Below, in pieces: positions 1-64,000 of a stretch of DNA of 64,000 nucleotides. The translations under genes and the position numbers were made by a program. The notes under the pieces were generated by a model that had not been told where the DNA came from, did no database searches, and saw only the letters and a program-made list of their open reading frames with translations. Position 1 is the stretch's first letter. Every line of letters begins with the position of its first letter. The DNA comes from an uncultured delta proteobacterium (GTDB lineage Bacteria > Desulfobacterota > Zymogenia > Zymogenales > Zymogenaceae). The stretch is from positions 960,001 through 1,024,000 of the forward strand of contig CAVTLK010000001.1 of assembly GCA_963735595.1 (NCBI GenBank), in the 5' to 3' direction.

Positions 1-927
1 CTGATCCTCACGGCGGCCCCGCTCACGGTACTGGCCGCCACCGTCACCATTGTCCATTCGTGCGACAACTATGGTGAGGTCATCCCCTGTGGGTGAGAAG
101 GCAAACGGCTGGGTGGTTTCGCCCGGCGCGCCACCGTGCTTAACGAGATCAGGAAGAACTATCCCAATGTCCTGGTCGCGGACGCGGGTAACTCCCTGTT
201 TGCGGCGACACGGTTGTCTTCGATTCACGAAGTGGCCGATAAGGAGGCCGCCCGGTACGTCGCCAAAGGCATGAGCCTGCTCAAATACGACGTCGCCAAC
301 ATCGGCCCCAACGATCTGGCGGCGGGTATCGATTTCCTCCTCGATATCAGGAAAGACGCCGGCTTCACGATGATCAGCTCAAATATCGTCTCGTCTAAGA
401 CTGCCGCGCCGATATTCGAGGCGTCGGTAGTCAAGACGATCGGGGGCGTCAGGGTGGGATTTTTCGGGGTCGCCGACGGCAATACCTCCGGCGCGCCCGA
501 TGGAGAGGGCTTTTTGTTTTTCGACCCCGAGACAACCGGGAGGCGCATGGTCGCCGAACTCTCGAAAAAGACGGACGTTATCGTAGCCCTGCTGGCGATG
601 GACCGGAAAGATGCGTATGATTTTGCCGCGGCTGTGCCGGGAATCGACCTCATCGTTACGACGGCCCAGCCCCAGCCGATCCCGGTCCCGAAATCGATTG
701 CCGCAACCTGGATAGCCAGCGGCGACGAAAAGGGGAAACGCCTCGGCAGGACCACGCTTGTCGTCGGCCCGTCTCGCCCCTACAGGGTCACCGGAGAGAT
801 CATCCCGATCGGCTCCCTGATCAACCGGGATTCCTCGATCAACAAGCTAGAAGACGATTACTATAACTGGCTCAAGGAGTATTCCCCGGAGTCCGCGGGC
901 GACCCGCCCGATACGATGGATGAGTAG
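1..927 (+). CDS. UshA/5'-nucleotidase-like (seleno)protein, 5'-partial, in-frame TGA at 94-96 probably selenocysteine
   Basis: Frame 1 is open from base 1: LILTAAPLTVLAATVTIVHSCDNYGEVIPCG-TGA-EGKRLGGFARRATV, continuing in frame into ORF 136..927 (DAGN, NIGPND, SSN). Metallophosphoesterase-like N-terminal pattern; hairpin just after the TGA. Confidence 0.8.
108..127 (+). promoter_or_regulatory. Candidate bacterial SECIS element
   Basis: GCTGGGTG-GTTT-CGCCCGGC: 8-bp stem (two G-U pairs), apical loop starting with G at 116, 19 nt after the in-frame TGA. Confidence 0.65.
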
Positions 928-930
928 CTG

Positions 931-1533
931 ATGCCACACGAGATAACCGGCGTGATCCTGGCGGGCGGGTCTTCCCACAGGATGGGTACCGACAAATCGT
1001 TCCTCGACCTGGGTGGTGAGCCGGTCATTGCGCACGTAATCAAGGTGATGGCCGCGGCGTTCCCGCGCGTGCTGCTGGTCACCAATGATCCCGATAAATA
1101 CGCCCGGTTCGGCCTTCCGATGACGCCCGACATCATACCCGGCATCGGGACGCTCGGAGGAATCCATGCAGGGCTCTCCTCTTTGAAGGGAGGCGGCGCT
1201 TTTTTTACCGCCGCCGACATGCCCTTTATCAAGCGCGCCCTGATCGATTATATGGTGGGGGCCTTCCATGAGACCGACGCCGTCGTCCCCTATATCAACG
1301 GGGAATACGAGCCGCTCCTGGCCATTTACTCCAGGCGGTGCCTCAAGGCGATCGAGAAGACCATCGCCTCCCGAAAACGCCGCGCGGTCGGTTTCCTGTC
1401 CAGTGTGCGCCTCAGGACGATACGGGACGACGAGTTCCGATCGGTCGATCCCGACTTCATTTCAACGTTTAATATCAATACGCCCGAGGATTATGTGCGG
1501 GCGCGGCTGATTGTGAAGGAGCAGGGCCGGTGA
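931..1533 (+). CDS. mobA: Molybdenum cofactor guanylyltransferase
   Basis: ILAGGSSHRMGTDK, GTLGGIHAGL, ADMPF, EPL, FNINTPED motifs. Confidence 0.92.
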   Translation: MPHEITGVILAGGSSHRMGTDKSFLDLGGEPVIAHVIKVMAAAFPRVLLVTNDPDKYARFGLPMTPDIIPGIGTLGGIHAGLSSLKGGGAFFTAADMPFIKRALIDYMVGAFHETDAVVPYINGEYEPLLAIYSRRCLKAIEKTIASRKRRAVGFLSSVRLRTIRDDEFRSVDPDFISTFNINTPEDYVRARLIVKEQGR

Positions 1534-2024
1534 TACCCATCGTCAGCATCGTCGGGTGGTCGGACAGCGGCAAGACCACCTACCTCGAAAAGCTGATACC
1601 CGAGCTGGCCGGGCGCGGGTACCGGATATGCGCCGTCAAGCACGATGTGCACGGTTTTGAGATCGATACGCCCGGCAAGGACAGCTGGCGTCTCAAGCGC
1701 GCCGGCGCCGCCGTTAGCGTGGTATCGGGGCCCGAGAGAATCGCCGTCGTTGCCGACACGGGCCGCGACCTGACGCTCTCCGAGATCCGGGAGCGCTTCA
1801 TCTCGGACGTGGACCTCATCGTCTCCGAGGGCTTCAAAAAAGATATCCACCCGAAGATCGAGGTCTTCCGCAAAGGCGTTCGGGACATGCTCTTGTGTAC
1901 GGCGGCCGACGGCTTGATCGCGGTGGCCGCGGACTGCCCGATCCCTTCGGAGGCACCGGTCATCGACCTGGATGACGTCGGTGCGATGGCAGATTTGATC
2001 GAGAAGGCGGTCATAAAGGCGTAA
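1530..2024 (+). CDS. mobB: Molybdopterin-guanine dinucleotide biosynthesis protein B
   Basis: P-loop GWSDSGKTT, VKHDVH, DTPGKDSW, EGFK; start overlaps the mobA stop (GTGA). Confidence 0.92.
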   Translation: MIPIVSIVGWSDSGKTTYLEKLIPELAGRGYRICAVKHDVHGFEIDTPGKDSWRLKRAGAAVSVVSGPERIAVVADTGRDLTLSEIRERFISDVDLIVSEGFKKDIHPKIEVFRKGVRDMLLCTAADGLIAVAADCPIPSEAPVIDLDDVGAMADLIEKAVIKA

Positions 2025-2084
2025 CACTTCCCTATCGGCCGCCGCACGTATCCCGCCGTTCCATGAATAGACAAGGAGTTATCA

Positions 2085-2900
2085 ATGATCATCGACACCC
2101 ACTCCCAGCTCTGGACGAAGGAGGCCATCGAAAGCTTCCCCAAGGCGATGGCCGAAGGGTACAAGGCCATGTTCAAGGACATGGGCTTCCCCTCGATCGA
2201 AGACACGCTGGCGGACATGGACGCCGCCGGCGTCGACAAGGCCGTCATCGTTGCGGTGGACGCCGAGACCATCCACAACTACCGGGTCTCAAACGACCTC
2301 GTGGCCGAGACGGTCTCTAAACACCCGGACCGGCTCATCGGTTTTGCAAGCGTCGATCCCCATAAAGGGGATAAAGGAGTAAGGGAGCTCGAACGGGCGG
2401 TCGGGGACCTGAAGCTCAGGGGATTGAAATTACTGCCCCACCTCGTGGAGCTTGATATAAACGACCCGGTAATCTACCCGCTGTACGAGGCGGCCCAGGA
2501 GCTGGGCGTACCCGTTCTCTTTCATACCGGCACGCAGTTCCACGCGGGAACAAAGATAAAATACTGCCGCCCGCTGTTCGTTGACGACGTAGCGGTCGAC
2601 TTCCCGCGCCTGAAACTGGTCATAGCCCATTTCGGCTATCCCTGGTGGGAGGAGGCGCTGGCCGTGGTCAGGAGGAACCCCTTCGTCTATTTCAACATAG
2701 CCGGCTGGGCGCCCCGATACATCCCTGAAGGAGTCATCCGCCTTGCCGATACGGCGCTGACGGGCAAGGTCCTGTTCGGCAGCGACTACCCGCTCCTTTC
2801 CCGGGTCCGCATCATGAAGGAGATCAGGGAGCTCGGCATCAAGGAGACGACGTTTGCGGCGATGACCGATACCAACCCGAGGGCGCTCCTCGGGATCTGA
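2085..2900 (+). CDS. Amidohydrolase_2 family metal-dependent hydrolase
   Basis: IIDTHSQ, GLKL, FHTG, IAHFG, LFGSDYP motifs; AAGGAG RBS. Confidence 0.85.
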   Translation: MIIDTHSQLWTKEAIESFPKAMAEGYKAMFKDMGFPSIEDTLADMDAAGVDKAVIVAVDAETIHNYRVSNDLVAETVSKHPDRLIGFASVDPHKGDKGVRELERAVGDLKLRGLKLLPHLVELDINDPVIYPLYEAAQELGVPVLFHTGTQFHAGTKIKYCRPLFVDDVAVDFPRLKLVIAHFGYPWWEEALAVVRRNPFVYFNIAGWAPRYIPEGVIRLADTALTGKVLFGSDYPLLSRVRIMKEIRELGIKETTFAAMTDTNPRALLGI

Positions 2901-2946
2901 CTCCGGTAGAGACGCGGGTCTGTCTCCGGGTAATAGGGCACATGGT

Positions 2947-3144
2947 ATGGACTGTACGGAGCTGAAGAAGAATCTGGATCGATGCGGGTGCACGTACATC
3001 GCCTGTTCCCGAAAGGGCCTGTGCTGCGAGTGTGTCGCTCATCATCGCAAGAAGAACGAGATACCGGGATGTTTCTTCCCTCCCGGGGACGAGAAGACCT
3101 ACGACCGCTCGATCGCGCGGTTCATCAGGGCCTGGTCGAAATAG
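2947..3144 (+). CDS. Small Cys-rich conserved protein (DUF6485-like)
   Basis: CGCTY..CSRKGLCCECVAHH..EIPGCFFP..EKTYDRS pattern. Confidence 0.7.
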   Translation: MDCTELKKNLDRCGCTYIACSRKGLCCECVAHHRKKNEIPGCFFPPGDEKTYDRSIARFIRAWSK

Positions 3145-3159
3145 GCCGCATCTTCACAT

Positions 3160-3184
3160 AAAAAGGCCCCCCGGTGGGGGGCCT
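3160..3184 (-). terminator. Intrinsic terminator-like hairpin between convergent genes
   Basis: AGGCCCCCC-GGT-GGGGGGCCT with an adjacent A-run (U-tail on the minus strand). Confidence 0.55.
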
Positions 3185-3293
3185 GAATGTCGCGAAACGG
3201 GACGGCCGGTCGGCCACGATACGCCTGACGGGCCTGACCGCTGACGGCTATACGACGCCCGGGCGTCGCCGGACCGGGCGGAGACCGATTGGC

Positions 3294-3824
3294 CTATTTA
3301 TTATTCTTGAGGGCGGCGTCCAGCCGCTTCTTGAGATCGGCGATCTCGGCATCCTTTTTTTCAAGCAATGATTCCAGATCCACCCGGGTTTGCTTGAGCT
3401 CATCGCGGTTGCGCTTGCGCTCGATGGAATGACGGATCGAGCGGATAAGGACCGCGGGATTTACGATCCCCTTGAACAGGTAGTCCTGCGCGCCCTCCCT
3501 GACGGCGAGGATCGCCGTTTCGTCATCCTCGAGGGCCGACATCACCACGACCGGGACATCCGTAGCGGCTTCCCGTAGCTTGAAAAAGGTGAATATCCCC
3601 TCGCTGTCGGGAAGCAACAGGTCCAGCAGGACTACGTCGATTCCGCCGCCCTTTAGCCGGCTGATACCCTTTTCGAGGTTCTCGACCCGCTCGAAATTGA
3701 ACGGCTCGCCTTCTATCTCGGTAATCATCTTCTGGACCATCCGGGCAAACCCGGTATCATCCTCGATGAGCAAGACCTGTGTGGAACCATCCCCGCCGAT
3801 CTTTCCGACTTCCCAATGCGGCAT
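3294..3824 (-). CDS. Response regulator receiver protein with C-terminal coiled coil
   Basis: LLIEDD, VLLDLLLPD, VMSA, GAQDYLFK. Confidence 0.88.
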   Translation of the reverse strand: MPHWEVGKIGGDGSTQVLLIEDDTGFARMVQKMITEIEGEPFNFERVENLEKGISRLKGGGIDVVLLDLLLPDSEGIFTFFKLREAATDVPVVVMSALEDDETAILAVREGAQDYLFKGIVNPAVLIRSIRHSIERKRNRDELKQTRVDLESLLEKKDAEIADLKKRLDAALKNNK

Positions 3825-4234
3825 CTTCGTAGCTCCTTAGTAATTGACCCTTCAAATAGGATGTGCAGGCGGTATGATGATGTACAGGATGGTTAGGCCT
3901 GTGCCCGCTCTTTAACGGTCACAAAATGAGAGCATTTATTTATCTATCATCATTTCTTAATAATGTCAATCATATTCAGGCCCGATTTGAGTTGCCGGTT
4001 CGTTTTAAGTTCTATATCGGATCGGGACGTGGACGCCGGCAATCACGAGGAGAGACCGTGTAGTAGGACACGCTGAGACGAGACAACGGATGTCGTCCCT
4101 TCGATCACGATTGAAGAAATATATAAAAAAAGTGAAAAACTGTATGGATATTGTAAGAGAAATACTCTATAATTCGGCCAATACTGGATTATGTCTCTGT
4201 GTTAGTCTTTCACTACACCACCAAGAGGCGTATC

Positions 4235-4822
4235 ATGGGCGAGGAGCAGAAAATGGCGACGAACATGGCGATACGGGCGGCAGTCGACGGGATTCACGAG
4301 ATCGTTGGAGATAACGGCGCGAAGATCCTCTTCAGAAATATCGGTTTTTCTCATATCTACGAGAACCCCCCCGGATACACCTGGGAGCCCTGTATGACGG
4401 TGCCGGAGCAGGCCAAGATTTACGGCGAGATCATCAACCTGGTCGGCCTGAACGGAGGTATCGGCATCTGGCGGCGGATCGGTTATACTAACATTAAATA
4501 TGCCGTGGAGATCGGGCACGTCCTTGACGCGTTCATGGACCTCCCGCCGGCCGAGAAGTACCTCCGGGGCATGGAAATCTTCTGCGCCGCCTCCGGCAAG
4601 GGTAAGCCCGTTCCCCGCGAGGACGGCCTTGCCGATTTTGACTGCCCCGACTGCCTGTTGTGCGCTGCGTACAAGACCGACCGGGTCATGTGCGGTGTAT
4701 ATGAAGGCACCACCCAGTTCATGGTCGATTTTGCCTTTGGCAAGGGGAAATACCTGGTGCGGGAGACCATGTGCAAGGCTAAGGGCGACGAGACCTGCTA
4801 TTTTACCCTCATACAAAAATAG
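4235..4822 (+). CDS. V4R (4-vinyl reductase) domain protein
   Basis: DCLLC...MCGVYEG...VRETMCKAKGDETCYF; start placed at ATG 4235 behind AAGAGG. Confidence 0.75.
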   Translation: MGEEQKMATNMAIRAAVDGIHEIVGDNGAKILFRNIGFSHIYENPPGYTWEPCMTVPEQAKIYGEIINLVGLNGGIGIWRRIGYTNIKYAVEIGHVLDAFMDLPPAEKYLRGMEIFCAASGKGKPVPREDGLADFDCPDCLLCAAYKTDRVMCGVYEGTTQFMVDFAFGKGKYLVRETMCKAKGDETCYFTLIQK

Positions 4823-5095
4823 GACCGGGCCTCGGCCGTCGCATTACCGCCGCCTTATCCCCATCCCGTACCGCCCGGGCGGCCGATGCGACGTTGGGCC
4901 GCCCGCCCGTGCAGGCCGGTGGCGCGTTCCGTAATACGTAATTGAGTAGTCTCGCGAAAGACCTTCCAAAAATGCGACAATAATCCCCTAAAAGATGATA
5001 GAGTAATCGATAGGCAGTCAAACCGATGGAATCGACGCATATGCGCCGCGCTGCCCGACGCTGACCGATTACACCGTACATGAGAGGGCCCGCAT

Positions 5096-5998
5096 ATGTT
5101 GCCGACGTTCCCGGAATTCAAACCGATAGAGCTTTCAGACCGCCCGGACATCACCGGGTTTCTGGACCGCTACCGTCCTCGCACCTCCGAGCTGACGTTC
5201 ACCAATCTCTTCATCTGGAGACGATATTTCCAATGGGAGTGGTCGATCCTCGACGGCCGGCTGATCGTTATCGCGGCGGCGACGACGGGCGGCGGATTTG
5301 CCCTCCCCCCCGTCGGTGACGCACCCCGCGCCGACGTCACCCGGTCCCTTCTTGACTACCTGGGCCGCAACCGGGGGGTCCAAACTCCCGGCATCCAGCG
5401 GGCCGACCGCCGGCTCGCCGACGAGCTGGCCAACGCGGACGGTTTTACCGTTGACGAGACCCGGGAGCACTTCGACTACGTCTACGCGTCAAAAGACCTT
5501 ATCGAGCTTGCCGGCAGGAAATATCACGCCAAACGTAACTACATCAACCGGTTCCGAATGGAATACGAGTTTACCTACGAGCCGCTGGCCGATACCCACG
5601 TAGCCGCCTGCCTTGACCTCGCCGACGAGTGGTGCCGGGCCCGCCGCTGCTGGGACGACCTGGGCCTTTCGGGGGAACACGAAGCCGTCAGGGAGGCCCT
5701 TACGCACCACGCCGACCTGGGCCTTTCCGGCGGAGTGATAACAATGGACGGGAAGGTGCGGGCCTTTACGCTGGCCGAGGCCCTTAACGGCGATACGGCC
5801 GTCATCCACGTGGAGAAAGCCGATCCCGATGTCCGGGGGCTTTACGCGATGATCAACCAGCAATTCTGCCGGCAGTCCCTTTCGGGATTTGCCCATGTCA
5901 ACCGTGAGCAGGATTTGGGAGACGAGGGGCTGCGCAAGGCCAAGGAGTCTTACTTTCCCGAACGGCTGGAGGAGAAGTACCGGGTGACGATGAGATGA
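5096..5998 (+). CDS. DUF2156 / phosphatidylglycerol lysyltransferase C-terminal-like (GNAT) protein
   Basis: SELTFTNLFIW, FDYVY, GRKYHAKRN, IHVEKA, NREQDLGDEGLRKAKESY. Confidence 0.85.
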   Translation: MLPTFPEFKPIELSDRPDITGFLDRYRPRTSELTFTNLFIWRRYFQWEWSILDGRLIVIAAATTGGGFALPPVGDAPRADVTRSLLDYLGRNRGVQTPGIQRADRRLADELANADGFTVDETREHFDYVYASKDLIELAGRKYHAKRNYINRFRMEYEFTYEPLADTHVAACLDLADEWCRARRCWDDLGLSGEHEAVREALTHHADLGLSGGVITMDGKVRAFTLAEALNGDTAVIHVEKADPDVRGLYAMINQQFCRQSLSGFAHVNREQDLGDEGLRKAKESYFPERLEEKYRVTMR

Positions 5999-5999
5999 G
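5958..5999 (+). repeat. Direct repeat copy 1 (3' end of the DUF2156 gene)
   Basis: CCGAACGGCTGGAGGAGAAGTACCGGGTG matches 7015-7043 at 27/29; similarity continues through the stop codon. Confidence 0.8.
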
Positions 6000-6040
6000 A
6001 TCATAGCGTGTACCTCTTTTGGAACTGGCTTTTTATCGGG

Positions 6041-6069
6041 TTGTGATTTCAGCGCTTATCAAGTATAAT
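6041..6069 (+). promoter_or_regulatory. Sigma-70-type promoter of the HEPN-MNT pair
   Basis: TTGTGA-17 nt-TATAAT, ending 8 nt before ATG 6078. Confidence 0.55.
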
Positions 6070-6077
6070 AAAGGGTA

Positions 6078-6464
6078 ATGAAAGATATCGTTAAGAATTG
6101 GATAGATTCGGCCACATATGATCTTGACACTGCCGAGCATCTATTCGAGAGCGGTAGGTACATCTATTGCGTTTTCTTTTGCCACCTTGCCCTCGAAAAG
6201 GTATTGAAGGCGGCCGTCGAGAAGACGACAAATAGCCATCCTCCTAAGACGCATGACCTGGAGTATTTGTTGGAGCTCTCCGGCATCGACATCGATGAGG
6301 AAAGGGAGGCGTTCCTCGGCGATATCAGCAACGTAAGCACGGCGACGCGATACCCTAACGACACCGAACGCTTAGTTAGGGAATACTCAAAAGATCGAAC
6401 AAAGAAGATCCTCACCCGAACAAAGGAGGTATTTCGGTGGATAGAGCAATTAATAAAATCGTAG
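6078..6464 (+). CDS. HEPN domain protein
   Basis: FFCHLALEKVLKA, PPKTHDL, ATRYP; overlaps the MNT gene. Confidence 0.88.
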   Translation: MKDIVKNWIDSATYDLDTAEHLFESGRYIYCVFFCHLALEKVLKAAVEKTTNSHPPKTHDLEYLLELSGIDIDEEREAFLGDISNVSTATRYPNDTERLVREYSKDRTKKILTRTKEVFRWIEQLIKS

Positions 6465-6754
6465 CCGAATACCGGGATCGGCTGGAGAAGAAAGGCATCG
6501 CCGTTAAGAAAATTATTCTGTACGGCTCGCAAGCCATTGGCACTACTCATAAAGACAGTGATATCGATCTTGCCGTTATCTCCGATGATTTCAAGGAAAT
6601 GGATCTCTTTGAGCGCTTGAGCTTCCTCGGGCGTATGCGCGTCGGTTTACGGAGACCGATGGAAATCATCGGCCTGACCGAGGAAGAATACGATCGTCCG
6701 CCGACGTCGTTCATCCGCGACGAGGTGAAGGCGAAGGGGATAGTTATTAGGTAG
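6437..6754 (+). CDS. Minimal nucleotidyltransferase (MNT) domain protein
   Basis: ILYGSQA...DSDIDLAVIS motif; 105 aa. Confidence 0.88.
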   Translation: MDRAINKIVAEYRDRLEKKGIAVKKIILYGSQAIGTTHKDSDIDLAVISDDFKEMDLFERLSFLGRMRVGLRRPMEIIGLTEEEYDRPPTSFIRDEVKAKGIVIR

Positions 6755-6755
6755 G

Positions 6756-7055
6756 ATGGAAGACCTATCGGAGATATATACCAAGTTAATGGCAATCGAA
6801 AATCTATCGGGCATTGAGAACGATAGAGCCATAAGCCACATTGGCGAATTGGCAAATACCTCTCTTGACCTGCGCAAAGAAGAAGGATTAGAAAGGGCAA
6901 TAAGCCTATCGGAGGAGCTTGAAAGAAGGGATCTCGCTCCCGCCCAGTATTCGGTATTCTATTATAATTTCGCAAACTTCTGGTCTTGGATAGGAAAACT
7001 GAGGAGAAAAGGAACCGAGCGGTTGGAGGAGAAGTACCGGGTGGGGTTGAAATGA
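6756..7055 (+). pseudogene. Truncated helical protein fragment fused to a duplicated DUF2156 C-terminus
   Basis: Ends ERLEEKYRVGLK versus ERLEEKYRVTMR for 5096..5998; N-terminal part reminiscent (from memory, unverified) of the LA2681-family HEPN protein N-terminus. Confidence 0.5.
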
Positions 7056-7056
7056 G
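7015..7056 (+). repeat. Direct repeat copy 2
   Basis: CCGAGCGGTTGGAGGAGAAGTACCGGGTGGGGTTGAAATGAG, imperfect copy of 5958-5999. Confidence 0.8.
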
Positions 7057-7088
7057 GCTGTCCTATCGTAAGGTAAGCCGTTTCCCCT

Positions 7089-7463
7089 TTAGGCCGGGTC
7101 CGCCGGCCATAGCCTATTCTCATGTTCCTTGTCGAACGCCGGCGAATTGGCCGTCAGGTATTCCAGGGCGACGGTTCCGGTGTTTTTGATCCCGTGCTTC
7201 CTGTTTGAGGGTATATAGATCGCGTCTCCTTCGGTAACCTCCCTGGTCTCCCCGTCAATGATCATGAGGCCCTTCCCCTTGACTATATAGTAGCATTGTT
7301 CGGGGCCGTGGCTGTGAACCGGCTGTTCGGAGGCAACGGGTACCTCCGAGACCTGTATGGAAACATGTCTAGTCGGGCTATTCTGCGGACTGATGAGCAG
7401 CCATGACGTGAGCGTTTGCAGCGACCCGGTATTCTTTGAGTTGGCCCTGTTGAAGACTTCCAT
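7089..7463 (-). CDS. Cupin domain protein
   Basis: HSHGPEQCYYIVKGKG...GDAIYIPSNRKHGIKN; start placed at ATG 7463 behind GGAGG. Confidence 0.85.
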   Translation of the reverse strand: MEVFNRANSKNTGSLQTLTSWLLISPQNSPTRHVSIQVSEVPVASEQPVHSHGPEQCYYIVKGKGLMIIDGETREVTEGDAIYIPSNRKHGIKNTGTVALEYLTANSPAFDKEHENRLWPADPA

Positions 7464-7554
7464 GCGTTCCTCCGAAAAATGTCCGGTTCGGCTCCCAGCC
7501 ATTTTGTTGGGCTACACGACTCCCTGCCGACATCCCCGTTATCCCTGTTGACAT

Positions 7555-7583
7555 AAAAAAGGGCCGTTTCCCCGGCCCTTTTT
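7555..7583. terminator. Bidirectional-type intrinsic terminator
   Basis: AAAAAAGGGCCG-TTTCCC-CGGCCCTTTTT downstream of the bactofilin gene. Confidence 0.7.
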
Positions 7584-7607
7584 AAACTCACGGTATGTCT
7601 GGACGGT

Positions 7608-8081
7608 CTATTCCAGTCCCGGGGTCTCCGGCTCCAGGATGATCGGCTCGCCCGTCTTTTCCTTTTTGACCTGTTTTTCCTTTTTCATAGTGATGTTGCC
7701 CTCGAAGAGGACGCCGTCGGCAATCATCAGGCGGTTGGCGTTGATATCGCCGAATATCTGGCCGGTTGGCTGCGCTTCGAGGATGTTGCGCGCCTCTATA
7801 TTCCCGGTGATCTTGCCGGCAATGATGATATCGTCGGCCTTGATATTGCCCTTTATCTCGCCGGTCTCGCCCACGATCACCTTGGACGAGATGTTTAGCT
7901 CGCCCTTGACGATCCCGTCGATGCCGACGCTCGTTCCGCCGGTGATTTTACCCTCCACCGTCGTCCCCTTGGCAATATAGCACTCGCAGTCCCGCCTCGG
8001 GCGGGTTGTCATATCGATATCGGCGCTGCCCCTCTTTGCCTCCTCGCTCTGCTCTTCTATCTTTTTATCAAAAAATCCCAT
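7608..8081 (-). CDS. Bactofilin (polymer-forming cytoskeletal protein)
   Basis: IAKGTTVEGKI...IDGIVKGEL...GKITGNI...IADGVLFEGNITM beta-helix repeats. Confidence 0.88.
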   Translation of the reverse strand: MGFFDKKIEEQSEEAKRGSADIDMTTRPRRDCECYIAKGTTVEGKITGGTSVGIDGIVKGELNISSKVIVGETGEIKGNIKADDIIIAGKITGNIEARNILEAQPTGQIFGDINANRLMIADGVLFEGNITMKKEKQVKKEKTGEPIILEPETPGLE

Positions 8082-8329
8082 ATACGTGCCTCCTTTTCTT
8101 AGCTAATCACGATATACCAGCCGGGCCCGATTGTCAAGAGGTTATTGAAAAAGCGGAGCCGGCGGGGCGGCCGGGCCCCCGGGCAAATAGACATACAAAA
8201 AAAAGTGTGACGGGGAAAACAGAAATCCGCCGAAGGTTAAAGGAAAATTGATATAATAGTCCGTACGGCGGCACAGGCGCCGTGCTCAGGCCCCGTGACT
8301 AATAAATTACCAACAAATGGAGAGCGGCC

Positions 8330-8884
8330 ATGTTGAAACAGAGTAAGGTACAGGAACGTGCTCCGGCGAATAGGCACCCGGCGTATGACAGGGTCGTCCG
8401 GTTCTTCTCGGACAGGTCGGTATGGATTCCCGCCGTTATGTGCGTCGTTATCGTCCTCTTGGTGGCGGCCACGATCGTCATCGCGCTCCAGGTGAGCTGC
8501 CTGCACGGCCGGGTAGCATCGGCGGAGGAGAAGCTGGCGGCCCTCACCGAAAGCACCGCCAGCCTCCAGCCCGGCTGGGTCGACAGCTCGTTTGTCGACG
8601 TCCAGCCCATCGGCCTGGGGTTCTCGCTAGTCGATTTAAAGACGGAGACGGTTGACGCCGGGGTGCGGGTTACCGGCGCGATCATCAACGGGGGCAGCCT
8701 TAACCACTATGACGCGGCCTTTACCGTCAGCCTCGGGGCTAACAGGCAGGCAAAGGTCGTTATCCCGGAGCTTGCCGCCGGCCACAGCGCCCCGTTTGAG
8801 GCAATCGTCGGCCCGGCCGCAGACAAGAGCGTCCCGAAAAAGGTGCGCATCCTCTTTGCGGGCTCCACGGTGTCGTATTACTAA
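8330..8884 (+). CDS. Hypothetical single-pass membrane protein
   Basis: GGAG RBS, hydrophobic segment, short coiled coil, beta-rich C-terminus. Confidence 0.6.
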   Translation: MLKQSKVQERAPANRHPAYDRVVRFFSDRSVWIPAVMCVVIVLLVAATIVIALQVSCLHGRVASAEEKLAALTESTASLQPGWVDSSFVDVQPIGLGFSLVDLKTETVDAGVRVTGAIINGGSLNHYDAAFTVSLGANRQAKVVIPELAAGHSAPFEAIVGPAADKSVPKKVRILFAGSTVSYY

Positions 8885-8976
8885 ACGGGTTCGATTACCC
8901 GCAGGTTTCGGAACCGGCGTCGATGCCCCGCGGAGGATTGCGGGGTTGACATCGTAAAGGCGGGAGGATAGTCGCG

Positions 8977-9801
8977 TCAGTTAGTCCGCTTTTTCGCTTG
9001 CCTGTTCGGGTTCGTCCGCGCACACGGGACGGCCGTCTGGCACTTGCCGCACCCGCCGGCATAGATGTTGCCGTACTTCTGCGGGTATTCGGTAAGTATC
9101 TTTTCCGCGATGAAGTTCATACAGGTGATGTGGTCCTTCTTCTCGGCGGTGACGGCGCCGGCGGGGCACCGGCCGATGCAGTCTCCGCAGGTCCCATCGG
9201 CGTCGTAGATACAGTTTTCCATGAGCGAGGCGGCCGTCCGCGGCGTGTGCGAAAGCGGAAGGTCGCTGATAACCGAGCCGAAGCGCCCGGCGCAGCCCTT
9301 TTCGGTGATGAACGAATAGGAGAGGCAGAAAGTCCCCAATCCGGCGATATAGGCGGTGTGCCGCTCCGACCAGTTGCTGGTGGTGGGCAGCATCACGAAC
9401 CGGTCGGTGCGCGGGGGCGCCACCGCCCGGTGCCCGGCCTGCGTGATTGCGCCGGCCACGTGATCGCGCAGCGCGTTGTTAAATTCTTCGCCCCAGAAAC
9501 GCGCGAGGTACCATTCCTTTGACGGCATCCCCTCGACGCGGTTGCTTTCGACGATCTCCTTGCTGAACGGGAGAAAGTAGGAGACGACGCTACGCGCCCC
9601 CGGCAGCCACTCGTCGGGAGACTGGTGGTGCGGCCCGATAATCCCTTCCTTCTTGAGTTGGCCGTACATCGGGTCTCCGGCCGCCGCGAAGGCCACCAGC
9701 GGCTCCTCGTATATCCGAAGACCAGGGATCGCCGGGATGGCGTTCCTCGAATCGGCTGCCACAAACGCCGTAATCAATTCGCGAATCCGGCTATTGTCCA
9801 T
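8977..9801 (-). CDS. Epoxyqueuosine reductase (QueG)-like Fe-S protein, paralog 2
   Basis: WSERHTAYIAGLG, GCAGRFGS, CGDCIGRCP, CGKCQTAVPC. Confidence 0.78.
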   Translation of the reverse strand: MDNSRIRELITAFVAADSRNAIPAIPGLRIYEEPLVAFAAAGDPMYGQLKKEGIIGPHHQSPDEWLPGARSVVSYFLPFSKEIVESNRVEGMPSKEWYLARFWGEEFNNALRDHVAGAITQAGHRAVAPPRTDRFVMLPTTSNWSERHTAYIAGLGTFCLSYSFITEKGCAGRFGSVISDLPLSHTPRTAASLMENCIYDADGTCGDCIGRCPAGAVTAEKKDHITCMNFIAEKILTEYPQKYGNIYAGGCGKCQTAVPCARTNPNRQAKKRTN

Positions 9802-9813
9802 GCGACTGTAACC

Positions 9814-10627
9814 TCACTTCTTTTTTCTGGGATTTAGGCGCGCGCACGGAACCGCCGTCTGGCACTTGCCGCAGCAGAGGGATCGTATCCCTCCGTATTT
9901 CTCCCGGTACAGGGGGACTACCCGCTCCCGCAGGAAGCTCAGGCAGGCGGCGTGGTCTTTTTTTTTCGGCGGTAATCGCGTTGACGGGGCAGCGGGTGAT
10001 ACAGACCCCGCAGCCGCCGTCGCCTTCGCCCAGGCAGTTTGCGCGAAGCGACAGGATCGTTCGCGGAGACGGCGGCAGGTCGAGGTCGGTGACGACCGAG
10101 CCGAACCGGCCGGCGCACCCCTTCTCGGTGATGAACGAATAGGAAAGGCCGAAGCTGCCCATCCCCGCGATATAGGCGGTGTGGCGCTCCGACCAGTTGC
10201 TGGTTCCGGGCTGCATGAGGAACCGGCCGTCCCGCATCGGGGCGACCGCCGCATGCCCTTCCCCTTTGATCTCATTTGCCACGTGGTCCCGAAGGGCATT
10301 GTTGAAGGTCTCGCCCCAGTGATAAGCGAGATACCACTCCCCCGAGGGCGGGCCCTCGGGCCGGTTGCTCTCCACGATGCGGTCGGTAAAGGGGAGAAAC
10401 CAGGCCACGACGCTTCGGGCGCCGGAAAGCCATTCGTCAGGTCCCCTATGGTAGGGCCCGATCACGCCGCTTTGGGAGAGCGCCGCGTACAGCCGGTCGT
10501 CTGCGGCGGCAAAGGCAACCAGCGGCTCCCTGAAGATCGGGAGGCCCGGGCTCTCAGGAATGGCATTGCCGTGATCGCCGGCCACGAACGCCCTGATAAG
10601 GTCAACAATCCGATCGCGTGTAATCAT
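9814..10627 (-). CDS. QueG-like Fe-S protein, paralog 1, with a +1 frameshift in a 9-nt homopolymer (9958-9966)
   Basis: Colinear with 8977..9801; removing one base restores AEKKDH...CGKCQTAVPC. Confidence 0.75.
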
Positions 10628-10651
10628 CTCGCTTCCGGCCGTCGGCTGTTC

Positions 10652-11098
10652 TTACTTGGTCTCCTTGGTGACGATCAGGTTTTCCAATCCAAGCTCCTTG
10701 AGGATAACCGGGAACATCCCGAACGCGGGGCGCACCACGGGCAGCAGCTTCATCATGGCCGTTATCTTGCCGCCCTGCTTGACCTTACCGCGCGTGACGG
10801 CGGCCACCGGGTTTTCGAGGCCGTGCCAGAAGCTGTGCGAGAAATCGGCGGCCTGCTTGGACCAGACGTCTTCCTTCAGCTCGCAGGGGCCCAGGTAGTA
10901 GTTGCCGTGCATGCCTTCTTTTTTCGGCGGGTTCTTCAGGTCGATGGTGATCTCGGAATCGGGGTCGGTGTATATGAACCTGATGATGATGCCGGCCTTG
11001 CTCATCTTCGGCCCGATCTTGGGGTCGGTGAGGATTCGATTCATAAAGTAGCCGTAGATCTTGTAGAGGTCGTCGGCGTCTTTATAGTACTTTCCCAT
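10652..11098 (-). CDS. SCP2 (sterol/lipid carrier)-like protein
   Basis: FWHGLENPVAAVTRGKVKQGGKITAMMKL resembles the SCP2 C-terminal pattern; GGAGG RBS. Confidence 0.65.
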   Translation of the reverse strand: MGKYYKDADDLYKIYGYFMNRILTDPKIGPKMSKAGIIIRFIYTDPDSEITIDLKNPPKKEGMHGNYYLGPCELKEDVWSKQAADFSHSFWHGLENPVAAVTRGKVKQGGKITAMMKLLPVVRPAFGMFPVILKELGLENLIVTKETK

Positions 11099-11235
11099 GG
11101 GAGGCCTCCTTGATATTACGTTGTATCATAGTGGCCGGTATGCACCGGCGACCCAGCAAGCGGGCGGCATGAATTCCGCCCGTACGGGCCCTCATATAGC
11201 TATGCTTGAACCACCATACTGCCGGCGAACACGCT

Positions 11236-12402
11236 CTACTTGCCCTTCCGCTGGTCGAATCTCCTGCCGAACAGCAGGCTTGCCATCGTGATCCTGAGCA
11301 TCTGCACGGTGCCGCCTGCCACCCGCCAGGCCATTGCGTCACGCGCCATTCGCTCCACGGGGAATTCCGTCGAATAGCCGTACCCGCCGAATATCTGCAT
11401 CGCGGAGACCGCCACCTCAACGGCCATCTCGTTGGCGAAGCACTTGCCCATCGCCGCCTCATAGACCGAGGGAAAGCCCCTGCCCGCCCCGCACGCCGCG
11501 CGGTAAACCAACAGCCGCGCCGCGTCCAGCTTCATTGCCATATCGACGATTTTGAACTGGACGTCCTGGAACTCGCAGATAGGCCGCCCGAAGGCGCTGC
11601 GCTCCTGGGCGTATGCCTTGGCCGCCTCCAGCGCACCCCCCGCGGTGCCCAGGCACATGGCGGCGTTTCCGCACCGCTCCACGTCAAACGTCGACATGAG
11701 GTTGACGAACTCCCCCTCTTTGACGACGAGGTTCTCCTTGGGGACCTTGACGTCCTCGAAGATCAGGTCGCAGGACGGCATGGCCCGTAGCCCCATGAAG
11801 ACCTCCTGCTTCCCGAAGGAAAACCCGGGCATCCCGTTTTCCACCAGCAGCCCGCCGATCCCCTTATAGCCCGGGGTATCGCCGAGCCGGCAGTAGACCA
11901 TGTAGTGGCTGGCGTGCCCGCCGCCGGTGATAAACGTCTTCGTGCCGTTGAGCAGGTAGTGGTCGCCCTTGTCCACGGCCTTGGTGGTCAGCGCCGTCAG
12001 GTCGGAGCCGGCCTCCGGCTCCGTCATGCAGACGGAGACCGAACGCTCTCCCTTGCAGACTTTGGGGATGATCTCCTTTTTCTGCTTTTCCGACCCGTAC
12101 CGGTCGATGACCCGGACGGGGCCGACATTCGATTCAAAGACCGGCGCGGCGATCATCGGCGAGAACTTGGCCAGCTCCTCGACGGCCAGCACCGCGTTGA
12201 GGACGGGCTGCCCCCCGCCGCCGTTCTCCTCCGAAAGCGTCATGCCCAATAAACCCAGCTCGGCGTACTTGGCCATGAGGTGGTAGGGAAACTCCCCGGT
12301 AGCATCGATTTTTTTCGCCAGTTCCTTGAAGTTCTCCCGCTCCCCCATCGTCCTGAGCGTCTCGACGAGCATCTTTTGTTCGTCGGTAAGATTGAAATCC
12401 AT
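11236..12402 (-). CDS. Acyl-CoA dehydrogenase
   Basis: MTEPEAGSD, LNGTKTFIT, RSAFGRPICEFQ, QIFGGYGY; the usual C-terminal catalytic Glu position reads VAGGT. Confidence 0.93.
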   Translation of the reverse strand: MDFNLTDEQKMLVETLRTMGERENFKELAKKIDATGEFPYHLMAKYAELGLLGMTLSEENGGGGQPVLNAVLAVEELAKFSPMIAAPVFESNVGPVRVIDRYGSEKQKKEIIPKVCKGERSVSVCMTEPEAGSDLTALTTKAVDKGDHYLLNGTKTFITGGGHASHYMVYCRLGDTPGYKGIGGLLVENGMPGFSFGKQEVFMGLRAMPSCDLIFEDVKVPKENLVVKEGEFVNLMSTFDVERCGNAAMCLGTAGGALEAAKAYAQERSAFGRPICEFQDVQFKIVDMAMKLDAARLLVYRAACGAGRGFPSVYEAAMGKCFANEMAVEVAVSAMQIFGGYGYSTEFPVERMARDAMAWRVAGGTVQMLRITMASLLFGRRFDQRKGK

Positions 12403-12415
12403 GTTCCGTCCTTTC

Positions 12416-13790
12416 TCAAATATTTTTGGTGATCTGTGTGATATCCGTGACCGTTTCGAGCTTGAGTATTCCGTCGATAAGGGCGTTGAGCTTTTTCACG
12501 TCCCGCTTTCCGGCAAACAGGCGCACCTTTTTTGCCACGGCATCGCTTGTCATGGGGTCGCGCGGGTCGCCCGCGGGCATATCGACCTGCCTGGTGATCT
12601 TTTCGCCGGTCTTCAGGGTAATCTCGACGCGGCTGGCGGTCTTGCCGGGATAGAGCTTATTGAGCTCATCGTCGTAGTTGACCGTGACTTTTTTCGTAAA
12701 CTCGATCAGCGCCGGGTCCGAGAGCCGCTTTTCGGTAAGCTGGACCGGGCCGACCATGCCGTCGGCGATCGCGACCGACACGACGTACGGGATGGAGAAC
12801 TGGGCGTTGACGAAACTATCGTTGAGGACCACCGGTTTCCCGACAGCCAGTACCGCGATCCCGTAGGTGAAGACGTCGACCTTCTCCACGTCCTTCGGGC
12901 CGATTTTCTTTTCGGCCACGAGTTCGATCGTCGCCTGGGCCGACCCGTGCGTGTGCCGGCAGGCGGTATAGGGCTTGAAGTAGATATCGAGGATCGTGAG
13001 GCGTTCTCCCAGTTTGTCGGTGATCCGCTCGAACGCCGGGGGTTGGTCGGTGGTGATCTTGCAGAAACCGCCGTTAAGCTTGGAGCCCTCAAAGACGTTG
13101 GGCATCCCCGTGACGCCGGCGGCGGCCAATTCGGCCGCCAGGAGCCCGCTCTGCGCGGCCTTGCCACCCTGCACGACCTTGACCGTAAAGCCTCCCATGA
13201 GCTGCTCGGCCATGGACAGCGGAACCAGGTAGCCGGCGCAGCCCAGCGCCGAAAGCGTCGTCGCCTTATCCAGCCCCATGAGCTTTGCGGCCGCTATCGC
13301 CGCGCCGAAGGTGCCGGTAGTGCCGGTTGGCAGGAATCCCGAGAGTGTGTGCCGGGGATGGACGGATGCCGCCGCCCGGTCGGCCGCTTCGTAACCCGCG
13401 ACGACGGCAGCGATAACGTCCTTGCCGCCTTTTCCGTTTCTCTCGGCCAGCGCCAGGGCCGTCGGGATCACCGCGGTGCCGGGGTGGTTTCCGCCGAAGC
13501 GCAGGCCGTCCTGCGCCTCTATAGCCTCGGCCGTCACGCCGTTGAGAAACACGGCCTCGAGAATGGGCGCCGAAAACCCGCACCCGAGGCAGGTGACGGG
13601 TCCGCCTGCCGCCGAGCGACTTGACCGTCGAGACGATGCGGGCGACCGCGTCAAGCTCCAGCGATCCGTAGACATTGGCGACGTAGTCCAGGATGCAGAG
13701 CTTGGCCTTTTCAATAACGTCGGCGGACAGCATATCATAGGTGAGATCGTGACAGAAATCAGAGAGTATCTTTGAATAGTCCATAATCAT
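12416..13790 (-). CDS. MmgE/PrpD family protein (+1 frameshift near 13605)
   Basis: N-terminus in ORF 13266..13790, remainder in 12416..13738; NHPG, FKPYTACRHTH, AQFSIPY, GDPRDPM. Confidence 0.85.
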
Positions 13791-13833
13791 TCCCCGTGAT
13801 TACTTCTATGAAAACGGAGTCTTCCTCGGACGT

Positions 13834-14634
13834 CTATACGTATCCCCGCTTCTCGTATATCTTTATCATCCGGTGGGGGTCGAGGATCTCCCGCATGACC
13901 CTGAGCTCCTCGGCCCGCGGCGGCTCGGTCTCGAAGACGTCGGGGGAGACCTTCAGGTCCCAGGGGGTGCTCTTCCTTATCTCCTCAACGGAGCTTCCCG
14001 GATGATACGAGGCAAGGTAGGCCTCCTTGGTCTTGTCGTCGAACCGCATGACCGCCTTGTTGGTGATGAGCGCCGTGGGGCCGGTGCCGGGGGGAAGACC
14101 CCATTTTTCCCTGGCCCCCGGGCCGTCGATGTAGCCGGGTGTCGTGATGAAATCGACCCGTTCGGAGAGCCTCCTGGTATCGTGGAGGGCAATGATGAGG
14201 ACCCGCTTGACGAGGGACCCTATCGGGTTTGCCCCGCCGCTGCCGGGCAGACGGTTCTTGGGGGCGGCGTAGTCGCCGATAACGGTGGTGTTGACGTTTC
14301 CGTACTTATCCACCTGGGAGCCCGCCAGGAATCCCACGTCCACCCAGCCCTTCTGGAGGAACATCCCCATGATATCGACGAGCCCGCCCACAAACGCGGC
14401 GCCGGGGTTGAGGCACGGATCGCCCACCGAGAGGGCTGGCCGGCGCGGCCGGGCGTCGTAAACGCCGGATTCCTGCATCATCACGGCGTTCGGCGCGTGG
14501 GTGTGCTTGGCGATATTGGCCGACATCGTCGGGAAGCCGGTCCCGACGATGACGACGTCGCTGTCGGCAATCTCCCGTGCTCCGCAGCAGGCCATCAATT
14601 CGGGCTTGATGTAGTCGTTGGGATGCGATGACAT
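13834..14634 (-). CDS. gctB: CoA transferase beta subunit, glutaconate CoA-transferase (GctB) type
   Basis: VGTGFP, QESG (catalytic Glu position), QVDKYGNVNTT, RLPGSGGA, VDFITTPG. Confidence 0.85.
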   Translation of the reverse strand: MSSHPNDYIKPELMACCGAREIADSDVVIVGTGFPTMSANIAKHTHAPNAVMMQESGVYDARPRRPALSVGDPCLNPGAAFVGGLVDIMGMFLQKGWVDVGFLAGSQVDKYGNVNTTVIGDYAAPKNRLPGSGGANPIGSLVKRVLIIALHDTRRLSERVDFITTPGYIDGPGAREKWGLPPGTGPTALITNKAVMRFDDKTKEAYLASYHPGSSVEEIRKSTPWDLKVSPDVFETEPPRAEELRVMREILDPHRMIKIYEKRGYV

Positions 14635-14691
14635 AGGAATAGACCCCGCGAGAAATAATCAGATTTCCGCCGGTGCGGCGGCAGTAACGAC

Positions 14692-15627
14692 CTAATATTC
14701 GTAGCTTACCGGGTAGCTGAAGCCGAAGCGCGCCTGGAGCCGGCGGAATGCCTCCCAGCCGAACTTCTTGATGTAATGGTCTATATAGTCGGCCCGGTCC
14801 TTGGTCCCGTATACCCATTCGTCGAGGAATTCCTTGAACCCCTGCTCGGTGTCGGACGCCTTCTGGTAGAGCGAGCCGAAGACGAAATCGACGTCGTAAA
14901 AACCGGGTGTGTAGCCCGGATGGGACCCGTACGGCTCCTCCACCACGGCCGATACCTTGAAATCGGGAACGATCGTGCGCGAGGGGTCAAGGCCGATCAC
15001 CTCCCGGGAGACGATCCGCTCCGCGGAGACGATGACCTTCTTGCTGGCGTTGGCGCCCCACTGGCAGTCCCCGCCGATCCCCCATATCTGGGCGTTCCCG
15101 TTTTCGTCGGACTGCTGCACGTGGATGATGGCTACGTCGGGGGTGAGCGCCGGCACCAGCAGAACGGGGCTCTTGTCGAAGGGGCTCTCGATCATCTTGT
15201 ATTTGTTATCCCCCATGAACCCCTTCACGTTCATGAGGTCGGTGCCCACCATGTCCTTAACCGGCACAAACGGCATGCCCATGGCGCCGGACATGAGCAT
15301 CAGCGGCAGTGAGAGATTGGAGTATTCTTCCAGCTCGATCTTGTGGGGGATTGACTTCTCGATTGACCTGCGGTAGCAGCGCCCCAGCCCGTAGACCCCC
15401 AGAGACAGGAACGTCGCGATGAACCGTTTCACGCAGCCGGCCCCGATCAGCATATCAAAATCGTCGGCGGCGTTGCTCCGGGTGATGGTGAGGTCCTTTT
15501 TACCCTGGCGGATGATCTCGTGGACGGCCGAAAAGGGGGTGCGGCAGATATAGCCGCCGATATAGACAAAATCGCCGTCGGTCACGTGGGCGGCGATTGC
15601 CTCTTTCATGGTGGTGAGTTTACTCAT
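14692..15627 (-). CDS. gctA: CoA transferase alpha subunit, GctA type
   Basis: HEIIRQG, GAMGMPFVP, PDVAIIHVQ..DENGN, PYGSHP. Confidence 0.85.
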   Translation of the reverse strand: MSKLTTMKEAIAAHVTDGDFVYIGGYICRTPFSAVHEIIRQGKKDLTITRSNAADDFDMLIGAGCVKRFIATFLSLGVYGLGRCYRRSIEKSIPHKIELEEYSNLSLPLMLMSGAMGMPFVPVKDMVGTDLMNVKGFMGDNKYKMIESPFDKSPVLLVPALTPDVAIIHVQQSDENGNAQIWGIGGDCQWGANASKKVIVSAERIVSREVIGLDPSRTIVPDFKVSAVVEEPYGSHPGYTPGFYDVDFVFGSLYQKASDTEQGFKEFLDEWVYGTKDRADYIDHYIKKFGWEAFRRLQARFGFSYPVSYEY

Positions 15628-15664
15628 GTGCTACCCAAGAGAAAGGTGTGCTATTCTCAATAAA

Positions 15665-15863
15665 GGCGTCCCCGAAGGGGCCGCCTTCCGGATTGCCGCG
15701 TCATCATCACCCCGCGAAGCAGGCTTCGCTCACGACCCCGATAGGAGAGGCGGTCTCCTCGCAATGACGACCTTTAATCGCGGCCCTTTGGGCCGCACCG
15801 AGATTGCCGCGTCGCTTCGCTCCTCGCAATGACGACCTTTTATCCGCGGCCCTGACGGGCCGC
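15665..15863. repeat. Mosaic of REP-like palindromic units
   Basis: Two copies of GATTGCCGCGTC...CTCCTCGCAATGACGACCTTT (15691-15775, 15802-15840) alternating with three GC-rich hairpins (15665-15685, 15780-15796, 15846-15863). Confidence 0.75.
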
Positions 15864-15869
15864 CTTCTT

Positions 15870-18251
15870 CTAGATTTCGTACATGGTCCGGCAGATGATC
15901 TCGTCCTGAGCCGTATCCGAAAGCCCCGTAAAGAGGACCGAATAGCCGCTGATCCTGACCACGAGGTCTTTATGCTTTTCCGGCTCCTTCTGTGCCGCCT
16001 TCAGGACATCGGTGTCGACCATGTTGAACTGCACCTGCATGCCCCCCTTGTCGAAGTAGGTCTTGATGAAGGCAAGCAGGTTCTCCGGCCTGATCGACTT
16101 TCCGGGGAAGCGCAGGTTGAGGTTTGCCCCGTTGTGGAGCCTGGCCAGGGGGAGCTTGACCACGGAGTTTGCCACGGCGGTGGGCCCGTTCATGGCGTTG
16201 CCGGTGGTCGGCGTCAGCCCGTTGCCCAGGATATCGCCGGAGCTGCGGCCGTCGGGTGTCGCGGCGGTAAACGATCCCATCGCCAGGTGGAACCCGACCG
16301 AGAATATCCCCGGCCAGAACGAGCCGCCGCGGTAATTCTTGTGTTTTCCCAGCTCGTCGCAGAAGCTGTCGACGACCCACGCGGCCATCGCGTCCACCTC
16401 GTCGACGTCGTTGCCGTATTTGGGGATCTTCGTCAGGAAATAGGTCCGCTTGTCCTCGGCGTCCGTCCAGTCGTCGGAGAGATGCCCGACAAGCTCTCCG
16501 ATCGTCATGACCTTATCCTCGAAGACCGCCTTCTTGACGCCATACAGGCTGTCGGCGACGTTGGCAAAACCCATCTGCTGGACGCCGGTGGAGTTATAGA
16601 CGGCGCCGCCGGCCGTGGCGTCCTTTCCCTTTTCGAGGCATCCGCCGATCAGCGCCGAGGCGAAGGGAGAAGGAACGAGCTCGGCGACGGCCTGATCCAT
16701 GCACGCCATCCCCCGGACAACCTGTTTGATGAAGTGAGACTGCTGGGCGGCGTAGGCCTTCTTGACGTCCTCGAAAGACGTAAATTCCGCCGGGTCGCCC
16801 GTTTCGAGGCCCGACTGATAGCCAAAGGTGTTGTCGATCCCGTTGGAGAGCGCCAGTTCCATGCACTTGATCCCGTTGAACTGAACCGCGAAGGTGGAGC
16901 CGTAGGTCTTGCCCTGGGCGTTGGGCTCCAGGCAGCCCACCGGCCCGTAGTCACGGGCATCGGCGATCGTGTGGCCGCCGGCCGTCAGGGCTTTAACGAC
17001 TGCCTCGTCGTTGAAGAAGTGCATCAGGACCCCTTCCTTGGCGTAGCCGACCGCCCGCATGAAGAAGTCGCGGGGCGTCTTTTCGGAGATCCTGACCCCG
17101 AAGTTGGGCTGGACCGTCCTGATATCGGCGTAGGCATCCAGGCCGATATAGGTCATCTCCGTGACGGCGTCGTTGCCCTTCTCGTCGATCCCTCCGACGA
17201 CGACGTTCTGGGTCGTCTTCCCCTCGGTACCCTCGCCGCCGGGGATAAACGTTTCTTCAAGGACATTCCATATTTCGCACATCTTGAGGAACATGAGCGA
17301 CAGGAGCTCCTTGGCTCCGTCATAGGTGATCCTTCCCTCCTTCTTGTCTGCCTCATAGTAGGGAGAGAGGATCCGGTCGATGCGCCCCAATGAAATCGAG
17401 TTTCCGCCCGACTCGATCTGGGAGATCAGGTGAACGAAATAGACCGATTGGACGGCCTCACGGTAGCTCCGGGCGGGGTGCTCGGGGACGCGGGCGCAGA
17501 CCCGGGCGATCTCGGCAAGCTCCGCCTTGCGGGCCGGGTCTTTTTCACTTTCGGCCAGGCGGGATGCCTCCAGAGCGTAGCGGTTGGCAAACCTGATCGC
17601 GGCCTCGAGCGACCGGATAACGGCTTCGTAAAAAAGCCCCGCATCGCCCTTCTTCGGGGCGGCGGGTAAGGCCGCGAGTTTCCCCTGGGCCTCCTTGATA
17701 ATCCCTCTGAGGCCGACCTTCAGCAGCTTTTCGTGATCCATCGTAAAATGGCCGACGCCGTAGGTGATCTCCAGCATCATCGTGAAGATATATTTATCCA
17801 TGTCGTCGGTGACGTCTGCAGGAAGCAGCTCGGTGAGGCGCTCTTCCACCGTCTTGCCCCGCCAGAAGGGGAGGATCTCATCGGTGAGTTCCTTTTGTTC
17901 GGCCTCGGTAATGAGCGCCCGCTGGATAACCCGCTGATTAAAGCCTTCGAGGTCCCCCTCGATCCACTGGGACTTATTCTCGGGGAAGAGCGGCGCACCC
18001 TTTTTCTTCTCCGTCCGTGACCCGACGATCAGCTCATCGTCCCGGATGACCACGCTGATGTTATCGAGGATTTCCGCCAGCGCAAGGCTTATCCTTGTCA
18101 GGGAGGGCTCGGCCCAGTGTTTCTTCATGGATGCCGTAAGGTAGCGCGCCCTTTGGACGCTTACCTCCTGCGGGGCATTGACGATCGCTTCCCTCAGTTT
18201 CCAGACCCGGGAAGTCGGGGCTTTTTGCGCGTTGGTCTCTTGGGATAACAT
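15870..18251 (-). CDS. Glycyl radical enzyme (PFL-fold), substrate unassigned
   Basis: Glycyl loop LVVRISGYS, single-Cys loop VGCLEP, SLGRID, QNVVVGG, PKYGND, ATPDGR; start placed at ATG 18251 behind AAGGAGG (793 aa). Confidence 0.92.
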   Translation of the reverse strand: MLSQETNAQKAPTSRVWKLREAIVNAPQEVSVQRARYLTASMKKHWAEPSLTRISLALAEILDNISVVIRDDELIVGSRTEKKKGAPLFPENKSQWIEGDLEGFNQRVIQRALITEAEQKELTDEILPFWRGKTVEERLTELLPADVTDDMDKYIFTMMLEITYGVGHFTMDHEKLLKVGLRGIIKEAQGKLAALPAAPKKGDAGLFYEAVIRSLEAAIRFANRYALEASRLAESEKDPARKAELAEIARVCARVPEHPARSYREAVQSVYFVHLISQIESGGNSISLGRIDRILSPYYEADKKEGRITYDGAKELLSLMFLKMCEIWNVLEETFIPGGEGTEGKTTQNVVVGGIDEKGNDAVTEMTYIGLDAYADIRTVQPNFGVRISEKTPRDFFMRAVGYAKEGVLMHFFNDEAVVKALTAGGHTIADARDYGPVGCLEPNAQGKTYGSTFAVQFNGIKCMELALSNGIDNTFGYQSGLETGDPAEFTSFEDVKKAYAAQQSHFIKQVVRGMACMDQAVAELVPSPFASALIGGCLEKGKDATAGGAVYNSTGVQQMGFANVADSLYGVKKAVFEDKVMTIGELVGHLSDDWTDAEDKRTYFLTKIPKYGNDVDEVDAMAAWVVDSFCDELGKHKNYRGGSFWPGIFSVGFHLAMGSFTAATPDGRSSGDILGNGLTPTTGNAMNGPTAVANSVVKLPLARLHNGANLNLRFPGKSIRPENLLAFIKTYFDKGGMQVQFNMVDTDVLKAAQKEPEKHKDLVVRISGYSVLFTGLSDTAQDEIICRTMYEI

Positions 18252-18345
18252 AGCGGCCTCCTTAGCTGCTTGCGTTTGCTCCCTCATCAAAGATGAGTGT
18301 TATACTATACAATTATCCCACCTGTTTGAGTAACTGGCAACTGTT

Positions 18346-19176
18346 TTATACCTTGATCTTCATGTAACCTACCAGTATAGAATCCTTGATGCGCTTCGGC
18401 AGGAATCGGTTCAGCTTCATCAGGAACGAGTCGGCGAACAGGAGCTGGTTGTAGAACTTGGGCCGATCTTTCTTGAGGATATTCACGATGGTACGGGCGG
18501 CCGCCTCCGGCGTAGGGGCTGACTTGATGAGCTCGTTGTCCCGATCGATGAACCGCTTGACTCGATCGCGATAGGGCGATTTTTCCGGGGGGAGTTTGTG
18601 GATCTTGGCGGCGAACGTGGTGGAAACCTGGGCCGGCTCGATGATGGCGACCCTGATGCCGAAGGGTTTGACCTCGTATTCCATCGACTCGATGAACCCC
18701 GTAATGGCGAACTTGGAGGCCGTGTAGATCGACTCGAACGGAAACGGTATGCGGCCGACGAGCGACGACATGGCGATGAGCTTGCCGCCACCGGCCTTTC
18801 TCATCGACGGGATGAAGGCCTGGAAGATGGCCATCGCCCCGATGACGTTGATCTCGAGGCACTTGAGTGCCTTTTCGAGGTCGATCTCCTCAAAGGGACC
18901 GAAGAAGCCGATCCCGACGTTGGAGAGCACCGTATCGACCGTCCCGTATTTCTTGAGGACGTCGTCCCGGAACTTCAGGATGCCCTTTCGGTTGGTGACG
19001 TCCAGCGCGATCAGGTGGTGATCCCCGCCGCCTGCTTTGAGTTCCTTCTTGAGCGATTCGATGGCGGTTGCGTTCATGTCAAACCCGGCGACGGAATATC
19101 CGTCGGCCGCCATGATCTTGGCAACTTGCCTGCCCATTCCTTCCCCGAGGCCGGTGATGACGATCGTCTTTTTCAT
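18346..19176 (-). CDS. Short-chain dehydrogenase/reductase
   Basis: TGLGEGMG, NVGIG, SS, YTASK. Confidence 0.88.
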   Translation of the reverse strand: MKKTIVITGLGEGMGRQVAKIMAADGYSVAGFDMNATAIESLKKELKAGGGDHHLIALDVTNRKGILKFRDDVLKKYGTVDTVLSNVGIGFFGPFEEIDLEKALKCLEINVIGAMAIFQAFIPSMRKAGGGKLIAMSSLVGRIPFPFESIYTASKFAITGFIESMEYEVKPFGIRVAIIEPAQVSTTFAAKIHKLPPEKSPYRDRVKRFIDRDNELIKSAPTPEAAARTIVNILKKDRPKFYNQLLFADSFLMKLNRFLPKRIKDSILVGYMKIKV

Positions 19177-19281
19177 AATAGCTCCATTATTATATACGGT
19201 TTATTACACTCAGCTCCAAATCCCGTTCCTATGTCGCGCCGCGGCGGTCGGATAATAGATCACCCGCGGCACTATACGCCG

Positions 19282-20283
19282 TTATCGCATCTCCAGCTTC
19301 CCGTCCCGATAGAGCCGTGCTATCTCTTCCATCGACTTCTCGAAATCGGGATAGAGAAACGTGAAGCCGCTCTTCTTGAGCGCGGCGTTGTCCACCACGT
19401 AGTCGTGATAGAGATACTGCGACCGCGTCGTACTCGAGGTCCGGGTACCTTCCCCTTCCGGGCGGACACGAAGCCGTCGGCCTTGGCGGCGATCTTGACG
19501 AGCCACAACGGCAGGTGAAGCGTGGGCGGCTTTTTCCCGAAGGCCAGGGCCGCCAGGCGTCAGGGCCCGCTCGATGGTCGGTTTGGAATCGTCGACGATG
19601 TTGTAGATCTTGCCGGTGTTGCCCGAAAGCTCCGACAGGTGCACCACCGCCCGCGCCACGTCCTCCGCACGGACGTTGGCGAGAAGCTGCTTGCCGCTGC
19701 CGGGGATCGCCGTGATCGAGGTGGGCCGGGAAAAGGCCTTGCCCGCCCCGTCCGTACAGCGGGGGCCGTAGACGGTGCAGGGGCGGCAGAGGATCGGCGT
19801 CAAGCCCCTTTTCGAGCGCCGCAAACAGCATATTCTCGCCGTCCCTCTTGCTCCTGCCGTAGTCGTCCTGCGGGTTGCGCGGAGAGTCTTCCCGGAAGGG
19901 GGAGCCGGTATACGGCCCGTAGACGCTGGTGGAGGTCACGTGGACGAACCGCTTGACCCCCGCCTTGATGGCCGCCTCCGTGATCAGGGCAACCCCCGCC
20001 ACGTTGGTGGGATAGAGGCGCTCATAGGGCGTGGAGAAATTGCAGATCGCCCCCATGTGGATGACCCGATCGACCTCTCCCTCAAACAGCGGCGGCACCG
20101 TCTCGGGCTTCGTCAGGTCGGCGGCCACGTACTGGACCCCCAGCCGGTCGAAAAACGACGTGTCTTTTCTGGGCCGGGCGGTGGCCCTGACCTTGACGCC
20201 CGATTTGGCCAGGTGTTCGACCAGGTGGCTCCCCATGAAAGCCGGCGGCCCCGGTAACCAACGTGATCCCGGTAGAATTTCAC
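19282..20283 (-). CDS. NAD-dependent epimerase/dehydratase (extended SDR), broken by about six +1 insertions
   Basis: Reconstructed across frames: LVTGAAGFMGSHL, TSTSVYG, YGRSK, RPCTVYGP; GTG start at 20283 behind AGGAGG, overlapping the PadR stop. Confidence 0.75.
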
Positions 20284-20883
20284 GTCGTTCCTCCTGTGGT
20301 TGCGACCGCTTTAACGTTCTCCCGGTCTATCGTATCCCCGCTGCTGCGGGATTTCCGGGAGGATATCTCGGCCTGAATCTCGACCTTGACGCGCTCAAGC
20401 CAGGCCAGCATCATCTCGTTGAGCGAAATACCCAGTTCTCTCATAAGACGGACGTTGGTGTTCTCGTTCTGTTTATGGTCGTATCGGTGGCGCCGTGAGG
20501 AGAGATCCGCGTGATAGATCCGTATCTGCTCCTCGATGATTTCGAGGGACCGTTCTTTATCCCCGAAGGAGAAAGAAGACGAACTTGAGCAGAAAAGGAT
20601 CGCGGATGAGCATTCCCCGCTCGGGCGCCGTATTGAGCCACTCCGCAAAGGCCTCTTCACCCTTCTCGGTGATGGAATAGAGCTTCTTGTCGGGGACGTT
20701 TTTCTGGGCCACGTCGACCTTCGTCACCAGCCCCTCCTGCTCGAGCTGCTTGAGGTTCGGGTAGATCTGACCGTAGTTGATGGACCACATGAAGCCGAAT
20801 TCATTCTCGATGACTTCCTTGATACGGTAGCCGTGCATATCTTTGTAATGAAGCAGTCCCAGGATGGCGTATTTCACGGACAT
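20280..20883 (-). CDS. PadR family transcriptional regulator (+1 frameshift near 20572)
   Basis: AILGLL, HGYRIK, GQIYPNLKQLEQEGLV, KKLYSITEKG; C-terminal domain continues in ORF 20280..20660. Confidence 0.85.
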
Positions 20884-20990
20884 GGTGTTTCCTCGCGGGT
20901 AGTGGGAAAAGGACTCGATCGGTCGGCGGGAAAAGGGAGCATCGGATCGCCGGAGGACCGATACGACGTTACGGGGAAGGCCGATGAATT

Positions 20991-21028
20991 TATGTCGAAA
21001 GTATATATATCCATAGTATATATGTCAA
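20991..21028 (-). promoter_or_regulatory. Sigma-70 promoter of the PadR/GRE cluster with overlapping repeats
   Basis: Minus strand TTGACA-17 nt-TATACT (21028-21000); TATRTC-N4-GTATATA repeated at a 15-bp period. Confidence 0.7.
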
Positions 21029-21197
21029 GGCTTTTTTTCGTTCTCGAAAAGGCGTTAACGCTGTATGGGATGACCTCGGCCGTATGTCTAATCCGTCATC
21101 GGGAGGAGGAATCAATCCGGTTTGGTGTAGTACGGGCCGGCCCCGATATGATAATATGGCCCGGTCGTTCTGGCGCCCATGATGACACAGGAACACG

Positions 21198-21944
21198 ATG
21201 AATTTGGCCCTTCTACCTCGCGTGGGACACTCCCGGCCCGACCTGCCGAAGACGGCGGCCCGGATTTCGATCGTTTTGGGTATCGCCGCCCTGCTTGCCG
21301 TCCCGGCCTGGGCGGGACCCGTGCTGTCAGCGGACATCGTCGCCGATATCTTCTCTTCCCGGACCAACGAGGCCGGCCGGGACTTTTCGCCGGCCGCCGT
21401 GGCCGTCGTCGAGGGCGCTTTTACCGCCCCCGGGATGACCGAGGCCGTGGTCTCTTTTTCCGACGCTAACCAATCACACGCCCTGGGTACCGCCGAGATA
21501 TGGCTGCTTCGGCTCGTCGGTGAACGATGGGAGCCGGTCGCGAAGATCGCCGAGTCCGATACCGCCGAATTCGTCACCACCGACCTCAACGGCGACGGCG
21601 CCCTCGAGCTGCTCACTCACACGGCCGCCGGAAACCAGGGCTACTTGGTCATCTGCCGTCGCCTCGTCTACTTCGCGGACGGAAACCCGACCGACCTCCT
21701 GACCTTCGAGGGTTTCGATAATACCGGCTGGCCCGACAAGGGGATCTGCGCCTTCGACGCGCGCTTTGCGTTCAAGGACGTCAACCGGGACGGTGTCATC
21801 GAGGTCGAGCTGACTGAATATTACGATTACTGCCAAAAAGAAGGAGACGCGTCGGTCTTCCTGCGCCGGTCGGAGCGGTCAACCGTCTTTTGTCCCGTAA
21901 TCTCGGCCTCCGGCTCGATCATCGGAATCCAGCGGCTCCATTAG
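21198..21944 (+). CDS. Hypothetical exported protein with DxNxDG loops
   Basis: Signal-like segment ending AVPAWA; DLNGDG and DVNRDG motifs. Confidence 0.6.
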   Translation: MNLALLPRVGHSRPDLPKTAARISIVLGIAALLAVPAWAGPVLSADIVADIFSSRTNEAGRDFSPAAVAVVEGAFTAPGMTEAVVSFSDANQSHALGTAEIWLLRLVGERWEPVAKIAESDTAEFVTTDLNGDGALELLTHTAAGNQGYLVICRRLVYFADGNPTDLLTFEGFDNTGWPDKGICAFDARFAFKDVNRDGVIEVELTEYYDYCQKEGDASVFLRRSERSTVFCPVISASGSIIGIQRLH

Positions 21945-22139
21945 CCCTGCGTCGCATCGCACCCCCCCTCATCACGGACGAATCGATTTATTCGCCGCCC
22001 TATTGAAAAGCGGGTCGTCGCAAACTAAATTATTACTATATTAGTAGTATTTTATCGCCCGCGACGAAGGAAAGGCTCTGCTATGCTGTTTATAGTAGTA
22101 AGAGAACGCGATAACGACAAAACGCAAAAGGAGAGACTG

Positions 22140-22343
22140 ATGGGAGCAATAGTATTGGTGCTTCTGGCGATAGCGGCGGGCTTGCTGATATACCGTTACC
22201 GGTCCCAGGGCACGCTTGATATACTGCAATCGGATCGGAACCGGTCGAATCAGACACCTGAGGATATCCTGAAGCGTCGGCTGGCCGAAGGGAAGATCGA
22301 TGAGAAAGAATATACCCGGATCAGACGGACGCTTAGCTCCTGA
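22140..22343 (+). CDS. Small SHOCT-domain membrane protein
   Basis: TM segment then PEDILKRRLAEGKIDEKEY; AAGGAG RBS (alternative start 22083). Confidence 0.75.
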   Translation: MGAIVLVLLAIAAGLLIYRYRSQGTLDILQSDRNRSNQTPEDILKRRLAEGKIDEKEYTRIRRTLSS

Positions 22344-22388
22344 AATTAGGGGTTAGGGTCGGTCCGGCCTGACAGAAAGGAGTCTGCT

Positions 22389-22715
22389 ATGTTTGAGACA
22401 CTTATTTCGAGCGCGTATGGAACAATCGGCACGCTCTTGGGTGGATGGTGCGGCGGATGGGGCGGCGGCCTTTACGGCGGCCGCGGATTCGGTATGATGG
22501 GAGGGTTCTGGCCCTTCGGGATGGTCTTTATGGGGATCTTCTGGATTGCGGTTATCGCGCTTGCCGTGTGGGCGCTCTGGCGCCTGACCGGCGGCAGGAA
22601 TGTCCCCGTAAGCGCTGAGTCTCACCTGGACATCCTGAAGCGCCGCCTGGCCGAAGGCGAGATCACGACCGATGAGTTTACCAGGCTCAAGAAGACCATC
22701 GGAGAAAAGAAATAG
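22389..22715 (+). CDS. SHOCT-domain membrane protein with Gly/Met-rich N-terminus
   Basis: GFGMMGG, TM segment, LDILKRRLAEGEITTDEF. Confidence 0.8.
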   Translation: MFETLISSAYGTIGTLLGGWCGGWGGGLYGGRGFGMMGGFWPFGMVFMGIFWIAVIALAVWALWRLTGGRNVPVSAESHLDILKRRLAEGEITTDEFTRLKKTIGEKK

Positions 22716-22866
22716 GTTACTGAATCCTTCGGGCTCTCTCCACATCTGTATTGACAGGAGCCGAAGGGCGATCTCTCTATGGTCGGAATTCGGAGCTTAC
22801 ATAAGAATGTACGATCGGGACTGCCGGATCCGATGACCGGCTGAGAGACCCGACAGAATATACAAT

Positions 22867-22895
22867 GAAAGCCCCTCTCAGGAGGGGCTTTCTTA
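22867..22895 (+). terminator. Intrinsic terminator
   Basis: GAAAGCCCCTC-TCAG-GAGGGGCTTTC followed by TT. Confidence 0.65.
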
Positions 22896-23016
22896 CTGAG
22901 ATCACTTTTTGCGACCGGCCCGCTTAAATGACCTCGACCTCATACCGGGCACGGCCGGATGGAATCGTATAGGCGTCATAAATGAATAGAAAAACTCAAA
23001 GACAAGAGGTGTAGCG

Positions 23017-23412
23017 ATGAACACAAAAAAAATTCTCGGCGTATTGCTGATAGCGGCCGCCTTCGTATACGCGGCACTTCCGGCCTATTCGGCCGAAACC
23101 CCGAAACCGTACGTCGCCGATCCGAAGGCAAAAGAGATAACCATCGACATGAAGGCGTATAAATACGCGTTTGACCCCGGCGACATCACGGTCTACAAGG
23201 GACAGAAGATCACCCTGAACATCACCTCCCTTGACAGTAAACACGGTTTCAAGCTCGATGGGTATGACATCAACGTCACCGTCGTTCCGGGAATGGTCAC
23301 GACCGTGACGTTCGTTGCCGACGAAACCGGGGAGTTCCCCTTCAAGTGCTCGGTATTCTGCGGATCCGGGCACATGAGTATGAAAGGGGTGCTCAAGGTC
23401 ATCGCACCATAA
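23017..23412 (+). CDS. Exported cupredoxin with CuA-type ligand motif
   Basis: Signal peptide; SLDSKHGF and CSVFCGSGHMSM, resembling the soluble domain of cytochrome c oxidase subunit II. Confidence 0.85.
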   Translation: MNTKKILGVLLIAAAFVYAALPAYSAETPKPYVADPKAKEITIDMKAYKYAFDPGDITVYKGQKITLNITSLDSKHGFKLDGYDINVTVVPGMVTTVTFVADETGEFPFKCSVFCGSGHMSMKGVLKVIAP

Positions 23413-23443
23413 CGCTGGTTTAACCTATCGGGATACTCCCGAC

Positions 23444-23475
23444 GGGGGATTCGGAATTTCCGATCCCCCTTTTTT
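23444..23475 (+). terminator. Intrinsic terminator
   Basis: GGGGGATTCGGAATTTCCGATCCCCC followed by a T-run. Confidence 0.7.
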
Positions 23476-23784
23476 GTGTCGCGCGCCGGTAATAATCACT
23501 GGCACGTCCATAGGCGGTGTGATATAGTAACTTTCGGGTCAGTTGGGCGGCAGATACGTGGATGTTCGTTATTCCGTCGATCGCCGATACCTGATCTCCC
23601 GATCCGAGTGACCACGTTTTCCCGATCAGCCGTCGTTATATATCTCCTGTAAATCTTCAGCAAGAAGCGGAGTCGTCGGTATATCGAACAACGAGGGACC
23701 CGCGGAACCGGAAAAGCGATCGTAAGTCCGCCCGCAAAGGGAAGATCCGGCTCCATAATCGGTCCGTTGCAGGGAGTGACGAAC

Positions 23785-23934
23785 ATGTATGAGAGCCTCT
23801 TTAAGGCGGCCGCCCTCCTGATCATCTTCTATACGGTTTACCACCTGATACGGCTCATCAGAAACGTCATAGAAGAAAGCAGAAAGACCGATAAAGGCAA
23901 AGAACCGGACAACCGGCACCACGACGCCCCGTAA
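23785..23934 (+). CDS. Small (49 aa) putative membrane protein absent from the ORF track
   Basis: GGGAG RBS; MYESLFKAAALLIIFYTVYHLIRLIRNVIEESRKTDKGKEPDNRHHDAP. Confidence 0.5.
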   Translation: MYESLFKAAALLIIFYTVYHLIRLIRNVIEESRKTDKGKEPDNRHHDAP

Positions 23935-24152
23935 CAAGGCCCGCGCCGCCCCGGCACCCAGACCCTCGATACGGCGGTAGCCTTGTTTGTCCCTTCCCGC
24001 GGCCGGTAATAAATTGACGGCGGTGTCTTTACATCGACTCGTTTTTATGATAGATTTGGCCGAGGTCGCGGGGGACGCCGCTTCTGCCCGATAGCCGTCC
24101 CGCGCCGTTTAAAACCGCTAAACCGCCACTGAATACTGAAAGGAGAGATAGC

Positions 24153-25262
24153 GTGAAGTCACGAACCGTACGTGTACCGTGTATCGTCATTATGCTTATC
24201 GCCGTAATCGGGGCATATTCCTGCGGTAAGAAGGGCCCGGAGGGGATGACGCCCGAAGCCGGCGGCCCCGGTGAAGCGGGCAAGGGCTTCGAATTTGCTA
24301 TCGAGCCGATGTTTGACGATTGCCTCCCCTTTTCGGAGGGGATGGCCGGCGTCTTCATCGACGGCCGGTGGGGATTCGTCGACAAGACCGGCGCGATGAT
24401 CGTGCCGTCCACCTACAGCGAGGTGGGCTCGTTTTACGACGGGCTGGCCGCAGTGGAGCTGGATAATAAGTGGGGATTTATCGACAAGGCCGGCACCGTC
24501 GCCGTCTCCCCCCGATATATCTATCCCTATAGAGAAGGGCCTTCCTACCGGTTTTCCGAGGGGCTTGCCGCCGTCTATACAGATGGGATGTGGGGATATA
24601 TAAACAAGTCCGGAGGGCTTGTCATCGCCGCCCGGTACGATTCGGCCGGGCCCTTCCTCGACGGCCTGGCACACGTGATAAAGGACGGCACGGATGTCTT
24701 TATCGACAAGACCGGAAAGGCCGTCGTCGAGCCGAAATGCACCTGGGTCCTCGACTTTTCCGAGGGGTTTGCCGCAATCAATGTCGGCAACAAGATCGGC
24801 TTTATTGATAAGACCGGAAAGACCGTGATCCAGCCGACCTACGAGATAAAGTCGGACAAGCCTTCCTTCCCTCCGATCTTCTCCAACGGCATGGTCCAGG
24901 TCAGGGTGGAAGAGAAATTCGGCTACATCGATACGACCGGCAAACTTGTCATCGAGGCGAAATACGATTTTGCCGGCCCCTTTTCGGAGGGAATGGCCCC
25001 CGTCATCCCCGACAACACGAAAAACAAGGTCGGATTCATAGATAAGACCGGTGCGATGATTATCAAACCGCAGTTCTTTGACGCCACCAACTTCGCCGAG
25101 GGGCTGGCGGCAGTCCAGGTCGACGAAAAGTGGGGATATATCGATAAGACCGGCGAGTTTATCATTCCGCCGCAGTTCGACATGGTCTGGAACTTTTCCG
25201 AAGGATTGGCCCGTGTCAAAGTCGGGCGTAAGTGGGGATATATCACCAATCCCTTACAGTGA
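24153..25262 (+). CDS. WG-repeat lipoprotein
   Basis: Lipobox-like AYSC; repeated FSEGLAAV...KWGYIDKTG units. Confidence 0.88.
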   Translation: MKSRTVRVPCIVIMLIAVIGAYSCGKKGPEGMTPEAGGPGEAGKGFEFAIEPMFDDCLPFSEGMAGVFIDGRWGFVDKTGAMIVPSTYSEVGSFYDGLAAVELDNKWGFIDKAGTVAVSPRYIYPYREGPSYRFSEGLAAVYTDGMWGYINKSGGLVIAARYDSAGPFLDGLAHVIKDGTDVFIDKTGKAVVEPKCTWVLDFSEGFAAINVGNKIGFIDKTGKTVIQPTYEIKSDKPSFPPIFSNGMVQVRVEEKFGYIDTTGKLVIEAKYDFAGPFSEGMAPVIPDNTKNKVGFIDKTGAMIIKPQFFDATNFAEGLAAVQVDEKWGYIDKTGEFIIPPQFDMVWNFSEGLARVKVGRKWGYITNPLQ

Positions 25263-25300
25263 CATCCGGAAGACCCGCTTAAAGCGGTAGCAGTATAATT

Positions 25301-25332
25301 CGGGGCGCGCCTGCAGGCGGCCCCGTTTTTTT
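25301..25332 (+). terminator. Intrinsic terminator
   Basis: CGGGGCGCGCCTGCAGGCGGCCCCG followed by a T-run. Confidence 0.6.
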
Positions 25333-25472
25333 ATTCCGCGAGCCGAGGGCTTACCCGGCGGTCCGATACGCCAAACGCGACCCATCGAAGGCCGCCGCGT
25401 ATTTTTCGTGGTATAATTATTGTCATATAGGTCTATAGATTCTTTATCGTACAGCGACAAGGAGGATCATAC

Positions 25473-26486
25473 ATGAAAAAGGTAGCGATTAACGGGTTGG
25501 GAAGAATCGGACGACTCATCCTGCGCAATTTCATCGAAACGCCCCCGGGCGCCACAGGTGAGATAGAAATAGTGGCAGCAAATGACCTTACCCCGATGGA
25601 CGACCTGGCTTACCTCATGCGCTACGACTCGGTCCACGGGAGGGCCCCCTTCGAGGTGAAATTCGGCGAAGGTTCCCTCGATCTCGGGGGAAAACGTATC
25701 GCCGTCACCCACGAGAAGGACCCCGCGAACCTCCCCTGGAAAGCGCTCGGGATAGACACCGTCATGGAGTGCACGGGAGCCTTCCGCGGGCGCGCCGATG
25801 CCGGCAAACATATCGACGCCGGGGCGTCCCATGTCATCATCAGCGCCCCGTCCGAGGATGTCGACGCCACCTTCATCGTCGGCGTCAACGAAAAGACCTA
25901 CGATCCCGCCAAGCACCGCGTCGTCTCCAATGCCTCCTGCACCACCAACTCGCTCGCCCCGACGGTCAAGGTCATGAACGACACCTTCGGCGTGGAGTAC
26001 CTGTTTGTAACCACCGTCCACGCCTATACGTCAAGCCAGTCCCTCGTGGACAAGGCCGCCCGAAAGATGCGCCGGGGCAGGGCCGCGGCCGTCTCGTTCA
26101 TCCCCACATCCACCGGCGCCGCCGACGCCACCGCCCTGGTCATCCCGGAGCTGAAGGGGAGGATGAACGCCATCGCCGTGCGGGCGCCCGTGCCGGACGG
26201 GTCGCTCACCGATATCGTCGCCGTCCTGAAAAAGGACGTCACCGTCGAGACCCTGAACGGGGCGTTCAAGGCGGCGGCCGACGGTCCTTTGAAGGGGATT
26301 CTGGCCTATAGCGAGGAAGAGCTGGTGTCGGCCGATATCATCGGCTGCCCCCACTCGGGCGTCGTAGACGGACTGTCCACGATGGTTATCAAGGACCGGT
26401 TTGTCAAGGTCTTCGTCTGGTACGACAACGAATACGGCTATTCCCACCGGATGCTCGACCTGGCGCGTCACATGGCGCGTGCATAG
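25473..26486 (+). CDS. gap: Type I glyceraldehyde-3-phosphate dehydrogenase
   Basis: INGLGRIGR, SNASCTTN, PTSTGAA, WYDNEYGYS. Confidence 0.93.
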   Translation: MKKVAINGLGRIGRLILRNFIETPPGATGEIEIVAANDLTPMDDLAYLMRYDSVHGRAPFEVKFGEGSLDLGGKRIAVTHEKDPANLPWKALGIDTVMECTGAFRGRADAGKHIDAGASHVIISAPSEDVDATFIVGVNEKTYDPAKHRVVSNASCTTNSLAPTVKVMNDTFGVEYLFVTTVHAYTSSQSLVDKAARKMRRGRAAAVSFIPTSTGAADATALVIPELKGRMNAIAVRAPVPDGSLTDIVAVLKKDVTVETLNGAFKAAADGPLKGILAYSEEELVSADIIGCPHSGVVDGLSTMVIKDRFVKVFVWYDNEYGYSHRMLDLARHMARA

Positions 26487-26625
26487 CCCCGAACACGGTG
26501 CAGTACCGGCCGTTTCGTCTTGATTTTTTCCGCCGATAGGCTATGATGGAGCGGTAATCGGCAATCTGAATCGCCCCTGTTCGGCCGCAGCTGTTGCCGC
26601 CCGCTCACCACATAGAGGAGGTAGT

Positions 26626-27315
26626 ATGTACTGGCACCTCATCCCGGTACCGCTTGTCCTTATCGTCATCGGGTTTTACGCCGTGGCCCGCGCCAAAAAC
26701 GACCTCAAACGGGTGGCGGTTGTCCAGCCGCTGGGCACGATCCTTGCCATTGTGATCTGCGCCCTCTCCCTCCTAACGCCGCATGCCGTCGTCGGTTTTA
26801 CCGCGTTCATCCTCGCGGGCCTGGTGCTGGCGTTAATCGGCGACTTCCTCAACGTCGACATGACCAGCCAGAAGGTCGTCATTGTGGGCCTGGTCATATT
26901 CGTCTTCGCCTATCTGGCCTACGCCGTCGGAATGGCCTTCTACAACGGCTTCCATAGCGCCGACCTGATCGTCGCAGCGGCGCTGCTGGCGATCCTGTGC
27001 GCCCTCATGGCCTACCTCTGGCCGGGGCTCGGCCCCATGAGGATACCGTTCGTCATCTACGGCGCGATCCTCTGCATCATGGTCAACCGGGCCGTTTCCA
27101 CCTTCTTCGGGGACGCCTTTTCCACGACCCAGGCCGTCCTCCTGACCGCGGGAACGCTGATGATATTTTTCGGAGACATGCTGTTTGCGGTCACGTCCTA
27201 TAAAAAGCCGTCCCCGCCACCTGCGGCCGTCTCCCTGAACCTTGCGGGGCCGGCCATGTACGCCGGCGCGCAGCTCCTCATTGCGCTTGCGCCCTCCTAC
27301 TTTCCCGGGGGATAG
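26626..27315 (+). CDS. YhhN / lysoplasmalogenase family membrane protein
   Basis: Multi-TM; LALIGDFL, MRIPFVIYG, FFGDMLFA, YAGAQLLIA. Confidence 0.7.
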   Translation: MYWHLIPVPLVLIVIGFYAVARAKNDLKRVAVVQPLGTILAIVICALSLLTPHAVVGFTAFILAGLVLALIGDFLNVDMTSQKVVIVGLVIFVFAYLAYAVGMAFYNGFHSADLIVAAALLAILCALMAYLWPGLGPMRIPFVIYGAILCIMVNRAVSTFFGDAFSTTQAVLLTAGTLMIFFGDMLFAVTSYKKPSPPPAAVSLNLAGPAMYAGAQLLIALAPSYFPGG

Positions 27316-27400
27316 CCGGGAATACCGACCAGGCCCGTGGCACGGCCCCCCTGTCTGAGGCCGCACCGCATGGTCGCTGTCTGTTACACGGAGAAACCGA

Positions 27401-28927
27401 ATGGCCCCGGATACCGACGCCGCGCGAGCCGACGCCAAATCGATTGCCGTCTTCGACGTCGGCAAAACCAACAAGAAACTACTGGTCTTCAATCACCGCC
27501 TGGAGCTCGTGGACGCGGTCTACCACACCTTCGACCAGTACGAGAAAGACGGCGTACAGATCGAGGCCGTGGAGGAGACCTCCGCGTGGCTGATCGCCTC
27601 GCTCAAGGCAATGGCCGCGAAGCACGACATCGGGGCGATCTCGGTATCAACCCACGGGGCGGCCTTTGCCATGATAGACGGCGGCGGCAGGCTCGCGGCG
27701 CCGGTGCTCTCCTACACCACCGACCCCGGTCAGGATTTTTCCTCACGGTTCTCGGCCCAATTCGGCGACCCGGTAACGCTGCAAAGACAGACCAAGACGC
27801 CCGATATGATTGGGTTGGGCTGCATGGCGAAGGGCATCATGTTTGCCCGGGAGCGCTGGCCCGAGGCTTTCAAGAGGGTCTCGGCCATCCTGCCGCTTCC
27901 GCAATACTACGGATTCGTCCTGACGGGCAACAAGGCGATCGACCCGACCAACGTCGGGTGCCACACCGCCTTCTGGAACTTCGAGAAGGGCGACTGGTCG
28001 CCCGTTATCGAGCGGATGGGCATGCGCGCGATCTTCCCCCAATCCATATCGAACCCGTGGGATATCCTCGGGACCGTCAGGCCCGACGTCGCCCGTGAGA
28101 CCGGGCTTTTCGAGGATACGGTGGTGACCGTCGGCATCCACGACTCTAACGCATCGCTCCTGCCCTACCTTATCAAGGAAACGCGCCCGTTTGTCGTCAA
28201 CTCCACGGGCACGGTCTCGGTTTCGTTGCGACCCACGCCGGACGTTACGCTGGCCGACGAGGACCTCGGAAAGGTCGTCTACTACAATCTCTCGGCCTTC
28301 AAGACCCCCGTCAAAACGACCATCTTCATGGGGGGGATGGAGTTCGACACCTATATGGGCCTGCTTTCCTCGATCCACGGCTCGCCCGCACACCCCCCGC
28401 TGGACAAGGCACTGCTGGAAGATATCCTCACGGCCCGCCGGCTCTTTGTGCTCCCCTCGTTTATCCCCTTCGGGATGTTCCCGGACTCCGCCGCCAGGGT
28501 CGTGGAGGGAGATACGGTCATTATGCTGGGAGACCTCTTCGGCGGCACGCACCCCGCGTTTTTCGGGGACTACGCGGCCGCCTACCACGTCCTGGTGCTG
28601 TCGGTGGCCCTGCAGGCCGAGGTCGCGCTCTCGGCCGTGGGCCTGGCCGACGGGATGCGGCTCTTCATCGAGGGGGGTTTTGCCAAAAACGAGATCTATA
28701 CGAGGCTGCTCGCCGCCCTCTTCCCGAAGGCTGCCACGGCCACCACGAACCTCTCGGAGGCCACGGCGTTCGGCGCGGCGCTGATGGGCAAGGCGGCGCT
28801 GATGGGAACCGACCCCCGCGGGCTTTCGGACCTCTTTGAGATCGAGGAAAATCCCGTGCCCCCGGAGGAGTTCAAAGGGCTTGACGGATATCGAACGGAG
28901 TTCCTGAAAATGGTTGGGGGGAAATAG
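27401..28927 (+). CDS. FGGY-family carbohydrate kinase
   Basis: FDVGKTNKK, STHGA, GIHDSNA, STGT, EGGF, EATAFGAA. Confidence 0.8.
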   Translation: MAPDTDAARADAKSIAVFDVGKTNKKLLVFNHRLELVDAVYHTFDQYEKDGVQIEAVEETSAWLIASLKAMAAKHDIGAISVSTHGAAFAMIDGGGRLAAPVLSYTTDPGQDFSSRFSAQFGDPVTLQRQTKTPDMIGLGCMAKGIMFARERWPEAFKRVSAILPLPQYYGFVLTGNKAIDPTNVGCHTAFWNFEKGDWSPVIERMGMRAIFPQSISNPWDILGTVRPDVARETGLFEDTVVTVGIHDSNASLLPYLIKETRPFVVNSTGTVSVSLRPTPDVTLADEDLGKVVYYNLSAFKTPVKTTIFMGGMEFDTYMGLLSSIHGSPAHPPLDKALLEDILTARRLFVLPSFIPFGMFPDSAARVVEGDTVIMLGDLFGGTHPAFFGDYAAAYHVLVLSVALQAEVALSAVGLADGMRLFIEGGFAKNEIYTRLLAALFPKAATATTNLSEATAFGAALMGKAALMGTDPRGLSDLFEIEENPVPPEEFKGLDGYRTEFLKMVGGK

Positions 28928-29070
28928 GCGGTACCGTTCAGAGCATGATACCGCCCCTCAACGAAACCCCGCGGCCTTCGACCACATTGACAGAGCAGGC
29001 CGCCCGTATTAACATTAACATAAGCCTCCGTCTTGGTAATCGCCTCAACCACCACAACCGTGAGGTCCCC

Positions 29071-30060
29071 ATGAAGCAGGCCGTCCGGTTATTCCTTCTC
29101 GCGCTGGTGATCCTGTCGATTGCCGGCTGCATCGAGGTCGTCTACGAGATCACCATCGACGAAAACGACGTAGAACATCTCACCACGCGGATGGGGATGC
29201 CGGCGCTGTTGGCCCCCTACCTGGGCGAGGTCATCACCGATATCCAGAACGAGGGATTTGTCGTTACGACCGAAACCCGGGGCGACAAGGTCTGGATCGT
29301 CGGTACCAAGGAGTTCGCGGCGGGGTCGTGGGATATACCGGCGCTGCCCAGCACGGTGACCATTACCTCCGTTGACAGGGACGTGTTCCGGGTGGATGAC
29401 TACGTCCTGTTCAAGAGATACACGCTTGACGTAGAGTACCGGTACCAGAGCAACGAATCGGGTACTCCGCCCGAAGGCGCCTTGCCACCCGGCGGCGGTT
29501 CGACGTACACCGTGCCGGTAACGTTCGTCGTGACCCTGCCCGGCAGGATCATGGATACCAACGCCCCTGAGCGGCAGGGCCGGGCGGCCGTCTGGAACTT
29601 CACCCTCGCGCCGAACGGTACGATCGCCATGAACCTGGTTGCCTATCAGCCCAACTGGGCGCTGGTCTCGGTCCTTCTGGCGTGCCTGGCGGTCTTTGCC
29701 GTAGCGCTCGTTATGCTGGCCGTCAGGTCGTCCAAATCGCGTACCGCCCCCCCGCCCCGTCCCCAGGATCGGCCGGCAACGGGCCCGGAAAGAACTGCTG
29801 CTGCGCCGGTGACGGGCGATCGGGTTCCGGGCGGCCCAACCTATCTCGTCACCCTGTCCTTGCCCGCCGATATACGGAAGGCCGAAAAGATCATCCAGAC
29901 GCTGGCAAAAAGCAGGAAGAAGACCACCGGCGAGATCATCGCGGAGCTCAAGGCGGGAAAACTGACGATCGGTTTCACCGATCACGCGCTCCTTGAAAAG
30001 AACCTCCCGATCCTGCGCGACGCGGGTTTCAACCCCAGGGTAACGGTCAGGGGGCGCTGA
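29071..30060 (+). CDS. LppM-like lipoprotein with TM segment and ribosomal L7/L12-like C-terminal tail
   Basis: Lipobox IAGC after start 29071; VTLPGRIMDTNA; TM; Pro-rich linker. Confidence 0.6.
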   Translation: MKQAVRLFLLALVILSIAGCIEVVYEITIDENDVEHLTTRMGMPALLAPYLGEVITDIQNEGFVVTTETRGDKVWIVGTKEFAAGSWDIPALPSTVTITSVDRDVFRVDDYVLFKRYTLDVEYRYQSNESGTPPEGALPPGGGSTYTVPVTFVVTLPGRIMDTNAPERQGRAAVWNFTLAPNGTIAMNLVAYQPNWALVSVLLACLAVFAVALVMLAVRSSKSRTAPPPRPQDRPATGPERTAAAPVTGDRVPGGPTYLVTLSLPADIRKAEKIIQTLAKSRKKTTGEIIAELKAGKLTIGFTDHALLEKNLPILRDAGFNPRVTVRGR

Positions 30061-30191
30061 TCCGTCCTGCCGGGATACGCCCGAACCGGTTACCTGACCG
30101 GGAGCCCCCCGCGGACGATCCCTCCGGCTCGGGTTTACCCCATATCCTTTTAAATAAAAATCGTTGCCGCCGCCGCCGCCGTATGATATGA

Positions 30192-30983
30192 ATGGTACTT
30201 TTGCGGGGTTACTTCATATCGATGTCCCAGCCGGAGATACTGCGCCACGACATACCCGATATCCTGTCGGCCGCCCTGATCCCGGGCAGGAAACGGCCTA
30301 TTAACGGGAAGCGCGGCGGTATCCACTGCGCCGACGCGCTGCTGATTTCCCGCGCCGTTCCGGTGCTCGCCGTGGCCGACGCCCCCGAGCGAAACCCCGA
30401 TGCCGCTTCGTCTTTCCTGAACAAGTTTGCCGACGCGCTGGCCGGCTCCCATATCCGCTTTGCGGAAAACCCCGTCGATGACTCCTTTGCGGCGGTCGTT
30501 GATCTGGTCTCCGCCCTGATGAAAACGATCGACTACCACGACAGCACGACCTTCTCGGCCCTGATCCCGATCAGGGAGGGCACCACACTTCGCGGTATCG
30601 TCCTGCATACGGGCGATTCGCTGATACTGCGCATCGAGCGCCCGGCGGGCGCCGTCACCCAGCTTTCCCGGACGAGCCACGTCCTCGTGGGGAGGGCGCC
30701 CGCCCTCTTCCAGACCGAGATCATCGGGTTTGCCCCGGACGACCTGATCGTTCTGGCGTCCGACGGCATCACCGATCTCGCGCGGACGCGCGGGATTGTC
30801 CCCGCGGCGCTGCTGTCCGCACGCGACTCGGCCCATACCCCCGGTATGGTCGTTTCGCATATCGTCGATTCCGCGGCCGAGACCGACGTCCGTCTTGACG
30901 ACATCACGATCGTCTGCGCCGCCCCGGGACCGCTTACCCTTCCCGTCGACGGTCCGTCCGGAAAACGCGTAATCCTCACGTAA
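30192..30983 (+). CDS. Divergent PP2C/SpoIIE-like phosphatase
   Basis: AVAD, HTGDS, LASDGI, DDITIV; start uncertain (30192 or 30222). Confidence 0.7.
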   Translation: MVLLRGYFISMSQPEILRHDIPDILSAALIPGRKRPINGKRGGIHCADALLISRAVPVLAVADAPERNPDAASSFLNKFADALAGSHIRFAENPVDDSFAAVVDLVSALMKTIDYHDSTTFSALIPIREGTTLRGIVLHTGDSLILRIERPAGAVTQLSRTSHVLVGRAPALFQTEIIGFAPDDLIVLASDGITDLARTRGIVPAALLSARDSAHTPGMVVSHIVDSAAETDVRLDDITIVCAAPGPLTLPVDGPSGKRVILT

Positions 30984-31054
30984 CCGAGAGCCCTTTTCTG
31001 CCGGCGACAAAACCTCTGCCGAGGGCCGGTGAAACAGCCCGTCTTGCTTTCCGT

Positions 31055-32128
31055 CTATTTCTTCTTCGGGTGATCCTCCAGCGGAAACCGGAGGGTTCGG
31101 GTGGGAAACGGTATCTCGATCCCCTCGGCGGCAAAACGCTCGTACAACCTCTTGATGAATTCGTGGATAACCAGGTACTGATCCGTATAGTGGCGGACGC
31201 TGAGTATAACATTGAAATTAACCGAGTACTCGGAGAGCCGGGTGAAACGAACCAGCGACTGGAACTCGCCGTTACCTCCGGGGACCTCTTTTAGGATTGT
31301 AGACGCCACTTCGAGGGTCACCCGTTCTACCTTAGCCAGGTCGCTTGTATAACTTACCCCGATCGGTACGATTACCGATAATTCCTCAACAGGCCGGGAG
31401 AAGTTCGTAAGTACGGTAGAGGAGAGCTTGTTGTTTGGAACGATGACGGCAGTGTTGGGAAGCGTCTTGATAGTCGTATTTCCCCAGTTGATATCGGTAA
31501 TATACCCCTCGCCGCCCGAATCCAGTTTGACGTAATCCCCCGGCTTGATCTTTTTTGAGGCGATGATCTGGATGCCGGCAAAGAGGTTGCTGAGAGTATC
31601 CTGCAGCGCGAGAGCAGCGGCAAGCCCACCGACCCCGAGGGCCGTCAGAATAGGTGTAATCGATATATTGAGGGCCGCCAAAGCGACCAGAACCCCGATG
31701 ACCAGAACAAGAATATAGCTGATATTCGTAAAAAGCGTCGTAGAGGGATACCCGACGCGTTTAAGCGAGAACCTGATAAAGCCGACGGAAATACGTGCCA
31801 CGACAATGGTCACCGAGATTATAACGAGTATGATGATGATCTTGTTGATGGCAACAGCATACTTATGTTTTAGGTGGAGTTCATCAACGGCATCATACAC
31901 CCCGGCGAGGGTAAACCAGAGGATACTCATTCGCCTGAAGGCCCGGATGATAAAATCATCAGGCCGAAAACGGGTCTTTCTGATGACCCGGTCCAATTGT
32001 CTGATGAGAATTACCTCTACGGCACATCCGATGAGAAAACCCCCGATCAAATGCGCCGCAGGTATGAAATACTTATGCGCGGTCAAGTATTTTAAGAAAA
32101 GCGGGAAATCCTGTATCAGTTGGTCCAT
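31055..32128 (-). CDS. Small-conductance mechanosensitive channel (MscS family)
   Basis: LGVGGLAAALALQDTLSNLFAG, VIVPN, IGVSY, GIEIPFP. Confidence 0.93.
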   Translation of the reverse strand: MDQLIQDFPLFLKYLTAHKYFIPAAHLIGGFLIGCAVEVILIRQLDRVIRKTRFRPDDFIIRAFRRMSILWFTLAGVYDAVDELHLKHKYAVAINKIIIILVIISVTIVVARISVGFIRFSLKRVGYPSTTLFTNISYILVLVIGVLVALAALNISITPILTALGVGGLAAALALQDTLSNLFAGIQIIASKKIKPGDYVKLDSGGEGYITDINWGNTTIKTLPNTAVIVPNNKLSSTVLTNFSRPVEELSVIVPIGVSYTSDLAKVERVTLEVASTILKEVPGGNGEFQSLVRFTRLSEYSVNFNVILSVRHYTDQYLVIHEFIKRLYERFAAEGIEIPFPTRTLRFPLEDHPKKK

Positions 32129-32373
32129 GGAACCCCTCCGTTGGCTGCGTGGACATCGGGCCCCTTACCCCGTGCCGAACCGGCGCGACCTCTGGCGTAT
32201 TGTAACGGGTTTGATCGAAAGTGTCAAAGCGTTTCACCGGCCGGCCGACACCCCTATTCCCGACGTCTTAACGAAACGAAAAATCCTTGATTTACATTTC
32301 GAAATAGCAGACAATAGTCCCATTGTTAAGAGGACCCGGATATCGGTAATTTGCTGACGATGGAGGATGAATC

Positions 32374-32871
32374 ATGGACGAAAAGATCAAGGGCGCCATG
32401 GAGCAGATCTATACGGGCGAGTCAAAGGCTCTGCTGCGGCTTCAGGTCTACGCGAAAAAGGCCGAGGAAGACGGATACCCCCAGATCGCCAGGCTCTTTC
32501 GGGTGATCGCGTTTTCGGAGTGGTTACACGGCAGCCGAGCGCTGAGGTATCTCAGGGAGATAAAGGGGACCGAGGAAAACCTGAAGCTCAGTTTCGAGTC
32601 GGAGACGAAGGTGGCGGGAGTCGCCTACGAGCAGTTCATCAAGATCGCCACGGAGCTGGACGACAACGCGGCGCTCACGATCTTCGCTCAGTCCCGTGAT
32701 GTGGAAGAAACGCATGCGAAGTTATACAAGGAAGCGATGAACCACTTCATGGAGGAGAAAGAGACGACCTACTGGGTATGTACCGTCTGCGGCTACGTGT
32801 CCGACGGCGTTCTGCCCGACGTATGCCCGGTCTGCCAGGCAAAGAAGGACAAGTTCGTGGAGTTTAAGTAA
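32374..32871 (+). CDS. Rubrerythrin
   Basis: GES...YAKKAEEDG, ExxH pairs, C-terminal CTVCG...CPVC. Confidence 0.92.
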   Translation: MDEKIKGAMEQIYTGESKALLRLQVYAKKAEEDGYPQIARLFRVIAFSEWLHGSRALRYLREIKGTEENLKLSFESETKVAGVAYEQFIKIATELDDNAALTIFAQSRDVEETHAKLYKEAMNHFMEEKETTYWVCTVCGYVSDGVLPDVCPVCQAKKDKFVEFK

Positions 32872-32892
32872 CAAGCGCGCCCAACCCGGACG

Positions 32893-32976
32893 GAATTAAG
32901 GGGACACCATACTTAATTCATTATACTCCTCGACTAAACGAAAGAACCGGAATTAAGTATGGTGTCCCCTTAATTC
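32893..32976. repeat. Perfect 27-bp inverted repeat with 30-nt spacer
   Basis: GAATTAAGGGGACACCATACTTAATTC (32893-32919) and its exact reverse complement (32950-32976). Confidence 0.9.
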
Positions 32977-32978
32977 TC

Positions 32979-33827
32979 CTACCTTGCGGCCTTTACCTCC
33001 GCGTTGCTCAACCCCAGTTCGAGCCCGTCTGACGCCCGGCAGCTGGCGATAAAGCCCGTAACGAACACCTCTTTAGCCTTTTCGATCGCGGCGATTTCCG
33101 GGCCCTTCCCGCTCACGGTGAAGAATATGCGCGTACGGACGGGCGATTTCGTGTCCGCCTCGGCCTCGAGGTACCGGCTCTCCCTCTCCGTTGGGAGAAA
33201 CGCATCGTAGAAAAACACCACCTTTTCGACCCTGTTGACCTGGAAGGTGCCCGACACGTTCTTACCGATGAGGCCTTCGGCAAGCTCACCCATCTTCGTT
33301 GTTTTTTCGGGATCGGCAAGCGCCGAGATATCCGAAATCTTCTTGTCGACCGACGCAACGTCTACCGTCTCCGCACCCGTGAACCGCTCCTCCGGCAGAA
33401 CGATCAGCGGAAGATCCGACGGAAGGCCGCCGACCACCGATAATCCCTCGGCCGGCTTCGGCGCGGGGGGGGGCGCAGGTTTTCCCGGAGCCGGCGGCGC
33501 CAGGGGACTTGGCCCGACGGAGATCCGTCCGGCGATAAAACAGAGGAACATACCGAAGATCAGCCCGAAGGCGACGAACAGCGTCTTGACCGTATCCTGC
33601 TTGTTTCCCTTCTGTTTCTTGGAGGGCGCCTTATTCGGCGCGCCCGCCTCAACAGGCGTCGACAGGACGCCCGGTTCCGCAAACTCGTCGGCCTCCATTT
33701 CCGGGATATCGGGGGTAACAAAGAATTTCTTCTTGCATTTCGGGCAGTTGACGGCGCTCCCCGATTCCGGGATCAGCCCGTCCTGGATCGTACCGGAATA
33801 ATCACAATGCGGGCAGGTTATCTTCAT
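32979..33827 (-). CDS. Zinc-ribbon (MJ0042-like) membrane protein
   Basis: MKITCPHC...VNCPKC, TM segment, Pro-rich linker. Confidence 0.75.
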   Translation of the reverse strand: MKITCPHCDYSGTIQDGLIPESGSAVNCPKCKKKFFVTPDIPEMEADEFAEPGVLSTPVEAGAPNKAPSKKQKGNKQDTVKTLFVAFGLIFGMFLCFIAGRISVGPSPLAPPAPGKPAPPPAPKPAEGLSVVGGLPSDLPLIVLPEERFTGAETVDVASVDKKISDISALADPEKTTKMGELAEGLIGKNVSGTFQVNRVEKVVFFYDAFLPTERESRYLEAEADTKSPVRTRIFFTVSGKGPEIAAIEKAKEVFVTGFIASCRASDGLELGLSNAEVKAAR

Positions 33828-34122
33828 ATTCGCTCCGTAATAAAGGCAACGGCACAACAAACGTGCCGCCGGGGCAGTGACGGTTGGCGAAAAATCCGCC
33901 GGTAAAATCGAGCGCCTTAACTATAACTAAATAACTTCGGAAAATCAAGTAAAGATTAATAATAGCCCACCGGGGACTCGTTTTCGTTCCTGTCCATAGC
34001 CGCAACCATCCGCCGGGAAACGCGACCCGCTCGACGGACGGCTCCAATTTCCTTGTATATTTACGGCCCGCACAGTATAATGGCCGGGATTTTTGTTGAC
34101 GCCGACCGCCGGAGGGTACGAC

Positions 34123-35475
34123 GTGAAGACAGCGAAAGTACCGATGATGTTCTGCCTTGTGGTCGCCCTTCTTACCGCTCATGCCTGTGCGTTCTATCCG
34201 GACACCGTGATCGTTTACGACCTGCCGGCCCCGGCAACAACAGGGCCATCCGCCCGCACCGACGGGGAATTCCTGGTACTGGTGTCCGTGACGGGCGGGG
34301 GGAGCCGGGCCGCGTTGTGGCATGCCGCCGTCATGAAAGAGCTCTACCGGCAGGTGAAGCTGCCGGACGGCAGGAGCCTCACCGACGAGATCGACTACAT
34401 CTCGAGCGTATCGGGGGGAAGCCTCTCATCGGCCTACTGGTGCCTTAACAAGCCCGAGGCCGACACGACCCACACGGACCCGTATGACGCCTTCTTCGAC
34501 GAATACCTGGCCGACATGCGCGTCAATATCGAGGCAAAAATGGCCGGCTCTCCCCTCACCTGGTACCGCTACCTTCTCTCGTCGGAGGATCGGGCCATCG
34601 TGCTCAAGGAGACCTTTGACGCGCTTTACTTCGGCCACAAGACCTTCGCCGAGCTTGCCGATCGGCAGCGCCGCGCCGTCGCGCCGGTCCTGATCGCCAA
34701 CGGGACCGACATGGAGACCGGTGCCAAGTTTCTCTTCACGACGCTGCCCCGCACCGATTTCGAGGTACGCCCCGAGCGGATCGCGGGCCGCTCAATGGAG
34801 TCTCTGGCCGAAAGCGACATCTCCTTTGGTGCGGACGTATTTAATGTCGTCACCCCCGGCGATATCGGCGTTTCGGTCATGGACATGGAGGTATCGCTCG
34901 CCGTGGCGGCGTCCTCTTCGGTCCCGCTGGTCCTGGGCCCGGTGGTGATGCGGGACAACAGGAAGTCGGCGCCCGGAAAAGATATCTACGTCCATGTGAG
35001 CGACGGCGGCGTCAACGACAATCAGGGACTGGTGACGCTCATAGAGCTCCTCTATAGGCTCGATGGGCGCGCCGAACGTGATGAAAAGAAATTCACGGGG
35101 GCCGTCGTCCTCATTGTCGACGCCAACCCCCGTATCGACCCGCGCTACTGTCAGGAATCGGTGAGGGCATTTTCGACCATCGAGATGATCGAGCGGTCCT
35201 ACTATACCTGCTTTCACCAGGGGCGCGCCTTCACCTTCCTGACGATCATGAACCTTGTCAGGGACGATCCCCGCCTCAAGGACGTTACCTTCGTCTACCT
35301 GTCGCCCTACCTGGCCGACGACCCCGCGATTTCTGATATCTTCACCCAAACGCCGACGCGATTTAAGATAACCCCGTCCCAGGCCGATGCCATCGAGCGC
35401 GCGGCCGGCATCGTCGTTGAAAGGGCCAGGGGGAAAATACTCGATCAATTACAGAGGAGTAATAGGGAACACTAG
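34123..35475 (+). CDS. Exported patatin-like phospholipase
   Basis: GGGSRA, SSVSGGS, AVAASSSVP, SDGGVNDNQG; GTG start behind GGAGG; signal peptide. Confidence 0.82.
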   Translation: MKTAKVPMMFCLVVALLTAHACAFYPDTVIVYDLPAPATTGPSARTDGEFLVLVSVTGGGSRAALWHAAVMKELYRQVKLPDGRSLTDEIDYISSVSGGSLSSAYWCLNKPEADTTHTDPYDAFFDEYLADMRVNIEAKMAGSPLTWYRYLLSSEDRAIVLKETFDALYFGHKTFAELADRQRRAVAPVLIANGTDMETGAKFLFTTLPRTDFEVRPERIAGRSMESLAESDISFGADVFNVVTPGDIGVSVMDMEVSLAVAASSSVPLVLGPVVMRDNRKSAPGKDIYVHVSDGGVNDNQGLVTLIELLYRLDGRAERDEKKFTGAVVLIVDANPRIDPRYCQESVRAFSTIEMIERSYYTCFHQGRAFTFLTIMNLVRDDPRLKDVTFVYLSPYLADDPAISDIFTQTPTRFKITPSQADAIERAAGIVVERARGKILDQLQRSNREH

Positions 35476-35597
35476 AAGGGAGCAATAGGAGGTCTGACGC
35501 ACCGGTCGGTTCAGGATAGGCACGCGGCTCATCCCCGGCATCAGGTTTCATAATAGATACTGTTTCTTTCATATCACTATCATAGCAGGAGACTTCG

Positions 35598-36965
35598 ATG
35601 AAAAAGGACAGCAGGCTCGGCGCGCCCCTGAAGATCGGGTACGGCGCCGGCGAGTTTTCAAGCTCCATATTCTTCACCGTCACTACCGTGGTTCTCATGA
35701 TCTTCCTGACCGATAACGTCGGGCTGTCGGCTACCCTTGCCGGTACGGCGCTCCTCGTCGGTAAGCTATGGGACGCCATAATCGACCCGGTCATCGGCTA
35801 CCTCTCCGACCGGACCCGCACGCGTATGGGAAGGCGCAGACCGTGGCTCCTGTTTGCCGCCATACCGTTTGCCATTGCCTTCGCTCAAATGTTCAGGAAC
35901 CCGGGGCTTTCCTCCCAGACGGCCCTTTTCTTTTGGACGATGCTGTCGTTCATTGCCCTTTCCACCGCCTACCCGTGCGCCAACATCCCGTACAACGCGC
36001 TGCTGCCCGACCTCACCCGTGATTTCGACGAGCGAACCTCGGTGACCGGCTACAAGACGGTATTTGCCGTCGCCGGGACCCTCATCGGCGCGGGGGCGGC
36101 GATCCCGCTCATCGGGCTTTTCGCCGATAAAGACGCCGGCTACTTTGGGATGGGAATCGTATTCGCGGTCCTCATCGTGATCTCCGTGCTCTCGCCCTTT
36201 TTTGCCGTCAAGGAGCCGCCGCTGCCGAAAAAGGTGGCCAGTCAGGGGATCTTTTCGTCCTATCGGGACGCGTTCTCCAACAAGCCCTTCGTCCTCATAC
36301 TGGTCGTCTGGATGCTCAACACGATCGGCGTCGGCGTGGTGATGGCCTCGATGATCTATTACTTCAAGTATATCTTCCTGAATGAGGCGCTCATCACCCC
36401 GATCCTCCTCGTGCTGGTCCTGACCGCGGTGCTGTTTGTCCCGATTACGGTCAAGATCTCTGAAAAGATCGGAAAGCGCGAGACCTATATTATCGGGATG
36501 TTCATCGCCGCGGCGGCAATCATGGCCTTTTCACTGGTCGCGCACATCATCGGCGTCGTCTACTCGGGTATCATTATCTTCTTCGCGGGGATCGGGTTTT
36601 CGACCCACTATATCATGCCCTGGTCCATCGTCCCCGATACGATCGAGTATGACTATTCCCGGTGCGGCACGAGGCGCGAGGGCATCTTCTACGGCCTGTG
36701 GGTCTTCGTGATCAAGGTGGGGGGGGCGCTGTCGGGGTTTATCGTGGGGTTCATGCTCGACGCCTTCGGGTATATCCCGAACCTCGTCCCCCAGCCGGAG
36801 GCATCGCTCATGGGTATCCGGCTCCTCATCGGCCCGCTGACGGCCGTCTTTTTCATCGCCGCCAACGTCGTGCTCTGGTTTTACCCGATCGACCGGAAGG
36901 CCTACGGCCAGATCATGGCAAAGATCAAGAAAATGGAGGCTGGCCGCGCCGGATCGCCTGCATAG
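35598..36965 (+). CDS. MFS transporter, glycoside-pentoside-hexuronide (MelB-like) family
   Basis: WDAIIDPVIGYLSDRTRTRMGRRRPW, PDTIEY, RREGIFYG. Confidence 0.9.
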   Translation: MKKDSRLGAPLKIGYGAGEFSSSIFFTVTTVVLMIFLTDNVGLSATLAGTALLVGKLWDAIIDPVIGYLSDRTRTRMGRRRPWLLFAAIPFAIAFAQMFRNPGLSSQTALFFWTMLSFIALSTAYPCANIPYNALLPDLTRDFDERTSVTGYKTVFAVAGTLIGAGAAIPLIGLFADKDAGYFGMGIVFAVLIVISVLSPFFAVKEPPLPKKVASQGIFSSYRDAFSNKPFVLILVVWMLNTIGVGVVMASMIYYFKYIFLNEALITPILLVLVLTAVLFVPITVKISEKIGKRETYIIGMFIAAAAIMAFSLVAHIIGVVYSGIIIFFAGIGFSTHYIMPWSIVPDTIEYDYSRCGTRREGIFYGLWVFVIKVGGALSGFIVGFMLDAFGYIPNLVPQPEASLMGIRLLIGPLTAVFFIAANVVLWFYPIDRKAYGQIMAKIKKMEAGRAGSPA

Positions 36966-37026
36966 CCGTGCTGCGGTAGTCATACGCGTCGGGCCGCTAT
37001 CGCCTGTAAAGCAGACAGAATAAACA

Positions 37027-37057
37027 GGGCCGTCCCATCCGGGACGGCCCCTTCTTC
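37027..37057. terminator. Terminator hairpin between convergent genes
   Basis: GGGCCGTCCC-ATCC-GGGACGGCCC. Confidence 0.6.
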
Positions 37058-37136
37058 TCGAGTCGATGCAACCGGGAATCTTGATCGAGGCTATCGGTGA
37101 CCCGGGCGGTGACGGAGTGTCACGCGCCGCCGCGTC

Positions 37137-40100
37137 TTATGCCGTTTTCTTTGTGAACCTATTCCTGATGTCCTCGATGATCATATAGAGACACGGGACG
37201 ACCAGAAGCGTCAGGGTCGTGGAGAAGATCAGGCCCCACACGACGACCGCGGCCATCGGGGTGAGCATGGACTCCCGGCCGCCGAAGCCCAGGGCCATCG
37301 AGAGGAGGCCGCCGATGGTCGTCACGGTTGTCAGGATAATCGGCCTGAGCCTCACCTTGCCGGACGCCACCACCGCGTCATACGCGCTCATTCCCTCTTC
37401 CCGCGAGCGGTTGATGAAATCGACCAACACGATCGCGTCGTTCACAACCAGGCCCACGAGCGCGACCACCGCGATCAGCGCGGTAATCGAGAGGTTCAGG
37501 TCCATGATAAAGAGACCGTAGACCACGCCGATAAACGAAAACGGCACCGCCGTCATGACGATCAGCGGCTGCAGGTACGACCGGAACAGCAGCGCCATGA
37601 TGACGTATACGATCAGTATGGACACCAGCAGGAGCTTACCGACGGATACGAGGGACTCCTGCGTATCCTCGAACTCTCCGCCATAGACGAAGCTGTATCC
37701 GGCGTAATCGGCGCTCCGTGTCCCGAAGGTCCGCATCAGCTCCTTATTAACATCACGCGAGTTCGCCTGCCCCTGGATGACGTTGGCATCAACCGTGATG
37801 GTCCGGTCACGGTCGGTATGGTTGATCCTGAGTAGTCCCTTGTCAAACACGATCTCGGCGATACTCTTGATCGGTATCCTGTCCCCGTTGGAATTGGGGA
37901 CGGAGAGATTCTGCAGGTGATCGATGGTGTCAAATCCGTCCTGATACTTCACGATGATGTCCATCTTCTCGTCGTTGCGGCGGATACTGCCCGCATCCGA
38001 GCCGGAAAACGCGGTCCTGAGCTCGCTTGCAACTGAAGAGACGGTCAGGCCCAGCTTTCCCATCTTGTACTCGTCAAAATAAAAGCGGATCTCCTCCTTG
38101 CCCAGGTCGTAGTCGTCGTCGACGTCGGTCACGCCCTTCATGCTTCTCAGTCTATTCTCGAAATCCCCGGCGATCTTCCTGAGGGTATCGAAATCCTCTC
38201 CCTTGATCTCCACCTCGACGGCCGATCCCCCACGCGGACCCCTTCCCTGCTCCTGGTACCGGATGGACATGACCCCCGGGATTTCGTCGGTCTGTTTTCT
38301 GAGATCGTTGATGATCGCGTCTGCCCCGACCTCCTTGTATCCGTGCTCGGTAAGCTCCACCTGGACCTCACCGGTATAGGCGGCCGTCCTGGCCATAAAG
38401 CGGTTCGAGGTGCTGCCGATCTTGGTCATCACGGCGGCGATTTCGTCGGCCGGGCGCTCGCGGAGCAGCATCTCAATTCGATTTGCCACCGCCTCGGTCT
38501 CCTCGAGGCTGCTGTCCACCGGCATCGTAATGCTTATGGTGAATTTCTCCGAGATGCCCTTCTCCTGGAAGACGACGCGCATGGTCAGCATCCCGAAGAC
38601 GACGGTAATGATCATCAGCCCCACCAGGCCGGAGATGACCAGATAGCGCCTTTTCACCAGCTTTTCCAGGAGCCTGCCATATGAATTTCTGACCTGCTCA
38701 AACCAATCCCAGAATGCCTCGCGCTTCTTGCTGATCCTCGTCTTCACCGACCTCTTGGACATGCCGAACTCGACCAGGTGTGACGGGAGCAGGACGAACG
38801 CTTCCAATAGCGACGCCGTGAAGACGACGACAACGACGGTAGGTATCGCGGTCATGAACCTGCCCATGAGACCGGTCATGAAGATCAGCGGGACGAAGGA
38901 GGCGATGTTGGTGAGCACGGCCGCCAGCACCGGCATCATCACCTCGTTGGTTCCCATGACGGCCGCGTCTTTGATGTCGTATTCCCATCTGGTAGTATCG
39001 GTATATGTTTTCTCCCGACGACGATTGCGTCGTCCACGACGATACCGAGCACCAACAGCATCGCGAACATGGAAAGGAGGTTGAGCGTCATCCCGTAGTA
39101 GTGCATGAAGATGAAGAGCACCAGGAAGCAGAATGGGATCCCCTGGGCCGCCCAGAGTGCCACCCGCGTATCCAGGAAGAGGTAAAGCAACAGTACCACC
39201 AGGAACATGCCGAGCAGCGCGTTTTGGAGCAGGGTCTTCTGGCGCTTGGCCACGTACTTCGATTCGTCCATCAGGGTTGAGATAGAGACGCCGGCCGGCG
39301 CGTAGGCCTCTTCCTCCTCGACGATCTCCTTGACCTCCTCGGCGATATTGATGATATCCCCGCCGGTCTTCTTGGTGACGCCGATATTTATGGAGCGTTT
39401 CCCGTTGAGCCGGTTGATTACCGTTTCTTCCGCATACGTCTCCGAGACCCTGGCGATATCGCCGATCCTGATGACGCCCTCGGACCGGGAGGCTACCACG
39501 ATCTTCGCGATATCGTCGGCCGTCTTCACCTCGCCGATCGCCCGGATCAGGAGGTCCTCCTCTTTCTCCTCCAGGGTACCGCCCGGGGACGTTGAGGTTT
39601 CGCTGCTTGATCGCCGAAACGATCCGTGAGAGCGTCAGGTTGGTCGCCTCCAGCTTCCGGGGGTCGACCTCCACCCAGAATTCCCGGTCCCGATATCCGT
39701 CGATGGTGACGGTGCTGACTCCGTCTATCAGCTCGAATTTATCCTTCAGCCGGTCGGCCGTCTCCCGCAGCGCCTCCTCGGAGACATCGCCGTATACGCC
39801 CGACGGTGATCACCGCGAATTCCGGCTCCATCTTGACGCACAGGGGATCGTCCGCGTCATCGGGGAGGTCGTATACCTTGTCCACCTCGTTTTTTACGTC
39901 GTTGAGCATCTGGTCAAGGGCCATGCCCCTGACGTCCAGATCGGCCTTAATAACGATCAGTGGACATGCCCTCGGTGCTTCGCGAGGTTATCTCGTCGAT
40001 CCCGTCCACGTCGGCGATGGCGTCCTCGATGGGCGTGGTGATGAGGTTCTCGATCTCCTCGGGAGAGGCCCCGGAATACGTGGTCGTGATCATGATGCGG

Positions 40101-40228
40101 CCGAAGTCGACGGAGGGGAACACCTCGCGGCCCAGTTGGGTCACGTAGATAATTCCGAAGACATAGACCAGGATGGTGATCAGGTTGGCAAAAATGGGGT
40201 TCTTGACCGAGAAATTCGTGATGGACAT
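37137..40228 (-). CDS. RND efflux permease (AcrB/CzcA-like), several frameshifts in the 5' 1.3 kb
   Basis: Pieces in ORFs 39947..40228, 39739..39924, 38939..39529 and 37137..39674; GIVVDDAIVV, GLVVNDAIVLV, RLRPIILTTVTT. Confidence 0.88.
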
Positions 40229-40246
40229 GGTGAACGCCTCTCCTGG

Positions 40247-41167
40247 TTACCGGTTTTTCACAATCCGCACGACGAGCCGTCTTTGAGCGTATCCCTTCCG
40301 GAAACCGCCACCTTCGCCCCCGATTTTACCCCCGCGATGACCTCAGCCGCGTCTTCGTTGACGATTCCGAGGGTCACGGGAACGCCGGTGGGCCGTGTTG
40401 TTCTCGATCACGAAGCAGTAGGGGGCCTTCCTCCCGCCCTTCTCGTACAGCAGGGCGCCGACGGGGATGCACGTCACGTCGTCCTTCCGCTCCGTGACGA
40501 TCGTGATATCACCGAACATCCCCGAGGTAAACGAGGGATCGGTCTTCTCGAAACTCAGCTCGACCCGGGCGGTACGGGTGTTGGCATCCAGGAAGGGGCT
40601 CACCTCGTGCACCCGGCCGGGGAAGACGACGTCCGGCACGGAGGGAATCGTCAGCCTCGCCTCCATCCCGGGCCTGATGCGTCCGACCTCCACGTCGGAT
40701 ACCTTGACGACCGCCCTGATCGTATCGCCGCCTACGATAAGGACAAGGGGCGTGGTCGTCGTCGCGAGCTCACCCATGTCCAGGTAGTTGCGGGCCACGA
40801 TCCCGGATATGGGCGCCTCTACGACCACCGGCATATACTCGTCCCATTTCTCCTGCCGCTCCAGGGTTACGAGGGTCGCCCCTTTTGTGACCGGCTCCCC
40901 TTCCCGGTAGTAGTACCGAATGACCTTGCCGGGCGCCAGGCTGTAGACCTCCGCCTCGTTTTCCGCGTGAAGATCGGCGGTATAGAAAAGGGTATCCTCG
41001 ATGCTTCCCAGATACACGTCGGCAACGGTTACGGGTGTACCGGTATCCTTCGGCCGGTCATCGCGAGAATTGCCGTATCGCTGTACAGAACGCGCCACTA
41101 CCAACGACAGAAAACATATCACGATTATTCCCGCCGCGATCTTTACCTCTCGTTTACCGATCTTCAT
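40247..41167 (-). CDS. RND periplasmic adaptor (membrane fusion protein), frameshifted near the 3' end
   Basis: APISGIV, DANTRT, GMFG, IPVGAL; C-terminus reconstructed to the TAA at 40247. Confidence 0.8.
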
Positions 41168-41290
41168 AATTACAGTCCGCTCCTTGTGAGGTCGCGATAA
41201 ATAAGCAACGCCCGCCGTGCGTTATGTGAAGCTCCGCGAACCGACGGCCTCTATCGAATCACCCATCGCCCCCTCCCGAAAAAAAGCAGA

Positions 41291-42652
41291 TCACTGCAGC
41301 AGCTGATCGTCGCCGGCGATCATCTGGAGCCGGGAGAGGGACTCCTCATAGCTGTATATCGCGCTGATGTAGTTAAGCTGCGCTTCGGTAACCGCAAGCC
41401 GGGCGTCCAGCAGATCCAGCAGCGTCTCGACGCCGTTCACGTATCGAAGCTCGGACCGCTCCAGGTTTTCCCTGGCAAGCCGGACGTTGCTCTCCTGCAG
41501 GTTGATGATTTCCTTTGCCTCTTCGAGGTCAAAGTAGGCCTTCCTGATGGAGAGCTTGATTTCCTTGGCCGTCGCCGCTGTGGCAATCTTGGCCTTCTCA
41601 TACTCGGCCTTTGCCTGCCTGTTCTTTGCCGCCGTCACCGCGAGGTCCGTAATGGGGATGGATACCGCTATCCCGCCGGTAAACTCCCAGTTGTCACCGG
41701 AAAAGCTGATGTCGGTTACGTCGCGGGATGACGTGTCATACGACGCGAAGGCGCTGATGGTCGGGAAATAGGCGCCGATGGTCGACAGGACGTTCTTGGC
41801 CGCAACCCGTTCCGCGAGCGTCTTTACCCTCATCTCGGGGCTGCCGGTTTCCGCTGCCGCCAGGTATTCTTTCAGCCCCTTGTCACGCGGGATGTACACG
41901 AGATCACCGTCGAGCACGATGGGTGTATCCAGGTCCAGGTCGAGCATGTCTTTGAGATTATCGTACGCAACAGTGAGATCGTTTTTCGCGATGATCAGGG
42001 AGGTGCGGGCATTGGCAAGCTCCACCTCTATACGGTTGACATCGTACTTGGGGGCAAGCCCGTTCATAAAGTTCTTCCTGGTTATTTCGAGGTTCCTTGT
42101 GAGCACGTCGACCTCTTCGGTCCAGACCTCAACCTGCCGCTCGGCCAACAGGATCGAAAAGAACGCGGTGCGCGTGCCGTAGATCGTCGAGCCGACGGCC
42201 GACCGGTACTGCTCCCGGGCGGTCTCCCGCTGGAGATACGCGATATTCAGTCCCCAGACGGTCCGCCCGCCGGTAAACAGGGGAAGGGACGCGCTGAGGC
42301 CAACATTGTACTGCTCATAAGTCGAGCTGCCCGCCGGCGCGCTCAACAGCTTCGAGTTCGGATCGACGAAGCTGTAGGTGCCGTCGGCGCTCACCGACAG
42401 GACACCCGCCCAATTTTCGAAAATATAGGCGTTTGCCCGCTTGATCTCCAGGGCCGCCGTCAGCACATCGGGTGAGCGTTTGAGCGCGATATCGACGCAC
42501 TCGTCGAGGGTGTAGGAGAGCGCCGGGCTCTCCTCCTGGGCCGATACAACGGCGGGTAGGAGAACGACAAGAAACAGGAAAAGGGGAAGGACTGTCTTTC
42601 GAACGGTATCACTCATGGCGCGGTGCCTCATGCGGGTATTCGTTAATATCAT
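41291..42652 (-). CDS. TolC family outer membrane efflux protein
   Basis: Signal peptide; SLPLFTGG, YFPTISA, RYVNGVETLLDLLDA. Confidence 0.88.
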   Translation of the reverse strand: MILTNTRMRHRAMSDTVRKTVLPLFLFLVVLLPAVVSAQEESPALSYTLDECVDIALKRSPDVLTAALEIKRANAYIFENWAGVLSVSADGTYSFVDPNSKLLSAPAGSSTYEQYNVGLSASLPLFTGGRTVWGLNIAYLQRETAREQYRSAVGSTIYGTRTAFFSILLAERQVEVWTEEVDVLTRNLEITRKNFMNGLAPKYDVNRIEVELANARTSLIIAKNDLTVAYDNLKDMLDLDLDTPIVLDGDLVYIPRDKGLKEYLAAAETGSPEMRVKTLAERVAAKNVLSTIGAYFPTISAFASYDTSSRDVTDISFSGDNWEFTGGIAVSIPITDLAVTAAKNRQAKAEYEKAKIATAATAKEIKLSIRKAYFDLEEAKEIINLQESNVRLARENLERSELRYVNGVETLLDLLDARLAVTEAQLNYISAIYSYEESLSRLQMIAGDDQLLQ

Positions 42653-42831
42653 ATCAGAGAATGGGTTCCACTGTTAGATATGTCATAAAAAAGTAAGCCG
42701 GCCGCATCCGTCGTGAATATCTCCTGCGCGATTGACACGCTAAATTATATGAACATGTTTTATGGCGCTTTCCTTCTCTCTATGACAGAGAATAGTAAAA
42801 AAGATGTTTTGGCTGTAACCGGGCCGATATC

Positions 42832-43419
42832 TTATTTTCCTGGTCCGCCCGAAATGCCGAAAAAGAGCGCCCCCAGCATGGCCTCGATCTCGCGCTCTAC
42901 CGTATTATTATCCTTGTTCTCGAATACCGCGCTGAAGCCGATATCCCGGGTTATTCCCCTAACCGCCCTGGCCGTAAGCGTTAGGTCCTCAAAGGAGAGA
43001 TCGCCTTCGCTTTTCCCGGTGACCAGTATCTCCCTGATGATGGCAAGGTCCTTTTCGCCTTTCTTCTCCATCCGCTCCGGGGGAATTACGGGGGAAAAAC
43101 CCGATTCGTTGATACGGATATTAAGGGTCTCAAACATGTCCTTCATACCGGTGATTTCCCGCATCATGAAGACCCTGAGCCTGTTATACGATCCCGACAC
43201 CTCGCCCACGGCCGCCCGCACGTCCGATTCGATTGCGTCCAGTCGCGTATCGAAGAGCGTGAGCAGGACGTCTTCTCTATTCTTGAAGTATTTATAGAAC
43301 GTCGCCCTCGATATATGCGCGTGCCGGAGGATATCATCAACCCTAAAAGACCAAAACCCGTAGCGCACCGCTAACTCGCGGGCGACATCAAGGATCATCT
43401 TTCTCGTATCTTCTTTCAT
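42832..43419 (-). CDS. TetR/AcrR family regulator
   Basis: ILDVARELAVRYGF...ISRATFYKYFKNRED. Confidence 0.88.
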   Translation of the reverse strand: MKEDTRKMILDVARELAVRYGFWSFRVDDILRHAHISRATFYKYFKNREDVLLTLFDTRLDAIESDVRAAVGEVSGSYNRLRVFMMREITGMKDMFETLNIRINESGFSPVIPPERMEKKGEKDLAIIREILVTGKSEGDLSFEDLTLTARAVRGITRDIGFSAVFENKDNNTVEREIEAMLGALFFGISGGPGK

Positions 43420-43429
43420 ATGAGTAATG

Positions 43430-43467
43430 ATAGTATACATAATAGACTATTTGTATACTATGTTCAA
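43430..43467 (-). promoter_or_regulatory. Promoter with overlapping palindromic operator
   Basis: Minus strand TTGAAC-17 nt-TATTAT; ATAGTATACA-T-AATAG-A-CTATT-TGTATACTAT near-perfect palindrome at 43430-43461. Confidence 0.72.
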
Positions 43468-43627
43468 CAATATCCCAAAAGAAATCCCCTGTCAACAAAA
43501 AACTGACAAGGGACTATGAACTGCCGGCCGCCGTCTATGGATCTCCCTGGCCCGCCCCTACGCCCCGTCTCCGGCAGTGGAACCAGGGGCCGCGAAGGGG
43601 CCGTCGCCCCGCGCGGCCCTATGTCGT

Positions 43628-45058
43628 CTAATCCTTGATCCCGGCCAGCTTCTTGACGGCCTTCTTCTTCTCCTCGATGTCGTACGTACCCATTATCGCG
43701 ATGGATTCCATCACCGGCGACCCGCCCCCGTGGACGCCCGCGTACTGGAGCACCCCGCCGATGGCAGATACCGTAATGTCCGATATCAGCCTGAAGCAGC
43801 GGTACTGGTCCTCGGCGGAGACGCCTTCTTTTCTTATCATGTATTTTTTAACCAGCGGGCCGACTTCATCGCTGAGGAATTCCTCGTCGTACGGAATGGT
43901 CGCCGGCAACCCCCCCGCCAGGTCGCAGATAATCTCGTATTCGCGGTAGATATTCATGCCGGCGTGCCGCCTGCCGACGTTGCAGTAAACGACGTTGGGA
44001 ACTTGAGTTCCCGAGGGGTGCGCGGTACTCTCCATCGCCGCCGCGACGCCCGCCGCATAGGTCAGCTCCGCCACGCTCACCAGCTCGGCCAGCTTGTCGC
44101 GCACGTGGGTGGACTTTCCCAGGCCGTTGTACTCGGCAACCAGCGCCGAAGCGCCCATTGCGATATCGGTCACGGCCGGCTTGCAGCCCGTGTAGCTGTG
44201 CCGGTGGTACAGGGCAAACAGGAGCGCCAGCTGCCCGCCGTATTCGGTCTCCCCGGCCAGGAACACCCGTTCGTTGGGGACGAACACGTCGTCAAATATC
44301 GTCAGCGAGTCGGCCGCGCCCAGCCGCGTGATGGGCGCCTCCAGTTCCGGCTTTCGCGGCCGGACCTGCGTCGCCCGGGACACCATCTTGATGCCGGGGG
44401 TATCGGCGGGCACCGCGAAAGCCACCGCCCAGTCGGCCTCTTCCTTGGTTAAGAACCGGGTGGGGATCGCAATGATCTCCTCGGCGTAGGGGGCCATCGT
44501 GTTGTGTGCCTTGGCGCCGCGCACGACGATCCCGTCTTTCGTACGCTTGACGATCCTCAGGTAGAGGTCCGGGTCGGCCTGCTCATGGGGCCTCTTGGTA
44601 CGGTCTCCCTTGACGTCGCTCTGGGCGCAGCAGCCGACCATGTTGTTGTCCTGAAACCTCTTCAGGAATTCGAGAAACCGCGCATTGTAGTCGGTCCCCC
44701 GGTCCTGATCGCACGCATACGTGATGACGGAAAGCGCGTTGACCGCGTCAATCCCCATACAGCGCTGGATACATCCCCCGCACTCCCGGCATAGCAGGCG
44801 TGTCAGTCTCTGTTTCTTGAGGAGGTCATCCGGGCTCCGGTGTATGTTCGTAAACCGGTTGATCGTTTTCCCCGAAAGGTGGGAGGAAGCCAGGATCACG
44901 TCCTGCAGTGTCGGATCACCCTGTGCGTCAAACGTCATCCCGACGATGGTCTTGCCCGGTTCGAGCCTCGAGTCGTCCCGGCCGACCTTTTGGCCCCCGA
45001 TGTAGATATTCGGTTTCAACGCCTTGAGGGCCTCGAAGTAATCTTCCTTGGTTCTCAT
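43628..45058 (-). CDS. abfD: 4-hydroxybutyryl-CoA dehydratase-like protein (AbfD/HpaB family)
   Basis: CIQRCMG, AQSDVKGDR, RGAKAH, HRHSYTGCK, HGGGSP; Cys/His ligands of the Fe-S branch present; start 45058 behind AAGGAG. Confidence 0.8.
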   Translation of the reverse strand: MRTKEDYFEALKALKPNIYIGGQKVGRDDSRLEPGKTIVGMTFDAQGDPTLQDVILASSHLSGKTINRFTNIHRSPDDLLKKQRLTRLLCRECGGCIQRCMGIDAVNALSVITYACDQDRGTDYNARFLEFLKRFQDNNMVGCCAQSDVKGDRTKRPHEQADPDLYLRIVKRTKDGIVVRGAKAHNTMAPYAEEIIAIPTRFLTKEEADWAVAFAVPADTPGIKMVSRATQVRPRKPELEAPITRLGAADSLTIFDDVFVPNERVFLAGETEYGGQLALLFALYHRHSYTGCKPAVTDIAMGASALVAEYNGLGKSTHVRDKLAELVSVAELTYAAGVAAAMESTAHPSGTQVPNVVYCNVGRRHAGMNIYREYEIICDLAGGLPATIPYDEEFLSDEVGPLVKKYMIRKEGVSAEDQYRCFRLISDITVSAIGGVLQYAGVHGGGSPVMESIAIMGTYDIEEKKKAVKKLAGIKD

Positions 45059-45177
45059 CGTTGACTCCTTAGTAGGATTACGATATAGGACATGAAGATG
45101 CCGCGCCAGTGCCATAGGCCGGATCGTGAAAGGAACCGCGGCGCCCGTTAGATACTGCCTGCTTTTAGAGGACATAA

Positions 45178-45248
45178 TTTGTACGACTGTACAAACAAGT
45201 ACCACGGACGGGCGGCGATGTCAAGATAATTTTGTACGATCGTACAAA
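45178..45248. promoter_or_regulatory. Two palindromic operators flanking a TTGACA box in the abfD/TetR divergon
   Basis: TTTGTACGACTGTACAAA (45178-45195) and perfect TTTGTACGATCGTACAAA (45231-45248). Confidence 0.78.
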
Positions 45249-45343
45249 TTTCCTTGCAAACCCACCCCTGTGTATGATAGATAGTATTAACAATGACCGG
45301 GCCGGGCTCATGCGGTTTATGAGCAGACGATAGGGGCGCCTCC

Positions 45344-45976
45344 ATGGGCAACAACGACGCAAACAGCGACACCAGCAAGACGCGGGAGGCGATCCTCGAC
45401 GCGGCCTGCATTGTCTTTGCCCGCCACCCGTACAACGCCGCCAGCATCCGTATGATCGCCCGCCAGGCCCGTCTCGGCCACGCCCTCATCGGTTACTATT
45501 TCCCCGCCAAGGCCGACCTCTTCCGGGCCGTGGCCTCCCGTATCTGCGGCGACCTGTGCGCCGGAAACGAGCGGTGGATGGTCGAAGTGCGGCGTATGGG
45601 CCTGCATGAGGGCTTCGAGCGATACGTCCAGCGGTTCGTTAGTTTCAGCCGTGAGAAGCCCTGGGTGTTGAGGATCATCATGCTCAACATCACCGGCGAG
45701 CGCGTCGGGGCGGTCCCCGGGCAGGACATCCTCATCGAGGCGATCGAGGGAATACGGCGGATGTTCGTGACTACCATGAAGCTGACGGCCTCAGTGGAGG
45801 AGGTCGGCCGCTTTTCGGACAGCTTCAACGCCCTCGTGCTCTACTATCTGGGAGCCCCGGAGAGCGCCGCGTGGCTCATCCGCATGGACCCGGACGGCCC
45901 CGATTATTTCCCCTGGGTCGAGGAAACGCTCGTGTCGGTCTTCCTCCCGATGATCGGCCGCCTGTTCGAGCGGTAA
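45344..45976 (+). CDS. TetR/AcrR family regulator
   Basis: TREAILDAACIVF...SIRMIA...LIGYYFPAKADLF. Confidence 0.88.
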   Translation: MGNNDANSDTSKTREAILDAACIVFARHPYNAASIRMIARQARLGHALIGYYFPAKADLFRAVASRICGDLCAGNERWMVEVRRMGLHEGFERYVQRFVSFSREKPWVLRIIMLNITGERVGAVPGQDILIEAIEGIRRMFVTTMKLTASVEEVGRFSDSFNALVLYYLGAPESAAWLIRMDPDGPDYFPWVEETLVSVFLPMIGRLFER

Positions 45977-46003
45977 CGACTACCTCCGATGAACCTTTTC
46001 GGT

Positions 46004-47344
46004 TTATTTACGCCCCGTCATCTCGTCGGCCTTCTCTTTCATCAACGCGTTGAGTCTTTGTTCGTCGGCCGCAAACGTGAAGAACATCATGATCTCAAGG
46101 ATGCCGCAGGCGATCCAGAAGAGGTTGGCGATATTGAAGGCCCACACCCTGCCGAACGCGATGATGAAGAGGCTTATGAGCGCAGGGCCGAACCCGTTGC
46201 CGAAGGAGTCGAACAGGTTGGACATCGAGAGGATCGACCCCCTGGTCTCCGGGGAGTTTACGTTGAGCGTGATGGCCTTGATATTGGGCGCCGGGAATAT
46301 AATTATAAAGCCCGTAATAGCCGCCAGCGCCAGCGGCACGATTACGGAGGGATTTTCCACGCCGACTTGCGACGGATAGTTGAGGAGAAACGCCATGGGG
46401 ATGACCCCGATGATACACGCCGTACCTATAAATAGCGGGAGGTATCGAGGGTTCCGGTTATAGATCTTGTTGCCGATCAGCCCGCCCACGAACGAACCCG
46501 CCAGCGTAGCTGCCGCGCCCGTCATGACGATGAGTGTCGCCATTTCCACCGAGAAACCCTTATCTTGCGCATAGAAGTCGTTGAGGTATATGAAGAAGAC
46601 GCCCCACGGGATACAACCGGGGATACCCTGCAAGAGGACCAGCACGTTGGTCTTGATACGGAAGATACTGCGGTAAAGGGAAAAATTGATCTTTCCCGTA
46701 TACACGGCTCCCTTCTCGATCAATTCTTTGAGGCTCTCCTCGGCGATGCCGCGGGGCGGCTCCTTGACGGTGAACCAGAACAGGAGGATAAACAGAAAGC
46801 TCGGGGCGGCCACGACGATAAACGGCAGCCGCCAGCCGTATTCCGGACCGATGAATCCGGCGACGAGCTGCCCCACGGCCACGCCCAACCCCTGGACGAG
46901 CGTGATCCAGGCGGCCGCGGCGGCCCGGTTCTTGTGCGAAAAAAAGTCGCCGATCATGGAAAAGGTAATCGGGATCATCCCGCCGACGCCGATGCCGGTC
47001 AGTGCCCTGAGCCAGAATAGCTGCGCATAGTTCTCCGCAAAACCCGAAAGGAGGCAGGGCAGCTCACCGATGATCGCCGTCGCCACGAAGAGTTGTTTGC
47101 GGGAGACCATATCGGTGAAGTAGCCGATGCAAAGCGTTATCAGGGCGCCGATTACCCAGAAGGCCAGGGATATCCGCCCCCCGAGCAGTACGTCCCGCTG
47201 GATGTCGGAAAAGCCGAAATCACGGGCTATCTGGGTGAGGTTGGGGGCCATGAGGTTCTGATCCGCAAAGATAAAGAGGTTTATCGCCGCGATGAGGATT
47301 ACTGCGTAGAGTTCTTTCCTTCCGAACGCGCGCGTATCGGCCAT
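46004..47344 (-). CDS. MFS transporter (spinster-like N-terminal pattern)
   Basis: About 12 TM segments; INLFIFADQNL, GYFTDMVSRK, RALTGIGVGG, GWRLPF; start 47344 behind AGGAG. Confidence 0.85.
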   Translation of the reverse strand: MADTRAFGRKELYAVILIAAINLFIFADQNLMAPNLTQIARDFGFSDIQRDVLLGGRISLAFWVIGALITLCIGYFTDMVSRKQLFVATAIIGELPCLLSGFAENYAQLFWLRALTGIGVGGMIPITFSMIGDFFSHKNRAAAAAWITLVQGLGVAVGQLVAGFIGPEYGWRLPFIVVAAPSFLFILLFWFTVKEPPRGIAEESLKELIEKGAVYTGKINFSLYRSIFRIKTNVLVLLQGIPGCIPWGVFFIYLNDFYAQDKGFSVEMATLIVMTGAAATLAGSFVGGLIGNKIYNRNPRYLPLFIGTACIIGVIPMAFLLNYPSQVGVENPSVIVPLALAAITGFIIIFPAPNIKAITLNVNSPETRGSILSMSNLFDSFGNGFGPALISLFIIAFGRVWAFNIANLFWIACGILEIMMFFTFAADEQRLNALMKEKADEMTGRK

Positions 47345-47379
47345 TGCCTTCTCCTGTAAAATGCAATGCAAATCAATAT

Positions 47380-47542
47380 AATCAGTCGCCGGGGAGGAGA
47401 CAGAACCACCCCGGCTACCGTTCCAGGTAAAAACTCGCTATCTCGTGGCCGGCCAGATCGTACGTGAAGCTTTTTCCCGAGATGGAAAGCTCCGTGAGTT
47501 CCCCACTGGGGGTTACAGCCGGGAGAACTACACGGCCTGACC
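47380..47542 (-). ncRNA. Candidate structured RNA / leader of the MFS gene
   Basis: Nested stems with G-U pairs favouring the minus strand, just downstream of TTGACA-18 nt-TATAAC (47574-47545); no known family recognised. Confidence 0.35.
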
Positions 47543-48027
47543 ATGTTATACTCCCTCCGCCATTTCTCTGTCAAGACCTTCGCTTTCGATCCCGTGTCAA
47601 AGCTCTCGCCGTCGAGCGGTTCTTCCCTGAATTCCCCGTTGAAAGACCGTCGATACCGTCAATATAATCTAAACTGCTGGGTCTAAGGGAGGTATTCTAC
47701 GGACGTACCACGTACATACATCGGTATACTCGTTTCGGATATCCTCGGCGGTATACGCACGGCCGTGCGCGGTGCTTCTTATGGTTCAATCCTTAAGAGT
47801 CGTTTCGGTTCGGCCGGGTCGTTGATTTTTATCACGGAAGTGAACGCAGGGGATTGTTGAATGGAGACGCAATATCAATTATGTATAGGATTCACATCAT
47901 CGGCGCGGCCGGCGCCAGCAGGACTTGTGACCCGTAGCGGCCTCGCAGAATTACTCCCGACTCCCTGATTGGCGTTTCGTTCTGATCAGAAAAGAATTGG
48001 CCATCCCATCACGGTTCTCGGCATGCC

Positions 48028-50598
48028 CTATTTACCCAGGACCTCATCGATTTTTTTCTGAAGGAGCGAAAGCTGGGTCGGCTTTTGGATAAACGCATCC
48101 TTTTCGAGCAACGCGATCTCACCGGCCTGCCCTTCCTCACTGTAACCCGAGGTAATGAGGACTTTCACCGAGGGCTTAATCTCCCTGATTCTGTCAAGCG
48201 TCGCCTTTCCGCCCAACTTCGGCATAACCATATCCAGGATAACGACGCCTATCTTTTCCTTATGCCTCTTGAGCAGCTCAATTCCCACAAGCCCGTTCTC
48301 GGCCGTAAGCACGGGGTGTCCCCTGCCCGTCAGGAAATCACTCCACACCTCCCTAACCGCCGGTTCGTCGTCGATCAGGAGGATCGTCGGGTGGAGAGAA
48401 TCGTCGTGATTTTCTTTCATGCGAGTCAATTCCTCCGTTGCTCCTTTCACTCCAGGGAAATAGAGCGTAAAGGCAGCCCCTTTACCTGCCTCACTGTGGA
48501 CCGTGATGAAGCCCTTATGGCCTTTCACTATCCCATAGACCGTCGCCAGTCCTATTCCCGAGCTGCCCGAATCCCGTTTCGTGGTGAAGAAGGGCTCAAA
48601 AATGTGATCGAGTATCTCGGGAGCGATACCCACACCGTTATCGGTAACCGAAAGCACAACGTGCGGCCCGGGGGCGTAGCCGAAGTGGGATTCAACGAAG
48701 CTGCGATCCAGGATCTGGTTTCGTGTCTCAAAGGTAAGCCGACCGCCCCGGGGCATCGCGTCTCTGGCGTTAATACTAAGGTTGAGGAGACATTGCTCTA
48801 GTTGGTTCGTATCTCCCTCGACCGACATAAGGTCGTGTTCGAGGTGTGTCTTGATTTCGATAAGTTTATCAAAGGTGCCGCTGATGAGCGGCACGATCTT
48901 CTCGATGAGTCGGTTGACGTTTACCCTGGTTATATTATAATGTGCGCCGCGCGAGATGTTTAGGATTTGTTTTGTCAGGGCTGAGGCCCTGAGCGTTCCC
49001 TCGTGTATGACGGTCAGGGCCTTGTGGTCGGGGTCTTCCGGGGTTTTCCCCATCAGGAGCAATTCCGAGTAGCCCATGATTCCCACCATGATGTTATTGA
49101 AGTTATGCGCGATACCGCCGGCCATCGTGCCGATGGCTTCCATTTTCTGTGACTGGATGAGCTGTTGCTCCAGTTTAGTTCGGTCGGTTACGTCTCTCAG
49201 GGTTCCCTGGAAACCCACGATTTCGTTCTCGTTTCTGATGAGGTTCATATAACCTTCGACTATTCGTTCTTCGCCGTTTTTCCTTTTTATCTCAAACCTG
49301 GTTCCGTTTATCGGCACACCGGTCCGATAAAGCTTGTTAAAGAGATTGTACGTTCGTTTCGCGAGCTTTTTACCCATGAACTCCCGGTAGTTTCTTCCGA
49401 TAAGCTCGTCTTTGGTATATCCCGTAACGTCCTCTGCGGCTCTGTTTACCGACGTGAAGTTGCCTTTCGCGTCGCAAGTGAAAATCGTATCGAGGGAATT
49501 TTCGAAAAGGCTCCGATACTGCCGCTCGGATTCGCGGAGGGCATATTCCGTCCGCTTTTGTTCGTCAAGCAGCTGTTTGTTCTCTAGAAACGCCGTAATC
49601 TGGCGAATAAGCACCAGGAGCATAACGACACCCAGCCAAACGACAAGGGTGGGAAAATTGATATCGAGGTCGCTCCGATAGCTCGTTATCATGAGGACAT
49701 AGGCCCCGACCAGCCAGAAATACGGCACATACATCGCCCAGGGTGCGATAGCCTTTGGTTTTTCTACCAGGTCCGTATCGGCCGACACCTCCGCCGCCGA
49801 ACGATCGACGGTAATCGCCTGGAATACGCCGGCAAGCCCCGCGAGGAACACGGTGGCAATCCACCCCATGTCAATATATAACTTGGTGACATAGGTACCC
49901 GAAGTGAACTGGTAGCCAAAGACCACATCGGCGCTGATCTTGAGCAGCATGGTGGTGGCGAGCAGTAATATGGGACTTCGTGCCTGGGACTTCAAGCGGC
50001 GCGAAAGCAGAAGAAAGAGCACCATAAGCAACAGGAAATCGAACGCCGGATACGTGAAGGCGACGATAAGAGTCGTGAGGTCCGCCTTTCCCATTGTGAG
50101 AAGGGGGCTAATGTAGAAATACCAGTAAACCAGCAGGGCCGACAGGGCTATGATTCCTAAATCGAGCGAAAACTTGAGCCACTCGCTGCCCTTCAACCGT
50201 TTCATGGGGAGTTTCAGTACCCCCACGATGAAGAGGGTAAAAGAGAGGATATAGAACAGGTCGGTCAGCGATGGAAAAGGCGTTTCCTTGATCACTATCT
50301 GCTGGATAAACCAGTTAATATCTCCCAGCGTCCAGGCAAGCTGCCCGACTGCCAGCAGGACCCACGCGACAAAAAGCTGGCGGGAGTGGGCTGCCGAACG
50401 CAAAGCCCCCCAGGAAAGGGCGGCTACCGCCAAAAGTCCCTCAATGGGGATGGCGAGATCATTAAAAACTGTCCGATTCCACTCGTCGCCGATCAGAAAC
50501 GTTATCATCGAAAGATGAATAAGATAGCCGACAAGAAAGACGAGGGACGCGTTCCTTGGAGTGATGACAGAAGGGATGGGCTTCATCGTACTAATCAT
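48028..50598 (-). CDS. Hybrid sensor histidine kinase (multi-TM, PAS, HisKA, HATPase, receiver)
   Basis: AGGIAHNFNN, NARDAM, DNGVG, FEPFFTTK, GIGL, LLIDDE, LDMVMP; start uncertain (50586-50634). Confidence 0.9.
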   Translation of the reverse strand: MISTMKPIPSVITPRNASLVFLVGYLIHLSMITFLIGDEWNRTVFNDLAIPIEGLLAVAALSWGALRSAAHSRQLFVAWVLLAVGQLAWTLGDINWFIQQIVIKETPFPSLTDLFYILSFTLFIVGVLKLPMKRLKGSEWLKFSLDLGIIALSALLVYWYFYISPLLTMGKADLTTLIVAFTYPAFDFLLLMVLFLLLSRRLKSQARSPILLLATTMLLKISADVVFGYQFTSGTYVTKLYIDMGWIATVFLAGLAGVFQAITVDRSAAEVSADTDLVEKPKAIAPWAMYVPYFWLVGAYVLMITSYRSDLDINFPTLVVWLGVVMLLVLIRQITAFLENKQLLDEQKRTEYALRESERQYRSLFENSLDTIFTCDAKGNFTSVNRAAEDVTGYTKDELIGRNYREFMGKKLAKRTYNLFNKLYRTGVPINGTRFEIKRKNGEERIVEGYMNLIRNENEIVGFQGTLRDVTDRTKLEQQLIQSQKMEAIGTMAGGIAHNFNNIMVGIMGYSELLLMGKTPEDPDHKALTVIHEGTLRASALTKQILNISRGAHYNITRVNVNRLIEKIVPLISGTFDKLIEIKTHLEHDLMSVEGDTNQLEQCLLNLSINARDAMPRGGRLTFETRNQILDRSFVESHFGYAPGPHVVLSVTDNGVGIAPEILDHIFEPFFTTKRDSGSSGIGLATVYGIVKGHKGFITVHSEAGKGAAFTLYFPGVKGATEELTRMKENHDDSLHPTILLIDDEPAVREVWSDFLTGRGHPVLTAENGLVGIELLKRHKEKIGVVILDMVMPKLGGKATLDRIREIKPSVKVLITSGYSEEGQAGEIALLEKDAFIQKPTQLSLLQKKIDEVLGK

Positions 50599-51074
50599 TT
50601 GAGACCCGTGAAGGAAAGGAAAGGCGGCGCCCACGATTTCACGGTGGCCCCTTTATGCTCGCTCCCGATCAAACGAACAGACCTGCGCGAAGCCGGGCTC
50701 AATCGTCGATGCAAGTGGATCGGGACTGACGTCTACTATTCTACTTAAAGGTGACCTATTTGCAAGCGGGTATTCGGTCGATTGTGCAACAGTTTGGTAC
50801 TATTATGACAATTAGCGGATATAATTATATGTCCATTCGCGCGCCGTAACGTCAAACACCCGGCTGTGTGCCCAGGCGGGATTTAAAAGGACTTCTTCGG
50901 ATTTCCGGAAAAAAAAAGGCCGCACATCTCGCCGGCAGTCGGCGGTTCATTCAGGGCATTGTAAATCCGCAGCCCCTAAACTCACCATAATAAAAAGATA
51001 CTGGAAGACACAGGGGAGAGACTATCGAGAAGACCGCCATGTATCAGGTAAGATAGCCTGCCAAATCCACCCGG

Positions 51075-51879
51075 CTACTTTTTTTTACCGCCGCCGTGGT
51101 CACTGCCGCGGCCGTGATTGCGGCCGCTGCCGCGGTTACCCTTGCTGCTGCCACTTGCTGATACCCTTGCTGTTTCCACTGCTTTTATCTTTCTCGTTCC
51201 CCTTTCCCTTACCGACATTCGAATTTGCGGTGGTTTTGAGACTCCCGAAGAGCGTATCTAAGACCTTTCCAATAAGACCTCGTTTACTCTCATTATTCAC
51301 GGCGTCGCCCAGGACACTGGGAGAAACCCCAATCTCCTGACAAATCTCTAACCAGCCCAGCCCGGAATCACGCATCGATTCCACGGTAGTTACGTCCACT
51401 CCCATTGCATCGGCCGCGGCGCCATCGGCTGCCCGTTCCGCTTCTTCGACGGACGCCATGGCGTCCGCGACGCGATTCTCGGACGCGGCGACATCTTCGT
51501 CGGTTGCGGAAGTATCGGCTTTTATTGCGGTGAGCGCGCGGTTCTCGGCCTCGAGGTCGGCCAGGGCCTTATTGAGCTTCTCGATGGCCTTTTCGGCTTC
51601 CCGGCCGGATTTTTCGGCCGCGTCCCTGTTTATGGTTACTGCCTTCAGGGATTGCGCTATCATCATATCTATATCGAGTGAGGATTCCGATCGGGGGCCG
51701 GCGAGTTCCGGGTCGTCACCATTGGTTGTTGACGTGATTTCGTCGATACGGGTGGAGTCGGTTGGCGTTGCCGTATCGGAAAGATGCTGGGCCGAAGCCA
51801 GGGCGGGTGCTAATGAGGCGGCTATCAGTACAGATAGCCCGCCGAGGAGTAATTTATGAAGACATCGTGCAGTTATCAT
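51075..51879 (-). CDS. Hypothetical exported coiled-coil protein with Gly/Lys/Ser-rich tail (probable +1 frameshift near 51153)
   Basis: Signal peptide; SMRDSGLGWLEICQEIGV; the low-complexity tail continues in another frame to TAG at 51075. Confidence 0.55.
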
Positions 51880-52241
51880 TCATGATCTCCGTTAGATCAG
51901 ATGATAAGGCCGCTACTTCTTTACGATATCGGCGCGTGGGACCGTTTATGCCTAAATGACTCACGCGATCACTAAATAACTATAGAAAATTCCCGCTTCG
52001 TTCAATTCAAACGCTACTGCAATCGAGAGAGAACCGCGACCCGAGCCTCATACAAAATACAACTATTATCTAATAATGTTACCATATTACGTAAAAAAAG
52101 TAAAGCAAATAGCATACCGGCGTTGAGAATATAATTTACGCTAACCTGGTCAGGAACGATTGAGTAATAAACCAGTGCGCCGGCAGTCAGCCGGTAGAAG
52201 GCGAAATCGCATGATTTATAGGGAGACCTCGCTTACCTCCC

Positions 52242-53288
52242 TCACTGGCTTGCTCCAAAATCCGTGACCGGCGCCATATATGACCGGCCGGGGAGGGGCT
52301 GAGGCACCTCCCGGTGCGTGGGCACGCCCAGTATCCTTTCGGGGAGTTCCGGATCGATGATGACGGCCACCAGTACCGCGAATACGATTGCAAGGAGGAT
52401 TACCATCCCCATGATGGCAGCCCTCATCAGGCGTATTCCGCGACGACGGGGCTTCGAGGCCGCGTCTTCCTCGAAGCTCTTGGCCGCGAACGCGGGGACC
52501 CTCTCGAATCTCCCGATCTCGGCGCACACCACCGTGATATTGTCGTGTCCGCCGCGGGCCTTGGCAAGCTCGATCATCCGCTCGGTCGCCCGGCGCAGCG
52601 TCTTTTCGGCGTGGATGATGCCCACAATCTCCCTTTCGGTCACGAGATCCCACAGCCCGTCGGTGCAGAGCATCAGGATGTCACCATCCAGCAGTCTGAC
52701 CCGCCCGGGCCGATCGACCTCGACCGCATCCCCCGCGCCGAGGGACCTGATCAGGATATTCTTCTGGGGGGAATGGCGCGCCTCGTCGGGCGACATCTTG
52801 CCTTCACGAACCAGCTGCCCCACGTACGAGTGGTCTTCGGTAACCGCAACGATCTCGTCCTTCCTGATCTGGTAGGCGCGGCTGTCCCCGACATGGCCGA
52901 TATAGGCGTCGTCACCGGCGATGAACGCCGCCGTCAACGTAGTGCCCGGCGGCTTCGCCCCCCCTCCCCCGACCTCCCGCACCCGCCGGTCGGCCTCAAA
53001 GATAATCGCCATGACGGCCGATTCGATATCGGGGAAATCGGCAAGCCCGCCCCCCCCGTTCTTCGAGAAGGTGTCGTCCATGAGCCTTACCGCCGCCCTA
53101 CTGGCGAGATCGCCGCCAACGTGCCCGCCCATGCCGTCGGCAACAGCAAGCAACGCCCGAATGGCGAAGGGGTTGTGATCGGGCTGCTCCAGTGTCATCG
53201 CGATATACGCGTCCTCGTTCTTTTCCCTGACCAGGCCCCGGTCCGTAGCGGCACATAGCGTGATGGGGGAGTGGATCGGCTGTCTCAT
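52242..53288 (-). CDS. PP2C-type (Stp1/PrpC-like) Ser/Thr phosphatase with C-terminal TM
   Basis: TDRGLVREKNED, VADGMGGH, HVGDSRAY, LCTDGLW, GGHDNIT. Confidence 0.92.
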   Translation of the reverse strand: MRQPIHSPITLCAATDRGLVREKNEDAYIAMTLEQPDHNPFAIRALLAVADGMGGHVGGDLASRAAVRLMDDTFSKNGGGGLADFPDIESAVMAIIFEADRRVREVGGGGAKPPGTTLTAAFIAGDDAYIGHVGDSRAYQIRKDEIVAVTEDHSYVGQLVREGKMSPDEARHSPQKNILIRSLGAGDAVEVDRPGRVRLLDGDILMLCTDGLWDLVTEREIVGIIHAEKTLRRATERMIELAKARGGHDNITVVCAEIGRFERVPAFAAKSFEEDAASKPRRRGIRLMRAAIMGMVILLAIVFAVLVAVIIDPELPERILGVPTHREVPQPLPGRSYMAPVTDFGASQ

Positions 53289-53468
53289 GAATGACCTCTA
53301 TACAGGGCGTCCCTGGCGGATGCCCGCTTACTTACCCGTATCTTCGGGATTCCTCGATATCGAAGGCGGCGTACATGCCTTCACGGACAGACGGTTATCT
53401 ACCGGCTGCCGTCACGGGCGGTCGAAAGGCTGTGGTATTTTCAATCCGACCGCAATCGCTCGTCCTTC

Positions 53469-54617
53469 CTAACCACTGCGCCGCCGGGCCGTCCTGACCA
53501 GGAGGATCACGAGGATCGCCGCCGCCAGCACGATCGCGACGATCGAAAGCGCCCGGAACGCGATGGAAAAGACCTTCTCCGTCCGTTCCTTCTTGTGGAA
53601 ATCGTAGAGGGCCATGGTATCCACCGGCGGATTGGTAGACGCCAGGAACTCCTTTTTGCCTGTAATCTGTTCCCCGCCGTAGTAGAGGCTCACCCCCAGG
53701 GTATGGAAGAGGACTACGCCGTCGGGCCGGGCCGGGAACGGGGAGACGAACGATATCCGGTACTGGCTGTGGATCTGCTCGGAGATGAGCCGGTAAATCG
53801 CCTCAAGACCGGAGGGACCGGGTGCAAAAAAGGCCCGCCCGCCGGTCCCGTCGGCGATCTTTTTCAGGATGGTCCGGTTGGCGTCACCCCCGAGCCCCAC
53901 GGTGATCACGACCGACCTCGCCTTGCCCGCCGCCGCGATCGCGTCGGCGTCGGTGGCCGGGCTGTTGGCCTTATCGTTCCTGCCGTCGGTGAGGATGACA
54001 ACAATGCGCCTGCCCACAGGCGCCGCATCGAGGATCTTCGACGAATCTATGATCGCCTGGTAGAGCGCCGTATCTCCCTTGTATGTGAGTCCCCTGACCG
54101 CCTTGGTCAGGGCGTCTTTGTCGTCGGTCAGCCCGAGGTTGACATAGACGTCCTGGTCAAACGTCACGAGTGCCGCCTTGTCTCCCGGTTTCAGTAGCCC
54201 GATGAAGGACTCGGCCGCACGCTTGGCGGCTTCAAGGGGCGCCCCGGCCATGCTCCCTGAGATATCGACGGCGATCACAACCGACAGCGGATCGGTGACC
54301 GGGTCGGCCTCGATGATCGTGAGGCCCGACACCTCCGTTCCCTCTTCCGTTACCGCGAGGTCTCCGATTGAGACGAGATTGATGGGCTGCCCCGCGGGAT
54401 CGGTCACCGAGAGGTATGCCGAGATCGTGGGGTACTTTTCGAGGTTAAGGTCGGAAAACGTAACCGTCCCGACCCGCTCCTCCCCCACCGGCACGGACGG
54501 GGTGGGGATGGGCCCCTCAGCCGACAGGGCCGGGAAAACCGTGAGCGCGGCCGCTGCCGCAACAGAGATAGCCCCGATCAGTGAAAAAAAGACGAAGCGA
54601 GAACCTTTGGTATTCAT
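53469..54617 (-). CDS. Exported vWA-domain protein with C-terminal membrane anchor
   Basis: Signal peptide; MIDAS DISGS, DTALY, ILTDG; C-terminal TM plus RRR. Confidence 0.88.
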   Translation of the reverse strand: MNTKGSRFVFFSLIGAISVAAAAALTVFPALSAEGPIPTPSVPVGEERVGTVTFSDLNLEKYPTISAYLSVTDPAGQPINLVSIGDLAVTEEGTEVSGLTIIEADPVTDPLSVVIAVDISGSMAGAPLEAAKRAAESFIGLLKPGDKAALVTFDQDVYVNLGLTDDKDALTKAVRGLTYKGDTALYQAIIDSSKILDAAPVGRRIVVILTDGRNDKANSPATDADAIAAAGKARSVVITVGLGGDANRTILKKIADGTGGRAFFAPGPSGLEAIYRLISEQIHSQYRISFVSPFPARPDGVVLFHTLGVSLYYGGEQITGKKEFLASTNPPVDTMALYDFHKKERTEKVFSIAFRALSIVAIVLAAAILVILLVRTARRRSG

Positions 54618-54691
54618 CGTATGTTCCCTCTCATTGGTATTCCATATGGTGTTACGATAAGATCTCAGGGATCTGCCGGCCGCCGGCATCC

Positions 54692-56836
54692 CTATTTCAG
54701 CGCGTAGATGCCTCCCGATCCGTCACAGAAATAGACGACACCGTTCACGACGCACGGGGAGGCCCGAACCGGGCTTCCCGCCGCGTGGCGCCATAGCTCC
54801 CGGCCGCTTTTCGCGTCAAGGACGTACAGGTTCCCGTCGTCGCTCCCGAACAATACGGCGTTCCCAACCACAACGGGCGAGGAGACTACCGCCCCCCCCG
54901 AAACGAACCGCCAGATAAGCGTGCCGTCGGCCGTCGAGAGGGCATAGAGCCCCCCATCGTCGCTGCCGACGAAGACCGTCTCCCCTGTTACCGCGGGAGA
55001 ACTGAGTACCTGGCCACCCGTCTCGAACCGCCACAGGATCGCTCCGTCTCCGACGCCCGCCGCATACACGAACCGATCCCATCGACCGAAATAGACCCGG
55101 TCAAGCCGGACCGCCGGCGAAGACGTGATCGCACCTTCTCCCGAAAGCCGCCAACGCTCCCGGCCCGTGGCTGCATCCAGCACGGTGAGGATACCCCCGC
55201 CGCTGGCCACGTAAACGATCCCTTCGGCGACCGCCACGGTCCCGTGGACGGAACCCTCCACCGAACCCCTCCACTTCTCCTTGCCCGTTGCCGCGTCCAG
55301 CGAAAAGACTGCGCCGTCATAGGACCCGCAGTATACCATCCCATCGACGATGACCGGAGATGAGCCGATCTCGCCACCCGCCGCGTAGCGCCATATCTCC
55401 GCTCCCGTTTCCGCTTCGACGGAAACGAGCTTCCCCCCGAATGTGCCGAAACATACTATCCCGTCGGCTACGGCCGGAGAAGAGTAGACGGGACTTCCCG
55501 CCCGTGACCGCCACCACACTGTGCCGGTAGCCGCGTCCAAGCAATAGAGGTACCCATCCCCCCCTCCCGCATAGACCCTTCCGCCGGACACCGCGGGCGT
55601 TGAGAACGGCGCCCCGATCGGGTCGGATTTCCAGAGGAGGGCGGGCCGGTCCCCGGGTACCGTCCCATCGTAGGCGCCGGTCCCCGCGGGACTGCCTCGA
55701 TACACCGGAACATACCCGCCGGGCGGAAGCGGCGTCACGGCCTCGGGGGTGAGCACTACCGGCGCCCGGGGTGTCCGTTCTTCTCCCGGCCCTTCATTCC
55801 GCCCGTCCCTCATCACCCAGAACATCCAGGCAATGAGGCTGACGATCGTCAGGATGACTAAAAGACAGCAGGCCCGGAAGACTTTCTTCAGCCACGCGGC
55901 AAAGCCTGTGCCCCGTTTTTCTTTTTTCGGGATTTTCCGGGGGACGCTCGTTTTCTTTGTCTTGCCGAAGAGCTTCTTCAACGCGCGCATGACCGACGGT
56001 CCCTTCCGAAGCCCCGCCCTGACATCCCTGAGAAATTCCTCGGCACTCTTGTATCGGTCGGCCCGGTTACGCGCCACGGCCTTGTTCACGATATCGGCCG
56101 CCCAGCCGGGAAGCCGCCGCCTGATCCGGCCGACGGGAGGCGCCGGCTCGCTCAGGATCTTTGAGATCGATGCGACGCTCGATCCCATCCTGAAGGGAGA
56201 GCGGCCCGTCAGCATCTCGTAAACGACCAGGCCCAGGGAATATACGTCGGTCCTCTTGTCGAGCCGCTCGCCTTTCACCTGCTCTACGCTCATGTATTCC
56301 GGTGTGCCGAGCGCCGTGCCGGTTGTCGTGAGCCCGGACCCGCCGATCATTTTCGCGATCCCGAAATCGGTGATGACGGCGCGTCCCTTACTATCGACGA
56401 TAATATTGGAGGGCTTGATGTCCCGATGCAGAATCCCTTTCTTATGTGCGTACGCAAGGCCTTCGGCCACCCGGACGGCGATTTGAAAGGTCTGCCTCAC
56501 CGAGAGGGGGGCCCGTTCGGCGATGATCTTGGCCAGGTCCCTGCCGGGGAGAAGCTCCATGGCGATATAGAACGTATCGTAGGTTCTTCCGCTCCCGAGA
56601 ACCCTGATAATGTTCGGGTGATCGAGTGAAGCCATTACGGCGGCCTCGTTCTTGAAGCGGCGGATAAGTTTTGTATCGTGGGATAGCGAAGGCGGGAGTA
56701 TCTTAACGGCGACGTCCCTCTTCCTGCGGAGGTCACGGGCGCGATAGACCGAGCCCATCCCCCCGTCGGCGATCTTTGAGACGATCTGCCACCGTTGATC
56801 GATAACGGTTTTGATAAAGGGATCGCCTTTTCCCAC
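54692..56836 (-). CDS. Hanks-type Ser/Thr kinase - TM - PQQ-like beta-propeller
   Basis: GGMGSVY, VAVK, HRDIKPSN, DFG, GTPEYMS; about 8 SSPAV...LDAATG..W repeats; GTG start behind GGAGG. Confidence 0.92.
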   Translation of the reverse strand: MGKGDPFIKTVIDQRWQIVSKIADGGMGSVYRARDLRRKRDVAVKILPPSLSHDTKLIRRFKNEAAVMASLDHPNIIRVLGSGRTYDTFYIAMELLPGRDLAKIIAERAPLSVRQTFQIAVRVAEGLAYAHKKGILHRDIKPSNIIVDSKGRAVITDFGIAKMIGGSGLTTTGTALGTPEYMSVEQVKGERLDKRTDVYSLGLVVYEMLTGRSPFRMGSSVASISKILSEPAPPVGRIRRRLPGWAADIVNKAVARNRADRYKSAEEFLRDVRAGLRKGPSVMRALKKLFGKTKKTSVPRKIPKKEKRGTGFAAWLKKVFRACCLLVILTIVSLIAWMFWVMRDGRNEGPGEERTPRAPVVLTPEAVTPLPPGGYVPVYRGSPAGTGAYDGTVPGDRPALLWKSDPIGAPFSTPAVSGGRVYAGGGDGYLYCLDAATGTVWWRSRAGSPVYSSPAVADGIVCFGTFGGKLVSVEAETGAEIWRYAAGGEIGSSPVIVDGMVYCGSYDGAVFSLDAATGKEKWRGSVEGSVHGTVAVAEGIVYVASGGGILTVLDAATGRERWRLSGEGAITSSPAVRLDRVYFGRWDRFVYAAGVGDGAILWRFETGGQVLSSPAVTGETVFVGSDDGGLYALSTADGTLIWRFVSGGAVVSSPVVVGNAVLFGSDDGNLYVLDAKSGRELWRHAAGSPVRASPCVVNGVVYFCDGSGGIYALK

Positions 56837-57102
56837 GAGCCTCCCCCGTGCCAACCGCAAAAGAACGGGCGGTATCCTTCCCGCGGCCGCGTCCCGGGCA
56901 GATTTCAGAAAGCACCGCCCGGCGCCTGAAGAGGTGATACACGTCCCGGGTAGTCCGTGACGGAAACGGCGCAGGGAGGGCGCTCCAAGGCGGCGGCCTC
57001 CCCCCGCAGAATCATGCCGTCATCTTTCCCCTGGGGCGGAAACGGCCGGTACTCTGCTCAACAAAACCGGGCGTTTCCCGCACCTTCGTCGGCCGGCCCG
57101 GA

Positions 57103-57963
57103 CTATTTAAGGAAGACGATCTTCCCCTTGATTACCCCAAACTGTATCTCATCGCCTTCGGAAAGCTCGCGCTCGTCGCTTATAGTCTCGCCGTTAACAC
57201 GGGTGGGATTAGTGAGGCTCACGTTATTGATGCTGTATTTTCCTCCGCTATAACGGATGCGGGCATGTTCGCGTGACACGCTCTTGTCGGTGAAGCGGAT
57301 GTTGCCCTTCTCCCTTCCAATCAGGTTTTCCATGACGAGGACGATTTTTTCTCCCTGCCTCTCTCCCGAGATGATCTCAAGCTGGGCCGCGTTCGTGGGT
57401 ACCTTGTCGGTCTTGGCGGCGCCACCGTACTCGGTCATCCGCACCTTCTCGGTTCGGCCCGACCCCTCGGTAACCGACGTGCCCCTGGTGCGCGTTAGGG
57501 TAGGCTCCATCTTCTCTTCCTTAAACGATGGTCTCCTGAGGATCATGATGAAGACCACGATGAGGATGAGCACGACTGCCGCCGCGATGATTGCCCATAC
57601 GGAGACGGGCAGCCCCCCTGATACCACTTTCAGCTCCCGGACATACGGGGTTTGAGTGGTCGGGTCGACCTGGACAACCCCCTCTATCGTGACAACCGCA
57701 CCGGGGGCGGGGGGATTATAGGTAAGCACGGTGATCGATCCGAAGCTATCGTCGGTCAAGACGAAGGAACCGGGCGTCGTCGGTCCGGCTGGATTGGACT
57801 CCTGGACACGGCCCGAGATAACGACCGTCATGTTCATGAACCTGGTTGGATTATTGATGATGTCGCTGATGTAGGTGATGTTCTGGGCCAAAGCCAGGGA
57901 TGAGAAAAAGATGACTAACGACACGAGACAACAGAAAAACAGGATACCCCTTTTTCCTCTCAT
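57103..57963 (-). CDS. Membrane-anchored FHA-domain protein with exported N-terminal (OB-fold-like) domain
   Basis: Signal peptide, beta-rich domain, TM, then LIGR, SVSREHA, NPTRVNG, LSEGDEIQFG. Confidence 0.85.
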   Translation of the reverse strand: MRGKRGILFFCCLVSLVIFFSSLALAQNITYISDIINNPTRFMNMTVVISGRVQESNPAGPTTPGSFVLTDDSFGSITVLTYNPPAPGAVVTIEGVVQVDPTTQTPYVRELKVVSGGLPVSVWAIIAAAVVLILIVVFIMILRRPSFKEEKMEPTLTRTRGTSVTEGSGRTEKVRMTEYGGAAKTDKVPTNAAQLEIISGERQGEKIVLVMENLIGREKGNIRFTDKSVSREHARIRYSGGKYSINNVSLTNPTRVNGETISDERELSEGDEIQFGVIKGKIVFLK

Positions 57964-58427
57964 GCTCTCCTCCTTACTAAAGGGAATCGGTTTCTAACGT
58001 TACTACGGCCTTGGATACCGACGGCGGACCGCGAAGGTCGGAGATACTCTCTCACAGATGGAAGGCCGCATTCAGATTGAGGTGAGCCCGTGGCTCACCC
58101 GAAAATGACTATCCGGGAGAAAGCACATCAATGAAATCCTCGCTATTACCCCGAATGCGGGCAAATATAAAGGAATGGATACACAGATATCTCCCATACC
58201 GATGTTTGACAAAGCTGAAGTGCCACATGTTCCCGCCGATAAGGTTAAATCTCCCTAATCGTTTGAAACGGGCTGAGGAGCCGTTCGGGCAAACGTATCG
58301 TCTCATTTTAAGAGGACTGGCACGGCTCACGTGAAGTTTTGCTTTTCGGAGGGTATTACGAGGCAGATTATAATAGTAACGAGGGGGAAAAGACAGGTCT
58401 CGATTCTCCGTCAAGATATGTTTATTT

Positions 58428-58472
58428 TGGCGCGCCCGGCAGGAATCGAACCGACGACCCACGAATTAGAAG
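58428..58472 (-). pseudogene. Degenerate 3' half of tRNA-Arg(UCU); probable att remnant
   Basis: Minus strand CTTCTAATTCGTGGGTCGTCGGTTCGATTCCTGCCGGGCGCGCCA: anticodon loop, GGTTCGA and CCA end; no D-arm or 5' acceptor strand upstream. Confidence 0.7.
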
Positions 58473-58711
58473 CAGGTCATTCTTGACGATAATCTATAGA
58501 CATCATTCTTCTTTCAATTCCCGACGATGCCCTGGAATACCTCAGAATACCCCGTAATCCCCCGGGTTTTGTAACACTTTTTGTAACGCTTTCGGATAAG
58601 CTGATCGGGATATTCTTTATCTGTACTGACTGTAACCCAATTACATCGAAAATCTGATTAATGACCGGGACATCCAAACCGATATCGTGAGGACAATCAG
58701 GTAAATATAGT

Positions 58712-58729
58712 GATTGCAATATTGCAATC
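58712..58729. promoter_or_regulatory. Perfect 18-bp palindrome upstream of the sigma-54 activator
   Basis: GATTGCAATATTGCAATC; weaker look-alikes at 60201-60216 and 60233-60248. Confidence 0.6.
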
Positions 58730-58742
58730 TTTCTGCTAAGAT

Positions 58743-60128
58743 GTGAGAATGACTGCGAAACAACATGGAAAGGCGGCCCGGAAAGAGGAATTCTTCGACA
58801 TAATCCTCGACAGCGTCGCCGACGGCGTCTTTACCATTGACAACGATAACACCATTACCTCATTCAACACCGCGGCGGAGCGTATAACGGGTGTTTCCCG
58901 TCACGAAGCCGTCGGGAGGAAATGCCACGATATCTTTCACGCGAGCATCTGTGTACACGATTGCGCCCTCAAGAAGACTATTGCTTCCGGACAAGCAGTC
59001 ATTGACCAAAAGATCAACATCATCAACGCCGACGGAGAGAGAATCCCGATTACCATCAGCACCGCCGTGCTTCGAGACAAGGGGGGCGTTATACTCGGTG
59101 GGGTTGAAACCTTCCGCGATCTTTCAGTCATCGAGGCGCTCAAAAAGGAGATCGCCTCCAACTACACCTTCGAAGACATCATCAGCAAGAACAGGAAGAT
59201 CCTCGACATTTTCGATATACTGCCCGACATTGCCGAGAGCGAAAGCACCGTTCTCATCGAGGGGAAAAGTGGAACGGGCAAGGAGCTGTTCGCCCGGGCG
59301 ATCCATCATCTCTCTCCCCGCAACGACGGACCGTTTCTTGCGGTCAATTGCGGCGCGCTTCCCGACACGCTCCTTGAATCCGAGCTGTTTGGCTATGTAA
59401 AGGGCGCGTTTACCAACGCCGTAAAGGATAAGCCGGGCCGTTTCGAGCTTGCCAAAGGCGGCACCATGCTGCTGGACGAGATCGGCGAAATGCCGCAGGC
59501 CCTCCAGGTAAAGCTGTTGAGGGTGATCCAGGAAAAAGAGTATGAACCGCTCGGCTCTGTCAAGAAGGTCAAGGCTGACGTTCGTATTATTGCGTCCACA
59601 AACAAGGATCTAAAACAGGAGGTAGAGCGAGGTAATTTCCGTACCGACCTTTTCTTCCGCCTGAACGTAATGAGGCTGCGGATTCCTGATCTTTCCGAGC
59701 GTAAAGAAGATATCCCGATCCTCATCGATCACTTCGTTGAAAAGATGTCACGGAAACTGGGCAAGGAGATCGTCGGGGTAAGCGACGAAGTACTGGACCG
59801 TCTCATGCGTTACGACTTTTCGGGAAACGTGAGGGAACTGGAAAACATCATTGAGCACGGTGCGGTTCTCTGCCGGTCGGGTTTGATTACCGCAGGAGAT
59901 CTTCCTCAGGAGATATTCGAAGGAGTCGCTCTCGACGATGTTTCTGCGAGTGGAGTGCAAATCTCTGCTGATCCGCGCGACTGCAGGGTCGTGGCGGCAG
60001 AGGCCGAGAGACGGGTTATCGCGGATACACTCGCCCGTTTTAAGGGAAGCAGAGTGAAGACCGCTCAAGCCCTCAACCTGGATAAGTCCACCCTCTGGAG
60101 AAAGATGAAGAAGCACCAGTTACTTTAA
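58743..60128 (+). CDS. PAS-domain sigma-54-dependent transcriptional activator (OrpR-like context)
   Basis: PAS, GKSGTGKE, ESELFG, GAFTNA, LDEIGE, GNVRELEN, Fis-type HTH. Confidence 0.92.
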   Translation: MRMTAKQHGKAARKEEFFDIILDSVADGVFTIDNDNTITSFNTAAERITGVSRHEAVGRKCHDIFHASICVHDCALKKTIASGQAVIDQKINIINADGERIPITISTAVLRDKGGVILGGVETFRDLSVIEALKKEIASNYTFEDIISKNRKILDIFDILPDIAESESTVLIEGKSGTGKELFARAIHHLSPRNDGPFLAVNCGALPDTLLESELFGYVKGAFTNAVKDKPGRFELAKGGTMLLDEIGEMPQALQVKLLRVIQEKEYEPLGSVKKVKADVRIIASTNKDLKQEVERGNFRTDLFFRLNVMRLRIPDLSERKEDIPILIDHFVEKMSRKLGKEIVGVSDEVLDRLMRYDFSGNVRELENIIEHGAVLCRSGLITAGDLPQEIFEGVALDDVSASGVQISADPRDCRVVAAEAERRVIADTLARFKGSRVKTAQALNLDKSTLWRKMKKHQLL

Positions 60129-60350
60129 TAATCCTGGACTGGTATCGTAAAACCTACCCGTTATCTACGAATCATTAGCCTGCTCAAGACGAGTCAAATA
60201 GTATCATTTCTGCAATTATCTATTCTCAGATGATTGCATTTATGAACCCATATTTCTCGCCATCCCACATGCCGAAATTCCCGGCGCTGATCATGTTTCT
60301 AATATATTGAATTGACTGCTATTTCCAGACATGTTTCTCTGCCCGGCGAT

Positions 60351-60366
60351 TGGCACGACTGTTGCA
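60351..60366 (+). promoter_or_regulatory. Sigma-54 (-24/-12) promoter
   Basis: TGGCACGACTGTTGCA fits TGGCAC-N5-TTGC. Confidence 0.85.
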
Positions 60367-60380
60367 AACTATCAAGAGGT

Positions 60381-60782
60381 ATGGATGGAGCCACTTATCG
60401 AATTGCCGTTCCTCTCCTGGAAGAACGTATCGCACCGAGGTTTGATACGGCCCAGAGGATGCTCTTTGTGACCATATCCGATGAACGGATTGTGAGCCGG
60501 GAGATCGTCCGCCTTATCGGGATCCATCCGCTCCAGATGGCCCACTGGCTGAAAAAAGAGGGCGTAGACGTTTTTATCTGTTCGGCAATTGACGTGATTA
60601 CATGGCAGAGCATGACAAACCTCGGAATAACCGTCTATTCGCGGATAGCCGGCGACGCGGTCGGCGCGGTTGAGGCCTTTATCCGGGGAACGCTCGACGA
60701 GATGTCCATCCCCTGTATGGGAAGAGGCGTCGGGTGCAGGCGCAGGAGATGGAGGGGTACGGAAGACAAGAACAATCCGTAG
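60381..60782 (+). CDS. NifB/NifX (dinitrogenase FeMo-cofactor-binding) family protein
   Basis: RIAVP...IAPRFDTA, GVDVFICSAI, tail CMGRGVGCRRRRWRG. Confidence 0.8.
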   Translation: MDGATYRIAVPLLEERIAPRFDTAQRMLFVTISDERIVSREIVRLIGIHPLQMAHWLKKEGVDVFICSAIDVITWQSMTNLGITVYSRIAGDAVGAVEAFIRGTLDEMSIPCMGRGVGCRRRRWRGTEDKNNP

Positions 60783-60803
60783 CATATGAAAGGAGGTATG
60801 GAT

Positions 60804-61184
60804 ATGCCGAGAGGAGACAGAACCGGTCCCCAGGGAATGGGACCGCGAACCGGAAGGGGAATGGGGTATTGTTCGGGCTTCGATGTGCCGGGATTCATGA
60901 ACTCGGCTTCCGGAGCCGTTGGTAGGTTCTTTTCCGGCGGCCTTGGGCTTGCCCGGGGCCGGGGAAGAGCGATACCCGGATACGGGATGAGGATGGCATG
61001 GGGACGGGGAACAGGGCGTGGACGGGGTTACAGCTCCTTTCACTCCTATCCTGAAGCCGTGCCTCTCACACCGCTGAGTGCGGAAGAGGAAAAGACATTC
61101 ATACAGAGCAGTATCACGGCGCTTAAATCCCGACTTGAGGAGATGGAAAAGAGACTTTCCGAGCTTTCGGAAAACAACAACTAA
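60804..61184 (+). CDS. DUF5320-like Gly/Arg-rich protein
   Basis: MPRGDRTGPQGMGPRTGRGMGYC and C-terminal coiled coil; AGGAGG RBS. Confidence 0.82.
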   Translation: MPRGDRTGPQGMGPRTGRGMGYCSGFDVPGFMNSASGAVGRFFSGGLGLARGRGRAIPGYGMRMAWGRGTGRGRGYSSFHSYPEAVPLTPLSAEEEKTFIQSSITALKSRLEEMEKRLSELSENNN

Positions 61185-61359
61185 GTACCTCGCGAGCAGG
61201 GGGGCGTGTTCCCCCCTGCTTGCCCGTAACGGGTTGAGGGTATGAAAAGGACCTGTTGTCTTGATAAGCACATACTATAGTACCGGCATATTATTCATAC
61301 ATCTCTTTTGTATCCGGCATTTTGCATTTTTTGTCGAAATAGGATGATGAGGTAAGAGT

Positions 61360-62652
<1,293 letters not shown>

Positions 62653-62720
62653 TATCTGGAGAAACTGGAGTCATCCCGCTCTCTGATGGGTCTGTCTCCA
62701 GTCACATGTGGAGGAATAAT

Positions 62721-63674
62721 ATGAAACAAGCCCTCAGAGAAGTCGACAAGGTCGAGATTCTTACCTTACAGGATAACTATGTCGATCTGGTCTCTCGTGA
62801 TAATACCGAGGTAGTCTTGAGGGCGATGCCCCTCAAGGACATGCAGGTGAAGAACTCGATCCTGGCCGAACACGGGTTTTCCTCCGTCGTTACCGTAACC
62901 GGTAACGGCGAGTCACGGAGCATCCTCTTTGATTTCGGTTTTTCCGCCCACGGGGCAGCATTCAACGCCGACGCCCTCGGAGTCGATCTTTCGAAGATCG
63001 AGGCGTGCGTCATCTCCCACGGCCACCTTGACCACGTGGGGGGGATGGAGGAACTGGCGGGAAATATCGGAAGGAAGGGGATTCCGCTGGTCGTCCACCC
63101 CGAGGCCTTCAGAAACCCGAGATACCTCAAGATCACCGACCAGTTCAAGGTCTTCTTCCCTCCCCTGACCAGGGAGCGGGCTGACACCGCGGGTCTTTCG
63201 TTGAAGGCGACAAAAGAGCCCCGCGGCCTGCTGGATGATACCGTCATCTTTCTCGGAGAAGTGCCCCGCAAGACGGCGTTCGAAAAAGTGGGGCAGGATT
63301 TCTGTTACGAAAAGGACGGCAAGGAGCTGTGGGACGACATCATCGACGACTCTGCGATCGCCGTCAACCTGAAGGGGAAGGGCCTCGTGCTGCTGTCTGG
63401 ATGCGCACACTCGGGGATTATCAATACACTCCAATATGCGCAGGAGGTGACCGGCCAGTATAAGATCCATGCCGTCATGGGCGGGTTTCACCTCAACGGC
63501 GCGGACGCGGACGCCGTCGTGGGCCCGACGGTACAGGGGCTGATTGATGCCGACCCGGCATACATAGTCCCTACACACTGCACGGGAAGGAAGGAAGTAA
63601 TGGAAATCGAACGGCGCATGCCGGATCAATTCCTTCTCAATATGGTCGGCACGAAGTTGACCTTTTCGGCATAG
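62721..63674 (+). CDS. MBL-fold metallohydrolase
   Basis: AEHGFS, LFDFG, SHGHLDHVGG, GCAHSG, GGFHL, PTHCTG; GGAGG RBS. Confidence 0.88.
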   Translation: MKQALREVDKVEILTLQDNYVDLVSRDNTEVVLRAMPLKDMQVKNSILAEHGFSSVVTVTGNGESRSILFDFGFSAHGAAFNADALGVDLSKIEACVISHGHLDHVGGMEELAGNIGRKGIPLVVHPEAFRNPRYLKITDQFKVFFPPLTRERADTAGLSLKATKEPRGLLDDTVIFLGEVPRKTAFEKVGQDFCYEKDGKELWDDIIDDSAIAVNLKGKGLVLLSGCAHSGIINTLQYAQEVTGQYKIHAVMGGFHLNGADADAVVGPTVQGLIDADPAYIVPTHCTGRKEVMEIERRMPDQFLLNMVGTKLTFSA

Positions 63675-63697
63675 CCGCATCTAAACAGGAGGGTGAA

Positions 63698-63982
63698 ATG
63701 TTGATGCGTGAGAGAGGACAGGGAGGCGCCGGAGGTGGCTCCGGTTCCGGTGGTGGAATGGGACGAGGAGGTGGTGGTGGAGGCCGTGGCGGCGGAGCCG
63801 GCGGAGGTCGTGCAGGCGGCGGCGGTGGAGGCCGTGGGGCAGGTATGGGAAACCGTCCCGGCTCCGGCCCCGGCGGAAACTGCGTCTGTCCGGCATGTGG
63901 GACGAAAGCGGCGCATCAGGCAGGCGTTCCCTGCTACCAGGTGACGTGCCCCAGCTGTGGGAAGGCGATGATGAAGGAGTAA
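63698..63982 (+). CDS. Small Gly-rich protein with CxCxxC...CxxC motif
   Basis: GPGGNCVCPACG...GVPCYQVTCPSCG; GGAGG RBS; the next gene starts at ATG 63993. Confidence 0.75.
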   Translation: MLMRERGQGGAGGGSGSGGGMGRGGGGGGRGGGAGGGRAGGGGGGRGAGMGNRPGSGPGGNCVCPACGTKAAHQAGVPCYQVTCPSCGKAMMKE

Positions 63983-64000
63983 GGAGGAAGATATGAAGAT

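Follow-up and report, generated by a model that had tools for sequence, protein, structure and literature searches.

Organization and conservation of the operon

The window, that is, the whole 64,000-nt stretch of DNA that was analysed, carries eleven genes called as ORFs on the minus strand between 8977 and 20883 (Table 1), in the order given by a sequence-only reading of this DNA: a PadR-family regulator, an extended and a classical SDR, a glycyl radical enzyme (GRE), the subunits GctA and GctB of a CoA-transferase, an MmgE/PrpD-family protein, an acyl-CoA dehydrogenase (ACAD), an SCP2-like protein and two QueG-like proteins. Microcompartment, P5C-reductase and activase genes were not found among the scanned ORFs of the window. 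This agrees with the earlier reading for the first two; it had overlooked that the operon is without an activase and that relatives carry aldehyde oxidisers.

Table 1. Features of the operon and its upstream region.
Feature	Position	Strand	Basis or remark
Sigma-70-type promoter TTGACA-17-TATACT	21000..21028	-	11/12 consensus matches
PadR-family regulator, ~184 aa, C-terminal Vir_act_alpha domain	20327..20883	-	Pfam PF03551
Extended SDR, 331 aa in relatives	19282..20282	-	frameshifted here; TGAAGFMG, YxxxK
Classical SDR, 276 aa	18346..19176	-	TGxxxGM, YxASK
GRE, 793 aa	15870..18251	-	own clade; profile, alignment and tree evidence
GRE His168	17748-17750	-	alignment to glycerol dehydratase
GRE Cys440	16932-16934	-	Cys loop, VGCLEP
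GRE Glu442	16926-16928	-	CXE motif
GRE Gly769	15945-15947	-	Gly loop, RISGY
REP-like short palindromic repeat	15798..15835	.	between GRE and gctA
Class I CoA-transferase, GctA-like subunit, 311 aa	14692..15627	-	PF01144
Class I CoA-transferase, GctB-like subunit, 266 aa	13834..14634	-	best PDB match 1poi_B, E 2e-58
MmgE/PrpD-family protein, 455 aa in relatives	12416..13784	-	frameshift near 13606
Acyl-CoA dehydrogenase, 388 aa	11236..12402	-	profile and alignment
SCP2-like small protein, 148 aa	10652..11098	-	ESM Atlas features
QueG-like Fe-S protein, copy 1	9814..10624	-	frameshift near 9958-9966; family-specific passenger
QueG-like Fe-S protein, copy 2, 274 aa	8977..9801	-	family-specific passenger

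Comparison of the loci of relatives showed that nine of the eleven genes (PadR, the two SDRs, GRE, GctAB, MmgE/PrpD, ACAD and SCP2-like) form a conserved cassette, and that all eight partners of the GRE are retained in 26 of the 31 loci with both flanks. The individual genes were present in 40/44 (padR), 47/50 (extended SDR), 52/54 (classical SDR), 48/58 (gctA), 43/53 (gctB), 42/51 (mmgE/prpD), 42/47 (ACAD) and 40/41 (SCP2-like) loci. The genes to the left of the GRE had been claimed to belong with it, and conservation of the neighbourhood confirmed this for GctA, GctB, PrpD, ACAD and the SCP2-like protein but not for the QueG-like pair, an add-on found in 6/35 loci, all of the window's own family. 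The two QueG-like copies are 67% identical across 222 residues and scored 41.6 and 22.1 bits against a cut-off of 200 for QueG epoxyqueuosine reductase, an assignment that is thus rejected. The GctAB-PrpD module is absent from 9-10 loci and is therefore dispensable, which leaves the SDR, the extended SDR, the GRE and the SCP2-like protein as the core, while two loci of Binatia have the GRE without any partner, a point against the pathway proposed below. The hosts include Smithella, Syntrophaceae, Syntrophomonadaceae and Spirochaetota, many of which are fatty-acid degraders, in agreement with a lipid substrate. Judged from these sequences, the nine-gene cassette is a predicted catabolic operon that is near-intact across uncultured anaerobes of several phyla.

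This assembly has frameshifts in four genes, namely padR (through additional bases near 20571 and 20336), the extended SDR, mmgE/prpD and the first of the two QueG-like genes. Short-read contigs from two to four of four runs lacked the surplus bases at 20571, 20237, 19796 and 9958, and padR, the extended SDR and prpD are uninterrupted in the relatives L022, L024 and L059; the four frameshifts are likely to be assembly errors. The REP-like repeat had 19 matches in the genome, the query included, and is thus not operon-specific; it shows a depth spike in the DNA runs.

The scan for promoters returned four sites where 3.3 were expected, so that the match in Table 1 does not by itself exceed chance. 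TTGAC followed by TATA(T/C)A was nevertheless found upstream of padR in 41/42 loci and in 0 of the 21-53 upstream stretches of each of seven other genes. The promoter that had been placed ahead of the cluster is thus supported beyond chance by sequence conservation and not by its match score. TATATA boxes at 21022, 21009 and 21007 overlap this promoter, and a TATA(T/C)A-N5-T(A/G)TATA box is present in 31/42 padR upstream regions, upstream of none of the seven other genes, and missing in L044 and L058, the two loci that lost padR. These boxes are a candidate operator, presumably bound by PadR, which would act there as a repressor.

The glycyl radical enzyme

The GRE starts at 18251 and not at a longer TTG start at 18290. 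Its PF02901 (residues 27-672) and PF01228 (residues 690-787) matches cover a full PFL-like barrel and Gly-radical domain, and the VGCLEP and RISGY motifs, already pointed out in the earlier reading, were located at residues 438-443 and 766-770. Gly769 and Cys440 were invariant in 121/121 sequences of its clade, which by sequence assigns the protein to the GRE superfamily, and its score against TIGR01774 was 678.6 (cut-off 678.2). The tree, which did not include propanediol dehydratase (PD) itself, placed the GRE in a clade of its own (SH-aLRT 100), with glycerol dehydratase elsewhere.

The GRE scored below the cut-off of the equivalog model of every characterised family, and scores, identities and tree together upheld the claim that it stands outside these families. 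Pyruvate formate-lyase had been dismissed before and is excluded here by GCLE in place of Cys-Cys and by a TIGR01255 score of 152.7 against a cut-off of 994.2. With the sulfonate enzymes HpfG, the top-scoring equivalog, and HpsG the scores were 567 and 485 bits, where 1000 is required in each case; the places of the Arg-Gln-Arg sulfonate anchor of the HpfG, HpsG and IslA group are presumably occupied by Tyr164, His168 and Gly648. Also excluded were HypD (510 vs 1100 bits, 33.9% identity, Asn284 where HypD has Asp, no P5C reductase), CutC (464 vs 1050 bits, with the representative P0242 30% identical and elsewhere in the tree), the isomerases YbiW and PflD (517 vs 1109 bits, 32.4% and 34.6% identity), and the decarboxylases HPAD (294 vs 1150 bits) and IAD (385 vs 1100 bits). 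No small Fe-S subunit gene recurred in the loci among clustered ORFs of at least 80 aa, which bears out the reported lack of small subunits beside the GRE. Among the arylacetate decarboxylases, PhdB and AAD were without a profile model in this comparison, and PDB 7e7l ranks low as a match. The fumarate-adding enzymes are rejected within the same ORF size range, the structures of BSS and MASS matching with 279 and 257 bits and that of glycerol dehydratase with 585. By sequence, this oxygen-sensitive enzyme forms an unstudied clade of its own that belongs to no characterised family.

The top solved-structure matches were the B12-independent glycerol dehydratase of Clostridium butyricum (1r8w/1r9d; 585 bits) and propanediol dehydratase (5i2a/5i2g; 517 bits), two assignments that are excluded by 39.4% identity to the former, a clade separate from it and replaced pocket residues. 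The equivalents of glycerol dehydratase His164, Ser282, Cys433, Glu435 and Gly763 are kept (His168, Ser285, Cys440, Glu442 and Gly769), while His281, Tyr339, Asp447, Tyr640 and Ser642 are replaced by Asn284, Thr347, Phe454, Phe650 and Val652, positions that come from an alignment at 39% identity and of which we take the first four to line the pocket. All ten residues were invariant in 121/121 clade sequences. The retained triad His168, Cys440 and Glu442 is that of the C-O 1,2-eliminases, whose CXE motif and His164/Glu435 mechanism are described in section 5.6 of PMC13450708. The invariant Glu340, Lys345, Gln457 and Tyr164 are potential ligands for a charged or polar group, which counts against a lipid substrate. 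Unlike glycerol dehydratase, the GRE has no adjacent activase, and it is accompanied by lipid-carrier-like, CoA-transferase, MmgE/PrpD and ACAD partners.

Partner enzymes and a candidate activase

SDRs with a basic motif after beta-2 generally use NADP(H) and those with an Asp at the end of beta-2 NAD(H); the former was found in the extended SDR and the latter in the classical SDR, which suggests NADP(H) and NAD(H), respectively. Their supposed steroid-dehydrogenase-like look turned out to be generic, since the best PDB match had an E value of 5e-29 and all NCBIfam SDR models stayed below cut-off. In GctB the VESG motif of glutaconate CoA-transferase, the Glu of which is catalytic, reads QESG, with that Glu retained. 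The MmgE/PrpD protein has IDS epimerase and IRG1 as its nearer relatives and PrpD as a more distant one, and it retains the His and two Lys motifs. The ACAD has a Gly at the catalytic Glu of butyryl-CoA dehydrogenase (VAGGT vs IYEGT) and instead a Glu in FD(I/V)ERC, presumably the base of the IVD/LCAD type.

The SCP2-like protein showed 79% mean column identity among its orthologs. Its label is tentative: ESM Atlas features (0.94) placed it in clusters with SCP2 on 20-40% of members, but there was no Pfam (including PF02036) or NCBIfam match and the top PDB match, an archaeal SCP2 structure, was non-significant (E 0.25). Although it is a separate gene in the window, its longer homologs are ALDH fusions (3/3), and the SCP2-ALDH fusions, that of L052 included, comprise four distinct proteins that are 67-74% identical; ALDH was the only fusion partner found.

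Of the loci whose downstream sequence extends for 8 kb or more, 23/40 have an AOR or ALDH gene within 10.5 kb, as do 23/34 outside the window's family, while the window's own operon, as in 17/40 loci, has no aldehyde oxidiser nearby. Because relatives add these oxidisers and SCP2-ALDH fusions, the product of the GRE is likely a lipophilic aldehyde; an aldehyde is an outcome that it likely shares with glycerol and propanediol dehydratases. This genome encodes a 55%-identical AOR elsewhere, behind another SCP2-like gene. An Fe-ADH/SCP2-like/AOR run lies apart from the operon at C5:327214-330978. The lack of a close AOR ortholog in G006 and G007 (35%) counts against the aldehyde route. Other additions were an Fe-ADH plus ALDH in four loci (two unrelated Fe-ADH types, with an extra ACAD in L070), an alkyl sulfatase in L057, a penicillin-amidase-family acylase after the AOR in L067 and L076, an acyl-CoA ligase in place of GctAB-PrpD in L049, and a paraoxonase-like (PON1-like) hydrolase and an MFS gene in nine loci each. 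Genes that we take to be 2-hydroxyacyl-CoA-dehydratase-like lie within 10 kb in six loci and are probably chance neighbours, since their mutual identity is only 26-46%.

The only activase of this genome (G000:C2:564182-565102) adjoins another GRE; this activase is normally the neighbour of a GRE whose Gly loop is RVTGYN, as against RISGYS in the operon GRE, which counts against the link. Its orthologs in G006 and G007 fall into one clade (98/95) with the activase that L052 carries inside the operon and with the sole activase of G313. The clade was found in 18/22 genomes that carry the SCP2 gene of the operon at threshold (21/22 when broken or cut copies are counted) and in 34/379 others, one of the 18 positive genomes having supplied the search query and the co-occurrence being confounded by kinship and lifestyle. 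G001 (89% complete) is without that activase, and activases have been described as mostly specific. The operon GRE likely borrows its activase from another locus, and this clade is a candidate trans-activator; the glycyl radical would then be installed in trans by the genome's sole activase.

Proposed reaction and alternatives

The residues and neighbours of the GRE fit the idea, first suggested from the sequence alone, of an eliminase for hydrophobic hydroxylated compounds, and we lean towards a C-O eliminase that converts a diol to a lipophilic aldehyde; that the diol is an alkylglycerol is put forward only tentatively. The substrate would be a lipophilic compound that ends in a 1,2-diol, an alkyl glyceryl ether being the most likely one; the GRE would dehydrate the diol to an aldehyde that would then be oxidised and channelled into acyl-CoA metabolism. 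The thiyl radical of Cys440 would abstract a C1 hydrogen, Glu442 would deprotonate the C1-OH and His168 would protonate the departing C2-OH, which is the mechanism of glycerol dehydratase; room for the greasy tail would come from Phe454, Phe650, Val652 and Thr347. The classical SDR, of NAD type, and the extended SDR, of NADP type, may invert the C2 carbinol via the ketone, so that both enantiomers would reach a stereospecific GRE. The SCP2-like protein might ferry the GRE product to its oxidiser, either an aldehyde:ferredoxin oxidoreductase or an aldehyde dehydrogenase, GctAB (a ligase in some relatives) would form the CoA ester, ACAD would desaturate it, and the MmgE/PrpD protein, as hydratase, lyase or epimerase, could help release the alkyl chain. 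A lipid substrate is a poor fit for Gct-type transferases and MmgE/PrpD proteins, the known substrates of which are mainly polar di- and tricarboxylates, and no crotonase for an enol-ether step recurred in the loci.

In the systems for DHPS (the dehydratase HpfG, the sulfo-lyase HpsG and HpsO-HpsP) a chiral 3-substituted 1,2-diol likewise loses water to give an aldehyde that is oxidised or reduced. According to PMC13335735, HpsO-HpsP is a two-dehydrogenase racemase that inverts the stereocentre of DHPS, and its absence is linked to single-enantiomer use by a GRE pathway. Unlike in these systems, TRAP transporter genes did not recur in the operon loci, and the partners suggest that the product is lipophilic and not a sulfonate. 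Slightly more doubtful than the alkylglycerol substrate is that this would be the first GRE to attack ether lipids, with an SDR pair for both configurations, an SCP2-like shuttle and an activase that it shares in trans with an unrelated GRE; if true, syntrophs and fermenters could take apart the glycerol backbone of ether lipids from bacteria and archaea without oxygen.

Two other readings are each unlikely. The GRE might be a direct ether lyase that takes a hydrogen beside a free hydroxyl, expels an alkoxide and cuts the ether bond of a (di)alkylglycerol, the freed fatty or isoprenoid alcohol being oxidised by Fe-ADH and ALDH/AOR with the SCP2-like carrier to acyl-CoA. YbiW and PflD, which open the ring of 1,5-anhydrohexitol-6-phosphate, show that a CXE enzyme can break an ether C-O bond by radical chemistry (section 5.7 of PMC13450708), and in our alignment they share the His position with the GRE; yet they are just 32-35% identical to it, no PTS or aldolase genes adjoin the operon GRE, and two long chains would presumably have to fit a buried site. 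The Fe-ADH plus ALDH insertions, the alkyl sulfatase of L057 and the separate Fe-ADH run of this genome speak for alcohol release, but Fe-ADH was found in just 4/66 loci. An Fe-ADH gene also follows glycerol dehydratase, and it need not signal alcohol release, because in those systems it is a reductase. The substrate might instead be another lipophilic polyol, hydroxy acid or lactone (a hopanoid side-chain polyol, a cutin-type dihydroxy acid or a terpenoid diol), with the paraoxonase-like enzyme opening a lactone and GctAB and MmgE/PrpD handling a carboxylate before or after the GRE. The PON1-like gene in nine loci, the nearness of GctB to glutaconate CoA-transferase, the MmgE/PrpD motifs and relatives (IDS epimerase and IRG1), the invariant Lys345 and Gln457 and the six loci with dehydratase-like genes agree with this, whereas GctAB and PrpD are absent from 9-10 GRE loci, the majority of these retaining the SDRs and the SCP2-like protein, and the dehydratase-like genes are the probable chance neighbours noted above.

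An ammonia-lyase for sphingoid bases, in which the 2-amino-1-ol end of sphinganine would lose ammonia to give 3-hydroxy-octadecanal and the SDRs would act on the C3 hydroxyl, is improbable. On the model for 3-ketodihydrosphingosine reductase the SDR reached 158 bits, which speaks for this route but lies far below the cut-off of 400 and is no better than on generic SDR models, and no neutral ceramidase above cut-off was found in the 5/5 operon-bearing genomes searched, although the acylases of L067 and L076 would suit this route. The invariant Glu340 aligns with a serine of the HypD loop and could bind ammonium; but the leaving-group position, an Asp in CutC, is a His here, and Asn replaces the HypD Asp. 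Least probable is that the GRE decarboxylates its substrate or adds it to fumarate, with an MmgE/PrpD epimerase and GctAB/ACAD acting on a succinate adduct, as with alkanes and toluene. The HPAD, IAD, BSS and MASS scores given above, the last two far below those of the dehydratases, and the lack of a recurring small Fe-S gene stand against it, and the aldehyde oxidisers would be left without a role. In its favour, clusters for alkylsuccinate synthase do contain MmgE/PrpD genes, the decarboxylases HPAD and IAD share the CXE motif, and two of the top three Atlas clusters bear the automatic name 4-hydroxyphenylacetate decarboxylase.

The GRE clade and its operon

All eleven co-oriented genes of the sequence-only reading were recovered on the minus strand in the order that it gave: padR, the extended SDR (eSDR), the classical SDR, the glycyl radical enzyme (GRE), gctA, gctB, mmgE/prpD, the acyl-CoA dehydrogenase (ACAD), the SCP2-like gene and two QueG-like genes. 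A profile search found both GRE domains in the GRE, which scored below every characterised equivalog cut-off of NCBIfam: HpfG (567 against 1000), PflD (517/1109), HypD (510/1100), HpsG (485/1000), CutC (464/1050), IAD (385/1100), HPAD (294/1150) and PFL (153/994). Its nearest relative of solved structure was glycerol dehydratase (GD; 39.4% identity), and its identity to PflD, HypD and YbiW was 34.6%, 33.9% and 32.4%, respectively. In a quick tree of 36 rows, from which HpfG, HpsG, propanediol dehydratase (PD), BSS and the decarboxylases were left out, the window GRE and its orthologs formed one clade (SH-aLRT 100), with GD, PflD, YbiW, HypD and a CutC outside it. The earlier claim that this GRE lies outside the characterised families and is not a pyruvate formate-lyase thus held.

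The closest representative of the 50%-identity clusters was 64% identical to the GRE and the next 45%; when 60 of the nearest 150 were scanned against NCBIfam, one proved to belong to a characterised family, a CutC. An E-value of 1e-200 or lower was reached by 674 of the 7998 proteins scored, clade membership having been checked for part of them only and the 120 listed being 66-100% identical. The GREs that are 87-98% identical come from records titled Candidatus Zymogenaceae or uncultured delta proteobacterium. Among other members or relatives, P0122 (828 aa) lacks the catalytic Cys, which is replaced by Gly, sits on a long branch and is possibly a decayed or non-catalytic GRE.

Coordinates of features in the window and on other contigs (C2, C5) of the host genome
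Feature	Position	Strand	Remark
Sigma-70-type promoter TTGACA-17-TATACT	21028-21000	-	overlaps TATATA boxes
Eleven-gene run, padR to QueG-like copy 2	20883 to 8977	-	ORF, domain and frame analysis
GRE (793 aa)	15870..18251	-	
REP-like palindromic repeat	15798-15835		two copies between GRE and gctA
GAPDH, YhhN (lysoplasmalogenase family) and FGGY kinase genes	25473-28927		in a row
Patatin and MFS transporter	34093-36965		
HpaB / 4-hydroxybutyryl-CoA-dehydratase-fold protein	43628-45205		
FHA, Ser/Thr kinase with PQQ-like propeller, VWA, PP2C phosphatase	52242-57963	-	single run
Second GRE (800 aa, GCLE, RVTGY) and activase	C2:564182-567517		GRE below all NCBIfam cut-offs
Only GRE activase of the genome	C2:564182-565102		frameshifted
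Third GRE	C5:36642-39637		frameshifted; long N-terminal extension, SCP2-like by eye
Fourth GRE	C5:862043-864412		frameshifted
TTGAC promoter and TATATA boxes	C5:279660-279720		between an ACAD gene and a divergent short gene
Acyl-CoA ligase, TetR-like, Fe-ADH-like, SCP2-like and AOR genes	C5:322782-330978		one run
AOR of that run	C5:329110-330975		55% identical; after Fe-ADH-like and another SCP2-like gene

Conservation was scored on 66 de-duplicated clade loci, drawn from GTDB genomes searched for the GRE, from family members and from genomes chosen by their SCP2-like gene; each gene was counted where the flank was long enough, and kin are not independent. Excluded were L075 (GRE 52-54%, no partners), L078-L081 (27-29%), the duplicates L011-L013, L017, L021, L098, L099, L102 and L103, the second half of a split locus (L020) and a contig that stops before the GRE (L100). 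The GRE was accompanied by padR in 40/44 loci, eSDR in 47/50 and SDR in 52/54; the genes to its left, which the earlier reading had included in the cluster, were likewise conserved (gctA 48/58, gctB 43/53, prpD 42/51, ACAD 42/47, SCP2-like 40/41). All eight partners were present in 26 of the 31 loci with both flanks, and both SDRs and the SCP2-like gene in 29. The QueG-like pair does not belong to the conserved cassette as had been proposed, being found in 6/35 loci, every one in the window's family. In the reverse test, the SCP2-like ortholog was present in 22 of 401 phylum genomes; in 10 of the 12 positive genomes outside the family, a GRE 64-70% identical was found in nine and the contig ended in the tenth, four of these ten fetched loci duplicating earlier ones.

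By their record titles, the GRE hosts belong to Desulfobacterota, Spirochaetota, Syntrophomonadaceae, Binatia and other groups; Dehalococcoidia are known as hosts from protein names. Two Binatia loci hold the GRE without any partner, and the sister GRE at L075:9959-12346 (54% identical, identical pocket residues) also lacks partner genes. A DUF362 Fe-S-type gene is inserted in or after the operon in L031, L036, L037, L061, L068 (between gctA and gctB) and L095. No description of the clade or operon was found in the literature searched, whose coverage mostly excludes subscription papers. The operon and its GRE clade are real, conserved and uncharacterised.

Four of the eleven genes are frameshifted in the window assembly (host genome 3.63 Mb, five contigs). 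Short-read contigs of two of four runs lacked the additional bases at 20571 and 20237, those of three lacked the one at 9958 and those of all four the one at 19796; padR, eSDR and prpD are unbroken in L022, L024 and L059, and operon genes of L023 are broken too, but at other sites. The frameshifts are likely long-read errors, the short-read comparison covering these four bases and not the prpD break. Contigs of one wetland metatranscriptome, which derive from relatives, mostly at 90-95% similarity, and might stem from DNA, touched 29 of 30 bins; one joined ACAD and the SCP2-like gene, and one weak joint linked eSDR to SDR. The REP-like repeat was rejected as an operon-specific element (19 matches genome-wide), and it shows many loose ends in unrelated contigs.

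TTGAC with TATA(T/C)A was found upstream of padR in 41/42 loci and a spaced TATA box in 31/42, while neither occurred upstream of seven other genes. Two padR-less loci kept the TTGAC promoter-like sequence and had no box. The TATATA boxes are named here as a candidate autoregulatory operator of PadR. With at most one mismatch the box occurred at 13 merged places in the genome, and TTGAC stood just before it at one other place only (C5:279672), without a link to the pathway.

Active site and partner enzymes

Comparison with GD by alignment showed that His168, Ser285, Cys440, Glu442 and Gly769 correspond to GD His164, Ser282, Cys433, Glu435 and Gly763 in 121/121 clade sequences. GD His281, Tyr339, Asp447, Tyr640 and Ser642, which we take to line the pocket, are replaced by Asn284, Thr347, Phe454, Phe650 and Val652, equally invariant (121/121); Val652 is presumably the equivalent of the methyl-side Val in PD. 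Tyr164, Glu340, Lys345 and Gln457 are also invariant and could bind polar groups. All these positions were drawn from sequence alignment alone. According to sections 5.6 and 5.7 of a 2026 review (PMC13450708), CXE is the signature of GRE eliminases and isomerases, and in GD His164 is the acid and Glu435 the base; among the eliminases and isomerases named there, none has a lipid as its substrate, and the words 'ether' and 'sterol' have no occurrences.

Throughout the orthologs, the classical SDR has an Asp after beta-2, which we assume to indicate NAD, and a basic motif of the RP(R)K type, presumably for NADP, is found in the extended SDR. The steroid-dehydrogenase character suggested earlier was discarded, the resemblance being only generic. 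With two dehydrogenases, the pair resembles HpsO-HpsP, thought to invert the carbinol of DHPS (sections of PMC13335735), and by analogy could act as a carbinol inverter. The closest match to GctB is glutaconate CoA-transferase, whose Glu it retains. In the ACAD the Glu of IYEGT is missing, and there is one in FD(I/V)ERC instead, which we take to be the isovaleryl/long-chain position; an acyl-CoA that is long or beta-substituted would fit this placement. The ACAD stayed below the cut-offs of its top equivalogs (desulfinase 355/600, acryloyl-CoA reductase 342/640). The MmgE/PrpD protein is closer to IDS epimerase and IRG1 than to PrpD, and its step is the least certain of the pathway.

Activation of the GRE

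An activase was found within 10.5 kb in only 3 of 66 loci (L050, L052, L065), and the window's operon is without one. The host genome has four GREs and one activase, which adjoins another unassigned GRE; the two further GREs have no adjacent activase. Family members have one or two activases for several GREs, and pairs related to the C2 pair occur in other Desulfobacterota. A tree of 25 activases contained a clade (98/95) that united the in-operon activase of L052, the only one of genome G313, those of the family members G006 and G007, and one each of G051, G184, G241, G279 and G039. Compared with the G006 protein, the three pieces of the host activase showed identities of 85, 61 and 49%. Broken or cut copies occurred in G000 (the host), G003 and G009, and none was found in G001 (89% complete).

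A search with the G313 activase matched 52 of 401 phylum genomes, with 18 matches among the 22 SCP2-positive genomes (12/12 outside the family, one being the query source) and 34 among the 379 others. This nested pattern fits activation in trans, and the co-occurrence could also stem from shared ancestry and lifestyle. Against activation in trans, the Gly loops differ (RISGYS in the operon GRE, RVTGYN in the GRE beside the activase), while cross-activation is described as rare and tied to like loops in section 2.5 of PMC13450708. The same source calls activation the bottleneck of GRE work, which is why naming a candidate activase matters; together with the operator and a likely product class, it makes the system directly testable.

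Candidate reaction and alternatives

AOR or ALDH genes, for aldehyde-oxidising enzymes, lay within 10.5 kb in 23 of the 40 loci whose downstream flank reached 8 kb or more (23/34 outside the window's family); 17/40, the window's family included, had neither. The AOR mostly sits directly after the SCP2-like gene, and L052 encodes a fusion of the SCP2-like protein with a full ALDH. Three of 134 candidate SCP2-like homologs were longer, all ALDH fusions 67-74% identical to each other and to that of L052. Fe-ADH and ALDH are inserted together in L068, L082 and L104, and in L070 with a different Fe-ADH type and a further ACAD. An acyl-CoA ligase replaces gctAB-prpD in L049; a PON1-like hydrolase and an MFS gene each occur in nine loci and an alkyl sulfatase in one. 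Since relatives add AOR, ALDH and SCP2-ALDH fusions, the product is pointed to as an aldehyde. The C5 run with the 55%-identical AOR is likely a long-chain alcohol oxidation module and could serve the operon; a comparable AOR was found in G001 and G008 and not in G006, G007 and G279 (35-37%).

On the reading that we find best, and somewhat favour overall, the GRE would form an aldehyde by dehydrating a lipophilic terminal 1,2-diol. Alkylglycerol is our tentative, individually rather doubtful, choice of substrate, because its glycerol-like head and two natural configurations would jointly account for the SDR pair and the GD-like triad, for an ACAD of the beta-substituted type and for the inserts that oxidise alcohols. 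It is improbable that the GRE cuts the ether bond directly, and just as improbable that the substrate is another polyol, a hydroxy acid or a lactone. Deamination of a sphingoid is less probable again, no ceramidase having scored above cut-off in the five genomes searched, and a decarboxylase or fumarate-adding enzyme is very unlikely and the least probable of all. All steps beyond gene content are inference.

Distributed over Desulfobacterota, Spirochaetota, Bacillota, Chloroflexota and others, the clade would contribute new radical chemistry and mean that carbon in sediments and digesters also flows through a so far unknown branch. Were its substrate an ether lipid, it would provide an enzyme by which a major biomarker class is broken down without oxygen. 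Genes of this clade that carry the annotation formate C-acetyltransferase do not encode pyruvate formate-lyases. None of five family genomes (G000, G001, G006, G007, G008) reached the PFL cut-off, and misannotated GREs are a probable cause of the formate C-acetyltransferase attributed to Zymogenia in a preprint (bioRxiv 10.1101/2021.03.22.436540).

The lipid-related genes at the YhhN and patatin loci of the window are not conserved with the operon. The HpaB-type protein belongs to an anaerobic host, and a similar gene adjoins the operon in L018.
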